From the NCBI GenBank assembly GCA_964016885.1, contig OZ024742.1, forward strand, positions 273,172,001-273,236,000: a stretch of DNA of 64,000 nucleotides. Reading direction: 5' to 3'. Below are positions 1 through 64,000 of this stretch, piece by piece (position 1 is the first letter of the stretch; every line of letters starts with the position of its first letter). Under the pieces are notes generated by a model that worked only from the letters and a program-made list of their open reading frames with translations, had not been told where the DNA came from and ran no database searches. The stretch is from Eledone cirrhosa. Lineage: Eukaryota. A program made the translations under genes and the position numbers.

Positions 1-72
1 ATGCTGTTTTCCAAGAATCAATTATTAAATAATAAGGATGAACTTGTTACCTTGTGTAAACATGTTATATAA
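1..72 (+). pseudogene. C-terminal tail of a Penelope-like element ORF
   Basis: Translates MLFSKNQLLNNKDELVTLCKHVI*, matching the LLNxxxExxxxCxH terminus also seen in the PLE at 41239 (LLNNKIETSIYCNH); an HHR follows at 413. Confidence 0.6.
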
Positions 73-412
73 GACATATCTCACCTTGAAATCCACTCAC
101 AATCCAGGTGGGTAGATCTTGGTTTTTAATATCGATTCCACTTACAGGCTCAGGTAGAGGTACCCCAGAGCACATAGATCCCTTTCCTAAAGTATCCCTA
201 GGTAGACATAGAATATTTACGTTACTGTAAACAGATACATATTGTTTTGCGATATTATCCAACATATCCAACATTTACTCATGCGCAAATGTTTTGACGT
301 GAATTGAAGCTCACAGGAAACGGGAATTCGCTTCATCAACATCGTGTTTGCCAGTTCCCTTGTTACTTCCGTTTAGGATTACCTCCTGAATGTAGCCTTA
401 TTATATAAGAAA

Positions 413-488
413 CTATCTGATGAGACCATGGCACTGGGTACTCCGCAGAATCGCGTGGCCACTGTCGTCATCGAAATATGTATCACAG
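413..488 (+). ncRNA. Type I hammerhead-like motif, long stem II (family J)
   Basis: ctat-CTGATGA(417)-long stem II-GAAA(473)-tatgtat-C-acag; homolog at 36665-36743. Confidence 0.65.
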
Positions 489-592
489 CCTTATCAGTAA
501 AGTACATTAACATATAAATTACTTTATATTTCCTTCTTCTATACACACACACACATATATATATATAAATATATATATACATATATATATAA

Positions 593-644
<52 letters not shown>

Positions 645-648
<4 letters not shown>

Positions 649-1788
649 GAATAAAGTTTGTCCTTCATCAGTGGTCTTCCAACCATCATAGGCATTTCAT
701 CGCTTTAAAGACCATATACCTCCGGTTGGTGCGAGCAACTGCTAAAAAAAGTCGTTGGGACACGTAAATAAAGGGGATGCGAGGGTAAACAAACAAAATG
801 GTGAAGCAACAGAAAGTGAAGAAGAGAGAGACAAGTCCCAGATTTCTATGAATCTAAATTCGGTGAAATCGTGAACGAGAGAATAAAGACCATCAAACCT
901 GGTTGAAATGTGAGCAAGGAAGGAATTTCGCACAGGTCTAACGGGAGGAAGAAGGGGGTCTGGTCTGCGAATTCGGTAAACATAAGTACTGTGAAATCGT
1001 AGACGAGAGAGAGAGAAAAAAAAAAAAAAAATTCATACCAGCTTGGCCAAGAGTGCGCGAGGAAAGAATTACACACAGGTAAAACGGGAAGAAAGGGGAG
1101 GAGGAGAGGTAGTGACAGAGAATGAGTGAGTGAAGGGTGAGGAAGAGGCTAACAGAGAGAGAGACTGCTAGAAAGGGTAAAGATACATAAAACGAAATAG
1201 ACGGGTAGCAGCAGATTTCGTTCTATGTATCTTTACCCTTTCTAGCAGTCTCTCTCTCTGTTAGCCTCTTCATCACCCTTCACTCTCTCATTCTCTGTCA
1301 CTACCTCTCCTCCTCCTCTTTCTTCCCGTTTGACCTGTGTGTAATTCTTTTCTCGCGCACTCTTGACCAAGTTGGTATGAATTTTTTTTTCTCTCTCTCT
1401 CTCGTCTACGATTTCACAGAACTTATGTTTACCGAATTTGCAGACCAGACCCCTTCTTCCTCCCGTTAGACCTGTGCGAAATTCCTTCCTTGCTCACATT
1501 TCAACCAGGTTTGATGGTCTTTATTCTCTCGTTCACGATTTCACCGAATTTAAATTAATAGAAATCTGGGACTTGTCTCTCTCTTCCTCACTTTCTGTTG
1601 CTTCACCATTTTGTTTGTTTACCCTCGCGTCCCCTTTATTTACGTGTCCCAACGACTTTTTTTAGCCGTTGCTCGCACCAACCGGAGGTATATGGTCTTT
1701 AAAGCGATGAAATGCCTATGATGGTTGGAAGACCACTGATGAAGGACAAACTTTATTCATATGTAACCCATTTGCAACTCCGCAGCGT

Positions 1789-1827
<39 letters not shown>

Positions 1828-2533
1828 TAAAGTTAGTCCTTCATCAGTGAATCTTCCAACCTTCATTAGAATATCATCGCTTTAAAGACCATATACCTCC
1901 GGTTGGTGCGCGCAACCGCTAAAGAAAGTCGTTGGGACACGTAAATAAGGGGAACGAGCGAAACTGTAAACAATCAAAGATGGTAATACAACGAAAAGTC
2001 AGGAAGCAGGAGTCAAGTCCCAGATTTCTATGAATATAAGTTCGGTGAAATCGTGGACGAGAGAGAATAAAGACCAGCAAACCTAGTCGAAATGTAAGCA
2101 AGGAAAGAATTCCGCAAGGTCAAACGGGAGGAAGAAGGAGTCTAGTCCCGGAATTCGGTGAACGCAAGTTCTGTGAAATCGTAGACAAGAGAGAAAAAAA
2201 GGAAAAACCAACCTGGTCAAGTGTGCGCGAGAAAAGAATTACGCACAGGTCAAACGGGAGGAAGTTGAGAGGGAGTAGAAGATAGTGAGTGAGAGAAGGG
2301 TGCGGAAGAGACTAACAGAGAGATTGACTGTTAGAGAGGGTAAAGGGAGGTGAAAGATACAGAGAAAGAGGAAGCAGTAAGAATGAAATAGATGGGTCAG
2401 GGCGGAGGGAAATATATGTGTGAATATGAAAACAAAACGTGCTGCGTGGTTGCTAAAGGGTTACATATGAATAAAGTTAGTCCTTCATCAGTGATCTTCC
2501 AAACTTCATTGGTATTTCATCGCTTTAAAGACC

Positions 2534-2572
<39 letters not shown>

Positions 2573-2680
2573 ATATATAAAGAACATGAGAAGAAAGAAG
2601 AATACTGCGTGGTTGCACATGGGTTACATATGATAAAATTAGTCCCTCGTCAGTGATTTGCCAACCATCATTGGTATTAT
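645..2680. repeat. Family A non-coding ~640-700 bp unit cluster (inverted pair ~645-1200 / ~1220-1760, then minus-strand tandem copies), each with a hammerhead-like motif
   Basis: Near-identical inverted and direct copies, internal ~130 bp sub-duplication, flanked by (TA)n; related copies at 39582-40450. Confidence 0.85.
1678..1747 (+). ncRNA. Candidate type II (permuted) hammerhead with possible pseudoknot, family A
   Basis: ccaacc..gtcttt..GAAA-tgcc-TA-tgat-ggttgg-aag-acca-CTGATGA-aggac; GAAA lies before CTGATGA. Confidence 0.45.
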
Positions 2681-2895
2681 ATATATATATATATATTGTT
2701 ATACCTGGGGAAGGTCATAGGTGTGTAATAATATTGCCAGAATTAATAACAGAACACACTCACTGTTTGGTTGGTTTTCGCTTCTGTGTCTTTCATATCG
2801 CTTAATTTAATTTATTCGGACCTCAATGTTGCCATTGACTGACCAACAGTCAAAAATACAGATACAATAGAGTCACAAACACATATATATATAGT

Positions 2896-2940
2896 CTATC
2901 AAAGTTCTTTCGTTGCACATCTGCAACATCGTCAGTGGTG
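2896..2940 (-). ncRNA. Minimal type I hammerhead in PLE pseudo-LTR
   Basis: Reverse complement: cacca-CTGACGA-t-gttgca/gatg/tgcaac-GAAA-gaact-T-tgata. Confidence 0.7.
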
Positions 2941-3342
2941 CTATTATGTTTCCTCTCGTTGCATTGTATGCTTACGCCATCTTTATTTAGTCTGTTTATT
3001 TATTTATTTATTTGTTTATTTTTCGTCTTCTCTGCGCATGCGTTTGCGTGTGTGTATAGTGTTTTGTTTGATTTGTGTTCTTGTTTGGGTGACTGTCTAT
3101 TGGTTAATGTAGTCTATCTTAGTTTACTAGTGTGTCTTTATATGTGTTTGTTGTTATTGTGCTCGTTTATGTATTTATTTATTTATTGATTTATTTATAC
3201 TTCTCTTAGGTCAGTGTTGTTTGTTTGGGTGTTGTTTTTATTCCATTCATTTTTTTCTCTTTAGCCTTGGCCTTCTAAGTTACATTTAGCTGGCCTCTCG
3301 ATCAGAATATTAAACTTAGCACTACTTGACATTGCTGAGTTT

Positions 3343-4170
3343 TTGAGTATCAGTACTGCTAAGTTTAATATTCTGATCGCAGACTTGGTACGAGTGATGA
3401 AGAACGTGTCCCGCATGTGCGACCCAACAGAAATGGAAAGAGACATCCAACAGTTCATCAACCGCATGCAGTTCTCTGGCTACAACCAAAGAGACAGAAT
3501 CAGAGTATACGAAGGAGCCACGGAGAAGTATAAGACCCTCATAGAACTGGATATGAAAGGAATTTGCCCATTATACAGGAGCAAATCATGGAATAGCTTA
3601 GATAGGACTAGACATAAAATAGGGAATGCCACCACATGGTACGACAACCAGAGATACGAGAGTGTCATGTTTGTGGCGCGACCCCTGGTGGGAAATTAGC
3701 TAACCAGTGTAGAAAGGCTCTGAGAAAGACCCACTTAAAGGTTAAGGTGGTAGAAAAGCCAGCAACCACCATAAAATCCCTGATCAGCAAAACCTACCCT
3801 TTTAAGAAAATCCGCTGTACTAATAGGAAATGTATCATATGTAGAGTAAACTCCCGGATAAACTGTAAAACTAGAAACGTAGTCTATAGCATAAGATGTA
3901 CAGAGGGTACTTGCAGAAACATGACAACAGCATACATAGGCGAGACAGCTCGTAGCATAAGTGAAAGGATACACCAACACTGGGGGGGGGGGACTAAAAG
4001 GACGAAAAAACGGTTCAGTACTATACGAACATGCCAGACAACAACACAACGGTAACATAGACAACATAGAAGTTAGAATAATATCTAAACATAGAAATGA
4101 CCCAGCAGATAGGCAAATCAGAAAGGCCAGCTAAATAGAACTTAGAAGGCCAAGGCCAAACAGAAGAAAA
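3343..4170 (+). pseudogene. PLE RT thumb / GIY-YIG endonuclease, frameshifted
   Basis: CIIC..NCKTRNVVYSIRC..AYIGETARSISERIHQH is a GIY-YIG-type motif; two frameshifts. Confidence 0.85.
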
Positions 4171-4480
4171 TGAATGGAATAACAACAACACCCAAACAAA
4201 CGACACTGACCTAAGAGAAGTATAAATAAATAAATAAATAAATAAATACATACACAAGCACAATAACAACAAACACATATAAACACACACTAGTAAACTA
4301 AGATAGAATACATTAACCAATACACAGTCACCCAAACAAGAAGACACATCAAACAAAACACTATAGGCACACGCAAACGCATGCGCAGAGAAGACAAAAA
4401 AATAAACACATAAATAAATAAATAAACAGACTAAATAAAGACGGCGTAAGCATACAATGCAACGGGAGGGAACATAATAG

Positions 4481-4524
4481 CACCATTGACGATGTTGCAG
4501 ATGTGCAACGAAAGAACTTTGTTA
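4481..4524 (+). ncRNA. Minimal type I hammerhead (TTGACGA core variant)
   Basis: Sister copy of 2896-2940. Confidence 0.6.
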
Positions 4525-4789
4525 GACTATATATATGTGTTTGTGTCTATATTGTATCTGTACTTTTGACCGTTGGTCAGACAATGTCAACATTGAAGAC
4601 CGAATGAATTAAATTAACCGATATAATAGACACAGAAGCGGTAACCAACCAAACAGTGAGTGTGTTCTGTTATTAATTCTGGCAATATTATTACACAAAT
4701 AGGACCCTCCCCAAGTATAACAATATTTGTTTCGACACACGATTTCATATCAAAAACCTCGCAAAACTAATTATATATATATATATACG

Positions 4790-5221
4790 ATATTAACAAA
4801 TGGAAACTATATTTATAAAACTATATTTATTTCATTATACATATTTCAAGAGACCAAGTTAAATTATGGTGTGCTTTCATCAGATAAAATATAATATAGA
4901 TCAGTTTTATAAATAAATATTGACATACCCTTAAAGAATGCAACCATTACTGTTGGGACCTTCCAACAGTAATGGTTACATTCTTTAAGGTTTTGTCAAT
5001 ATCTATTTATAAAACTGATCTATATTATAATTTATCTAATGAAAGCGCACCATAATTTAACTTGGTGTCCTTGAAATATGTATAATGAAATAAATATGGT
5101 TTAATAAATATAGTTTCCATTTGTTAATATCGTATTTTTACTCTCCAAATATTTGTTAAGTGCTTTATATCAGTTATAAAAATATTTGCTTGTTGTATCC
5201 CAACAATTTAAATAGAACTTT

Positions 5222-5222
<1 letters not shown>
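4790..5222. repeat. Family B HHR-bearing short element as an inverted pair (HHR at 4830-4889 minus; G5A-mutated copy at 5031-5090 plus)
   Basis: ttttat-CTGATGA-aag..ctt-GAAA-tatgtat-A-atgaaa; relatives at 7950-8210, 37920-38280 and 40710-40970. Confidence 0.75.
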
Positions 5223-5306
<84 letters not shown>

Positions 5307-5357
5307 ATAATAAAATAACAGGAGGCTGGACTTGTGTAAATCATTGAAGGGTTTATT

Positions 5358-5415
5358 ATACTATGATCATTTCAATGACCGGGTTCCGTATGAATCCGGG
5401 GATATCATCAGGTAT
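5358..5415 (-). ncRNA. Minimal type I hammerhead, family C
   Basis: Reverse complement: atac-CTGATGA-..ccgg..ccgg..-GAA-ATGATCAT(palindrome)-A-gtat. Confidence 0.7.
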
Positions 5416-5497
5416 TCGAAATATAATAAATGAATGTAACAGATAAAATCCATGGGGCTGAAAATCCCGAGGAAGACCGACCATCTAGCATCTTCCA

Positions 5498-5552
5498 CTT
5501 TAGCCGGTCGCCCTCAACTTTAGCCAGTCGCCCTCAACTTTAGCCGGTCGCA
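5498..5552 (+). repeat. 20-bp tandem repeat, about 3 copies (ctttagccggtcgccctcaa)
   Basis: Direct inspection. Confidence 0.85.
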
Positions 5553-5668
5553 CCAACTACACAAACGAAGACGGTTGAGCTGCTTTACGTTGAGTACTCT
5601 CCATATTATTACATGAAGATTGACCATACGGAATTGACCAGCTCTATCCAGTGGTTAACCTTCAAACC

Positions 5669-5728
<60 letters not shown>

Positions 5729-5755
5729 CACACATATATATATACATATACATAT

Positions 5756-5837
<82 letters not shown>

Positions 5838-6191
5838 ACATATATATATAAATATGTATATATCGAGAGAGAGGAGAGAGAGGAGAGAGAGAGAGAGCCA
5901 GGGATTGAATTACATGCATGTATTCAAAATCAGAGTCATACATATACTGTAAAATAGGTTTAATTTCCTTTTGTAGACACTAAAAGTAACATTGATATTA
6001 TTGATATGAAACTACCATTGTTCCGTTGATGATCATATGCCTAATGTATGCCAGAAGCAGTGTCGAATTAAACAGAAAGTATGTTCATGTAATGACTTTG
6101 CAAATGGATCGTACTCTTTCTATTAAAGTCGATGTTTTTTTCTCGCCCATTTTCATACACAATCACACATACGGGAGCGCACATACACGCT

Positions 6192-6323
<132 letters not shown>

Positions 6324-6336
6324 GGGGGGGGGGGAG

Positions 6337-6375
<39 letters not shown>

Positions 6376-6715
6376 AAGATAGATAGATAGATATAGATAT
6401 ATATATAGATATAGATAGATATGTGTGTTTTCTGTATGCATTAATATATAAATAAACATAGATATGCAAGCTCAGAAATAGGCACATGAGAAATAACCAC
6501 AATATAGTTATAGATAACTAAGGAATAAGTACGTTCTGCTAATTAACAATGACACATTTAGTAACACACATAACGCATACAAATAACAAAAACAGATTGC
6601 TATTAATAATAGAAAAGTTTAAATATATATATGATGAAACAAAATATTTTTTGTATTCGTAGTCAACTCGTAAAGAACAAAAAGAAAACATATGATATAT
6701 ACATACATATACATG

Positions 6716-6764
<49 letters not shown>

Positions 6765-6886
6765 AACATTACTGTTTACATAAGTGTGTTCCTGACTGTT
6801 TATGTATGAATAGGCTGCATATAATATTGTTATTGCGACATCATTCAGAATGTAATTAGATGTTGCGCACTCATAGAAATACACAA

Positions 6887-6962
<76 letters not shown>

Positions 6963-7791
6963 GCATCCACAAACACACACAAACACATATATATGTTTAT
7001 TTATTTGTCTGTATAAAGGTGTTTGTGTATGGGGGGAGATGTCTTATGGATATGTGTTTGCTTATACACATCTATACAATATGTTAACATATATATATAG
7101 AGAGAAAGATAGATAGAAATAGAAAAAGAGGGAGATACATTGAAGGTAATTTAATATGTATATGTAGATGTGTGTTTCTGTGTGCGAGTCTGTGGACATG
7201 TTATTGTGGTGTATGTCCTATATGCCCATATAAAACATCAATCCTTTTTATCAATGCATGTTATTGTGTGAAATGTATAATGCGTCTTGTAAAGAATTCG
7301 ATTTCTTGAAACATATTAGTGAAAGTCTTAGGTAATGGATGGTATTAGTTCAATAGAATGAACTCACAGTAATTTTTCCTTATTTACACGTCAGCCGCAT
7401 TGTATTTCACGCAACTACTTTCAATTGAACATCGATCACATATGTATCCACAACAATATATAATTTATATTACTATACTCATACGCATGTACACACTCGT
7501 ATATATATATATGTGCGTGTGTGTGTGTGTGTGTATGTATGTATGTGTGTGTGTGTGTATTGGTATATATATATTATTAAAGTGTAGGAGCCCACACCCT
7601 CCCCCCAGTGTGAACCTATCTACATACACTTAGCTTGAATTCTTTCTGACATTGTTTTCTAAATAAAATTATAATTTTAAAAGAATTCCATTTTCTTTAA
7701 ATCCATAAAAAAATGACCCCCACCCATCCCAATCACCACCCTCTCCTACCACCAGAAAATGTATAAATACCTCCACATTACTTGGACAGTC

Positions 7792-7842
7792 GGCTTCCTG
7801 ATGATTTCTCCCGAATAAAACACTTCTAGTCCTGTAGAAGCC
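7792..7842 (+). ncRNA. Type I hammerhead, family D (this copy has GAAA>AAAA)
   Basis: ggcttc-CTGATGA-ttc/gaa..-ctgTA-gaagcc; part of a ~350 bp element 7565-7930 repeated at 38390-38750. Confidence 0.6.
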
Positions 7843-8082
7843 ATTTCTATATTAAACATTTAAACTTTACTATGTATTAAGTACTTTACTTACTGTGTTT
7901 ACCCCTGATTGAGCCCGGGATAAACTGTATATATATATATATATAAGTAGAAGGGATATTTAATTTGTTGGAAATTCAACAAATATAAATGTTTATAACT
8001 GTTTCAGAGCACTCGACAGTTTCTGGAGTAAATATTCAATGATATTAAATAAATTGAAACTATATTTATAAAACCATATTTA

Positions 8083-8140
8083 TTCTATTATATGTATTTC
8101 AAGGGTACCCAAATCTTTGGTGCGCTTTCATCAGATAAAA
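8083..8140 (-). ncRNA. Type I hammerhead, family B
   Basis: Reverse complement: ttttat-CTGATGA-aagcgcacc..ggtaccctt-GAAA-tacatat-A-atagaa. Confidence 0.7.
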
Positions 8141-9066
8141 TACACAGTGTGTTTTATAAATGTTGACATAGCCAAGGAAGCATACCTTATCAGTTGAATT
8201 TTCCTTGGATAGTGAATTTAAAGAACGGATTTTTCAAAATTGTTAGGATGAGTATGCAAATGAATATGTAAATGAGGTTGAGTTAAATGATTGAAACACC
8301 GTTATTTTAAACGCTATGGAATGTTTAGATATATTAATAGGAGAGAAAGAAAGAAAAAGAAAAAGAAGACCACGTATATACGTTAATTTGGGAGGAAAAT
8401 ATTTACCTATATTATGTATATATTTATATGGAGACTTATGTTTGTAAGTATTTATCTTATTACAACATTGTAGTGGGTTAAATATATAAATATCTATATA
8501 TATTTTAATAATAGCATATGTATTATTATTAAATTGATAAGTTGCAATTATTAGTTGTTTATAATAAGGGTTACGAGGGTGTTGATTTTGTGTTTTATGT
8601 AGATAAATAAATAAATAAATGGGTAGTTCAAGTTTTAGGTGGTTGTTTATAATATGAGTTACGAGGGAAGTTGATTTTGTATTTTACGTAAATAAATAGG
8701 TAGTTAAAATTATGAATTTATATATTTGAATATCTTGTTCGGCTTTGAGAATGTTTTAATTTAACGGAATTACGTATATAATAATGTAATAACTTTTTAT
8801 GATTGAGAAAGGAAAGATAACTCCAACTTTGTTTGTTAATCGATACATTTTTTAAGAGTTAGTGTAAGATTAATTAATTAGTTAGTCGAAAGAAGTGTGA
8901 ATGTTTAAAAATCGTCTTGAATAGGATACATTTTTCTAATGTCAGTTAATGGTTATTAATCTACGTTTAAAAATAAATTTAGAGGGTGTCCTTGGGAAAA
9001 TATAATATAAGAATAAAAAAAATTAAAATTAAAATTATATAGATATAAATACATATATATCTATTT

Positions 9067-9107
<41 letters not shown>

Positions 9108-10700
9108 ATACAATAACAGAGATAGTTTAAAGCTAAACTCTGACTGGTAACCATCTCACTCAACAAACATTAGGTTATATTAAAATATAAACCCAATTTA
9201 AGTGTTTGGGGTGCTAACAATATGTATAATGTGGAAAAACCAGTTGTATTATTTTATGAGATATAATTAAAGTTAAAGTATATCTCTCTTTCCAAACAAT
9301 TGTTTCATTATAAATTTTCTACAAGTTTGGGAGAATGTTTCCAGTTTATGTAGAAGCCTAATATATATTCATGTAAGAATATATTTAGGTGGGCACTTAT
9401 AAATCATTAGTGTAAGCCCATTAAACATTGATATGAGAAAACAATTTCTTACCGCTGTCAAAAATCATGTCCGTAAGGTTGCTCTCTCTCACCTCGAATG
9501 ACCGCCAAATTTGAAATTCCAGCAGTTTTTGACTGAGGAAGTATCATAGCGACACGAAGCGGGAAGGGGAGACAACCCACGATCCACGAAATGAGGGAAA
9601 AAAATAATATACACGCGGGTTAATTAGTTTTTTTGAAAACATTATCAATCCAACGTGTTTAAGAACTCAATTGAAAATAAAAAAATAAATATATGCTTGT
9701 ATAAATTACACACGCATATAGATATTTTCTTAGGCTAAATCAGAAGTTGTACCCGAATAAGAACCGCTTCTCATAACCGCAGTAAATGCAGAAAGTTATG
9801 CTATAAAGGGCAAATGGGAATATAATTCTCCGGCCGAATTATTAAGAGTAAAATATAAAACACACGCTGGTTAATTAGTTATTTCAAAACCAATATTGAT
9901 TCCTCGTGTAAAGAACTCAATTAATAAAAGAAAATAAATACATATATGCATGTAATTATATACGTAGGCATATATATATATTTTCCTAGGCTAAAAAACA
10001 GAGAAGTTACAACCAAAGAAAGCCACAATATTTCACAACAGTAATACATACGGAAAGTCAAATTCATAAGGTACCTGGAAATAAACACCTCTGGCCAATC
10101 AAGAGTAAATATTTAATACAATAACAGATATAGTTTAAAGCTAAACTCTGACTGGTAACCATCTCACTCAACAAACATTAGGTTATATTAAAATATAAAC
10201 CCAATTTAAGTGTTTGGGGTGCTAACAATATGTATAATGTGGAAAAACCAGTTGTATTATTTTATGAGATATAATTAAAGTTAAAGTATATCTCTCTTTC
10301 CAAACAATTGTTTCATTATAAGTTTTCTACAAGTTTGGGAGAATGTTTCCAGTTTATGTAGAAGCCTAAAATATATTCATGTAAGAATATATTTCGGTGG
10401 GCACTTATAAATCATCAGTGGAAGCCCATTAAACATTGATATAAGAAAACAATTTCTTACCGCTGTCAAAAATCATGTACGTAAAGTTGCTCTCTCTCAC
10501 CTCGAATGACCGCCAAATTTGAAATTCCAGCAGTTTTTGACTGAGGAAGTATCATAGCGACACGAAGCGGGAAGGGGAGACAACCCACGATCCACGAAAT
10601 GAGGGAAAAAAATAATATACACGCGGGTTAATTAGTTTTTTTGAAAACATTATCAATCCAACGTGTTTAAGAACTCAATTGAAAATAAAAAAATAAATAT
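9108..10700 (+). repeat. 1008-bp tandem duplication (~1.6 copies) with an internal ~250-bp sub-repeat
   Basis: agctaaactc at 9131 and 10139; copies nearly identical. Confidence 0.9.
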
Positions 10701-10719
10701 ATATATATATAAATAAATA

Positions 10720-12090
10720 TAAATGGAAAAGAATGAAACGAAATTTCATTTCTCACTCTTAGTACGGCTGATACCTAAATATAAGTATGTATACGTACAT
10801 ACATACATATATGTGTACAGACGTACAGTAGTATGTATATATATACATACATGCACACATCTATATATGTACGTATGGGTTTACCGAACATTTTTTTATA
10901 ATGTTCGGTTTGTTTGTAAACAAACAGTCCGAATTACGCCGTGCCTTGCTCGGCAACCATCGTCGCCCTTTTGTTCAACACTGACACATGAACGATGTAC
11001 TAGTTTCAAGCTTATTAGCTACCGTCAGCATCGTATACCTTCCTGTCAGATGATTGAACGTTTGAAAGTATATACTTTCCTAATGCACATTAACGACTAA
11101 GCAGCCTAATTTGCATATTGAGTGAGTTAGTCGGCCGGGCGTGCCGAAAATGGTAAATGGAAAAGAATGAAACGAAATTTCATTTCTCAATCTTAGTCTC
11201 TTAGTACGGCTGATACCTAAATATAAGTATGTATACGTAAATACATATATGTGTACAGACGTACAGTAGTATGTATATATATATACATACATGCACACAC
11301 ATATATATGTACGTAAAGGGTTTGCCGAACATTTATTATAATATTCGGTTTGTTTGTAAACAAACAGCCGGAATTATGCCGTACAGTGCTCGGCAACCAT
11401 CGTCGCCCATTTTTTCAACACTGACACAGGAACGATGTACTAGTTTCAAGCTTATTAGCTATCGTCAGCATCGTATACCTTTCTGTCAGATGATTGAACG
11501 TTTGAAAGTATATACTTTCCTTACGCATATTAACGGCTGTGTGCATGTATGTATATATATACATACTACTGTACGTCTGTACACATATATGTATGTACAT
11601 ATACATACTTATATTTAAGTAACAGCCGTACCAAGAGTAGGAAATGCAATTTCGTTTCATTTTTTCCGTTTATCGTTTTCGGTGCACCCGGCCGATTAAC
11701 CCACTTGATATGCAAATTGGGCTACTCAGCCGTTAATATGCATAAGGTAAGTATATACGTTCAACAATCTGGCAGGAAAGTATACGTTGCTGACGATAGC
11801 TAATAAGCTTGAAACTAGTACAGCGTTCCTTTGTCATTGTTGAACAAACGAGCAACGATGGTTGGTAGACACTACGACTTAATACGGGATGTTTGTTTAC
11901 AAACACACCGAGCATTATAATAAATGTTCGGTGATCCATACGTACATATATATATATGTGCATGTATGTATATATATATATATACATACTACTGTACGTC
12001 TGTATACATATATGTATGTACGTGTACGTACTTATATTTAATTTACAGCGGTACTAAGTGTGGGAAATGAAATTTCGTTTCATTTTTTCC

Positions 12091-12095
<5 letters not shown>
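10720..12095. repeat. Family E retrozyme-like ~440-bp unit: two tandem copies plus an inverted copy
   Basis: HHRs at 10993-11033(-), 11433-11473(-) and 11785-11825(+); other copies at 31393-31965 and 60958-61480. Confidence 0.85.
11785..11825 (+). ncRNA. Minimal type I hammerhead, family E
   Basis: cgttg-CTGACGA-t-agct/aata/agct-t-GAA-ACTAGT-A-cagcg. Confidence 0.85.
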
Positions 12096-12136
<41 letters not shown>

Positions 12137-12269
12137 ATAAATTTGCTGAAATGTGAAAGTACTACAAATATTAAAGATATTACCATTTATAAATATTAAT
12201 ATATTAAAATATAAAAAATTTAAATTGTTAAAGAAAATAGGATCATTTTGAAGATTTATAGGAATATTA

Positions 12270-13500
12270 TCAATTACACATAGTTGTGAATGTAGAATTT
12301 TGGCGATGTCTGCAAGAAGAAAATAATTCTATCCTGCGATTAATAGAGTTTTGACAGTTAATTATATAAAATATTTCTTCGATACACAATTTACGAATTT
12401 TGATAAAGCCATATTGAAGTACGCAGTTGCTTTGAAATCGTTTTCCAAGATATTAAATAGTCTATATTTTTGCTTTTTAAGTTCCATATAAGATGTGGAA
12501 GAGAAGTGGAAGATTTTTTATCAGATCTTTTGAAAGAATGATTATGGTTATTTCAGCAATCTTTAAATTTTGTAGAAGTGGCACCGACATAGTTAAATAT
12601 ATTATCTCTAGTTTAAACTGTGCATTTATTGATTACGTTTTTATCTAAACACTTATTTTGATAAAGGGCTGTTTGATTTAATTCTACAGTTACATTTTAC
12701 GGAGTTGTTGTTGCTCGGAACGGTACTATCATACTGGATATTGCTAGAAATATTATTATTGCTATTATGGTTTATTTGATTAGGGTTTAAATTGAAGTTT
12801 CTATTATTAATTCAATTCATATTTTGTTCTATGTTCATAGTCGCAGAGTAGGATAGTATTATTGTATGCCTGTTAAAGATTGAGTTGTATCTGTGGGCTT
12901 TAGAAAAACATTAGTCTAGTGCTTTAAAGAATAGCTTTGCTAAAGGTGTTTTATCGCTTAATGATAATGGGGGGGGGGGAGTACCAAATAATATTTTTAG
13001 TTTTAGTTATTTTGTTTGATTTAGAGTTTAAGTTAAATTGTTTATTATTATTATAATTAATACTAGGGTGATTGGCTATGTTATTGTTGTAAATGTATTT
13101 AATTTTATTCGAATATACTGCTCTATTTAAAGCTTCGTTATAATATAGCCTTATCATCAACAGTATTTTTATTATCGGAGAGGCGTGAAATCCGTTGTTG
13201 GACACTATTGACAATAGTGTTCTTAATAGATCTAGGATGATTAGAATTAACATTTACGTAATTTAGATTTTCGTTAATTTTATGGAAAGGATAGTAAAGC
13301 CCTGTGCTAAGGTTTAATGTTACATCTAAGAAGTTAACGATTTTATAGTTATTCTCTATTACTAACTTAAGGTTATAATTATTGAATAATTGTATTATGG
13401 ATTTTCTTTTCATATTAATTTCACAGTTACTATGGTTTTCAATTGAAAGCAGGATATCTCGTCACGATATAAACCACCGGTTATCTCTGGCATTTTCCTA
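12270..13500 (-). pseudogene. Decayed PLE RT + GIY-YIG (YRDD-type)
   Basis: VNFLDVTLNL..PFHKINENLNYVN..SNHP; IIWYSPP; downstream YVGATST; homologous to 41239-43130. Confidence 0.8.
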
Positions 13501-13532
13501 TGCAGTGTATCATCATTATCTATAAAAGGCAG

Positions 13533-13714
13533 TGGTGGATTGGCAGTATCGGTAGAGGGTCGGACATCATGCTTTCCAGCATAGTTACGTCCCTTTACGA
13601 TCTGAGTTCAAATCCCGCCGAGGTTGACTTTGCCTTTCATCCTTACGGGGTCGATAAAATAAAGTACCAGTAATGCACTGGGTAATTGCTGGCCTTGTGC
13701 CTAAAGTAGAAACA
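13533..13714 (+). mobile_element. tRNA-derived SINE with 18-bp target-site duplication
   Basis: B-box-like GAGTTCAAATCC, central gcctttcatccttacggggtcgataaaat; TSD attatctataaaaggcag at 13515 and 13715. Confidence 0.85.
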
Positions 13715-14006
13715 ATTATCTATAAAAGGCAGATTGTTGTTGTTGTGTGTGCATGTTCGATGTTTATACCTTTGCACAATTTCAAATCGATTCGACTCAA
13801 AGTCTGTAAGAATGTTGTAAATGGTTAGACTTAGGTCAACGACTATTTATTTCATTCAACCTCCCCCACAATTATGGAAATAATCGATAAAACTAAATAC
13901 ATGACGCTCTGATTACCTCTCTCTACTCCCCTTCAAATTCGATAAAACTACATACATCCTTACAAACTTCCTTTAGGAACGCCGAAGAGAGAGAGCAGAG
14001 AGTGAG

Positions 14007-14082
<76 letters not shown>

Positions 14083-14294
14083 TTTGTTTTTGAGTGTGGA
14101 ACGGTCAAACATTTATTTACTTCAATGACAAAGAGAAGTCATTACATTTCTTACGAAACTACAATTATTCAAAAGCAACAGATACATTTATTCAACAACA
14201 AAAAAAATAGCGATAAATCTTTTTTAAAACCTCTCAACGAACGGGGAGGGAAGAAAGAAGTATCAGTTTATTTACTATACACAATAATATATTA

Positions 14295-14655
14295 TATGAG
14301 GTCACTAAACCTGCTAGAAACAGCAGCTAACTCTCCCCCATAACACACCCCTCCCTACTGTCTTAAATTTAGAAAACATATCCTCTATGAGGTCACTAAA
14401 CCTCCTAGAAACAGCAGTTAACTCTCCCCCATATCACACCACTCCCTACTGTCTTAAATTTAGAAAACATCCTCTATGAGGTCCCTAAACCTGCTAGAAA
14501 CAGCAGAGCTAACTCTCCCCCATGTCACACCACTCCCTACTCTCTTAAATTTAGAAAACACATATCCTCTATGAGGTTACTAAACCTGCTAGAAACAGCA
14601 ACTAACTCTCCCCCAAATCACACCCCTCCCTACTATCTTAAATTTGAAAACACAC
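14295..14655 (+). repeat. ~90-bp minisatellite, 4 copies
   Basis: atgaggtcactaaacctgctagaaacagca at about 14297, 14387, 14476 and 14571. Confidence 0.9.
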
Positions 14656-15339
14656 ATTAGACAACCATGCAGAACAACTCCATCGCAGCTCTGTTGTTCG
14701 GCTGGCATCGTCTACGCGTGTGTTGCGCAAGTACTGTGAAAAAATACATTTCAACACTTCTTTGAACAGAGATAATATCCATAGGCGAAACTACAATTGT
14801 CACTGCTTGCGCAGCTCCTGCTTCGGCAGTCCAGGTCTGCAATTCATTCACCCAGTGCCTGGCAGACAAAAAAGTGCCGCCATAAAATGGGTGGTGCAAC
14901 CTAAATTTGGTAACTTACTGACCCCGAGCAACGCCGGGCTTTAATGCTAGTTATTAATAAATAAGCCCACAAAATCCATTATTTGCTCCGAGTCAGATCC
15001 CATAGTGATATCAAAATTATTTTTCTATCCAGAGATGATTATTGAATTGTATTAATTTTTCCGTGCTGTTAGAATTATATACATTTCATCACCAGATAAG
15101 AGCCCTATTAAGTAAACTAGGATTAATAGAGGAGTAGTAATATCCATTTGAATGAATTTTTGTTATGTTTAAATGTTATGTTATTGAACCAATCTATAAC
15201 TTCATTAGTACCGTTCCATAGTTTCAGCTGTGATTTTTCTTTAAGTTGCGGTATAATTCTATCTAATATATGTTTGCTAATATATATTTGCTATATATAT
15301 ATATATTCTATCTAATATATGTTTGCTAATATATGTTTG

Positions 15340-15429
<90 letters not shown>

Positions 15430-15434
<5 letters not shown>

Positions 15435-16490
15435 GTATCGATTACAACCTGACCTGGAGTGTGCTCAATAGGGCCACCCCTTATGAAAATAACAGATACG
15501 AGTGTAGGTTATGCTGCCAGGAACTTTTTGAAATCATGTAATCTAAGGATATCCTATTAAATAAACGACAGAAATTAATTATATCTTTTAATCATAGAAT
15601 TAGAAGAACCTTCAAATATTATAAACCTAATTAATATACACCTTACACTTATATTTTACATATTATAACTAGTTTTTTCAATTTAGTTAACCTATAATTA
15701 GTACTTTACTACAGAGAACTTCATAATTTTATTTCTCTCTTACTGCTCTCTTTTCCTTAAAATTAAAACCTAAATGTATACCTATAAATTAATTTAATTT
15801 CCTGTTATGAATCCAGATTCCTTGTAGTTTATATAAGAATGGTATTTCTCACTACTACCCTTATCACAAAATTTTACTTTCCTTCGTTTTTAACAACGCT
15901 CTTTAATAACTTCTAATTCTTATTTATCCCATTTCATATGAATTAATATAAATTTATCCCTATACGTATACCTATCAATTAATTTAATTTCTTGTTATAG
16001 ATCTAGTTTCCTTGTTGTTGAAATAATATTGGTATTTCTCACTAATACTCTTACCATAAAATGTTCTTTTCTTTCATTTTTAACATTATTCTTTAATAAC
16101 ATCAAATGTTCGTGTACCCTTAACTGGCTTGACCTCTTTTCATCCCCAAATATTCTTTTCATTCAAAGTATTCTTTTCATTCAAAACATAAGTCTGCACT
16201 CCTCTACCCCTAAATTAAATTTCTACTACCACTATTCTATCAACTTGACCTCGAACTACTTTTCTATTGGTCAATTCAAAACCTGTTCCCAAACAGACCT
16301 TTTATATAAAATCTTTGTTGTTTTTTTTTCAATAAACAAATCTCATCATTTCTGAAGGCAGCATGTATATGTGATGGTATGTATATTTCCTCTGATAATT
16401 TGTAATATTTTTACATAGATCTATGTGATATACATAGCAACACACATATACTTCCTAGAAACGATCGTAAAATAATGATTTTTTAATATA
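15430..16490 (+). mobile_element. PLE 3' end (C-terminus) and pseudo-LTR
   Basis: YNLTWSVLNRATPY..ECRLCCQELFEIM*SKDILLNKRQ..NH; HHR at the 3' end. Confidence 0.7.
16349..16472 (+). ncRNA. Type I hammerhead-like motif with ~100-nt stem II
   Basis: ttt-CTGAAGG..gtatatgtg/cacatatac..-GAA-ACGATCGT(palindrome)-A-aaa. Confidence 0.55.
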
Positions 16491-16999
16491 AGGAACTTGT
16501 TCTTTGATTTTATGTCATTGTTTTTATTAATTTATATATATATATATATATATAGGAAGCAGAAATGTGAAGTATACGGACGTGATTTTAGCCTCTCGCT
16601 AAAGTCAGTGGTGACGCCAAAGTCACCAGCAAGTCAACAGGAAAATCCTAAAAGAATCTATCTACCTATATCAACAACATATCACGTTTTACCCACAAAC
16701 CTGTCAGTTCTTTAAAAGAAAAACTTTTTAAAAAAATTGCGTTACTATTGTTATTTTCTGTAACTACAAATCTTTCACTAAAGCTACATGTTCTGCACTA
16801 ACACATATTCGTGTAACTACATGATTTATATCCAAGTGTCTGCAAGTACATATTTCTAATACAAACACACATTTCTCAATATTGAAACATACATTCCTAT
16901 TCAAACTATTCTACATACTTCTCTCTGTATATCCTCTAGGAATCAGGGAACTCACACACTCAAAGAGAAAACAACAAATAAAATAAAATATAGTCAAAC

Positions 17000-19513
17000 C
17001 TGAATGGCTACTCAACAAAAATCCAAGCAAAACTGGTCTGAGAATGAAATAGACCTTCTAATAAACGCATGGTACTGACCTACCCAAACGGAGAACATAG
17101 GTGCTTTATATCTGGACGCAATTACTAAGCCGACAGTTTATCTTTTAAAAACCCGAACACAACAGCAGATTAAAAACAAACTAAAACAAATTAAAGTTGT
17201 GTTTCAATTAATTAACAGATATTCTGATAAACTAAATTACCTTTTCTCTTCAAGCACTGTTCAGCAGCACCCAACATCACCATAACAACAACAAGAAATC
17301 CAACAACAAGAGCAAATTCTGTAACAACAACAATTCAGCAAAAACACGTATCTTCAAATATTGCTCATTCTGAACAACAACAGCTTCAATCACTCCCCAA
17401 TTCAACCACATGGATGATCTATTAATGAAGCCATCAACCATTCAGATCCCAGCTGCACACAGCAGTAAACCGAAACATCATTTCCTCAGACTGCCCCAAT
17501 GGTTCATTCCATCAATAGCTCATCATCCTCACTGTCAACATCCCCTCTGCCTACTACTACTATCAACACCAAAACAACATATTTGCCTACTACTATCTCA
17601 AGGAATCTACCTCTCACAGCTCACACAGGACATCCAAACCTAAACAAGTTATCATCTATTCCTCTTTTAACACACACTTACACACTCCCTCGAAACTCCA
17701 CCATTTGCCACTATCGTTTACGTAATAGCTTATGTACTGCCAGAGACAGCAAATTCATTCATTTGCCTGGGACAACGCTCAATCACTTTTACAACAACAA
17801 GCGACACCAAAACACACATTATAAAATAACAATACCATAATGACCAATAACTTCACCAAATGCTAAAACACAGAATGACAAAATCTGCCGCTGTTCCCAG
17901 AGATAGATATTATGTCTGCAACGTGATTGTCCTTTTACCCATCTCCTGAGGCCTCGTCGCACGAATACAAATAAAAATAAAAACCCTTACCAATTCAATA
18001 CCCACAATTACAGTCAGTTACAGTTCCCTAAACAGGAAACCTCCTCCTCTTTTTTAGCCATAATGAATATGGCAAAAGAACTAAAAAAAAACATTTCTAG
18101 CCATCACCCAACACCACCCTCCACTACCATCCCACTGAACAACCTCTCATTGCCGCCATTAACAAATGAACCCCCAAACCGACTAAAATCAACCACCATT
18201 CTAGCCCCAACATTTTTGCTTAATGCCCAAGGCATCAACCCTTTCACCAGTACTCAAAAATGGAAGATCATATTTCTTGAAGTTTGGGTTGATGACCATC
18301 CTAACCACATCCCTTTCTTCGTCCACACCGAAACCCATCTCAATCCCCTCCACTTACAAACCGGGATGAAATTGAAGAATTCCAAAGCTATCCGTGCAGA
18401 TCGTGCTGGCAGAAAAAAGGGTGGGACTAACATATTTGTACATGATTTTTTTTTTACATAGGTTAAGAACTTATTTTCCAATGGACACTGTGAAGCAGTC
18501 ATTGTGTACAGTAAAACCAGCAATTTAATAGTTATTGGGCTCTATAGGCCACCCCAAACGCCTCTACCATGCTTCATGGAGTGCCTCAACAGCATAAAGT
18601 GATTCCTCCAACAGTGTCACTCTGGCAACATCTTAATGATGGGGGACTTCAACCTCCCCGGTGTTGACTGGTCCACACAAACAGCTTGATACCAGGATTT
18701 TCAACCTCAACCCTTGAACATTGAGGCAGTAGACTCGCTTTTTGACTACTTGGATGATGATTTTTTGTCCAAAATTGTGCTCGAACCAAGGTGTCACAAA
18801 AACGTCTTGGACTTTATGGTCAGTAGCCACACTGACACTATCCAACATATTGTAGTGGAACAAAAACTCTACCCCCATGCCGTGACAAAACGCAAACCCA
18901 ATGACATCTCTCTAGTTCATCTAGTAGACACCATGGATCTTCACAATGCAAACTGGGAAGCGATCAATCATTATCTTGCACATGTTGATTGGTCTTTCAC
19001 GCACACTTACACACCAACTAATATAAACAAAAACCATGACAGTCATATGTAGACACTGTAACAAATATATGTGCAAAACACATACCATTAAGATCTATAA
19101 ACAAATCTCAGTGCAGAATATCTATAAATAGATGATAACAAATCAGAAAAATTAAAAGAGTTAACAAAAGAATGAACAGAGTAAAATACTACCAGCAGCA
19201 ACACACCCATTTGACTACCACGTCACTAGAAACGAAAAATAATAACCTTCAAAACGTCACGATGTCTATCATTAACAATCAAAGAGCATCTGAAGAAGCC
19301 TGGGCCATTGAGAAAATCAAACTCAATCCCAAAGTGTTCTTTTCAATTGCGAAAACACACATAGTCACTGCCTCCACTGTCGGCCCTCTAATTGATAAAA
19401 ATAGCACTCTCCAAGATAATGCTGAAACCATGGGTGATATAGTGCAGAAACAATACTGCTCTGTTTTCAGCCATCCTGATATGGTTGATCTGGGCTGTAT
19501 CAGTGTAATTTAG
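17000..19513 (+). pseudogene. Decayed CR1/L2-group LINE: ORF1 remnants, APE endonuclease and linker; RT missing
   Basis: LLNAQG, ETHL, RADRAGRKKGG, GLYRPP, MGDFNLP, NPKVFFS..VGPLID. Confidence 0.75.
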
Positions 19514-19570
19514 TAGGATCATGTTTGAGGGGGATGTTTTTCTATTTCTATTTGGTATACAAATATTATA

Positions 19571-19950
19571 GTGGCTCCCGTGACAGACCTACATGCATAC
19601 ATAGATACAGATATAATGATATGGGACAGGGAAAAGAAGGCATGCAGAATAGGGGAGATTAAGTGCCTAGTAGAGGCCAATATCATATTAAAGACTACCC
19701 AAAAGGAGAATATATATGCAGAACGAATGAGAAATCTGCAGATACTCCACCCTGACTATACCTTCAGATTATTTAGTTGTGATTATTGTGACACTGGGAT
19801 ATGTTAGTAACCGTCTCAGTGCAAATCCTACGAAACTGCGCTTCACAGAAACAGAAAGAACACTAACACAACAGTAAAACTATGTAAAACATTCCAATCC
19901 ATTAACGGAACAGTAAAACTGTGTAAAACATTCCAAAATTTCTGCATCTA
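19571..19950 (+). pseudogene. 3' end of an RLE-type non-LTR retrotransposon (PD-(D/E)xK nuclease)
   Basis: DIMIWDREKKACRIGEIKC..NI..K..IYAE..RNLQILHPDY. Confidence 0.65.
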
Positions 19951-20101
19951 TTAATTACATGCACACATGTAGAGAAACAAAGCATATGCACATGCACACA
20001 TATCACTCAAACATACAGATCCACCCATACAATAACATCCATTGCTGCACACACACGCATACGTGTCTATCTAGTTGATGTTATTTAAATTACATTACAA
20101 A

Positions 20102-20288
20102 GGGCGGTGAATTGGCACTATCGGTAGAGGGTTTCGACGCCATGCTTTCTAGTATAGTGACGTCCCTTTACAGTCTCAGTTCAAATCCCGCCGAGGTTAA
20201 CTTTAACTTTCATCCTTACGGGGTCGATAAAATAAAATACCAGTAATGTACTGGCTAATTGCTGGCCTTGTGCCTAAAGTAGAAAATA
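20102..20288 (+). mobile_element. tRNA-derived SINE (same family as 13533)
   Basis: High similarity to the 13533 copy; approximate TSD ttatttaaatt(a/c)catt. Confidence 0.85.
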
Positions 20289-20699
20289 TTATTTAAATTC
20301 CATTGAGGGAGTCTTGTGTCTATGTTAGAACCCGGCTATCTCTCTATTGGTAAACACTTATAAAATTATAAAACCAGAAGAACATACATACAAACATGTA
20401 TGTCTGTGTGTGTGTAAAAGAGTTGGATCTGAATTGAAATGGAATTTCTTATATTTCTAGAAGGTCGAGGAATCACATCAAACCCTCCATGTTGCTTCAT
20501 ATATTTATTTATCTACATGGATGTAGGAGTAGGGTGAGGTTTGGGGAAAATGTGCCAGCAATATCTAACAGGTCGAGCTAGCTCCCACACAACGGTCTCC
20601 CATATACTAGATCATGTAGCAGAGGTACCCTGGTTTTCCTGCATATTTTCCTAAAGTATCACTATGCCATAAATTTACAAATTCAGAATTCCTTACACT

Positions 20700-22260
20700 C
20701 TTTATGAGTACGGATTGGGATATGTGTGTATTGATATTGCTCATTACAAAGACACTGAATAAACAACATTCTTGGTTTTGCACTATGGATCAACAAGGAA
20801 GAGACAATCAGGGATTCTAGACCTTGTAGTAACATTATAGAGCTGACCACGTGGAAAGACAGGTTGTCCCAGGTTCAATCCAACGACATTCAATGATTTA
20901 CCTTGGGATTTACCTTGGGTCATCTGATTTTGACTGGACATTGAAACAATTGTCATCAGCAACATTTCCTGATTTGATTCTGACCTCTTGAACATGGTGT
21001 GTCGTATATTTTATGCAGAGTATTGTGCCATTGCAACGTTGTGGAGGATTCAGATTACGATGTAGCATAACCGATCCTCAAAACATCAGTATCAGATTTG
21101 CGGAGGAATTCTTGCAAGTTCAAGACTCCAAAATGTTACAGGGGTAGTTCAAAACCTGGTCATGGCAAGTGATTGTGTCAACTGATTCGTAACCTCATTT
21201 CACTGTCAGTAACATGTCAAGTAGCCTTCTGTTGATTTCCTTGACAGCAAGATCTTTCGGTGCTAAGATTGCTTCTTCACAGAGATATTTCGGATCACAG
21301 TGGCAGTGTGACTGGCTGGCTAATATGTTTTGGGTCACCACCAGAATTGAGGATATCTCTAAGGTCTCTGCCCTCAACTTATTTTGATTTATTCGTAGGA
21401 AATCTAATTTTTCTGTTTCAATTTTTCCATAAATGTCTACCATGGACTGGCTCGTCACTTCTTTGAATCATAGAATTAATTGCAGCTGATTGGTCGGCCA
21501 CTGTCTTGTCATGTTCCTGGGTTGATCTGCCATAGCTGAAAATGATATCCATCCTGACCATTCCAGAAGATGATATTGGAGTGAGTCATAGGTCCTATGC
21601 ATTTCACATATTCGCTCCAAATGTTCACATGTGTTTTGTATAAGAATGTCACGTAGTTTATTCTGTTCAGAAACCATTATAATTGCAGCTTCATTAGTGA
21701 CTGGTGCATTGAAACTGCGTTCATATTCTGAAGCTGGTCGTATGTCTGTTCCGATGATGATTTTACGATCCTTGGTGTTGTTCATATGCTCCAGTGCATC
21801 TGTAAATACACTGACGTATATGTGATGTTGGTGAATCATTCTTTGTAACTTCATGTAGAACTGCAATCCACTATGGACAATGGTACATATTTGTTATGCC
21901 CCTGTTTCCTTTTCACCCATCAAGAAAACCTGCACAAATGTGTGAGGCTCCTGTGAAAGTGACAGAAGCCCACTCACAAAATGTTGCAACTATCCCTCAA
22001 TTTTATAAGTTGAACAAAATATAACCTCATTCATATTCCTGTCAGCTCCAAAAGATGTCATTTGAAAGGCTTAACTATAATTTTAGATGTATTTATTGTT
22101 CTCCTTCTGGTGTATGCTGGAGGTGTAGATTTTTCAGAAATTCAGGAGACTCTTGTATTGATTTAAGGTTTAATGTGCCTTTGAACAGCATAGAGTTGGT
22201 GTTTCTGCTGCCTACCTCTTTGCACCACAATGTAGGCGACATCACCGGGAATGGGTGAAG
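20700..22260 (-). pseudogene. Helitron Rep/PIF1-helicase remnants
   Basis: KSQGKSLNVVGLNL..VFPRGQLY; RNLNPPQRCNGT; AILAPK; KIETEKLDFLRINQNKLRAE; FNAP..HRTYDSLQY. Confidence 0.85.
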
Positions 22261-22855
22261 AGAACTGTCACATTGTCTACTGCAACTTAGGATAGATTGG
22301 AAACATGTCTAGTCGAATGATCCGAGATATGGTGATACTGCCGAAAAAGATTCCGAAAAATGAACACACAACACAATTAACAACTCCAAAAGCGTAAATC
22401 TGTTTAAAGTGTTTGGTGGTGTAGTGTGTCCTCATGAGGTGCACCGCGAGGGACATGTGCATTTGCTGCAACTAATATTTTCTACAACTTTCCTTATATC
22501 TAATACACCGTGGGTATGTTCAGCAATAAAATAGTGTCCCTGTCAATTAAGATATGGGTAAACATCTGTTTTATCATTGAGCACTTGGATCAGCAACGAT
22601 GCACCCTTTAGCCTGTTTTTATGCTTTCGCAGTGGAGCAATTATTGTAGAGTTTGAATATATGGATGTTCATCCCGCTTGAACATGTACACAGGAGATTT
22701 GTCTTTATGTGAAGCCGATTTCAATATCATGGTACACTGGAAATTGGGATGGTTAAAATAATTCAGGACCTATCTTGGGCTTCTCAGCATCAAGTCAATG
22801 AACATGCATCTAGGCAACGTTAAATAAATACATGTTAAGTATTGCGTTACATTTA

Positions 22856-22907
<52 letters not shown>

Positions 22908-22910
<3 letters not shown>

Positions 22911-24280
22911 AAATGACAGGAGGCTTGTGTGGTGAAATTCCTTTAAAGGTTTATTATAGCAAACAGTGGCCAAGTTCCGTAAGATCTTGGTGACATCTTC
23001 AGGTGTTAATTGCATGAAAGTTATATGACAAAGGAATACTGATAAACACAATCCATGAAGCCATAAAAAAAAAATACCGAAAAAAGTGTTTGACTCGAAG
23101 GCGATGAAGTGGGCCAGTTGTTGTCAGTTTCGCTGACCACATTCGAGTGAGGATTCTCATCAATTTTCTCTTACCGGTTTGATTAGGGGGTTGTATGCTT
23201 ATTATGCCTACTACTACCACCCTGGCGCTTGGATCAGGGAGTTGTATACGTAGTATGCCTACTACTACCACCCTGCTATTCACTGCTATTTGGGCACATG
23301 CTAGTGGTAAAGGAGATCAGATCTTTAGATTCATTAATATAACTAGTATTTATAACTAATAACTCCCTGGCATACATTGCTTCACCGGCCAACTGTACTG
23401 TCTCTTCTGGTCACGTGGGGCTTGAGCTTGTGAGCGTTTCCTGGTGTGCTTGGAAATACTAGAAATTTCCCTATTCCCGATCAGAAATTTTACTCGGAAG
23501 TGTTCGCGTGTTTATGAACCCGCTATGTCTGTGAAGCCATTATTTCAGAGGCTAACGAAAGACAAGCCACACTCATTTCTCTACATCACAAATACAGTGA
23601 TGGAACGTGACATTTATTATGACCATCAAAGATATATCTAATGTTTATATAAATGCTTCCTTCACCTAATTCTTTAAATAAATCTTTCAATTTTACACTT
23701 AAATTTTATATTTTTAATCATTATCTTAACTTTAAATCTTACCTTAAAACTTTCTTGGTTCTAGTTCTGAATTCATTCCCGTTCACTATATGTTTACAGA
23801 AATTTAGGCTGACCCCAACTGAACAGTTTTTTTTACTCTGTAACCTGATCTACTTAACTACTAGCATGTGTCCAAGTAGCCTTGAATAGCAGGGTGGTAG
23901 TAGCAGGCACACTAAGTATACAACCCCTGACCCAAGCGGCAGGGTGGTAGTAGTATGCATATTAAGCATACAATCCCCTAACCAAACCGGTAAGACGAAA
24001 TTGATGAGAATCATCACTCGAATGTGATCAGCCAAACTAACAACTGGCCAACTTCATCAAAACACAACAATTGGCCGCCTCGTGTCAAAAACAATTTTCT
24101 ATGTTTTTTTATATCCACTTACATTGTGTTTACCATTATTCCTTTGTTATATAACTTTTATGCAATTAACACCTGATGGTGTCACCAGGATATTACGGAA
24201 CTTTGCCTCTGAAATTTACATAGTGTTTGCTATAATAAATATTTGAAGGAATTTCACCAGTCCGGCTTCTTGTTATTTTA
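22908..24280. repeat. Family C inverted repeat (22908-23290 vs 23886-24280) with HHR remnants
   Basis: aacac-CTGATGG..GAAA-tttacat-A-gtgtt at 24168-24227; the minus copy has lost GAAA and stem III. Confidence 0.7.
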
Positions 24281-24400
24281 CTCAATAATTATTAACTCCT
24301 TTACCACCAAGATTCAACATCAAAGATGGATGAGTTGCATAACGTCGAGTGGTTTTCCTACTTGACCAGTTATATGCAGTGGTGACCCACCAAACTTACA

Positions 24401-24448
<48 letters not shown>

Positions 24449-25097
24449 CACGTTTGCTTACACACGAGTCATTAGATTTGCTTAGTTGTTTCTTCTGTTT
24501 CAAACCCTCCTTTCTATGTAATTATGCATTTAATTTATTTTCCCGCGCGCTCTCTCTCTCTATATATATATGTTTATTTATAGAGTCAGTGACAGAGATA
24601 CGTAAATAAATTAATGCATGCGTTATTACGTGTGTATGTTTGCATGTTTCCATGTGTGTATATTTGAGAGCCTGGATGTGTGTATGTTTGTCAGTACGTA
24701 TTGTGTGTGTGTTTGTAGTTGTGTACGAGTAATGTAAAAATGTGAATTGAAATACATACGATGAGCTCTTTGCATAGATTATGTACACATTAAGAATGCT
24801 TGTTGTATCAATATGGTGGGTAGAGTAAATACTCCATTTAAATATTCTCAAGTTTTCAAGAAAGAAAGAAATGTGTGCGTGTTTATTCATGGTAGCAAAC
24901 ACGCGCGATACTCGGTTTGTAAGGCAATGCATTGGGAAGGTATTTGTCAAAAAGCCACATTAGTAAATTCAACGAACACACATTCGTCGTGTTTAACCTT
25001 ATCAGCTATGCACCTTTCCTAAGAAAATGGAACAATGCAGTGAATATGTTAATTAGAAGTGAAAATGTCCGAGGATAAGGAATAATGTGTGGATATA

Positions 25098-26335
25098 TAG
25101 AGGGGGCATAAAGTATTTGAGGACATACATTTTTTGGTTATTCCTGCATTTTACTAAACTTTATATCATATTTTGCTCGGATAACAACAATGGCAGACAC
25201 ACAGCTTACCCAATAAATGAAAGAGGATTCCGTAAGTGTGGCCTTAATGGCTGTGCATAGACATTTACAGATATTTCGATTTTTAAAAGTTTTCCAGATC
25301 TTTCGTCTACAATGTCCGTAAGGAGTTAGAGACTGAAAATAGTGAAATATCAGCAGTATCAGAGAGTAAAAAACATTCCTAACGGTCTGACAGCATAAGA
25401 ACACCTAAATTCCTCCAAGTTCAGCAGACCATTGATAACATTCCCAGAAATCCCATGAGGTCACTTGCAAAAGATTTCCATGTGTGAGAATGAACAACCA
25501 GAAATATTGTAAACTGTTGCATGAGATATAAATCTTATGTGATGTGGAAATGTCATTTTATGTCAGAAAAATAAAAAAAATAAAATCGCTTAATCAGATC
25601 TTAAACAAACTCTTAATCAGATCTTAACCAAACTCAAAAATCGAGAAGAATATGACGTGATTTGTTTTTCTCAGATGAGAACAGATCAGAAATTTTACAA
25701 AAAAACAAAAGATATATGGTTATATGTAGACCCTTCTGAACTTCCAACAGTTATGCACAGAAAGCTTTCTGCAACTCTGATGTTTTTTGGGTGGTGGTGG
25801 TGGGTGTGGGGGTGTGGGGGTGTGTGGGTGTGTGTGTGTGGGGGGGGGGGCAGCATTGAAAGACATGTGATGCCTCATCACTTCTTTCCACAAGTCCATT
25901 AAGTTAACTCTCCTACCAAAATTGAGCTCCTGGAAAGAGTTCTTAATCCGTTGATAGACAGTGTATGGAATGGAAGGCCTTATGTGCTTCTGCATGACAC
26001 TCCACCATCACACAAGTCTCTAGTAATGCAGGAGTGGATGGTTGATAATTTTCATGAACATAAAACCACTAATATTTGGCAACATAACTCCTCAGATCAC
26101 AATAGATTGGCTTACTGCATGTGGGCGTTGTTGAACGAGAGGTCCATGAACATCCCCATAAATCAAAAAAGTCTTTGAAAGTCACCATAGTCAGAGTAAT
26201 GTCATATATGAACCAGGACATTTTAATTTGAGCATGTACATGATTTCAATCCCACATAGAAGCAGTTAATGAAGCTGAATGTGACTTTATTGAATAAAAT
26301 TATAAAAAAGTTACTTATTTTAATGCTTAAAACAT
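25098..26335 (+). mobile_element. Decayed Tc1/mariner-superfamily (maT/DD37D-like) transposon
   Basis: FSDE-like motif, VMPHHFFP, GRPYVLLHDTPPSH..QEW..IWQHNSSDHNRLAY, HIEAVNEAECDFIE*. Confidence 0.8.
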
Positions 26336-27935
26336 TCATTCAATATTTAAGTTATTGTTTCTTATTATATATCTCTTTCTATGAGGGTTCATTCTACATA
26401 TAACACATTTCTTATTCGTATAGTGGGTTTTCTTAAAAGGGGTTGTCTTGCTGATCAGGGATTTCATGGTACTTCCTGGCTTTTCTACCACTTTAATCTT
26501 TAAGTGGGTCTTTCTTAGGGCCTTTCTACATTGCGTAGCTAATTTCCCTCCAGTGGTAGCATCCACGAACATGACACTCTGGTATCTCTTGTTGTCGTAC
26601 CATGAAGTGGCTTTCCCTATCTTATGTTTAGTCCTATCTAAGCTATTCCATAATTTTCTCATGTAAAATGTGCACATTTCTTACATGCCCATTTCAATGA
26701 GGGTGTTATATTTCTCCGTGGTTCCTTTGTATACTCTGATTCTGTCATTTAGTTGTAGCCAGAGAACTGCATGCGATTGATGAAGTGTTGGATGTGTCTT
26801 TCCATTTAAGTTAGGTGGAACATGCGGGACACATACTTCATAACTATTACAAAGTCTGCGATCAGAATATTAAACAGCACTATTGGACATTGCTGAGATT
26901 TTGAGTATCATGTATTTGGGGGCCATGGATTTAGCATAGTGTGAGTGGAGAATATGGGCCATCTCGTCTATAGTGTTTAATCAGAAATCCGTGTCTAATA
27001 CAGGTAGTCCATTGTTAGGGTGTTTGGAAGGGTTGTCAATAGTTATAGTTATACTCTGGTGTATGGAGTTAGCTATCTGCTGGATGATCTCCATTGTGTT
27101 ATTATCTGAATCATGTTTATTAGTACTCTTTTTTCTGGTTGTTCTTATTGCTATATTAATATCGTTTACATAACGAGATTACATGACAAGGGCTATGGAG
27201 TTCTCTTCTAGGAGTTCTCGGAGTCTCCTCTCCCACTTATAAATAGACTGGCAACATCGTTAGCTATGCTGGCACCAATGGCTGCTCCCTCAATCTGGGT
27301 GTAGATTGTTCCATTAGATTTAAACATATGGCCCTTCAGGGTAGTTTTAATACTATCCCCTATTGCAAGTGCGGCCATTTTTCTCATCTGATCTTTGTAT
27401 TGGGGTGTCCGTATAGCTTTGGTCCATCCATTCCATCTTCCTATGGGAGTCTTTTCAGCCATTGGGGGAATATAAATAAATAAATATATACACAAGTACA
27501 ATAAAACCAGACACATATAAACACACACTTGTGAACATGGAATACAAAAACAACACATTCACTCAAACACTACCACACACACCAAACCTAAAACACACAC
27601 AAAAAAACATGCGCAAATAGAGACAGAGACAAAAAGAAAGAAATAAATGAAATAAAAATGGCATAGGATTTACAATACAACGGGAGGAAACATAGTAGTA
27701 CCACTGATGATGTCACAGATGTGTGACGAAAGAACTTTGATATGCTATATATATATTTATATATGCATTTTTAACCGTTGGCCAATCAATGGTAAATATT
27801 CATTGCCAGAACAATTAACTATGGTTTTATAAAAGATACAAAAGTGAAAACCAACCCGAACCAAGCAGTGAATGTGTTCCGTTATTATTTCTCGCAATAT
27901 TATAACAATGCCCCCCCCCCCAAGTATAACAACAT
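26336..27935 (-). mobile_element. PLE fragment (same family as 2693-4725) with inverted pseudo-LTR 27470-27935
   Basis: YTQIEGAAIG..; SVMFVDATTGGKLA..KVVEKPG; pseudo-LTR on the plus strand. Confidence 0.85.
27699..27742 (+). ncRNA. Minimal type I hammerhead
   Basis: tacca-CTGATGA-t-gtcaca/gatg/tgtgac-GAAA-gaact-T-tgata. Confidence 0.75.
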
Positions 27936-27953
27936 CATATACATATGCAGTTA

Positions 27954-28060
<107 letters not shown>

Positions 28061-28263
28061 GTGTATAAATATATATATGTATATATATATACACATATAT
28101 ATACATATCTAGATTTGTTATAAGGTTGACTATTAAACACAGTACGCATTCTCTCTATCCTTCTCCTATCCAATCTCCTTCATGCTATCCTGTACAGTTT
28201 CTCTACTGTTCTGGTGACTGAGCTTGGAAGAGCTTATCTTCAGCACTATATGTTTGATTAATT

Positions 28264-28325
28264 ACGCTCTGAGGATTCCTGCCGCAATGTATGGATGAAA
28301 CATTGTTATATAACTATGTAGGCGT
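28264..28325 (+). ncRNA. Type I hammerhead, family F
   Basis: acgct-CTGAGGA-tcc/gga-GAA-ACAT..ATGT-A-ggcgt. Confidence 0.75.
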
Positions 28326-28352
28326 TCTTTAATTTATTTTTTCTATACACAC

Positions 28353-28451
<99 letters not shown>

Positions 28452-28669
28452 ATACATATATATATATATATATATATATGAAACATGGAAAAGAATGACT
28501 TCACTTGTAGTTCTAAACAATTTGATTTAATTTCATAATATTGTGATTTGCTAGATCTAATAAGTTCCTTGTTAACTTCGTGGGGAAGCTTCTTAAAGAT
28601 TCACGGTTAAATTTCGTGGAGAACTATCTCGCTTTCGTCGGTGGCGATTGTCAAACTGAGATCTCAGAG

Positions 28670-29376
28670 GGTATGCTGGCCTAACAACAATTAGAGATTT
28701 GTTTTGGACCTCTGAAATAGCGATGTATATATGAACATACGTATTGTATATTTAATAATAGAGTGTATGTTATTGAATTTAAACATTTCATAAACATAAT
28801 TGGTATTCTATAATTATCCATCTGCTACAGCTCACAACGAAATGACAGGCGATATATAACCTTGATAATCGCTAAACAACAAGCAATGATCGTCGGTTAT
28901 TTACATTTTCTTTTGGTGAAATAGGTATGTGACTACAGTCAAACATTAAATTCATAGCAAAAGGCCTACAGAATATTTTAAAAATAAACATACAGTATAT
29001 CATTAGATATACTATGCGTACATTCATATATACTTCGCTATTTCAGAGCTCCAAAACAAATTTCTAACTGTTGCTAGTCCAGCAACAGCTCAATATGTTA
29101 ATGAGTTGACACAACTCATGACCATAATTGGTATTCTATAAGAATCCAGCTGCTACAGCTCACAGCAAAAACAGAGGCGATATATAACCTTGATAACCGC
29201 TAAACAGCGCGAAACGCTCGTCGGTTATTTCCCTTTGATTTTGCTGAAGATAGGTATGTGACTATAGTCGCTTCCTTGAATTAATAACAAAATGCCTCCA
29301 ATTGTGTTGATATAAACTTACAGTACATTATTAAATATACAATACATTTATTCATATATATACATCATTATTTCAG
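28670..29376. repeat. Family G ~328-bp tandem unit with an inverted flank; HHRs at 28856-28900 (degenerate) and 29184-29228
   Basis: ataacc-TTGATAA-cgct/aaac/agcg-GAAA-cgctcg-TC-ggttat. Confidence 0.75.
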
Positions 29377-29399
29377 ACCACGTAGATCTATTCTTACTA

Positions 29400-30565
29400 T
29401 TTTCAATCGAGGAGGGACCCCCTCATGTAGGTGGAGGCCTGTACCATGGTGATGGTCTTTTGACCATGATCAAGTGCGGAACCTTAGGAAAGATCTTATC
29501 GGTTTCTTTAAAACCTTCAACCTGTCCATTCAAGTTGCGGCCAACCTTTCAATTTTGAACTTCCTGATGTAACACTTAACTAGTCGAATGGCTTGCACTA
29601 CCCGTATAGAAAGCGTAAGGAAACGCTAAATTACATTAGTAAGCATTCTAACCATCCAGAACCATCTAAAACACGTTTCATTGAGGCTTTCTCATCCATC
29701 AGCAAAAATGCATATCTTCACCAATCATTCCACATATTACAATTATGCTTTAGCTCGGAGAATATTTGTCGATAAGGTAGAATATACTAATTGCGAGCCT
29801 AAACCTTGGAAAATATATCCCGAAGTATTATATGGTAAATATATAAAAATGGTCTGGCCACATCAAATGCAAACAATCTTTCTCCCTTTAATTATGAAGC
29901 ATTTCCACTTCGCACACAAATATATTAATATATTTAATAGAAACATTGTTAAAATAAATCACACAACAAATATAACCTTCATACACAACATCAATGCATC
30001 TAATTTACCAATTTTACCTAGACATAGTAATACAAGCAATCCAGTAGATAGTCCTAGCTATAATTGTAGTAATAGGGAAGACCACCCTCTATCCAGGAAA
30101 TGCCTATCCAGTAATATAGTCTAAAATGTAAGGTCTACATAGGGTTAACTGCCAATAGATTCCAGCAGCGTCTATACATGCACGCCCATTCTTTTTATGA
30201 CGCATTAAGAAGAAACATGACGTCACTTTCGGCCTGCATCAAATGTCCCTAAGATAACCAGATCCGATATAGTTTCCACTGGGAGATTCTAGCAATGCTA
30301 GATCGTATAATGGAAACATGCGATCTTTGCGCCGCCTAAACACTGGAAATACTCTGGAAATATCCCTGGAAATATCCCTGGAAATACTTCTTGTCAACGA
30401 TTTAATTTCAAACAAAATATCCAAGACAATTTCAGCTTGTAAACACGAATTGCATAAGGAAGTATTATAGCCCTACATTATATCCTCACAGATAGTACGG
30501 ACAATACGCTGCTAATACAAGTCATGATATGGGCACAACTTCACGAACCAACGTATGGTCGTCCT
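29400..30565 (+). pseudogene. Decayed PLE RT + GIY-YIG
   Basis: GLYHGDGL, PYRK..LNYISKHSNHP, PLSRKCLSSNIV, YIGLTANRFQQR; degenerate HHR-like tail at ~30521-30563. Confidence 0.75.
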
Positions 30566-30930
30566 GTTTTTCTTCGCTTGTAATGTTTTCTGAAAGTTTA
30601 CTTCTGCGTCCACAGATTTATTTTTTCAGTTTAAGAAGATCATGTTGAGGGCAAAAGCAGCGATTATTTGCATAAACATTACCTATTCTTATAATAAATA
30701 TATATGTGTATATTTATATTTGTGAATTTCATATATTAAACGATATACAGTATGTTTTATAAATAAATAATTTGAATGCCCAGGTATGAATTGAAGTCTG
30801 ACGGCCAGCGCCGTCTAGTGGAATCATAGCTGGGATTTGAAAGTGTTTATTTATTAAATCACTGTATATCTTTTGACATACGGCATTCACACACAATGTA
30901 TGTATATAGGCATCTCGAAGCTGAATCTTA

Positions 30931-30980
<50 letters not shown>

Positions 30981-30984
30981 ACAA

Positions 30985-31059
<75 letters not shown>

Positions 31060-31250
31060 AACGTTTTTTTTTCCATTTCAGGTAGACGTGCTCCATCATC
31101 CACTTTTCTAAAAAAAAATCATGTACAAAACGCTAGCACCAACAGTTTTACAAGAAATGTCAACATGAATGGACCTGTTATTTTTATCTAAAGACATGTT
31201 TTCCAATTCCATCCCACCCGTCTCCTCAATCTATTTTATTTCTTATTCTT

Positions 31251-31286
31251 TCTTCTGATGAAGGAGTAGCATCCGAAACGTTAAGA
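31251..31286 (+). ncRNA. Minimal type I hammerhead
   Basis: tctt-CTGATGA-a-gga/gtagca/tcc-GAAACGT-T-aaga. Confidence 0.8.
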
Positions 31287-31392
31287 CACTCTTCGTGCTA
31301 TATCAAGCGTTAACCTAATGTATACCTTCCATATACTGTACCGATTGTGTAGTTATTTCTGTTTACATTTTACATACATTTATATATATATA

Positions 31393-31965
31393 GAGAAAAG
31401 AATGAAACGAAATTTCATTTCTCACTCTTAATACGGCTGATACTTAAATTTAAGTATGTATGTACACGTACATGCATATATGTATACAGACGTACAGTAG
31501 TATGTATATAAATATACATACATGCAAACATATATATATATATATCTGTACGTATGGATTTACCGAACATTTATTATAATGTTCGGTTTGTTTGTTTGTA
31601 AACAAACAAACAGCCCGAATTACGCCGTACAGCGTTCAGGCAACCATCGTCGCCTTTTTATTCAACACTGACACAGGAACGATGTACTAGTTTCAAGCTT
31701 ATTAGCTATCGTCAGCATCGTATACTTTCCTGCCAGATGATTGAACGTCTGAAAGTATATACTTTCCTTATGTATATTAACGGATGAGCAGCCTAATTTG
31801 CATATCGAGGGAGTTAGTCTGCCGGGCGCACCGAAAACTATAAATGGAAAAGAATGAAACGAAATTTCATTTCTCACTCTTAGTACGGTTGATGCTTATA
31901 TATAAGTATGTATGTACACGTACATACATATATGTATACAGACGTACAGTAATATGTATATATAT
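31393..31965 (-). repeat. Family E retrozyme-like unit (~1.3 copies), HHR at 31680-31720
   Basis: Same sequence as 10720-11530. Confidence 0.85.
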
Positions 31966-31999
31966 ATATCTTCAATTTCTTCACGCTATCTTTGATTTT

Positions 32000-32870
32000 C
32001 TTTGTGAGGTTCATCATCCACATCGCTGACGAAGCTCTAGTGTTACTTGCTGATATTGTAGTTGAGATGCACATAGGCATTTATATAATATTTGAGGTAA
32101 GTTTTTAGGTTGTCAATTGGTTAAATAATGTATATACGAGCAGAGGTACCCGGCAGGGAATCCTCGTTGGAATGGTGTATCCCAATATTGGAGAAGATTG
32201 CCACAACAATAGTAATGGAATAATCATAATATTCTTCAGTTGCAAGGGATATTTTTCTAACAGCTGTCCCAGAAGTTTTCGAGCAATCTCTGTAAAAACG
32301 CGGTCACAGAGAAAGATGTGCCAGTTGTTGGTTTTGTAATTGAGTTTGGTAATACATGGCAACAACATTGACGATTAACATTGATCGGCGCGCGTCCCCT
32401 TTATCACAAATAAAGATTGTCGGATGTCCCTTGACAAAAGGACGGCAATTCCTCCCATGATTGCGGTGTTGTTCCGTATATCTTTCAGTGTTCTCTTGAA
32501 TGACTCCAACGCGTGTGTAATACTTTGTGTATGTGCCATTTTCAATTGCTCCTAACTATTATCACACAACTTTACAATAATTAGGCAGCTCCTGAATTCT
32601 TCTTTATATAACACATGGGCATTTCATTCGAACTGAAGCCAAAGACCAAGTTCAAAGCAGAATAAACCTCTCCGACCACTATCAAAAGTATAGCGGAAAT
32701 TCCAGATGAAGCAACCGCTAAAGCTATTTTTGGGTCTTGTATTTTAGACAACATTAGGTTTATGAAAAAGGTTTTACAAATTCTAGTCGGAACATCGATT
32801 AGAAAAGGAGACCATTCTGTTGTTTGTTTGACTCAAATATTATATAATGTTTTATACTGATATTTTATCA
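32000..32870 (-). pseudogene. Helitron PIF1-helicase remnant
   Basis: FLIDVPTRICKTF (Walker A remnant), KIALAVASSG, RTLKDIRNN..GG..LLSRDIRQ. Confidence 0.8.
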
Positions 32871-32887
32871 ACAAATAGTTTTGATAG

Positions 32888-33560
32888 TTAACATGGGATA
32901 TGATCCCTGCTTAGTTGTATGAAGTGTCTCCCAGAATCGAGGTTGCTGATCTGGCCAAAGTTCGGCGTCAAGTGTGATTGCCGTAGACTGAGATTTGTGA
33001 CGTTGACCATCTGGGTCGATGAAGGGGTATCGTGGATAAAGTTTTTGAGCTTTAGTCGTTGGAAGAAATCGTCAAACTCGGTTCGTGTGTGGTACTCTTC
33101 GCAGGTGGATGTGGTAAGTATGAAACGGAAACCCCTGGTGAAGAGGGAGCACTCAGAATCGGAGAGTGGCAGGTCCTGGGGTACGGTGACAATAGTGGAG
33201 GTACGTGAGGGAGTAGGTGTGGCAGAGGCGGAGGGGCTCTGGTGATTATGCAAGGCATGTTCAAAGTCAGTGGTAGGGAGATAAGAGGGGTGGGGCAAAG
33301 AGATAAGGGGTCGTAGGTGACGTGATAGTAGGATTAGGGCTGAAGGTGAAATGACCCTGTGTGGTGACGGCAGTTTGTGATTTTTGCTAGATGGGAGGAA
33401 ATTGAAGAGTAGGCGATTGAGGTGAATGACGAATTATATTAGAAATTGTGCGAGGAGGAGGTGGCAATTGGAGGAGAGATGGAGGTAGGCCTTGGGGAGA
33501 TATCTGTCGAGAGAACGGATTTAAGAGAGAGTGGAATAGATGTTTCTCCGCAGAAGATGG
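32888..33560 (-). pseudogene. PLE N-terminal fragment
   Basis: VTVPQDLPLSDSECSLFTRGFRF..DDFFQRLKLK resembles the PLE LSKGLxF..FxRxLRL motif. Confidence 0.65.
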
Positions 33561-33697
33561 CGAGTCTTTGCTTAAACTTTAATCAGTTATTTTAATAAAT
33601 ATTTGCTCTAGGGTTCTTATATATTTGATATATATTTATCCTATTGAGCTCTCTTTGGATTTTAATCTTCAAATTTAGTATTATTAATATACATATA

Positions 33698-33815
33698 TCC
33701 CGGTCCGGGAATCGAAATCACAACCTCACGATTGCGAATCCAATTTTCTAACCAGTCACCCACGGGCGATGCGTTATGTCTTTTGAGCAAGATACTTTAT
33801 ATGACGTTGCTCCTT
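33698..33815. mobile_element. Rearranged tRNA-SINE fragments
   Basis: Minus-strand head with B-box-like ttcgattccc, abutting a plus-strand body segment. Confidence 0.5.
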
Positions 33816-34163
33816 CTACTTTGAGTTGTGACCGATAGATAGTATTAGCAATTGGAAAGACCAATGGAAACATTGTTTTCTAGATCCGACTTGACGGGAG
33901 TCGATTGACTGACGATTTATATATATATATATATATATATTTCGTTTCTGAATTTGTTTAGCAAGATTCTTTATCTGAAATCGTGTGTTGAAACCGATAT
34001 TGTTATAGTTTGGGAGGGTCATGTTGCCAATAAGAAACACACGCACCAGTTGCTTTCACTTCAATTTATTATTATAAATTTATTATAAATATATTATAAT
34101 AAATTGAAGTGAAAGCAACTGGTGCGTGTGTTTCTTATTGGCAACATGACCCTCCAAAAGTAT

Positions 34164-34233
<70 letters not shown>

Positions 34234-34266
34234 TGTGGAGAGGAAGCACGCGAGTTAGGATATATA

Positions 34267-36546
34267 TGTATGAAAACAGGGAGAAAGAGACGGTTATTAG
34301 GAAGAAAAATATATTTTCTTCCTTTTTTTATTTATTTCTCTCTTTTTTCTGGGTTAGAAAATGATTAAAACGAAATGTTTTACTTTGTGTGAAGTGTTAA
34401 GGTATTAGTTGATTTATTTATTAATTAACAATGGCATTTATTTATCTATTTATATATTTAATAATTGTCTATTACCGGTTTCACCATTTTTATGCATTAT
34501 CAAATGATAGTGATATGTATTAGTGTAGAATGGTGGTCTCGCACATGTTAAAGAAATGGTGCAGAAAGAATAATGTTATTTACAAACAAGGTTTATGAAG
34601 TGAAAAGAAACAAACAAAAAGAAAAAAAACGGCGGTAATGTAGAGCATAAACAGTCAATGTGAAAGGAAAAATAATGGTATTTACAGGCATAGTTCTTGA
34701 AGTTAAGCAGATCAAAATGTGTTAATGTAGCAAGGGTACTTAGTTGATCCATGACTCCATGATGCAGGCAAATGGTAGACTGATGTTTGATATGATTTCC
34801 CTTTGTAGAGAGTTAATATGCAGAGGGAGGAAATTCATGCTGGATGATATTTAATTTATTTAAGAAAAAGGATTAGGTAGGGTGTGAGGGAGGTAACTCT
34901 TGTAAATGTTTGATTGTTGCAGTTTTAGTTTGGTCCGAAGTTTAGTGCAATAAATAGAGGTTGGAATTTGTTAATGAAAGATGTTTCCTTATTGGTACGA
35001 TGGATGAACGTAGCGTTATCTATGAATTTGTAAATGGGGAAATTTTTAATGTTTGGATGTTGGTTGTGTGCACAATTGGCGATATGTTCACTAAATGTAT
35101 TCCTGTATTTTAATTTGTGATTTATAGACGGTCATACGTTGACGGTGGCTGTTTTTGTCTTTTCTACGTAGTGCTCTAGACAACCTGAGCAGATGAACAC
35201 ATAGATTAGGTTTTCAGATGCACATATAAAGTTGTGTTTAAGTGTGAAATGTTGAACCTTCTATTAGATGTATGCATATGCCACAATTGGGCCTTCCGCA
35301 TTTTGTTACTGTAGGGTTCAATGTAAGGGTTTGTTGGATTTTGACTTGTGTGAGGATGTTTTTTATGGATTTAGGTTGTTATTTTCTCTTTATGATGTTG
35401 TGGGTTTGGAGGATTTTGTTCATTCTTGGGTCTCTTTTTAGTAAATGAATGTTCTGGAGGATGGTGTCCAATGCCTCATTGTTGAGGAGGTTGTGTGTGG
35501 AGATGTATGGTAGAGTTTTTTGTTGCGGTTCTTTCATGGGTTTGGGTGTCTGAGTTCCTGGATATCGAGTTTTAGGCCACGTTGGAATCCATTGTTTATT
35601 AGGGATGGTGGGTAGTTTCTGCTGATAAGTGTTTTTTTTTATTCTTCTAGTCGTTTGTAGCATGTGTATGACCGTCCAAAAGTCACAAATTAAAATACAG
35701 GAATACAGAAAGATTGCATTTAGTGAATATATCGCCAATTGTGCACACAACCAACATCCAAACTTTAAAATTGTCCCCATTTACAAATTTATAGACAACG
35801 CTACTTTCATCCATCGTTCCAATAAGGAAACATATTTCACTAACAAATTCCAGCTTCTGCTTAATGCACTAAACTTCGGACCAAACTAAAACTGCAACAA
35901 ACAATCAAACATTTACAAGTGTTACCTCCCTCACACCCTACCTAATCCTTTTTCTTAAATAAATTAAATATCATCCAGAATGAATTTCCTCCACCTGCAT
36001 ATTAACTCTCTAAAAAGGGAAATCATTTCAAACCTCAGTCCACCATTTGCCTCCATAATGGAATCATGGATCAACTAAGCACCCTTGCTACATTAACACA
36101 TTTTGATCTGCTTAACTTCAAGAACTATGCCTGTAAATAACATTATTTTTCCTTTCACATTGACTTTTTATGCTCTACATTACCGCCGTTTTTTTCTTGT
36201 TGTTTTTTTCTTTTCACTTCATAAACCTTGTTTGTAAATAACATTATTCTTTCTGCACCATTTCTTTAACATGTACGACACCACGATTCTACACTAATAC
36301 ATATCACTATCATTTGATAATGCATGAACATGGTGAAACCGGTAATAGACAATTATTAAATATATAAATAGATAAATAAATGCCATTGTTAATTAATAAA
36401 TAAATCAACTAATACCTTAACACTTCACACAAAGTAAAATATTTCGTTTTAATCATTTTCTAACCCAGAAAAAAGAGAGAAATAAATAAAAAAGGAAAAA
36501 AATATGTTTCTTCCTAATAACCGTCTCTTTCTCCCTGTTTTCATAT
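34267..36546. mobile_element. Neptune-like PLE 3' end (minus) with ~870-bp inverted arms (34267-35137 / 35666-36546)
   Basis: LPYISTHN..; NLIYVFICSGCLEHYV; RMTV; homologous to 47350-47960; TTGATAA..GAAACCGGTA motif in both arms. Confidence 0.85.
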
Positions 36547-36664
36547 AAATGTATATATATATATATAGAGAGAGAGAGAGGTAGAGAGAGGTGGAGTGAG
36601 GGGGAGAGAAAGAGAGAATAATAACATGCGAAGGAGTTTCAGATGTTACAACACTTTATTGATA

Positions 36665-36743
36665 ATGCCGTGATACATATTTCAATGACGACCGCGGCCA
36701 CGCGATTCCACGTACCCACTGTTATGATCTCATCAGACAGCAT
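36665..36743 (-). ncRNA. Type I hammerhead, family J
   Basis: Reverse complement: atgctgt-CTGATGA-..-GAAA-tatgtat-C-acggcat, 7-bp stem I. Confidence 0.8.
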
Positions 36744-37798
36744 CTTACATAAAAAGATTACGTTCACGAGGCAATCCTGATTGAAGCGACAAGTGAACAC
36801 ACAAAGGTGATATTCTAGACGCCATCACCTGTTCTCTTGTGAAACCCAATTCACTTCCACATACGTGCGCAACCGCAAATGTGAAGGAAGTTGACCAGCC
36901 AACACACTATCTTAAGCAGGTCAACGCCCCCAAAAGAAACTAATCAATCTGTCCATCCAGGCTGGTAAGGTGACATGGTCACAGGGTTCGTGGCAGCCAC
37001 TAAGTTGTTGTTTACTGCTAGTCGCTCTTCTAGTGGTAGCCGACTAAAACTCTATGGTAATGGAAGAATATAATTTTCAATAGGTTTCAATACTACCATT
37101 ACATTTTTTGCTTGGCCAATAGAATTGACCATCGACCGTAAATATATTATAAACTTATTCTTGGATCTAAGTATTATGGTTTCACAATGGGGATTAAAAT
37201 TGATAATAAGAATGAAAATTAAAAATTAAGAGTTAAAATCTTAATTGAAGTAAATAAAAAAAAAATATAATAATAGGAAGATGTGTAAATTATAGTTAGA
37301 AATTATGAAAGGGGATCAATATTGGATATTACAGATATATTATCCATATATTGAACGATAATATCACAGAGAAGAACGGAAGATACAATTATAAAACTTA
37401 ATAATTAGGCAAACAATCAGTTAATGTCTTCTTCTATCACATGAATAACAAAAAGCCTAGATGCAAATGGGAGAGGATGGAGGGAGGGGGTGCTTCGGTT
37501 CTAGTCCTATGGGCGAAATGCAGGCTGCTGCAGGAAAATAAGGAGTCTTACGTTTCTTATTGGTCCGTTTATTGCGCGCACATATAATTAAATTAATTAA
37601 TGCTGCCTTATACCATCTGGGTTATCTGTCTTTCTTTTCACCTCTATGAATAACCACTATCCGGCTCATTCTCATTGGCATAGGATGAACATGATGGCGA
37701 AGATGTAATATCTTAGCTGAATAACTATAATCAAAATCCCCCTAGGGACCCGGGTTGCTCAGTACCTTGGATTTTTATTTACGCAATATTTATATTAT

Positions 37799-37870
<72 letters not shown>

Positions 37871-37871
37871 G

Positions 37872-37919
<48 letters not shown>

Positions 37920-37925
<6 letters not shown>

Positions 37926-38280
37926 GATATTAAATAAACGGAAACCATATTTATAAAATCATATTTATTCTATTATTTATATTTCAAGGGTACCAAAACT
38001 TTGGTACGGGCTCCTCAGATAAAATACAAACTTTGTTTTATAAATATTGACATATCCAGGAAGAAGATCTTAGCGGTTCAAGTTTTTCCTGAGAGCGTAC
38101 CAAAGTTTTAGTACCCTTGAAATATATATAATAGAATAAATATGGTTTTATAAATATAATTTCCATTTATTTAATATCATTGAATATTATACTCCAGAAA
38201 AACTGTCAGGTGCTATGAATCAGTTATAAACATTTATATTTGTTGAATTACCAACAAATTAAATATCCCTTTTGCTTATA
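37920..38280. repeat. Family B inverted pair, HHR at 37968-38024 (-)
   Basis: Reverse complement: ttttat-CTGAGGA..gtacc/ggtac..GAAA-tataaat-A-atagaa. Confidence 0.7.
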
Positions 38281-38292
38281 TATATATATATG

Positions 38293-38384
<92 letters not shown>

Positions 38385-38619
38385 CAAGTATTCTTTAAAA
38401 ATATATTCTTTCAAGCTATAATTTATATTTAGTGAATAATTTGAACATGTTTATAGAATTATTTATGCCTTTGTCACTCTAAATATATATTATAGCTTTG
38501 AAGATTTAACTTTTAAAGAATTTCATTTTCTTTCAACCAATGACCTCCACCCATCCCACTCCCCACCCACTCCTAACACATGAAAAGATATAAATACCAC
38601 AAAATTTACTTGGACGTTC

Positions 38620-38670
38620 AGCTTCCTGATGACTTCTCACGAATGAAACAGTTCTATTCCCGTAGAAGCT
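38620..38670 (+). ncRNA. Type I hammerhead, family D
   Basis: agcttc-CTGATGA-ttc/tcac/gaa-GAAA-cag..ccg-TA-gaagct. Confidence 0.75.
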
Positions 38671-38747
38671 TTTCTATATTAAAATTGTTATACTCTGCTA
38701 TGTATTGAGTACCTTACTTACTGTGGTTACCTCCGATTCAACCTGGA

Positions 38748-38821
<74 letters not shown>

Positions 38822-39406
38822 AGAAGCAAAACATTGCTTATTGTGATCCAGTTTTTGGTTAAGAAAGCCAGTTTCATGGATGGTTTCAACGTACGGTTAG
38901 GGGTAACTCCACAAGTTTATAAGAATTCCGTTCAATATTTGAGTATAAAGTATAAAAGAGAAAACACAGGTAAGCATTAAGAGAAGGATTTAATCCAGGT
39001 ATTTACGACCGTTTCATTGGTAAGTGCAACCTTATATTGCTATACTGCAAATAGCAGCCACTCAATTATAATTGTTGTTCACAGTCCAAATTTTCAAAAT
39101 AGTGAGTTACTCTTGAAATAATTCTTAATATATAGAGAAAAACATTTATTTGGAATTGTATTTACTAGAGAGGAATCAGGAGGTGAGGGGACAGACGGCA
39201 TAGTATAGAGAGAGAGGAAGGGGGAAGAGGTAGGAGGTAGAATGACAAACTGAGGTGGAGGTACGGGTAGAGGTGGAAGGATTCTTTGGTCAGTTTTGAT
39301 AGCAGACATCATGTCGTAGAGTACAGTGAGTTAAAGAGAATTAAATAGATAATAGTGGGAGGGATGGATAGAGAGGGAGAGAGAGAGACGGGGGAGATAT
39401 AAAGAG

Positions 39407-39454
<48 letters not shown>

Positions 39455-39538
39455 ATACACATACATATATATACAAACACATACACACATACATATATAC
39501 ACACACACATACACACATACATATATATACACACACAT

Positions 39539-39581
<43 letters not shown>

Positions 39582-39585
<4 letters not shown>

Positions 39586-40450
39586 AATAATGATGGCTGC
39601 GCGTTGCAAATGGTGGGGCATATGAAAAAGTAAGTCCTTCATCAGTGACCCTCCAACCGTCCTAGGCATTTCATCGCTTTAAGGGCCATATGCCTCAGGT
39701 TGGTGCGAACAACGGCTAAAAAAAGTCGTTGGGACACGTAAACAAAGGGGACGCCAGGGTAACAAACAAAAAGGTTTAAGCAACGGAAAGTGAGAAGAAA
39801 TAGACAAGTCCCAGATCTCTATGAATATAAACTCGGTGAAATCGTGAACAAGAGACAAAAGACCATCAAACCTGGTTGAAATGTGAGCAAGGAAAGAATT
39901 TCGCACAAGTCTAACGGGGGGGGGGAGAGAAGAAGAAGAAGAAGAAGAAGAAGAAGAAGAAGAAGAAGAAGAAGAAGAAGAAGAAGAAGAAGATAAAGGG
40001 GTCTGGTCTACGAATTCGGTAAACATAAGTTTTGTGAAGTCGCAGACGAAAGAGAGAGAGAGAGAAAAACATTTCCATACCAGCTTGGTCAAGACCGCGC
40101 GAGAAAAGAATTACACACAGGTCAAACTTGAAGGACGAGGAGGAAAGAGGAGGAGGAGAGGTAGTGACAGAGAATGAGTGAGTGAAAGTTGAGGAGGAGG
40201 CTAACAGAGAGGGAGACTGCTAGAAAGGGTAAAAGGTAACAAACAGACGAGTGGCAGCAGAAGAAAAATTATGTGTAAATATGATGATAATGATGGCTGC
40301 GCGTTGCAAATGGTGGGGCATATGAAAAAGTAAGTCCTTCATCAGTGACCCTCCAACCGTCCCAGGCATTTCGTCGCTTTAAGGGCCATATGCCTCAGGT
40401 TGGTGCGAACAACGGCTAAAAAAATCGTTGGGACACGTAAACAAAGGGGA
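39582..40450 (-). repeat. Family A tandem, period 700 bp
   Basis: gatggctgcgcgttgcaaatgg at ~39592 and ~40292; HHR-like motifs at 39634-39703 and 40334-40403. Confidence 0.85.
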
Positions 40451-40504
40451 TATATATATATATACATACATACACACACACACACACATATACACATATA
40501 TATA

Positions 40505-40690
40505 TATCCTTTGGGAGCCCCTACATGGACACACTAGAAGAGGAAGACCAAGGTTAACATATGTTGATGCCCTAAGGACAGACACTGGTCTGTTGGAGAT
40601 GCAGGATATGGCAGCGATAATGAGGGACAGAGACCGCTGGAGAGAACTCGTCCATGGATCTCAGGAATTTTACCCGCCTTAGATAGATAT
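40505..40690 (+). mobile_element. 3' tip of an RTE LINE
   Basis: LWEPLHGHTRRGRPRLTYVD..DRDRWR; matches 53965-54085. Confidence 0.85.
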
Positions 40691-40749
40691 ATATATATGT
40701 ATATACAATATTAAATAAATGGAAAACTATATTTATAAAACCATATTTA

Positions 40750-40811
40750 TTTCATTATATATATTTCGGGGATATCATATTAACAATATGCTATGCCTTC
40801 ATCAGACAAAA
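40750..40811 (-). ncRNA. Type I hammerhead, family B-related
   Basis: Reverse complement: ttttgt-CTGATGA-..catat/atatg..-GAA-ATATATAT-A-atgaaa. Confidence 0.75.
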
Positions 40812-41238
40812 TACAATATAAACAGTTTTATAGATAAATATATTCGACATACCGTAATAAACATCAACTTCATTTGAAGAGGTTCACTCTAGCAGTCTAT
40901 TTGTCGAGTGCTTTTATATCAGTTATAAATATTTACTAGTTGTAACCCAACAATTTTAAATATAACTTTACATGTATATATGTATATATATATATATATA
41001 TATATAAAATAAATAAATAAAAATAAAGATAATAATGACAAAAATAAAAGCAAAGAAGGGGGTGAGAAGGAAGAAAAGAAAAGATACCCAAGAAGGGGAA
41101 AGGAAGAAAACGAAGAAATAGAAGAGGAATGAGGGAGAAGGGGGGATATATGTATTGGTTTTGTGGGTAATTAAAGGGTCTAGATATAAGAGGGTATAAA
41201 GTCTAAGTATATGCAGTTTGTCAGTTGGTAGTAAGAGG

Positions 41239-43125
41239 TTAAGTGTTCGATTTGTAGTGCGAAAATTTCTCTTTGAGTCTATGGTTACAATAAATTGATG
41301 TCTCAATTTTATTGTTGAGTAACCTATTCTTCGAACTTAAGATGTGGAACAGCTCAAGGTCGCATAATCGACAGCTTCTCATACCACTCCGAAATGGGGG
41401 CGCGTTTGATAATTTTTTCCACTTCAGGGTGTATTGATGGTTACTTTCCCTCAGTTGCCAGGTCTTGTTTGCAAGGGTAGTTACATAACGGTGCTGGGAA
41501 TGTTTCATTGCGTAACGGTGTGTATACCAACGAGCTTTAAAAGTATTCCCAGTCGCTCCGATGTAATATCATTGCTGGTTGTCTGATTCCACTGTGCATT
41601 GGTAAACCAGGTTAGACTGCATACATTCATTTTGTAATGGACAGGTTTCAGGTAGGTGGCAGTTGCATTTCTTGTGGGCTGCGATACCCGAACAAGTGTG
41701 TTACGTTTTGTTTGCCTATTAGCGGGTGGTTGTGTATTAGATATTCTGTTGTGTTCGGTGGTAATTGTATTGTTATTGTTGTAAATTTGTGTTTTGGTGT
41801 TGTTATGTATCTTTTTAGCGTTAAGCATCTTAATGTGTGCTTCTATATTTGGTGCCGTGGAGCAGGATAGTCTAATAGATTTAGTGTTAAGGATTTTGCT
41901 GTATCTATGTGAATCTGGAAAGTGCCTATTTATTATTCTAAAGAAAGCAGAGGGTAGGTTAGTACTAATAGAGGTGTTAAATATGGGGTTATACCAAATA
42001 TATTTTCTACTGCGTGACTTGTTTGATTTCGATGTTGTACTTCTATTTGCCGTATACTTTGCAGTTCTATGCGTAAATGTGTGTATGCGTGTGTTTCTGG
42101 AGTTTGTGTTATGCGTGTTCGTGTGTGCTTCACAGAGGCTTTCATCTATATATTCTACTCTATCTAAGTGGCCTGCCTTGTCTAATGCGGTATTGTAGTA
42201 TTCTACATGTTCTTCGAAGATTTGCCGGTTAGATGAGAGGCGGGAGATCCTAAGGGATATACTGCGTGGAATGAATTTAATTATTGATAGTGGGTGGTTT
42301 GAGTTACAGTTGATGTATGCTAAGTTTTCATTAATCTTGTGAAAAGGTCTTATAAGTCCCGTATTTAGGTTAAGCGTCACATCTAGAAAGTTAACTGTTT
42401 TAGTGCTATACTCGTACGTTATGCTAAGGTCTAGTTTTCCGAGAGTCTTTCTAATATTCTTACGGAGTCTTTCTATGCTCTGGTTATTTAGGTTCTTAAC
42501 TAGGAGAAGGGCGTCGTCTCTGTAGATTCCACCGTGAAGGTCGCTAAACTCGCTTTGTAAACTATGGGCTATGTAAATACCTACTAAGTCTGTAACTTGA
42601 GCCAATAGGCGTTTTCAAATATAATTATTGTTTTTCTAGCAGCTAATATGATTTTTATCTCGTCGTCTGTTATGTCAGAATTGGCTTTGGCGAATGCTAA
42701 GGCTTTATCCAAGGTGTTGGGGGATATAGATGAGTAATAATCGTTAATGTCAAATTGTATAAATTTAGATACTTCTTTGTTAGCTATATTGTTAAACCAT
42801 TTAATTGTTTCGGTAGCCTTACTTCATACTTTAATCACTAGTTTATTCTTCATTTGTGCTATCACTCTGTCTAATATATGTTTACTAATTTTCCCGATGT
42901 CCGATTTGGATGGGCATATAAGTCTAATAGTGGGGTTATAATCAAAATTTACCTTGTGGTCTTTGAGGTTAAATGTGGGGTTTACATGGCTTAAGTGGCT
43001 CCGTTCTGTCGTCTATTCCTAGGTGTTTGACTATATTGTGTGCCTCGTTGTTGATGTTTATCAGTGCCGCCTCATTTGTTTTTTTGTATTTCCTATGTAA
43101 TTCTTTCCGTATGAAGCTATTGTAT
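41239..43125 (-). pseudogene. PLE reverse transcriptase and GIY-YIG, frameshifted
   Basis: GGIYRDDAL, VNFLDVTLNL, SNHP, YIWYNP, CRLCDLE..LLN..CNH. Confidence 0.9.
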
Positions 43126-43417
43126 GTATTAACCTCTTACTACCAACTGACAAACTGCATATACTTAGACTTTATACCCTCTTATATCTAGACCCTTTAA
43201 TTACCCACAAAACCAATACATATATCCCCCCTTCTCCCCCATTCCTCTTCTATTTCTTCGTTTTCTTCCTTCCTTCCCCCATCTTGGCTATCTTTTCTTT
43301 TCTTCCTTCTCACCCCCTTCTTTGCTTTTATTTTTGTCATTATTATCTTTATTTTTATTTATTTATTTTTATATATATATATATATATATGTGTGTATAT
43401 GTGTGTGTGTGTGTATG

Positions 43418-43458
<41 letters not shown>

Positions 43459-43543
43459 ATGTGTGTGTATATATATGTATGTGTGTATGTGTGTGTATAT
43501 ATATGTATGTGTGTATGTGTTTGTATTAATATGTATGTGTATG

Positions 43544-43594
<51 letters not shown>

Positions 43595-43909
43595 CTCTTT
43601 ATATCTCCCCCCTCTCTCTCTCTCCCTCTCTATCCATCCCTCCCACTATTATCTATTTAATTCTCTTTAACTCACTACACTCCACGACATGATGTCTGCT
43701 ATCAAAACTGACCAAAGAATCCTTCCACCTCTACCCGTACCTCCACTTCAGTTTGTCATTCTACTTCCTACCTCTTCCCCCTTCCTCTCTCTCTATACTA
43801 TGCCGTCTGTCCCCTCATCTCCTGATTCCTCTCTCTCTATACTAGTAAATACAATTCCAAATAAATGTTTTTCTCTATATATTAAGAATTATTTCAAGAG
43901 AAACTCACC

Positions 43910-44009
43910 ATTTTGAAAATTTGGACTGTGAACAACAATTATAATTGAGTGGCTGCTATTTGCAGTATAGCAATATAAGGTTGCACTTACCAATGAAACG
44001 GTCGTAAAT
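43910..44009 (+). ncRNA. Hammerhead-like motif with U3-A8 core (TTGAAAA) and long stem II; mirror copy at 39000-39101 (-)
   Basis: att-TTGAAAA-tttgg..ccaat-GAA-ACGGTCGT-A-aat. Confidence 0.5.
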
Positions 44010-44057
44010 ACCTGGATTAAATCCTTCTCTTAATGCTTACCTGTGTTTTCTCATTTA

Positions 44058-44108
<51 letters not shown>

Positions 44109-44617
44109 AAAGAATAGAGGTGTAACACACAAGTTATTATATATTGGTAAACGGAATAGAAAATGCTGACAAATTGTTCACAGTTGAAAAATGGTTTAAT
44201 TAGGAATAAAAGAGTATTAGTGATTGTATGAGTTAGTATTCAGTTGTGGTTTTAAGTTTTTAAGTTTTTACCGGTTGCGCATTTCTAAATGCTTTTCAAA
44301 ATAATTTTGAGAAAGAGTGTCCGTGCTGTTTGCTCTGATCTGATTAGTTTTGGGAATTCTACCTGTTTTTATGTTAAAAAAGTGGCTCCAGCGTTACTTT
44401 GGTGTTGCAAAATTTCTTGTGGTCAAAACAATTTTGATTGGTCGGTATAGGTCATGTGAGTGTAAAAAATTGATTTTGCGCCAAGACTGTTTTTATGTTA
44501 AAAATCTGGCTCCAGCAACAATTCTTGTGGTCAAAACAATTTTGATTGGTCGGTAGAGGTCATGTGAATAAAACATTGGTTTTGCGCCAAGATTGAGAAA
44601 TGACTCTTTCACAACAA

Positions 44618-44740
<123 letters not shown>

Positions 44741-45044
44741 GCAGAGTAATTCGTGGTGGCAGGGATGGTCAGTAAGAATGTGTCTGAAAGCAATGGGGGG
44801 TAATTTAGCATGTCAAAAGATATTTTTCAGCTTTTGATTCACACAAAATGAAAATTCGAACAATTCCAAAATGGAACAAATCCCTCAGAGACAGAAAGTT
44901 CTCATTCTGGAAGATGATACAAAATCACAACAAAGCAGAGATATATGAAAAATGGGTTAAATCAACCCCACTAACTCCCCCCGTAAACTACAAATAAAGT
45001 CCATTCCAAATGAACCCGAACCTCAAAGACACCTTAGGGAAAGA

Positions 45045-45902
45045 ATGGTATTGGAAAAGAATACAGAAATTGAACTTATTAAACTGAGGGCCCAAACAAA
45101 TGAGGAAAAAATCAAAACAATCGATGAAGAGATCCTCCTGGAAATCAACAACAAAACTGAAGGCCCCAAGGTAGAGAAGATCTCCAAATTATGGAAAGGG
45201 GACTGCAACAGAGAAGAACTGAAATCCCTTCAACGCTGGGAAAAAAGTGCCGCTTGGTTCCTACACTATGAATCGACTTTTCAAACGGATTACACCTCCA
45301 ATAACCCGTTCATAAAAATAGGAAAACCCATAACTGAACCGCACAACAACTTCTCAAACCCCCAAGCCTCTAACAAACGAAGAAGGAAGCAGCACACCGA
45401 AGATGAACTTCCCAACCTCGCTACCATAAGAAGGAACAAAAACCCAAGAAATCATCTCCCCCAGAATAACATTTACAACTTTCCCCCTTCAAGGAGACAC
45501 CATACCAAATCACTCAACTACTACGCGGATGCCTCATCGTCAAACATAGGGAAAATATACCACCGCCATGATAGATGTAACAACTTCCCCGCTTCAAGAG
45601 GACAGCAAGGTAATTACCATTTTCTCAACTCTCGCTTCCACAATACACAACAAACCCACACCACACGATACAACCAACAAAGTAGGCCACTTATAACATC
45701 ACAATACAACATGGCACATAGAAACACACACCCATACTCGCAGTACAGGAACACCCCATTCAATCTACAACCACCAACCCGAACCACATTTTACAACAAC
45801 AAGGAATATAACAAACACAGGAGACCACTTAACATCAGCAGACAACCCCTCTACCCCAACCATTTTTTAGACACAGCACACAGATACAGGCAAACAAAAT
45901 AA
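45045..45902 (+). CDS. PLE upstream ORF (coiled-coil N-terminus, basic low-complexity tail)
   Basis: 285-aa ORF directly upstream of the RT ORF. Confidence 0.55.
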   Translation: MVLEKNTEIELIKLRAQTNEEKIKTIDEEILLEINNKTEGPKVEKISKLWKGDCNREELKSLQRWEKSAAWFLHYESTFQTDYTSNNPFIKIGKPITEPHNNFSNPQASNKRRRKQHTEDELPNLATIRRNKNPRNHLPQNNIYNFPPSRRHHTKSLNYYADASSSNIGKIYHRHDRCNNFPASRGQQGNYHFLNSRFHNTQQTHTTRYNQQSRPLITSQYNMAHRNTHPYSQYRNTPFNLQPPTRTTFYNNKEYNKHRRPLNISRQPLYPNHFLDTAHRYRQTK

Positions 45903-45935
45903 CACAAGACAGGGAGGAGAAACCGATAGTAATAA

Positions 45936-47960
45936 AAAATTATCAATCTTACTAGTGCAGAACCAACACCCAACCTTATCAACTTACTCTCCAAAGGTCT
46001 TAAATTCACACCGACCCCACTACGTCCTAACTACTATGAAATGAAGGAAGACATCACCGACTTCTGTAGAAAGTTACGACTTAGTGAACAACTATTCGAC
46101 CAGTACAATGAGGATGAATCATTAGCCAGAAATAGAAGCAATTACACCCCTTCAAAAGGTAGAAATAAAATCCTGGACGAATTCTGTGAACACATCACAA
46201 ACTTCCCTTACCAACACTTGCACAGACAAAAAGACAAGCCAAACCTCAACAAGAAAGAATGGGAAGAATTAAATAGATTAAAAACCGACAGAACCATTAC
46301 AATTAAAGAGGCTGATAAAGGGAGTACAGTAGTCCTAATGGAGACATAATTCTATATCAACTTAGCGCTCTCCACTTTGGAAAACGAAACATACTACGAA
46401 AAGGCTGAACACTACAATCAACAGAAAATTATGAGAAACCTAAAAACTCTAATCAACCAATACAAAGAAGGACTCACTAACAAGGAATTCAGCTTCATCA
46501 CAGACTTCACAAGTAAATCCAGCCTTTTCTACGGTATCCCTAAAGTACATAAAAGCGAATCAATAAGTAAGGCATGCAAGGAAGCCACAGACATAGTCAT
46601 CAATGTCCTCTCACCCAATGATCTCAAATTAAGACCTATAATAGCAGGCCCCGCTTGCGAAACGCACCGTCTTAGCAACTTCATTGATACCCTTCTCAAA
46701 CCCTTCCTCAAGCACATCAAAAGCTATATAAGGGACGACCTAGATATGCTCAATCACCTCCCTAATATGCCACTTCCTGAACAAACCCTACTAGTGACCT
46801 TCGATGTAGTCAACCTATACTCCAACATCCCCCACAACCTAGGAATAGAAGCTATCCAATTCTGGCTGGATAATTTCCACAATGAACTCCCACAACGCAT
46901 CAAAAAAGAATTCGTGATAGAGGGACTCAAATTTAGCTTGGAGAACAATTACTTCGTTTTCAATAACAAACCCTACAGGCAGAAATCTGGGACTGCTATG
47001 GGAACGAAAACAGCCCCCACTTATGCCAACCTAGTCATGGGATACCTGGAAATCACCCTCTACACTAAAGTCCTAAACAAATTTGGAAACACCCTCCACT
47101 TACACATTGAAAGGAACTGGAAGCGATATCTAGATGACTGCTTCATCGTTTGGCACGAAAACATCGAAAAACTTAAAGAATTTCACACCCTTATAAATGG
47201 GCTCAACACAAATATTAACTTCACGAAGGAATACAGCCATCAACAACTCCCCTTCCTCGACATCCTCATTAAGATCCATAACAAAAAAATAGAAAGAGAC
47301 ATATACTACAAGCCCACAGACTCCAAGCAATATCTCCCCTTCAACTCTTCCATACATCTCCACACACAACCCCCTCAACAATGAGGCCTTTGACACCATC
47401 CTCCAGAACATCCCTGTATTGAAAAAGGACCATAGAATGAACCAAATTCTACGAACACACGATATCATAAAGAGCAAAAGACAATCCAAGTCAATGAAAA
47501 ACATCTTAACACATGCCAAAGTACAACGAAACCACAACAACGAAACCCACAGTAAAAAAAATGCGATAGACCCAACTGTGGCATTTGCATCAACCTAATA
47601 GAGGGTTCGGAAATCTATTTCAAAGATGGACAACGTTTTATAGTAAAACACAATTTCACATGTGCATCGGAAAATCTAATATATGTATTAACTTGTTCAG
47701 GTTGTCGAGAACAATACATAGGCCAGACCAAAAACAGCCTCCGCCAACGCATGACTGTCCATAGATCCCAAATTAAAATACGGGAATACAGGAAAATACC
47801 ACTGAGTGAACACATTGATACCTGTGCCGCCCAAAATCATCCCAACTTCAGAATCTTTCCCCTCTACAAATTTAAAGATAATGCCACCCACACCCAGCGC
47901 ATCAGCAAGGAATCTTACTTCATTAACAAATACGGACCCCGTCTAAACACTTCTCCCTAA
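45936..47960 (+). pseudogene. Neptune-like PLE RT + GIY-YIG (one nonsense codon at 46347, internal deletion at ~47345, frameshifts)
   Basis: LSKGLKFTP, KEADKG, FYGIPKVHK, RPII, FDVVNLYSNI, GTAMG, RYLDD, FLD, FTCASENLIYVLTCSGCREQYIGQT..QRMTVH. Confidence 0.95.
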
Positions 47961-48640
47961 GACGAAACCACAACATACACACGTCAACATACATACCTAC
48001 ATCAGCACACATCTCTACCCACATATAAACACAATGACATACGTAAACACACATGCTCTATGGTGCAACACAAAAAAATATATGTGCATATATATGTGTA
48101 TCTATATGTATATATGTATATATATATATATATATATGTATATAGTGAATATATGTATGTGTGTATATATATATAGTGAATATCATTTCACACCTTTTAT
48201 TGTTAAGATTTTTGATGTTCTATGAAGAGAACCGATTTTACTGAAAAAATCGAATAATGTACACCATTTTACCAGGGGGAATAAAATACTGGTCCACCCA
48301 CACACACACACACACACACACATACACACGCGTACATCAACATACAAAGAGACTTATATATACACACACACACACACGCACTTCTCCGTATAAGACAAAA
48401 GCTGAAAAATATCTTTTGACATGCTAAAATACCCCCCATTGCTTTCAGACACATTCTTACTGACCATCCCTGCCACCACGAATTACTCTGCTCCCCCCCC
48501 CCCACCCCCCCCACACACACACTTATCTCAATAGCCATTTGACACACATCGCTGCTAACCATTATCACAACATCGAACACCTTACTAGACTTCTATAAGA
48601 ATCAAACATTCATGGTTTTCAGCAAACAGGAGGAGTAGTT

Positions 48641-48685
48641 AGCTTTGATGAGCACCAAAAAGTGCGAAACAGGACTCTGTCAGCT
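48641..48685 (+). ncRNA. Type I hammerhead with extended stem I (family L)
   Basis: agct-TTGATGA-gcac/caaaaa/gtgc-GAAA-cag/gact/ctg-TC-agct; outer helix 48616-48708; second copy at 61646-61738 (-). Confidence 0.8.
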
Positions 48686-48810
48686 TTATCTCCTCTGTCT
48701 GCTGAAAATTAAAAAAAGTGAGACTGTCACTACTCTAAAACAATAGGGCAAGGTCTTCGAAATGCTTTTAAATAAGCATAGAGTGTATTGCAAAATACAC
48801 TATATATACA

Positions 48811-48880
<70 letters not shown>

Positions 48881-50337
48881 GATGGCAATTTCTGTCCGTC
48901 TCTGTGGAAGTGTGTGACGAGCTGGCCTCTACATCGGTCAGCCTATCTTGATGAAACTTTACAAACATGTTAAGCTTACAGCCAGGAATAGGACTGGCTA
49001 ATGGGATTTCAATAAATATGGAACCCCTGGGGACATTAAACCCTCCGTCCCACTACTCTCCTTCCTTCTCACACAACTCTCTCCTCCAAAACGAGGCAAC
49101 AACTTATTTGTTTTTTTTTGTTCTTCATTCTGTAGAGAAAGAGAGAGAGAGGGGATGGGAGAGAGAGATGAGTCAAACAGAGAGGTGATTGGAGAGAGAG
49201 AAAGAGAAAGAGAGCGAAAGAAAGATAAAGAGGGGGGGGGAGATAATGTAGTAAACAGGAAATGATAGTGTAGTCCGATCACTAATTTTTATTTATTTAT
49301 TTTTTAAACACTTCTTAACTAACTACTTTCTTAACGTTACTTCTCTGTCCCTCCATCTTTCACAAACGTCCTAATGAGACTGTGTATGTGAGCGTGTGTG
49401 TGTGTCTTGGTGTTCTTAAATTAGAGACAAGTGTGTGTGTGTTTATTACTGTACCTAAGTTAGAGACATATATATCCCAGTTTACTGTCTCATGTACACA
49501 CAAAAATACTCATGCACGTGTGTGTATGTATGTCATCGAAGCCATTATACTGTTGGTGTACCTAAAAGAAATAGAAATAGAATCTTACTGCCATAGAGGT
49601 GAAAGTAGGTGGATGCTACAGTGTAAATATTTTAATTAACCCAAGCTCTGCCACAATTTAAGCCAAGGAGCGTAAACTCACCAAATAACAGTCGCTCTCC
49701 GACAGGTTTGTTGTTGAGCCTATAAAAATGGAGACTTCTTGTTTCCTTGGCTCTAGGGCTACCTCCCAACGCACCACCATCGACACAGCGATGGCTAAAC
49801 GCAGGGCTGTGCCTCGCAAGCCGGAATGGATTTTCCGGCACGTCTCCCTCACCATCCTCTATTCCGACCACCGGAGCTGCTGGCCGGCCAGAGCGTGAGC
49901 CCCCATTTGCTCATAATAGTGTGTGATTGGGAGATCGGGAGAAATGGAGGCAGTGACAGTGAGAGTTTGGTTCCGGGTGTATATGTATATATTTACCACA
50001 CTGACACACATTTAAATAAACTTTCCTGAATTACAGAAATTAATAAGTAAATTCTTCATTCAAAAATAAACAAAAGGTAATATTTTTTTAAATTTCATTT
50101 ATGCTTTTTAAAATAGCCTTCACATTCTGTTTGTATTTCAGAGGTTCTGATTGAGCAAAAAAATAAAAGGATATATAAACTCAAATTTATTTTTTTGCGT
50201 CATGCCCTTTTCATTGACATCATGCTGACTGTAATAGGGAGTAGTATTATAAAAATGACCACTACACAAAACTAATTATATTTTTATCTACATGATTTGC
50301 TTTAAACAAACGGCAATTAATATTCTTCTATAATTCT

Positions 50338-50414
<77 letters not shown>

Positions 50415-50417
<3 letters not shown>

Positions 50418-50800
50418 AAATAAACTCCATAGAATCATTTGCTAAAATATATACAGTATTTCTCCTCCCAATCAGCATAATTAACCACACAAAATATCAA
50501 TTAAACAAGGCCATAAGTTTAAAATGTACATATGAAGAAACAATAGATAAATAAATGATAGCTATTTTTATCCGCAATCAACAGCCACAGAAGATTTACC
50601 CACTATTTCTAATAGCCTGTAGACATTGATTAGACATATAGCCATAAATACATAACTAGGTACAAAATCAAAGTTAGAAGAAAAAGTATACATACACATA
50701 CCAAAAGTTTAATGGATTTTTTGTGTGATTAATTATGCTGATTGGGAGGAGAAATACTGTATATATTTTATCAAATGATTCTATGTACTTATTTTCTTAT
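50415..50800. repeat. Short inverted repeat, ~80-bp arms
   Basis: 50415-50495 is the reverse complement of 50717-50800. Confidence 0.7.
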
Positions 50801-51008
50801 ATATTGCTCTGATTGTTGATTATTTAATTAATTAATTCGTCATTGAGCCACACCGTGAATGGTTGCCAAAAACATATATATATATATATATATATATGGC
50901 TCTGTCTAGTTTATGTATATGTAAATCTCTATATTTTATATGGAGCCTTGCCACTGGATGTAGTTTAATGTCATACCCAGGACAAATTTTATATATATAT
51001 ATATATAA

Positions 51009-54000
51009 AATTTGTCCTGGGTATGACATTAAACTACATCCAGTGGCAAGACTCCAGTTCGGGAGTTCTGGAGTTGTCATAACTCCCAGGTCTGCTCTGG
51101 CCCGCAGTGGTAGTACCTGTTAGGTCCCCATTTATGGGTTAAATAACTACTATATTCGAGTGGCGTCGGTAAGGTATTGTCAGCCATTGAAAAGAAATAT
51201 GGAGAGTCTATCTAACAGAACTGGGGTTAGAACACCTAATTACACTATCAAGGAGCAGTCTGGTCATTAGGACACTGCTGGCTTGGAGCCAGAGGGAGGG
51301 CCAGTGGATGATGGATCAGCTGTCTCTGAGACAAATATAAATAATGCAGTTTTTTCCTGCAGAAGAGCCATCGAATAGGGCACTTTTAATGTGAGGACTA
51401 TTCGGACGCTGGAAAAGAGAGAGGAGTTGGGACATATGTTCGAGGAGACTGGTATACAGATACTTGCGATCCAAGAACACAGGATCCTACACGATGGGCC
51501 CATGATGAGTGTGATGATTGGGAAGATGAGCCAGCTCATCACCACATCGACAGTGAGGAACATGACCAATGCTGCAGTGGGAGGAGTGGGTTTTGTTTTC
51601 AGCACAAAAACCAGTCTATTGGTGAGGGAAATAATACCTGTCTCCCCGCGAGTGTTGAGGGTCATCGTCAATGGAAACCCAAGACTGACAGTCATCTCAG
51701 CCTATAGTCCAACCGAGGGAGACAGTGATGTGAGTGCGGAAGAGTTCCATGAGGAGGTGTGTAGAGCTATCAACACCACACAAGCACACAACATCCTGTT
51801 TGTTGTGGGGGACTTCAATGCACATCTGAGTAAGGAGGGCAGTGAAGATCCTTGCTGATACTTCCATAACAAGACCAACCGAAAGGGAAGACTGCTGAGA
51901 GATACCCTGCTAGAGGCGAACTTGATAGCGACCACCCTAAAGTGTAGGAAGAATCCTGGGAAGATGTGGACCTACATCTCAGATATGCACCTGGCCAAGT
52001 CCAAGATTGATTTCATTCTGGTGAGGAAAAAGTGGCTGAATAATGTTCTGAACACAGAACCATACAACTATTTCAGTACACTGGGAGGTGACCACCGGCT
52101 TGTTATGAGTGAGGTCCGGGTGAGCTTAAGAAAGAACAAGGCTCAGCCCCGGCGAGCAATCTATGACTGGGGAGCTTTCAAGGAAGATGATCAGCTACAG
52201 GAGAGGTTCACAGTGTAAGTGAGGAACAGGTTAAGTGCTCTGTATAGAGAGGCAGATTGGAAGGACTGAGGAGAGTGTGACGAAGGGGTACGGGAACTTC
52301 ACCAATGCAGTGGCGGAAGCAAGTGAGACCCGGGGGCCGAGGAGAGAGAACAAAAGGAAGCTCGTCAGCTCTGCAGACCCAAAAGTGTGTGCAGCCAGAG
52401 AACATCTGAAAGCTGCCAAGGACCAATTCTATGCTGATCCTACGGAGGAGAGGATGGAGACTGTGGAGGTGATGAGGGAAGAACTCTGTACCGCTTACAC
52501 TGAGGCCAGAGAGGAGGCACTGGTAGATAAGATCAGAAGTGTGGAGATAGCGGTTGACAGGTCTGGATGTAAGGAGGGCTGGATGATCATCAATGAGATC
52601 ACAGGGAGGAAGAGAATGTGTTCGAGTCAGATCCAGGGAACAGGGCCCGAGCATAGGCAGAGGAAATTAGCTAGACCATTTTAGGACCCAAACTTGGAGA
52701 ACCGCCCTCCACAGCCCAGAGCACTGGGGAGATTTTGATGATATCATCCTGGGGTTCTGTAACCAATCATTGGAGAAAGGAGTTGCCCCGAATCAGTGGA
52801 GGATCAGTAACATCGTCCCAGTGCCAAAGAAGGGAGATCTCTCTAACACAAACAACTACAAGGGGATCTCACTGACGTCACTTGTGGCAAAGACACTCAA
52901 CATGATGATTCTTAACAGGATCCATCCTGAGATGGAGAAGAAGCACAAGGACAACCAGAACGGCTTCAGAGAGGGAAGATCAACCACCAGTCACATCCTG
53001 ATGATGGGGTGGATATTAGAGGTATCTAGAGCAAAGTGCCTTCCTGCCATCATGGTTTTCATTGACTTTAGGAAGGCCTTTGATTCCGTGGACCGTCACT
53101 GCCTGATGAAGATCTTACAGGCTTATGGAATCCCCAAGAAGATAGTGGACCTGATATCACTGCTCTACACCAACAACTAAGCCCAAGTCATTACACCTGA
53201 TGAAAGAGTTATTTGAGATACTGGCTGGAGTGCTCCGGTGAGATACATTGGCTCCCAAACTTTTTATCATCGTAGTGGACTATTGTATGCGCCTTGCACT
53301 GGAGAAACACCAGGACTCTGGCTTTACTGTTGCACCGGCTCAGAGCAGGAGAGTTAGGGCGAAAAAGATATCGGATGCTGAATTTGCCGACGACATAGTT
53401 TTGGTGACAAATACAGTGAATGAGGCAGAGGATTTGATGCAGGAAGTTGAGACGGTGTTGATGAGTTTGGAGCTGAGAATGAATGAGACTAAAACAAAAT
53501 ATCTGGTAGAGAATGTTAAGAAGCCAGATGTGATCACTAATGTAGGCGGGAAGCCACTAGAATTGGTTGAGGACTTCTTGTATTTGGGAGCAAAGATTGG
53601 GAATACGGAAGATGATGTGGTTGAGAGGAAGAGAAAAGCCTGGGCGGCGTGCCACAGCTAGAGATCGGTGTGGAAGTCGGACCTTCGTAAAGACCTGAAA
53701 ATCCGCCTCTTCATTGCTCTAGTGGAGTATGTGCTGCTATACGGGTCTGAGACTTGGACACTGACCAAGAAACTCACTCATATGGTGGATGGGTGCTACA
53801 CGAGAATGCTGAGGATAGCTCTGAACATTAATCAGTATACACTCTGTATGAAAGACTCAGAGCTGTATGGGAGCCTCCCAAATGCCAGCTCAAAATTGAC
53901 ACAGAGGAGACTGAGGTTAGCTGGAAATGCTGACCGACATCCAGAGTTGACATTGCACTAAGTGCTCCTGTGGGAGCCCTAACATCGACACACTGGAAGT

Positions 54001-54085
54001 GGATGACCTAGGTTAACGTATGTTGATTCCGGAAGGACAGACACTGGTCTGTTGGAAACAAAGAAAATGGCAGCGATAATGAGCA
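51009..54085 (+). mobile_element. Near-full-length decayed RTE-clade LINE (APE + RT)
   Basis: GTFNVRT, AIQEHR, SAYSPT, GDFNAH, IDFIL, GDH, PKKGDLS..NY, QNGFR, FIDFRKAFDSV, FADD, LLYGSETW; multiple stops. Confidence 0.95.
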
Positions 54086-54087
54086 GA

Positions 54088-55435
54088 TTCTAAGGATAGT
54101 GTATATAAGGTCATAAAAGTCTACTGGAGAAGGGGAGGGGAAGTTGAAAGAATAGGTAAATCGAAAGGGAGTAAACAAAAAAGCCATTATAAAAATGAGG
54201 AAATAAATATATAAAAAACAATTTTCGGTTACTACTCCATCCCCACAATCACCAAATCTCTCAGAAGTTTAATAGGTGGAGAAAAATACTAAATACGAGA
54301 TTGTAGTGAAATAATTTTATAAAGCCATCTTTACAGGGGGTCTAACACCACTGCTATAGTTAGTAGTAATCAGCCAATGCTATCTTACAATGACAGGTTA
54401 ATAAGTTGAGGACAAACATACTAAAAAACTAATACGAAATATTAATTCAGAATACTAATACATAAATACTAATACAAGAATACAAATGCAATAATACCAC
54501 TAAGAAATTTAGAAATCACGGAAATGGAACAGCAACCAAAAAGAAAGCAATTATCTGGGGTCTGACACATCTGCTATAAAAAGCGTAATCTGCCAATTCT
54601 ATCTTAAAATTAGGGAGGTGGGGGTACTGAGGCTACAGAGGACCGATGGGCTGCATCAGGGTGGGCGAAAAGGTGAAAAAAAAGAAACTTGCCGATTTTG
54701 TAAGGGGTAACCCCTGCTTACAAAGGTAGACGTAACTTTTTTTTTTTTTTATCTTTTCCTCTATATTTCCTTCTCCCCCCCCATCTTTTCCTAGTCCTTC
54801 CACCCCAGATCTCCTTCCTTGTCTTTTTTTTTCACCTTTTCGCCCACCCCGATGCAGCCCATCGGGCCTCTGTAGGCTCAGCACCCCCCCCCCCTAATTT
54901 TAAGATAGAATTGGCCGATTATGCTTTTTATAGCAGATGTATCAGACCCCAGATAATTGCTTTCTTTCTTGTTGCTGCTACATTTCCGTGATTTCTAAAT
55001 TTCTTAGTGGTATTTTTGCATTTATATTCTTGTATTTGTTATTATGTATTAGTATTCTGAATTAATATTTCGTATTAGTTGTTTGTTTGTCATCAACTTA
55101 TTAACCTGTCATTGTAAGATAGCATTGGCTGATTACTACTAACTATAGCAGTGGTGTTAGACCCTGTAAAGATGGCTTTATAAAATTATTTCACTACAAT
55201 CTCGTATTTAGTATTTTTCTCCACCTATTAAACTTCTGTATAGCTTAGCAATACAAATGAGAGATTTGGTGATTGTGGGGATGGAGTAGTAACCGAAAAT
55301 TGTTTTTTATATATTTATTTCCTCATGTTTATAATGCTTTTTTTGTTTACTCCCTTTCGATTTACCTATTCTTTCAACTTGCCCCCTCCCCTTCTCCAGT
55401 ACACATTTTTGACCTTCTATACACTATCCTTAGAA
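54088..55435. repeat. ~600-bp-arm inverted repeat (54088-54686 / 54822-55435)
   Basis: Arms are highly similar reverse complements. Confidence 0.9.
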
Positions 55436-55614
55436 ACTGCTGTATAGATTTCCTTTTCAACGGTTGACTGGGTTTCCCCCACTCCCTCTTTGTTCTACCG
55501 GCAAGTTCAGCTACCCATACCTCCTACTAAATGCCATGATAGAATCATCTGTCTTTACAACAGACTTTTGACCAATCCTTTTGACAATTACTATCTTCCC
55601 ATATATGGAATTAC

Positions 55615-55706
55615 ATCCTGAGAAGTCCGGCTATTTATTTACCAGGCTAAGCATTCTTATTTAGTCCAGAAATAGCCGTCGAAACGGCTTGAGCTCTGCC
55701 GTCGGG
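55615..55706 (+). ncRNA. Hammerhead-like motif with degenerate core
   Basis: CTGAGAA-cggctattt/aaatagccg-tc-GAAA-cggc/gccg-TC-ggg. Confidence 0.6.
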
Positions 55707-55799
55707 GTCATAATTGTTCCTATTCCCCACTCTACTACCCTAAGTATTGAGTACTTTGGTGCGTTATGGTCCATCTGGTTCCTTACCACATTTCCTTCG

Positions 55800-55857
<58 letters not shown>

Positions 55858-55989
55858 GATATATACACATAGAGCAACAACAGCAACTATTCACTCCTAT
55901 CTTTTTACCCTCCTTCTACATATATTTTGAAACGGACAGAGAGCGGGAGAGACAGATTCTACCAAACATTCACAAGGCTACCAAACATC

Positions 55990-56141
55990 CCAGTTCATTA
56001 ATGGTGCTTTACTTTATCGACCCCGTAAGGATAAAAGGCAAAGTTAACCCGGTGAGATTAGAATTCAGACTCTAAAGGGCCGTAACTCTATACTGTAAAG
56101 CATGGCCTACGACCCTCTACCGATACTGCCAATCCACTGTC
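55990..56141 (-). mobile_element. tRNA-derived SINE (same family as 13533)
   Basis: Reverse-complement match including tttatcgaccccgtaaggat. Confidence 0.8.
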
Positions 56142-56257
56142 TCTAATAATATAGATAGATTGAAAGAAATGAGATATGTTTCTATATAACAATATCGTGT
56201 ACAAATCAGGCTGTGGTACGAGTGTCAGTTGAACAATTCATAGACTGACTATCAAGT

Positions 56258-56542
56258 AGTGATGCTAGGTCTGTGAAATCTTGCATGCATCAACTTTAAC
56301 TTTTTCTATCAAGAACTACATTGTTTCTTTCCAGGGACAATATTGAAAAATAAGCCTCATTTGGTCGTTCCACGAGAGTATCTTGGTCAGCCTATAAAAG
56401 AGTAATGCTAGGGCTGTGAAATCATTCCAGCATTAATTTCAACTCTTCTTATTGATAACTGCATTTTTTTCTTTCCAGGGACTATATTGAAAAATAAACC
56501 TCCTTTGGTCATTCCATGAGATTATATCTCGGTCAGCCTATG
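56258..56542 (+). repeat. ~142-bp tandem duplication
   Basis: tgctagg.ctgtgaaatc and ctttccagggac occur twice. Confidence 0.7.
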
Positions 56543-57959
56543 AACTTGTTAGCTCTAGCATTATTCAAAATAACTTCGCTCAAATGACTTCACTCAAAAT
56601 GAATGGAACCGTCCCTCGCATATCTAGTAATGATGATTTAAGAAACATTTGTTTCGTTTTTTGCAGGATAACGCGCATCAGCGAAAATTTAATTCTGAAG
56701 TCAATTGACTTAATAAAATCTCTTATATGTATTCTCCCGGTTCATTCCTATCGGTGAATGATCATATTACCAATCTCCTCAGATTCTGGAATCTAAATAT
56801 TTTACGGATTAAGGAAGGAAATTATTGAACAATTAAAAATTAACCTTCTCTAAAGGACATTAGGCTTTGATTGAAGACAGAAATCGTACTCGAGAAAAAT
56901 CATTTTACAGAATGCAATAAGTTGTTACAAGAATAATTTTACAGTTAGGAAATACAATTCCGGATTGTGTTGTTTTACATATTCCGTTGAACACTCTTAT
57001 AAGAAAGCCAATGTTTATCTAAAAAAAAACCATTAATTTCCATATTCGGTAAAGTGAAATATTTTTACTTTTTTTGATAATTATTGAGGTAATACCAGTA
57101 AATTTCTTTATGTCCTGAAACTATTTCGAAATGATTTTCTACTGGGATGAATATCATGCTGTTTACGCGTGACTGTCACTGATTATATAATGTCTCATGC
57201 CAACGTCTAAAACTGTTTATCGTGTTTCCCTTTCTACTATTACAGCTATTTCTATTAAATCTACTAACATTGATGTCCCATCTTCCATTCGGTACAGTAC
57301 ACGTATGGCTACACAATACACAGGTCCAAAAAATTGCATTACATGAGTTAAAACACTGAACTCATCCTACTAGATGACAGTGAGAAGATCCATGGGAATT
57401 TATCGTACTGACTAATCATAATATATCACGCAACATATCTGACATCATTTCCCAAGACAAACGACAACTCCACCAACATAATTGCACTGGGTATTTATAA
57501 CGTCATGCAGAAACAAGCGAAAAAAGAGTTACACTGAATTTGGTTTTCAAAATGAAATATAATACCACGTTTAGAAGTGTGTCCAGTGAATGAAATAAAC
57601 ATATAGATAATCGATTCTAGGTAACAGAGAAGTAAATATAGAAACGCTACAACCAATACATGTTCATGTAGATCCCGAGAATCACCCACATTTTCTACAT
57701 TAAAAATGAAATTTATTCCGATAATTACTAAAATGAAAATAATTAAATGAATATATACGTAACTACTATTAATATTATTGTTATTTTGGTGTTCGTTTGC
57801 TACACACGTGTTCACATGTGCTCCAGAAGGTTGGTTGTTTTCAGTTATTTCAAAGTGGAATTTGTTGAATATTTTTCAACGAATTGTATATAAGATCCCA
57901 TTCATTTGCTCGTGTAAAGGCGACCCTATAATAGTTACGCCCTTTGGCCCTAATCTTTA

Positions 57960-60760
57960 AACTTTGTGTGTTGAACATTTTTTTAGCAAAAAGAAAAAGA
58001 CCATGAGAGAGCCACGCCCCTGAACGTTGAGTTTGATGTCGTGCGATAGCGGCTCAAATATTGCGGCTAATAACGCTGCCCCTCCCACGACAATTTTGAA
58101 TTGTAACACCACATTAGGAAATATCGCAAAACCAGCACCAACAGCAGCCCCAAGAACAGTACAAAAAATGCAATCGTGAACACGAATGACAAGAGCAATA
58201 ACGTCAATAACACCAACAACAATTGCAACAATGACAACACCCAACAGCAACAGCAAGAACGACAAAACCAACAATAACAAATAAACGAAAAACAGCAAAA
58301 CAGCAACGACAAAAAGAACAACATCAACATCAACGAAATGAGTATTTCCGTGGCTACAGTAGTAAAAAGCCTAACGCTGTACGATTTTGACCTTATAGAG
58401 AAAAAAGAACGTTTGGCCCATAGGAAAAAATATTACAAGCGAGAAAATCTTCAACGTCCCGGCAGATGTAATGGAAGAAAAAGAGAGAAGAACTCTAAAA
58501 TATACATTTCGGTCAAATCTCGAAAAACCAAGACTACCACCGAAGGACAGATAGAAGTAGCACTGAAATGCATCGACATTGATGACATAGGCCATATAAC
58601 AAAGTCAAGACATTTTGAGAGCATGTTGGTGTTTTTCAAATCTGAAACCCTTGCTATAAAATATTCTGTGATCCCCTGCAAAACGGACCAAATCATTTTG
58701 TACCGGTCCTACATGGGAAGGATGACAGTAAAAGTCCGGGATCCCAGGCTTCCGCTGGGACGGGATTTAATATGGCTCCATGCATGGCGGCATAAGGGCC
58801 TGGCACCCTCCTCGACGTTAAATTCTCCAAATCAGACCTGAAGACATAAATATCATCCCGGACCACATCAAACTACCGGACGGTCATGGAAGACAAAAGC
58901 CGCATTGGGTCGTATGCGGTGAAGCCACAAACCTGAGAGCCTTTTGCCCTCAGTTGAAAACTGCACGGGAAAGCAAACCTGCCGTTGCTGCTAACACCGG
59001 TGCCGAGACAAGAGACAGCAACAGAAAATGAATCAGTACCACTATCAACAAGGACAGTTAAATCCACCCAGGATGTCGCCCGAACAAACATCCCATTCCC
59101 CCTCTTTCAAGACAAACAAACAGAGCAAAACTCACACACCCGTAAACACACTTCCACTCACCACTTACACATAGACCCCAGACACCAGTTCCTCCAGTTC
59201 TCCAAATGAAGATGAGGCGAAACCTCAAAATGCTAAAACTAAATAAAAAGCTCAAAAAGAAAAAAAAATATTCAGGTCCACACACACAAACAACCATACA
59301 AAAGACCACACAGCAAAACAACACTAACTCTACAACCGTCAACAACACCTGCAGAAGCACACGTCACCCCAATCAAAAGAAAACACAAGCAGATACCAAC
59401 AACGACAGACACACCGAAATTCTTATAACTATCGAGGGCCAACAAACAACTCATGGACGTTGTAACACAAAGTCAAGGTATGTAGAAAGAGGGAGATATT
59501 TTTGGCGCCTGCACCTTCAAAGTAATCCAAACGCTGCAAATGTTGCTAATGCCAATACAAACTTATAAATATATTAAGGAGAGCTTCCCCGATGAAGTGG
59601 GGACCCGTAATATAAAAGCCAGATGTAGGTTCCTAAAAGAGTTCCCAATCGTAAACCCACCAACCACAGAGGTCAAACGAACCGACCTATCCAAGATTAC
59701 GAGGGTAAGTCTCCTTTAGCCTGCCAACACGGCCATATTAAGAGAAGGATGTTTAAACGTCCGTTGCCTGAGATCACCTAGGAAGCAGGGTGACCTGCTC
59801 GAAGACTTAAACTCTCTTGATATGGATGTAATTGCAGTCAGCGAGAGCAAGATTTTCGACACACGTGTACTACTCCAATTTTCGACGACTATCAGACCTT
59901 CGCATCTGTTAGTCGTCGAAAATTGGAGGTGGGGTGGCAGTGATGTTTAGGAAAGTCCTGAATCTCGACGTAATGTCGATATTCCGGACCCGGACGGTAA
60001 GTTAGTGGTCCTGGTCGTTAACAATAGCGAAGGTGGTGCCTTTAGACTGGTCGACGTCTACGCTCCTACAGGGGCTGGACGCCCAGACTCCTTTTGGTTC
60101 GTGGAAGCCGGTCTGTCTTCGTCGCGCCCTTTAATGTTAGCGGGGTACTGGAACGGCATCGCTGGAAATGTGTTAGAGTAGCTGATAGGACCTGGGGGTT
60201 CAAAAGCCTCATTTACCTGATCAGCCATTTCCAAGTTTCTCTAGATTTCCTTAATGTGCATCTGTCGACCTGGACCACGCGCATAGTGTCATCTAGATCG
60301 TATAAAGACATGATTCTGATAAGGGAAATAGATAGGAATAGTGTAGGCTGTCAACGTTTTAAAATGGTCACCTATTCACATCACAAGTTTGTGATCTGTA
60401 TGGTTGACCTTGATAGACGCGTAGGTTAGGACTGGTTACTGGAGGCTGAACATGTCGTTTCCAGCATGTAAGTCTTACAAGGACTGGGTCGACATTTTAG
60501 TTAAACAAAGGTTGACAGGGGAAGTCGCCAACAATAGGTGGTGGGGTCTCTCAAAAGTAAGATTAGAGTAATTTCAGTGGGGTTTATCAAAGAGGTAACA
60601 TAAGAGAAAAATAGAAAGGAGGGGAGCTGGTAGCTAAATTAAACGAGGCTACTCGGAGTTATATCGCAAATGACGCTCTAGCAACGAGATTAGCATTAGA
60701 TAATTTCTTCAAAGCGAAACAAGAAAGGTTGCATTATCAGAGCTAAGGCGTGTACAGTAA
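57960..60760 (+). pseudogene. Decayed L1/Tx1-like LINE (ORF1 remnant and APE endonuclease)
   Basis: GCLNVRCLRS..DVIAVSESK..GGGVAV..DPDGKLVV..FRLVDVYAP. Confidence 0.7.
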
Positions 60761-60814
60761 AGTTTGCAATTATCAACTGCTGAAAATTGCAAACTTGACT
60801 GCCACCACTGAATA

Positions 60815-60853
60815 TGACCCTGAAGATTGTGAAAACATGAAAGTACTTGTTCA
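60815..60853 (+). ncRNA. Minimal type I hammerhead
   Basis: tgacc-CTGAAGA-tgt/gaaa/aca-GAA-AGTACT-T-gttca. Confidence 0.7.
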
Positions 60854-60957
60854 ATTAACATTTAACATTTTACCATATTATTTCATTATAATATCATTAA
60901 AATTTAAACATTGTAAATAAAAGTTGGAGTTCCTTTTATTATTATATATATATAGTC

Positions 60958-61480
60958 GGAAAAAATGAAACGAAATTTCATTTCCCACACTTAGTACGGC
61001 TGTTACTTAAATATAAGTGTATACACGTAAATACATATATTTATACAGACCTACAGTAGCATGTATATATATATACACACATGCACACATATATATATAT
61101 GCACGTATGGATTCACCGAACATTTATTATAATGTTCGGTGTGTTTGTAAACAAACATCCCGTATTAAACCGTAGTGTCTAACAACCATCGTTGCTCGTT
61201 TGTTCAACACTGACAAAGGAACGCTGTACTAGTTTCAAGCTTATTAGCTATCATCAGCAACGTATACATTTCTGCCAGATTGCTGAACGTATATACTTAC
61301 ATTATGCATATTAACGGCTGAGTAGCCCAATTTGAATATCGAGTGTGTTAATCGGCCGGGTGCACCGAAAACGATAAACGGAAAAAATGAAACGAAATTT
61401 CATTTCCCACTCTTAGTACGGCTGCTATTTAAATATAAGTATGTACACGTACATACATATATGCATATATATAGTATATG
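60958..61480 (-). repeat. Family E retrozyme-like unit, HHR at 61222-61262 (CTGATGA core)
   Basis: Closest to the 11560-12095 copy. Confidence 0.85.
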
Positions 61481-61771
61481 TATATATATATATATGTATA
61501 TATATTAGAATTGGTGCCTCTTAAATAGCGATATATATATGAATGTATATATAGTGTATTTTGCAATACAATGTATGCTTAATTAAAAGCATTTAGAAGA
61601 CCTTACGCTATTGTTTTAGAGTAGTAACAGTCTCACTTACTTTAATTTTCAGCAAACAGGGAAGATAAAGCTGACACAGATCTGTTTCGCACTTTTTGGT
61701 GTTTATCAAATCTAAGTACTCCGCCTGTTTGCTGAAAAAAAATATATATATTCATACATACATACATACAT

Positions 61772-61834
<63 letters not shown>

Positions 61835-62452
61835 AATGTATGTATCCATGTATGTATGTATGTATATATCCCAGTACAACCTGTCTCATGGTCGGCTCGT
61901 TGGCGACTAAACTGGGAAACCCACCAAGGTTTCTTGGTGAGGAGGGTGACTTTGGACATCGGCAGGTCTAAAATCAAAATCTGTCAAAGGGAAAAGGAGC
62001 TCTTAAGAGTCAATGGCCATCCAAAATCACCGGGAGAGATGAGCCCTTAGCCTTTGTCAAGGCAGAATTCTATGAGAAGGAAAACTCTGATATAACACCT
62101 GCAACTCTGATGTTATCCAATGATGTTCACGTGTTCTTCTTTTTGGTAAATATCATCTTGGTTAAGAGAGTGGGACTGGCTTTGTGCAGTGCCTTTGCTC
62201 ACTATAAAAGCTTCACGACACAGGTATTGCTTTATATCTGGAGATCTCTCTACACTTGTCGTCACATGGTACCATGGGCCCAGCACTATGTGTCAGTAAT
62301 TGTCACAGGTGTAGTGTTTGTACCAGAGTTTTCAAGTCGCTGGCTGGACTAAAAATCACACTCGTTCAGCGCATCGGTAGGAGTTCTCCTACATGGATAT
62401 AAAGTAGTGGCCGTACTCGAAAACGAGTTGGCAGCCACCATGTATTTATATA

Positions 62453-62554
<102 letters not shown>

Positions 62555-62562
62555 AATATATA

Positions 62563-64000
62563 TTTTGTTTTATTTTAACATGTCTATTGAGCACTCTAAT
62601 TCGATATGTGTATTTCCACATTCACTCGAATTGTTTTCGCGGATATAGGGGTCATCTCCCTTGTCTAATGCCATGTGCGTTTTTCACCGCTAGTTGACTC
62701 CTTTGCCGCCAGGATAAAACTCGTTGACAACGTAAACTCCGTTCCACTTATTCTAGTAGGCTTTTATATTTATATGTGAGCTGATAGAGTACTGTCTAAG
62801 GATTTACAGAAACCCATGAAGCTAGATTTAACACCTTTCTAGTGGGTCCGGGTATGATTTTACATTCATTTAAATTATTGACGTATTGTTTTATTGATAT
62901 TTTTTATCTGTTTGGCCCGAATCTTCCTTTATCGATTTTAAATCGTATGGTTGATTGTAGACTTGTTCTATATGTGACGGTATTTTAACGATAGTTATAG
63001 CTCTGATTCATCTGAATTATTGAGCCCTCTGCCGCTCATATCGAATTTCGTTTTTCGTGAACTCGTGCGCCGATTTTTCGATACTCGATCTTTCTAATAT
63101 ATTTAGCTCTGGACATAGCTATCCACCAGTTAATTTTATTGCTCATTTTTTGTCGATTCTATTGAGTGATGAATAGCTTTTGTTTTATTTTAACATGTCT
63201 ATTGAGCACTCTAATTCGATATGTGTATTTCCACATTCACTCGAATTGTTTTCGCGGATATAGGGGTCATCTCCCTTGTCTAATGCCATGTGCGTTTTTC
63301 ACCGCTAGTTGACTCCTTTGCCGCCAGGATAAAACTCGTTGACAACGTAAACTCCGTTCCACTTATTCTAGTAGGCTTTTATATTTATATGTGAGCTGAT
63401 AGAGTACTGTCTAAGGATTTACAGAAACCCATGAAGCTAGATTTAACACCTTTCTAGTGGGTCCGGGTATGATTTTACATTCATTTAAATTATTGACGTA
63501 TTGTTTTATTGATATTTTTTATCTGTTTGGCCCGAATCTTCCTTTATCGATTTTAAATCGTATGGTTGATTGTAGACTTGTTCTATATGTGACGGTATTT
63601 TAACGATAGTTATAGCTCTGATTCATCTGAATTATTGAGCCCTCTGCCGCTCATATCGAATTTCGTTTTTCGTGAACTCGTGCGCCGATTTTTCGATACT
63701 CGATCTTTCTAATATATTTAGCTCTGGACATAGCTATCCACCAGTTAATTTTATTGCTCATTTTTTGTCGATTCTATTGAGTGATGAATAGCTTTTGTTT
63801 TATTTTAACATGTCTATTGAGCACTCTAATTCGATATGTGTATTTCCACATTCACTCGAATTGTTTTCGCGGATATAGGGGTCATCTCCCTTGTCTAATG
63901 CCATGTGCGCTTTTCACCGCTAGTTGACTCCTTTGCCGCCAGGATAAAACTCGTTGACAACGTAAACTCCGTTCCACTTATTCTAGTAGGCTTTTATATT
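62563..64000. repeat. 615-bp tandem repeat, at least 2.3 near-identical copies, running off the window
   Basis: tgtctattga at 62581, 63196 and 63811. Confidence 0.95.

Follow-up and report, generated by a model that had tools for sequence, protein, structure and literature searches.

A predicted hammerhead in non-circular S-G-C order in ORF-less, retrozyme-like repeats of Eledone cirrhosa, and its likely descent from Naiad-clade Penelope elements

The window analysed here is a stretch of 64,000 nucleotides of Eledone cirrhosa DNA (GCA_964016885.1, contig OZ024742.1, positions 273,172,001 to 273,236,000, forward strand), taken from a genome of 3.0 Gb in which TTAGGG arrays stand at 2 of the 16 contig ends checked. 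It holds seven CUGAYGA cores of one repeat family, family A, with C3 at 1736 on the plus strand and at 671, 1847, 2491, 2653, 39645 and 40345 on the minus strand. The first-pass annotation had noticed these copies and sorted them into complete (1678+, 660-, 39634-, 40334-) and partial or degenerate ones (1836-, 2480-, 2643-), and the division stands: a descriptor of the five-helix fold set out below matches exactly four complete copies in the window and nothing in one reversed and three shuffled controls, while the copy at 1836 has a broken GAAA, that at 2480 starts at the predicted cut and that at 2643 is without its S and G blocks. Also borne out are the position of GAAA 5' of CUGAUGA, the head-to-tail spacings of 644 and 700 nt and the lack of an ORF: the frames of at least 100 aa inside the units are stop-to-stop and of low complexity.

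The copies lie among (TA)n arrays. A 5'-truncated subfamily 1 unit (1215..1791, +) ends in (TA)n about 100 nt past its predicted cut; its inverted partner (645..1198, -), 95.9% identical to it, carries a complete ribozyme at 734-664 with a predicted cut at 715^714 and likewise has its 3' end in (TA)n, here the array at 555..648 that adjoins the copy with C3 at 671. The pair (645-1791) is arranged head-to-head. The array at 1792..1824 is common to the 3' ends of two converging insertions, the second of which belongs to subfamily 3 (1825..2534, -): it starts at the predicted cut (2534), runs through one 643-nt monomer and enters a second ribozyme (about 1911-1840), the one with the broken GAAA. 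A further array (2534..2579) separates the 5' end of this insertion from the 3' end of a subfamily 4 fragment (2580..2678, -), which retains the 3' strands of stem III and helix IV, the C block and the tail. Far from this cluster, a subfamily 2 tandem insertion (39583..40450, -) contains two complete ribozymes, at 40408-40338 and 39708-39638, with predicted cuts at 40389^40388 and 39689^39688 and thus a 700-nt monomer. Contigs of a sequencing run labelled as a second organism cover window positions 1642-1760 with 4 differences.

Family A has company. The window holds fragments of Penelope RT and GIY-YIG domains, whose nearest Atlas clusters are mostly animal, in three broken canonical Penelope elements (3265-4055, +; 41239-42614, -; 44961-47960, +); Pfam places RVT_1 at 46350 and GIY-YIG at 47556, with a weak second GIY-YIG match at 3618, and an RT fragment of L1/RTE type lies at 52671. 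Downstream of the third Penelope element, Rfam Hammerhead_HH9 gives a weak match that stays below the gathering score (48629-48703, +; 28.9 bits, E 0.004). Hammerhead-like motifs are frequent in the window in general: several other repeated CUGAYGA families, some with clear type I stems, occur at 2935(-), 27704(+), 31255(+), 417(+), 36736(-), 40805(-), 4883(-), 8134(-), 38018(-), 11790(+), 11468(-), 31715(-) and 61257(-).

What kind of hammerhead does family A carry? CUGANGA, GAAA and an N-U-H site are all present, and the block that completes the core, the S block, lies upstream of GAAA: it reads GGYAU-H, followed by one strand of stem I. In the complete subfamily 1 hammerhead at 1673..1743 (+), GGYAU (1687-1691) pairs with the strand after GAA (1712-1716) as stem III, and the strand after A1692 (1693-1699) pairs with the strand before CUGAUGA (1729-1735) as stem I. 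GAA occupies 1709-1711 and CUGAUGA 1736-1742, H17 is A1692, and U11.1 (1708) faces A1743. The blocks thus run cleavage site, GAAA, CUGAUGA (S-G-C), an order which no rotation of the usual arrangement gives, and on this pairing pattern family A is a hammerhead-bearing unit in non-circular S-G-C order rather than a type II hammerhead. Cleavage is predicted after GGYAU-H, at the AUA^U bond 1692^1693 (+), by analogy with the hammerhead core, from the excess of 5' junctions described below and from the composition of H17, which was no search anchor in the set concerned and is A in 126, C in 17 and G in 1 of 144 cores. Two more helices complete the model: helix IV (strand b, 1678-1683, with 1723-1728) and helix II' (strand a, 1673-1676, with 1704-1707).

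The model was scored on 111 unique, indel-free cores with intact upstream sequence, drawn from 287 pattern matches; duplicates and truncated copies were left out, and copies with indels failed the fixed-spacing pattern. It pairs in 96.9% of 2,442 cells, against 30-48% for slid controls, and 9 of its 22 pairs show two-sided changes (105 cells), which trace to a few subfamily founders and not to many independent events. Stems I and III are paired in 98.0% and 96.2% of cells (three pairs and one pair with two-sided change, respectively), and in families B-G both have different sequences with pairing retained. The complementarity of ccaacc and ggttgg, which the first-pass annotation had read as a loop pseudoknot, proves to be a real helix: it is helix IV, paired in 95.5% of cells with two-sided changes in 3 of 6 pairs. 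In subfamily A5 two pairs of helix IV are flipped (on strand b in 26 of 31 copies, on b' in 30 of 31), and 31 of 31 copies have U10.1-A11.1 together with H17 = C, which makes the site AUC; this young subfamily is found at L297:2745-2822 and L363-L392. The five-helix descriptor finds 289 matches, not deduplicated, in loci chosen for these families. CUGA.GA and GAAAU served as search anchors, so the invariance of the core is by construction and not independent evidence. Nested minimum-energy folding gives no significant result (z -0.3 to -1.7), which is to be expected of a knotted fold and is uninformative. With Rfam, family A had no hammerhead hit within the window at E<=1, nor did eight loci yield one at gathering score. 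Box C/D k-turn and pistol readings were both dropped, as the covarying stems fit a hammerhead core.

In the model, helix II draws on a strand 5' of the cut. The strand 3' of CUGAUGA pairs with the strand before GAAA in one pair only, 10.1-11.1, which is formed in 110 of 111 cores (A-U, G-U or U-A); the canonical G10.1-C11.1 is absent in family A. GCGA (1704-1707) pairs instead with UCGC (1673-1676), upstream of the cut, and this helix II' strand leads via one purine into helix IV, whose other strand runs straight into stem I. A conventional helix II with the downstream strand, in either register, is paired at 25-27% over 10 positions and was rejected; the strand after CUGANGA forms only 0.75-1.43 of 4 pairs, and the upstream strand pairs in its place. 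In family A alone helix II' is 97.7% paired with a compensatory change in 1 cell; because it is nearly invariant there, relatives were sought, and its support is cross-family. A descriptor yielded family B, with 1,089 cores (control 0), and two looser patterns yielded families C, D, D2, E and G (174 matches against 46 in the control; 242 against 18). Stems I, III and IV of these sister families differ in sequence yet pair. Their helix II' is GCGC/GCGC in families B and E, GUGC/GCAC in family G and, in a single D2 copy, GCAUGAG/CUCAUGU. Helices II' and IV can be found jointly upstream in 109 of 144 family A cores (39 in a far-upstream control, 40.6 in shuffled and 12.1 in swapped sequence), in 23 of 45 of family B (2, 1.8 and 0.8) and in 9 of 22 of families E/G (0, 1.4 and 0.1). 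The old families C (1 of 7 copies) and D (1 of 4) do no better than controls in this joint search; there, support for helix II' comes from column majorities and from a single clean copy (L358).

Family B comprises at least those 1,089 cores, in 753-804-nt tandem monomers with a GUC/GUU site, and forms G-C at 10.1-11.1 after one inserted base; copies lie at L204:2025-2110 (G000:C1:36393529) and L223-L282. An inserted base after A9 as a general rule fits family B (G-C in 27 of 28) but not A5, in which U-A pairs directly, and was discarded. The N-U-H rule is kept across families, H17 being A or C in family A and C or U in B. BLAST of family A against family B bodies gave low-complexity matches only, and the two were judged homologous by eye, from ribozyme and tail. 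At L283-L362 lie the older S-G-C families (C, D, D2, E and G), whose stems differ in sequence. Elsewhere, a 54-bp tandem array (G000:C2:136982600-136983790) has GUC, GAAAC and CUGAUGA in S-G-C order in each unit; its dispersed relatives (L361, L362) gave no clean fit.

Family A is abundant: an exact 22-base two-block pattern occurs 5,607 + 5,518 = 11,125 times genome-wide, and the reversed pattern not once. A pattern scan of metagenomes gave 32 matches, none with an S block, and these were judged to be chance occurrences in other sequence. The monomers measure 525-792 nt, are 67-71% pyrimidine, carry one hammerhead each and occur both dispersed and in head-to-tail tandems; the longest array noted has nine units (G000:C1:43918169-43924215, L217). 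The monomer is no more structured than its shuffles (z -0.57). Young subfamilies have best genome matches 98-100% identical. An unbiased set of 91 cores was assembled at 70 loci among the first 100 places listed. Of these cores, 18 stand next to another unit in tandem and 82 belong to copies that extend upstream past the predicted cut; of 73 terminal copies, 67 stop in TA/CA runs 61 to 123 nt beyond it. The 3' ends are fixed and the 5' ends scattered. With its 5' truncation, partial tandems, inverted 5' copies and microsatellite targets, family A shows Penelope-type insertion anatomy and is likely an ORF-less, non-autonomous retroelement, a non-LTR retrozyme. The earlier proposal of a hammerhead-bearing, ORF-less, tandem, retrozyme-like animal family of unusual topology was thus right.

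Do the insertions record the cut? Genome-wide, 307 copies start within -4..0 of the predicted bond, against 86-107 expected from background truncation, an excess of about 3-fold. Among 30 such starts inspected, 3 are point mutants, 13 are ambiguous, 12 lie at 0/-1 and 2 at -2/-3; the ambiguity stems from TATA microhomology, which affects 13 of 27 truncated 5' junctions. At 8 of 18 fold-back junctions judged by eye, one arm starts at the predicted cut. The 5'-junction excess offers modest, indirect support for RNAs that would start at the predicted bond. At G000:C2:193933808 and G000:C3:151839580, a few extra A/TA bases stand at the predicted cut, such as might come from imprecise re-joining.

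These features suggest a life cycle that we consider quite probable. Family A transcripts would self-cleave at AUA^U into unit-length RNAs, some of which would be re-joined, while other RNA might be left uncut; a Penelope-type RT/endonuclease would then nick a (TA)n tract, prime in the AU-rich tail and copy back through the cut site, usually stopping early and so leaving 5'-truncated, inverted and tandem copies. Must the ribozyme act as a single molecule to do so? Only 0-6 nt link stem III to helix IV on either strand, and such short joints strain a one-molecule fold: the near-continuous arm does not readily turn back to reach the two ends of the core, a geometric problem that Eckert et al. 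also flag for HRIMA-1 (PMC10085705). The same pairings could instead be satisfied in a dimer, in which one copy's S and G blocks dock onto strand a and block C of another, be it a tandem neighbour or another molecule, and in which single units are poorly active. Dimeric action is common among animal hammerheads, those of Penelope and salamanders included, and the tandem neighbours seen at 18 of the 91 cores would supply partners. Conversely, the blocks of family A all fit into 71 nt, RNA made from published single-unit SGC templates cleaves while it is being transcribed (PMC10085705), and fraying of about three distal pairs, an estimate from A-form geometry, could ease the strain. Given an active ribozyme, we put the chances of the dimer as its working form at about even; this would be a variant of the self-cleavage cycle and not a departure from it.

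A larger departure would be a fold that is conserved while family A cleaves barely or not at all, the structure serving recognition by the Penelope RT or a processing factor and the tandem copies arising from uncut read-through RNA or template jumping. Family A does without G10.1-C11.1. Where helix II is short or missing, hammerheads are slow, at 1e-2 to 1e-3 per min (PMC13725137); of nine Xenopus retrozyme dimers, eight gave no cleavage in vitro; and 82 of 91 copies here run across the predicted cut. Yet the N-U-H rule holds from family to family, 10.1-11.1 is paired in all cores of the alignment but one, and 5' junctions pile up at the very bond predicted to be cut; a fold of this inactive kind seems unlikely to us, though not negligibly so.

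Far less can be said for the type II hammerhead (order G-S-C) of the first-pass annotation, in which stem III is minimal, loop I forms a pseudoknot and the cut follows 1718. GAAA does stand 5' of CUGAUGA, and the stem I it proposed holds in part: 85.1% of its cells pair and it has two two-sided changes, but it is broken at two positions, in 24 and 31 of 111 cores, and its 3' strand pairs better with the upstream S block. The rest fails. The stem III pair of GAAA-tgcc-TA forms in 36 of the 111 unique cores; the TA at 1717-1718, taken for the cut site, is AA, TG or CA in major subfamilies; and the pairing of aaggac with gtcttt, which was to provide stem II and the pseudoknot, is formed in 67.6% of cells, with one pair in 3 and another in 42 of the 111. 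The whole model pairs in 80.2% of cells, against the 96.9% of the five-helix model, and one slid control exceeds its covariation score. The imperfect stems II and III that had been conceded as weak points are artefacts of the wrong pairing, and a type II hammerhead is accordingly very improbable. Since the predicted cut follows A1692 and not 1718, a cleavage assay read at 1717-1718 would inspect the wrong bond. Equally improbable is a DNA-level satellite or foldback repeat with incidental hammerhead letters, for which arrays of up to nine units and microsatellite-rich flanks might speak, against polarised ends, strand-specific G-U pairs, compensatory changes and the presence of the same fold, by eye, in autonomous Penelope elements.

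Those elements are the Naiads, Penelope elements of 3.4-4.4 kb that encode EN-RT, favour (TA)n and, according to Craig et al. (2021, PMC8557442), have no canonical hammerhead, although motifs termed "core" or "half core" are present in some. In the supplement to that paper, the five-helix fold can be recognized by eye at the 3' ends of 6 of 12 Naiad consensus sequences whose ends were examined in full (Naiad-3_Chem, Naiad-2_Movir, Naiad_Plae, Naiad_Obim, Naiad_Ovul and Naiad_Esco), from cnidarians, an acanthocephalan and cephalopods. Naiad_Ovul, for example, has II' GACACC/GGUGUC, III AUGGU-A/ACCAU and I CUGCCC/GGGCAG, and just upstream of its ribozyme shares short motifs with subfamily 4, again by eye. 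The fold was not seen by eye in Chem1, Chem2, Dcar, Omin, Adux and Skow1, three of which are listed as incomplete in the supplement, and Naiad_Bfor, with a 16-bp helix IV and a stem I of 2-3 bp, is a weaker case. In most fold-bearing Naiads the base after A9 cannot pair with 11.1, and the upstream strand supplies the 11.1 partner; the break thus lies at A9. Four other Naiads (Naiad-1_Nbra, Naiad-2_Nbra and two unnamed; PMC8557442, File S5) have the blocks in C-S-G order with full stems and appear, by eye, to carry complete type-CSG hammerheads, a type described from two metagenome sequences only.

In this genome, canonical Penelope copies also end in (TA)n, and canonical Penelope fragments near the family cores carry type I hammerheads of their own. 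Another conserved motif, GC-rich and perhaps reminiscent of an HDV-like ribozyme, lies early in the 3' UTR of Naiad-1_Chem, -2_Chem and -3_Chem (PMC8557442, File S5). The Naiad RT signature was not found in the 1.3 Mb of this genome examined, and tblastn with six Penelope fragments from the window revealed no ORF consistently upstream of the cores. Judging from sequence and insertion anatomy, family A is likely copied by Penelope-type retrotransposons, and the 3' UTR of Penelope elements of the Naiad clade is the likely source of its ribozyme.

On balance, and with somewhat less assurance than for the life cycle, we incline to a broader view: a widespread, overlooked animal lineage of non-circular hammerheads, one form of which has a new topology of four blocks with CUGANGA freed from helix II, may reside in Naiad 3' UTRs across several phyla and may have given rise to several families of retrozymes, which exceed 12,000 copies here. 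The literature searched, with subscription journals and bioRxiv supplements outside the search, held no prior description of non-circular hammerheads in animals or Naiads. If this is true, no earlier non-circular ribozymes would be known from eukaryotic genomes, the lineage would form a natural link from retrotransposons to viroid-like RNAs, and descriptors confined to type I would undercount animal retrozymes. If they cleave, non-circular hammerheads are abundant in animal DNA, in a topology beyond the published three-block scheme; the stated absence of hammerheads from Naiads would be overturned and their "half cores" explained. Thousands of natural variants, each with a precise predicted cut, make the monomer-versus-dimer question of SGC hammerheads directly testable.

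How does family A compare with systems already described? The first demonstration of non-circular permutations in RNA dates from 2023 and concerned contigs from metatranscriptomes and metagenomes, with one doubtful bacterial case. Type-SGC, represented by HRIMA-1, cleaves in vitro at 0.007-0.19 per min; it was found only in metatranscriptomes and in no known organism's genome (Eckert et al., 2023, PMC10085705), whereas family A has about 11,000 copies in animal DNA. As in HRIMA-1, the order is S-G-C, the core is full, the linker between stem I and helix II is short, and a fourth helix clamps the distal ends of stems I and II via about one purine. In HRIMA-1, however, the strand of helix II and the interaction helix follows CUGAUGA, while in family A the same strand lies 5' of the cut. 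Block C is consequently interrupted, which the authors assumed to be impossible; their descriptor requires an intact block C and would therefore miss family A (PMC10085705). Read from its pairings, the family A fold is the HRIMA-1 architecture opened at the A9/10.1-10.2 link, with the body of the element filling the gap.

The pseudoknotted hammerhead of PDB 8YDC likewise has a helix II of one base pair and a third strand paired to the strand that enters 11.1, but its block order is circular and its third strand is a hairpin loop (PMC11300833), whereas family A has a non-circular order and a third strand that continues into a three-way junction. With the minimal type I hammerheads of canonical Penelope pLTRs (PMC4209133), family A shares a retroelement context and possible action as a dimer; those hammerheads are type I, weak in helix III and long in helix II, while here stem III has 5-8 bp and the order differs. 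With Naiads (PMC8557442), it shares the (TA)n bias, 5' truncation, partial tandems and inverted 5' copies. Non-LTR retrozymes, with units of about 170-400 nt (Cervera and de la Pena, 2020, PMC7229834) or 51-972 (Li et al., 2026, bioRxiv 10.64898/2026.07.22.740005), resemble family A in being ORF-less, in occurring as monomers and tandems with one hammerhead per unit and in their co-occurrence with Penelope elements. Both papers define them by a type I hammerhead, in contrast to the S-G-C order of family A, and retrozyme circles are predicted to be stably paired, whereas the family A unit is pyrimidine-rich, not unusually structured and known here from DNA. On the strength of these sequence comparisons, family A would work like a type-SGC hammerhead in a non-LTR retrozyme and misses one defining feature of each: the intact block C of the former and the type I ribozyme of the latter.

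What the first reader, a model, noticed from the sequence alone, without database searches (positions are those of the whole stretch)
10720..12095. Family E: dispersed 440-bp tandem units with one minimal HHR each (retrozyme architecture)
Seen: HHRs exactly 440 bp apart (10993 and 11433), a third inverted copy, and further ~1.2-1.3-mer insertions at 31393 and 60958. There is no credible ORF. Two subfamilies differ by a double change in stem I (cgatg/catcg vs cgttg/cagcg). Established: metazoan non-LTR retrozymes are short HHR-delimited tandems that give linear and circular monomer RNAs. Inference: more-than-unit-length insertions fit reverse transcription around a circular RNA.
Basis: partly seen in the sequence, partly recalled or inferred. 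Interest (0 to 1): 0.75.

Follow-up and report, generated by a model that had tools for sequence, protein, structure and literature searches.

The report
Hammerhead repeat spread by Penelope-type insertion
A 420-440-base non-coding repeat with one hammerhead-ribozyme motif per unit lies in thousands of copies in this animal genome, and its insertions have the shape left by Penelope-like retrotransposons, so it is likely an ordinary member of the known 'retrozyme' class copied by their enzymes; a circular RNA stage is predicted but untested.

Summary
Window 10720-12095 holds 1.86 units on the minus strand joined head-to-head to 1.27 units on the plus strand. Each full unit carries a type-I hammerhead motif: full core, 6-bp helix I, 4-bp helix II, and a palindromic ACUAGU helix III that can pair only between two motifs. 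Two more 1.3-unit copies lie at 31395-31968 and 60957-61495. The genome search gave 3,744-4,712 first-look candidates.

I mapped 125 arms from three genome searches.
- 3' ends are fixed at unit position ~285 (66 arms) or ~220 (38 arms), and 81 of these 104 ends abut (TA)n.
- 5' ends are spread round the unit.
- 37 head-to-head pairs were found: 24 have one end of each type, none has two 220 ends.

Coding Penelope-like elements (PLEs) in the same window show the same twin-arm, TA-flanked shape. Two loci hold hybrid family-E/PLE twin insertions.

Family E is therefore a non-autonomous retroelement of the non-LTR retrozyme kind, most likely inserted by PLE machinery. No PLE examined shares sequence with it. 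Rfam models do not detect the ribozyme, and no RNA data were available. The circular-RNA template remains an inference. Verdict: a new member of a known kind, of moderate interest.

The parts
10720..10997 (-). Left arm, 3'-terminal partial unit (unit positions 1-284, subfamily u1). The arm's 3' end at 10720 abuts AT/TA-rich DNA.
10998..11437 (-). Left arm, one full unit from cleavage site to cleavage site (440 nt).
11438..11538 (-). Left arm, 5'-truncated start (unit positions 340-440). It joins head-to-head to the right arm at about 11538.
11538..12095 (+). Right arm, inverted (subfamily u2, unit positions 139-440 then 1-285). Its 3' end at 12095 abuts (TA)23.
10992..11034 (-). Hammerhead motif 1, including helix I. 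Core A9 is G in this copy.
11432..11474 (-). Hammerhead motif 2: ACGAUG / CUGACGA / U-AGCU-AAUA-AGCU-U / GAA / ACUAGU / A, predicted cleavage, then CAUCGU.
11784..11826 (+). Hammerhead motif 3 (u2 type, helix I ACGUUG/CAGCGU).
12096..12139 (.). (TA)23 between the 3' end of the right arm and the 3' end of a decayed PLE on the minus strand.
31395..31968 (-). Solo copy of about 1.3 units (unit positions 153-440 then 1-278), with one hammerhead at 31685-31715. The 3' end abuts TA repeats.
60957..61495 (-). Solo copy of about 1.3 units (u2), with one hammerhead at 61227-61257 (CUGAUGA). The 3' end abuts TA repeats.
12140..13600 (-). Context: a decayed PLE (RT and GIY-YIG fragments) whose 3' end faces the same (TA)23. 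It is a separate insertion.
41006..43369 (-). Context: a coding PLE (PLE2) with the same anatomy. The main arm is on the minus strand and a 237-nt inverted arm lies at 43129-43369 (+). Both 3' ends point outward onto TA repeats.
44961..47960 (+). Context: PLE1, with RVT_1 followed by a C-terminal GIY-YIG domain and a CX4CxxC linker. A TA-rich tract lies about 120 nt after the stop codon.

Best explanation
Family E is a 420-440-nt non-coding repeat with one type-I hammerhead motif per unit whose copies carry the insertion marks of Penelope-like elements (PLEs), so it was most likely copied next to TA repeats by a PLE reverse transcriptase-endonuclease from an RNA longer than one unit (predicted, not shown, to be a ribozyme-processed circle or an uncleaved multimer).

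Shown by the sequence:
- The strand that carries the hammerhead is the strand whose 3' end is fixed.
- Arms end at unit position ~285, just after a predicted 10-bp hairpin, or at ~220. Both kinds of end run into (TA)n.
- 5' ends are scattered round the unit.
- Arms run from 0.3 to more than 7 units.
- Arms often come as head-to-head twins with both 3' ends pointing outward.

Inferred life cycle:
1. Loci with two or more hammerheads would be transcribed.
2. Two motifs would pair through the ACUAGU palindrome to build helix III and cut out monomers.
3. A host RNA ligase would close the monomers into circles.
4. A PLE enzyme would nick a TA repeat on both strands and prime cDNA on family-E RNA at the two fixed sites.
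5. The two cDNAs would be joined by a few bases of microhomology.
For: Motif. The full core is present (C3-A9, G12-A14, A15.1/U16.1, H17=A), with a 6-bp helix I and a 4-bp helix II. Helices I and II form in the minimum-energy fold.

Constraint on the motif.
- 89 of 100 aligned hammerheads keep every fixed core letter.
- Core columns vary less than non-CpG control columns: 0.019 vs 0.038 (p 0.035) in u1, and 0.006 vs 0.021 (p 0.021) in u2.
- The subfamily majorities differ at 45 of 440 columns. Only 2 of the 44 hammerhead columns differ, and these two pair with each other (A-U to U-G).
- 132 of 138 instances keep a standard pair at that position.

Insertion anatomy, from 125 arms.
- 3' ends: 66 at ~285, 38 at ~220, 21 elsewhere.
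- 81 of the 104 fixed ends have (TA)>=4 within 16 nt outside, against 15 of 47 for the 5' flanks of solo arms.
- 5' ends are spread over all eleven 40-nt bins of the unit (chi-square p 0.058).
- 37 head-to-head pairs: 24 are 285/220, 4 are 285/285, 0 are 220/220 (p 7e-5 against independence). Junction gaps are mostly -9 to +5 nt.

Match to published PLE features. Craig et al. 2021 describe 5' truncation, partial tandems, an adjacent inverted 5'-truncated copy, a tail present at one end only, and (TA)n bias (PMC8557442 passages).

Local PLEs show the same anatomy: PLE2 at 41006-43369 and a PLE1-like pair at about 34255-36560.

Hybrid twin insertions. In L093 a PLE(-) arm ends on (TA)33 and joins a family-E(+) arm with no gap. 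In L094 a family-E(-) arm joins a PLE(+) arm.

A very young PLE family is present: matches 99-100% identical over 150 aa, 785-aa open frames, and 17,913 first-look candidates.
Against: - No PLE examined shares sequence with family E outside TA-rich stretches. This covers the window's PLE1 and PLE2, 20 loci of the young PLE family and its tandem array. The partner is therefore unidentified.
- Rfam's hammerhead models give no hit even at E<=10.
- Helix III cannot form within one motif, so activity depends on an untested dimer.
- 5' ends do not clearly pile up at the cleavage site: 4 of 125 arms within 3 nt, about 1.7 expected (my count from the lists).
- No run on record as RNA was listed, so there is no RNA evidence either way.
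- The loci are the best matches to three queries, which favours long and well-preserved arms.
- Most solo arms have (TA)n only at the 3' side. Whether the repeat is the target or a tail made during insertion is open.
- Arrays with 2- and 3-unit higher-order periodicity point to DNA-level amplification as well.
Confidence: 0.8

Rival explanations
1. The template is specifically a monomeric circular RNA, made by double hammerhead cleavage and ligation, on which the reverse transcriptase runs round and round. This is a refinement of the best explanation, not an opposite.
For: - 87 of 125 arms are at least 1 unit long and 25 are at least 2 units, and all of them read straight through the cleavage site.
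- Both cDNA start sites are internal to the cleaved monomer, so a linear cleaved monomer cannot be the template.
- Units within one arm share private variants far more than units of different arms (Jaccard 0.136 vs 0.033 in u1, 0.342 vs 0.049 in u2). Some arms have identical units, for example L012 and L048.
- The model is stated in the Discussion of PMC7229834.
Against: - Many arms share no private variants between their units, for example L001, L035 and L049.
- Coding PLEs of about 3.55 kb form the same partial tandems, and no circle has been proposed for them in the passages I read.
- Dimer and trimer higher-order arrays would need multimeric circles or DNA-level amplification.
- Uncleaved multimeric transcripts or template switching explain the same data.
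Confidence: 0.45
2. The copies are just truncated tail ends (pseudo-LTR parts) of a coding Penelope-like element, not a separate non-autonomous family.
For: - The anatomy is the same as that of PLE insertions.
- PLE protein matches lie within 1.5 kb of family E in 12 of 79 loci.
- In L092 an open 694-aa PLE frame starts directly after a family-E arm.
Against: - Arms pass round the 420-440-nt unit repeatedly without any ORF, up to at least 3.2 kb in one locus.
- No family-E sequence lies downstream of the PLE ORFs in L091 and L092.
- Zero family-E matches outside TA-rich stretches in 20 loci and one tandem array of the abundant PLE, or in the window's PLEs.
- PLE fragments are so dense here (7 places in 64 kb) that mere neighbourhood is expected by chance.
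Confidence: 0.07
3. A DNA-level repeat: a foldback-type transposon with long inverted ends built of subrepeats, or a satellite spread through extrachromosomal DNA circles and recombination at TA repeats.
For: - 37 head-to-head pairs look like long terminal inverted repeats.
- TA-rich flanks resemble TA target sites.
- Long arrays with higher-order periodicity exist.
Against: - The two ends of a pair usually differ: 24 of 28 pairs are 285 versus 220.
- Inner ends are unequal and scattered.
- 51 of 125 arms are solo, with one fixed and one variable end. That polarity is not expected from a DNA process.
- Hybrid pairs with a coding PLE arm exist.
Confidence: 0.06
4. The hammerhead motif is a passenger. 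It is inherited from a PLE-derived ancestor and plays no part in how family E spreads.
For: - Rfam does not recognise it.
- Helix III needs a second motif.
- There is no clear pile-up of 5' ends at the cleavage site.
- The window's own first copy has a core change.
- Craig et al. note that PLE clades without canonical hammerheads proliferate well (PMC8557442 passage).
Against: - The core is less variable than control columns in both subfamilies.
- The only subfamily difference inside the motif is a compensated pair.
- The layout equals that of hammerheads shown to cleave as dimers in amphibian repeats (PMC7229834 passages).
Confidence: 0.2

Closest known systems
Metazoan non-LTR retrozymes (Cervera & de la Pena 2020, PMC7229834: Results part 1, Discussion and passages read)
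   Same: Short (150-450 bp), low-GC, ORF-free tandem repeats with one type-I hammerhead per unit, present in thousands of copies alongside PLEs. The unit RNA is predicted to be strongly self-paired (z -5.7).
   Different: No RNA evidence here. The published description, as far as I read it, does not give fixed 3' ends, TA-repeat flanks or twin inverted arms, which are the main result here. At 420-440 nt the unit is at the upper end of the reported range.
Penelope-like element insertion architecture (Craig et al. 2021, PMC8557442, passages read) and the non-autonomous PLE derivatives described there (e.g. MRC1 of Chlamydomonas)
   Same: 5' truncation, partial or multicopy head-to-tail insertions, an adjacent inverted 5'-truncated copy, an extension present at one end only, and microsatellite ((TA)n) bias.
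   Different: Family E has no ORF. Its one-ended extension is about 65 nt, against the 30-40 bp reported. The (TA)n bias was reported for Naiads, which lack canonical hammerheads. The PLEs seen here have a C-terminal GIY-YIG domain with a CX4CxxC linker. No 3'-end similarity to an autonomous family was found.
Animal retrozymes as non-autonomous PLE derivatives (Li, Clavereau & Pollet 2026 preprint, 10.64898/2026.07.22.740005: abstract, Results part 1 and Discussion read)
   Same: The same conclusion: retrozymes depend on PLEs and co-occur with them.
   Different: Their evidence is sequence kinship of retrozymes with the pLTRs of Xenopus PLEs. Here no such kinship was found, and the link rests on insertion anatomy and hybrid insertions. 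Their supplements could not be seen.
Amphibian satellite/retrozyme hammerheads HHR_Amex1 and HHR_Amex2 (PMC7229834 passages) and the classical metazoan type-I layout (PMC4209133, part 1 of the text)
   Same: Helix I of 6 bp and helix II of 4 bp. Helix III is reduced to 1-2 pairs with a small palindromic loop, so the ribozyme works as a dimer. A U-U mismatch sits at the base of helix II, as in HHR_Amex2.
   Different: Loop 1/loop 2 tertiary contacts cannot be judged here. Helix I is closed by the roughly 390-nt rest of the unit. Activity is untested.
Twin priming of LINE-1 inversions
   Same: Two cDNAs primed from the two nicked target strands and joined by microhomology give an inverted plus a direct segment.
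   Different: Here both arms can exceed one unit and overlap in unit coordinates. The second start site is a fixed position (~220) rather than an arbitrary internal site.

Membership tests
Hammerhead ribozyme, type I | Conserved core C3 U4 G5 A6 N7 G8 A9 ... G12 A13 A14 ... A15.1-U16.1, H17 not G | tested here: met
   All present in 4 of the 5 window copies (A9 is G at 10998-11028). 89 of 100 genomic instances are intact.
Hammerhead ribozyme, type I | Helices I and II flanking the core, open end at helix I | tested here: met
   Helix I is 6 bp and helix II is 4 bp plus a U-U at its base. Both form in the minimum-energy folds. One compensated pair separates the subfamilies.
Hammerhead ribozyme, type I | Helix III closing the cleavage site | tested here: inconclusive
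   ACUAGU allows only 2 pairs with a 2-nt loop, which is impossible as a hairpin. It could form a 6-bp helix between two motifs, as described for dimeric hammerheads.
Hammerhead ribozyme, type I | Match to the curated covariance models (Rfam hammerhead families) | tested here: not met
   No hammerhead family listed at gathering score or at E<=10.
Hammerhead ribozyme, type I | Self-cleavage | not testable with these tools
   Needs transcription of monomeric and dimeric constructs.
Non-LTR retrozyme | [quoted passage not shown] | tested here: met
   Units of 420-440 nt, arrays up to at least 8 units in one locus, GC 0.37, no Pfam family at or near its cut-off in the four open frames tested.
Non-LTR retrozyme | Expressed as unit-length linear and circular RNA | not testable with these tools
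   No run on record as RNA was listed. The runs laid were contigs of unknown kind.
Non-LTR retrozyme | Co-occurrence with PLEs | tested here: met
   7 PLE places in the window. A very young PLE family with 17,913 first-look candidates.
Penelope-like element (autonomous) | ORF with reverse transcriptase and GIY-YIG endonuclease | tested here: not met
   None inside family E. It is therefore at most a non-autonomous dependant.
PLE-type insertion | 5' truncation, partial tandems, adjacent inverted 5'-truncated copy, extension at one end, microsatellite bias | tested here: met
   125 arms and 37 head-to-head pairs, of which 24 have one long (285) and one short (220) end. 81 of 104 fixed ends lie on (TA)n.
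PLE-type insertion | 3'-end sequence shared with an autonomous partner | tested here: not met
   No similarity to the 3' ends of PLE1, PLE2 or the young PLE family, beyond ending in ...UUUA/UAUA plus TA repeats and having a hairpin before the end.

The most novel reading that the evidence does not exclude
Family E preserves a readable footprint of how a Penelope-type enzyme uses retrozyme RNA. cDNA synthesis starts at two fixed internal sites 65 nt apart that flank a 3' hairpin. One start is on each nicked strand of a TA repeat. Synthesis then runs round a circular template, and hybrid family-E/PLE twin insertions show that both RNAs are used within one integration event. This would be the first mechanistic genomic evidence for target-primed rolling-circle reverse transcription of a ribozyme-made circular RNA.
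Probability: 0.3. Interest if true: 0.6.

Novelty: new member of a known kind. Interest (0 to 1): 0.35.

Why it matters
Retrozymes are thought to be abundant sources of small circular RNAs in animals, but how they get back into DNA is only a model. In this genome both the repeat (subfamily u2 lies about 2% from its majority) and at least one coding PLE family (copies 99-100% identical) are young. The ends, twin arms and hybrid insertions are therefore still sharp. That makes the species a good place to test the PLE-retrozyme partnership, the origin of the TA repeats at the ends, and the use of the dimeric hammerhead. As a class of element it is already described.

Tried and rejected
- Rfam gave no hammerhead. 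The hits in the region at E<=10 are mostly miRNA-like matches to the TA-rich part, and none is a hammerhead family.
- Sequencing runs: no RNA holder was listed. The three runs laid are contigs of unknown kind from one sample and say nothing on RNA ends or circles.
- Earlier notes by place and by sequence returned nothing.
- A loose fuzzy-regex census of hammerheads picked up false matches and was dropped. It was replaced by alignment-based counts.
- The apparent ends at unit positions '391' and '48-57' are artefacts of the 50-nt margin that the genome search scores. Local BLAST on the loci replaced them.
- I looked for the autonomous partner by similarity in the window, in 20 loci of the young PLE family and in its tandem array. 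Nothing was found outside TA-rich stretches.
- The PLE array carries a core-like string (CUGAUGA...GAAA) at the same place in each unit, but I could not draw a helix I, so I do not call it a hammerhead.
- I tested whether the 5' end of the '285' arm of a pair sits at the start site of the '220' arm, as simple twin priming on one linear RNA predicts. Only 3 of 24 pairs fit, with about 1.4 expected (my count).
- The protein atlas gave only 'animal PLE-like RT' and no host taxon. I did not try to name the species.
- A direct-repeat search around the other hammerhead-like motifs at 4836-8134 returned only microsatellite families.
Full report
**What is there.**
The string CUGAYGA-N14-GAAACUAGUA occurs at 10998-11028 (-), 11438-11468 (-), 11790-11820 (+), 31685-31715 (-) and 61227-61257 (-). 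Shuffles give 0.03 expected. The five are copies of one repeat, so this shows a conserved repeat rather than five independent events.

On the strand that carries it, the motif reads as follows:
- helix I, ACGAUG
- core, CUGACGA
- helix II, U-AGCU-AAUA-AGCU-U
- GAA
- ACUAGU
- A, then the predicted cleavage site
- CAUCGU, the second strand of helix I.

This is the order of a type-I hammerhead and all core positions are present. The copy at 10998 has G for A9.

Helix III is only A-U and C-G around a 2-nt loop. ViennaRNA rates that as impossible for a hairpin. ACUAGU is a palindrome, so two motifs could build a 6-bp helix III together. The text of Cervera & de la Pena 2014 describes this layout as the usual metazoan type-I form (helix I 6 bp, helix II 4 bp, helix III 1-2 bp with a small palindromic loop, active as a dimer; PMC4209133, part 1 of the text). 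The 2020 paper describes axolotl motifs with a one-pair helix III under a palindromic tetraloop, and a U-U at the base of helix II (PMC7229834 passages).

Rfam does not detect the motif at the gathering score. It also fails at E<=10 on 1.6 kb and on 76 nt. Membership by the curated models is therefore not met, and the call rests on the hand-checked layout.

**The array and the family.**
Local BLAST resolves 10720-12095 into two arms.
- The minus-strand arm covers unit positions 340-440, 1-440 and 1-284 (819 nt).
- The plus-strand arm covers 139-440 and 1-285 (557 nt).
- They join head-to-head at about 11538. Both 3' ends point outward into AT/TA repeats, including (TA)23 at 12094-12139.

The left arm belongs to subfamily u1 (about 428-440 nt) and the right arm to u2 (about 420-422 nt). 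One u1 and one u2 unit share 367 of 440 aligned columns.

The window's other copies, 31395-31968 and 60957-61495, are about 1.3 units each with one hammerhead.

The longest open frames in the array are 125 aa through TA-rich sequence and have no Pfam family at or near its cut-off.

The genome has 2.996 Gb in 1,796 contigs. It gave 4,712 first-look candidates for a u1 unit and 3,744 for a u2 unit, of which 40 each were scored. Arrays of 8 or more units exist.

**Insertion anatomy.**
I took the loci returned for three queries: a u1 unit, the last 440 nt of a u2 copy, and the last 73 nt. Overlapping loci were dropped (L003, L023, L025, L030, L042, L043, L031, L067, L072, L089). I then mapped 125 arms of at least about 140 nt. 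The loci are the best matches to the queries, so long and well-preserved arms are favoured.

| Feature | Result |
|---|---|
| 3' ends at unit position ~285 (...UUUCGUUUCAUU(C)UUUUCC(A/G)UUUA + TA repeats) | 66 arms |
| 3' ends at ~220 (...CAUACUUAUA + TA repeats) | 38 arms |
| 3' ends elsewhere | 21 arms |
| Fixed ends with (TA)>=4 within 16 nt outside | 81 of 104 |
| 'Other' ends with (TA)>=4 within 16 nt outside | 2 of 18 |
| 5' flanks of solo arms with (TA)>=4 | 15 of 47 |
| 5' ends per 40-nt bin of the unit | 9, 16, 10, 13, 5, 9, 19, 6, 17, 9, 12 (p 0.058) |
| Arm length | 147 to >3,208 nt; 87 of 125 at least one unit, 25 at least two |

The fixed end is always the 3' end of the hammerhead strand. 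That is the polarity expected if this strand is the RNA that was reverse-transcribed.

Neither fixed end is the ribozyme cleavage site, which lies 285 or 220 nt upstream of it. Every arm longer than that reads straight through the site. The template was therefore not a cleaved linear monomer.

**Twin arms.**
37 head-to-head pairs were found, meaning 5' ends joined and 3' ends outward. Junction gaps are mostly -9 to +5 nt.
- 28 pairs have both ends of a fixed type: 24 are 285/220, 4 are 285/285 and none is 220/220. This departs from independence with p 7e-5.
- In the first locus set, whose query did not include an end, the split is 6, 1 and 0 (my count).
- One arm of a pair thus carries a 65-nt extension (positions 221-285) that the other lacks. 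This stretch holds a predicted 10-bp hairpin, read by eye from the sequence and visible in the fold.

Craig et al. 2021 list the matching features for Penelope-like elements: frequent 5' truncation, partial tandems, an inverted 5'-truncated copy next to the 5' end, a 30-40-bp tail often present at one end only, and a bias for microsatellites, (TA)n in Naiads. They attribute the complex structures to the GIY-YIG endonuclease (PMC8557442 passages).

**PLEs at hand.**
The window holds PLE protein matches at seven places.
- PLE1 (44961-47960, +) has RVT_1, a C-terminal GIY-YIG domain above Pfam's cut-off and a CX4CxxC linker.
- PLE2 (minus strand) has a 237-nt inverted arm at 43129-43369 that is 96-99% complementary to 41006-41242. 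Both 3' ends run into TA repeats.
- A PLE1-like pair lies at about 34255-36560.
- A decayed PLE at about 12140-13600 (-) ends on the same (TA)23 as family E's right arm.

PLE protein matches lie within 1.5 kb of family E in 12 of 79 loci. Given the PLE density this is not above chance, but some junctions are specific.
- In L093 a PLE(-) arm whose 3' end sits on (TA)33 joins a family-E(+) arm with no gap.
- In L094 a family-E(-) arm joins a PLE(+) arm within 16 nt. Neither PLE continues on the far side of family E. I read these as hybrid twin insertions.
- In L005 an internal RT fragment is fused to the 5' end of a family-E arm.
- Downstream of family-E 3' ends, a 5'-truncated PLE lies in the same orientation in 8 of 9 cases (my count; p 0.039). 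This is a small post-hoc count.

One PLE family is very young. The 150 listed matches are 99-100% identical to a 150-aa query. The commonest open frame is 785 aa, and there were 17,913 first-look candidates. In one array it forms a 3,552-nt tandem that ends on a long (TA)n.

None of these PLEs shares sequence with family E outside TA-rich stretches. No family-E sequence lies downstream of the PLE ORFs in L091 and L092. Family E is therefore not a pseudo-LTR of any PLE seen, and its partner is unnamed.

**Constraint on the ribozyme.**
I aligned 199 pieces.
- Copies lie about 4-5% (u1) and about 2% (u2) from their subfamily majority.
- Core columns vary less than non-CpG control columns: 0.019 vs 0.038 (p 0.035) and 0.006 vs 0.021 (p 0.021). 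89 of 100 hammerheads are intact.
- The subfamily majorities differ at 45 of 440 columns. Only two of these fall in the 44 hammerhead columns, positions 407 and 3, which pair (A-U versus U-G).
- Among 138 instances the pair is U-G 93, A-U 31, G-U 4, C-G 2, U-A 2 and unpaired 6.

This is modest evidence that the source copies keep the motif. It is not proof of activity.

The unit RNA folds much better than shuffles, with z -5.7 (and -4.8 for the other strand). Helix I closes the molecule.

**Circle or not.**
More-than-unit arms need a template longer than a unit. Units within one arm share private variants more than units of different arms (Jaccard 0.136 vs 0.033 and 0.342 vs 0.049). Some arms have identical units and others share nothing. 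Arrays with 2-unit and 3-unit periodicity exist. Coding PLEs form the same partial tandems. A monomeric circle, a multimeric transcript and template switching all remain possible.

No run on record as RNA was listed, and the runs laid are contigs of unknown kind.

**Verdict.**
Family E is a new member of the known class of animal non-LTR retrozymes. Its insertions give clear structural support for the published proposal that PLEs mobilise these elements (PMC7229834 Discussion; preprint 10.64898/2026.07.22.740005 Results and Discussion). Earlier notes of this scan on other genomes describe similar TA-repeat, PLE-type insertion patterns. They are leads, not support.

Noticed in passing
G000 genome-wide; L095-L115; e.g. 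L115 (C2:283732500-283742400, minus strand): A very young PLE family. The 150 listed matches are 99-100% identical over a 150-aa query and the commonest open frame is 785 aa. There were 17,913 first-look candidates. One array is a 3,552-nt tandem (99.3% between units) ending on a long (TA)n, with an internal (TA)n in its roughly 1.2-kb 3' non-coding part.
   Followed up: partly
L093 2408-5206; L094 164-~3100: Hybrid head-to-head insertions: one arm is family E and the other is a coding PLE. They are joined with a gap of 0-16 nt, with the 3' ends pointing outward.
   Followed up: partly
L005 983-2128: An internal PLE reverse-transcriptase fragment (about 465 nt) is fused in the same orientation to the 5' end of a family-E arm at unit position ~384. 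It looks like a template switch between the two RNAs.
   Followed up: partly
L026/L092 700-2800; L056/L091; L071, L085, L083, L045, L073, L069: 5'-truncated PLEs lie just downstream of family-E 3' ends in the same orientation in 8 of 9 cases. In L092 an open 694-aa frame starts right at the junction. The count is small and post hoc.
   Followed up: partly
window 28269-28320 (+), 38626-38664 (+), 8089-8134 (-), 4836-4883 (-): Other strings that fit a loose hammerhead descriptor (core plus helices I-III), unrelated in sequence to family E. The last two are similar to each other and lie 3.25 kb apart on the same strand.
   Followed up: no
G000 C1:49584020-49588293; C3:214129399-214132048; C28:36039916-36051324; C28:110001116-110010522: Long family-E arrays. 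The first alternates 420- and 422-nt units (2-unit periodicity). The second repeats its match scores every third unit.
   Followed up: partly
several arms: L008, L027, L028, L048, L053 (unit positions 416-419): A recurring 5' end at the base of hammerhead helix II (TAGCTAATAAGCTT...). In L027 the two arms meet in a perfect palindrome at this hairpin.
   Followed up: no
window 61505-61700 and 48600-48810; also the flanks of L022 and L062: Another short repeat (…TGTATTTTGCAATAC…GCTTAATTAAAAGCAT…) that also sits directly against TA repeats next to family-E ends.
   Followed up: no
alignment of 199 family-E pieces: Columns whose majority is CpG deviate about twice as often as other columns (0.083 vs 0.038 in u1, 0.037 vs 0.021 in u2). 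This is the pattern of CpG decay.
   Followed up: no
window 51379-53180 (+): A LINE-type fragment: a weak Exo_endo_phos_2 match followed by RVT_1.
   Followed up: no
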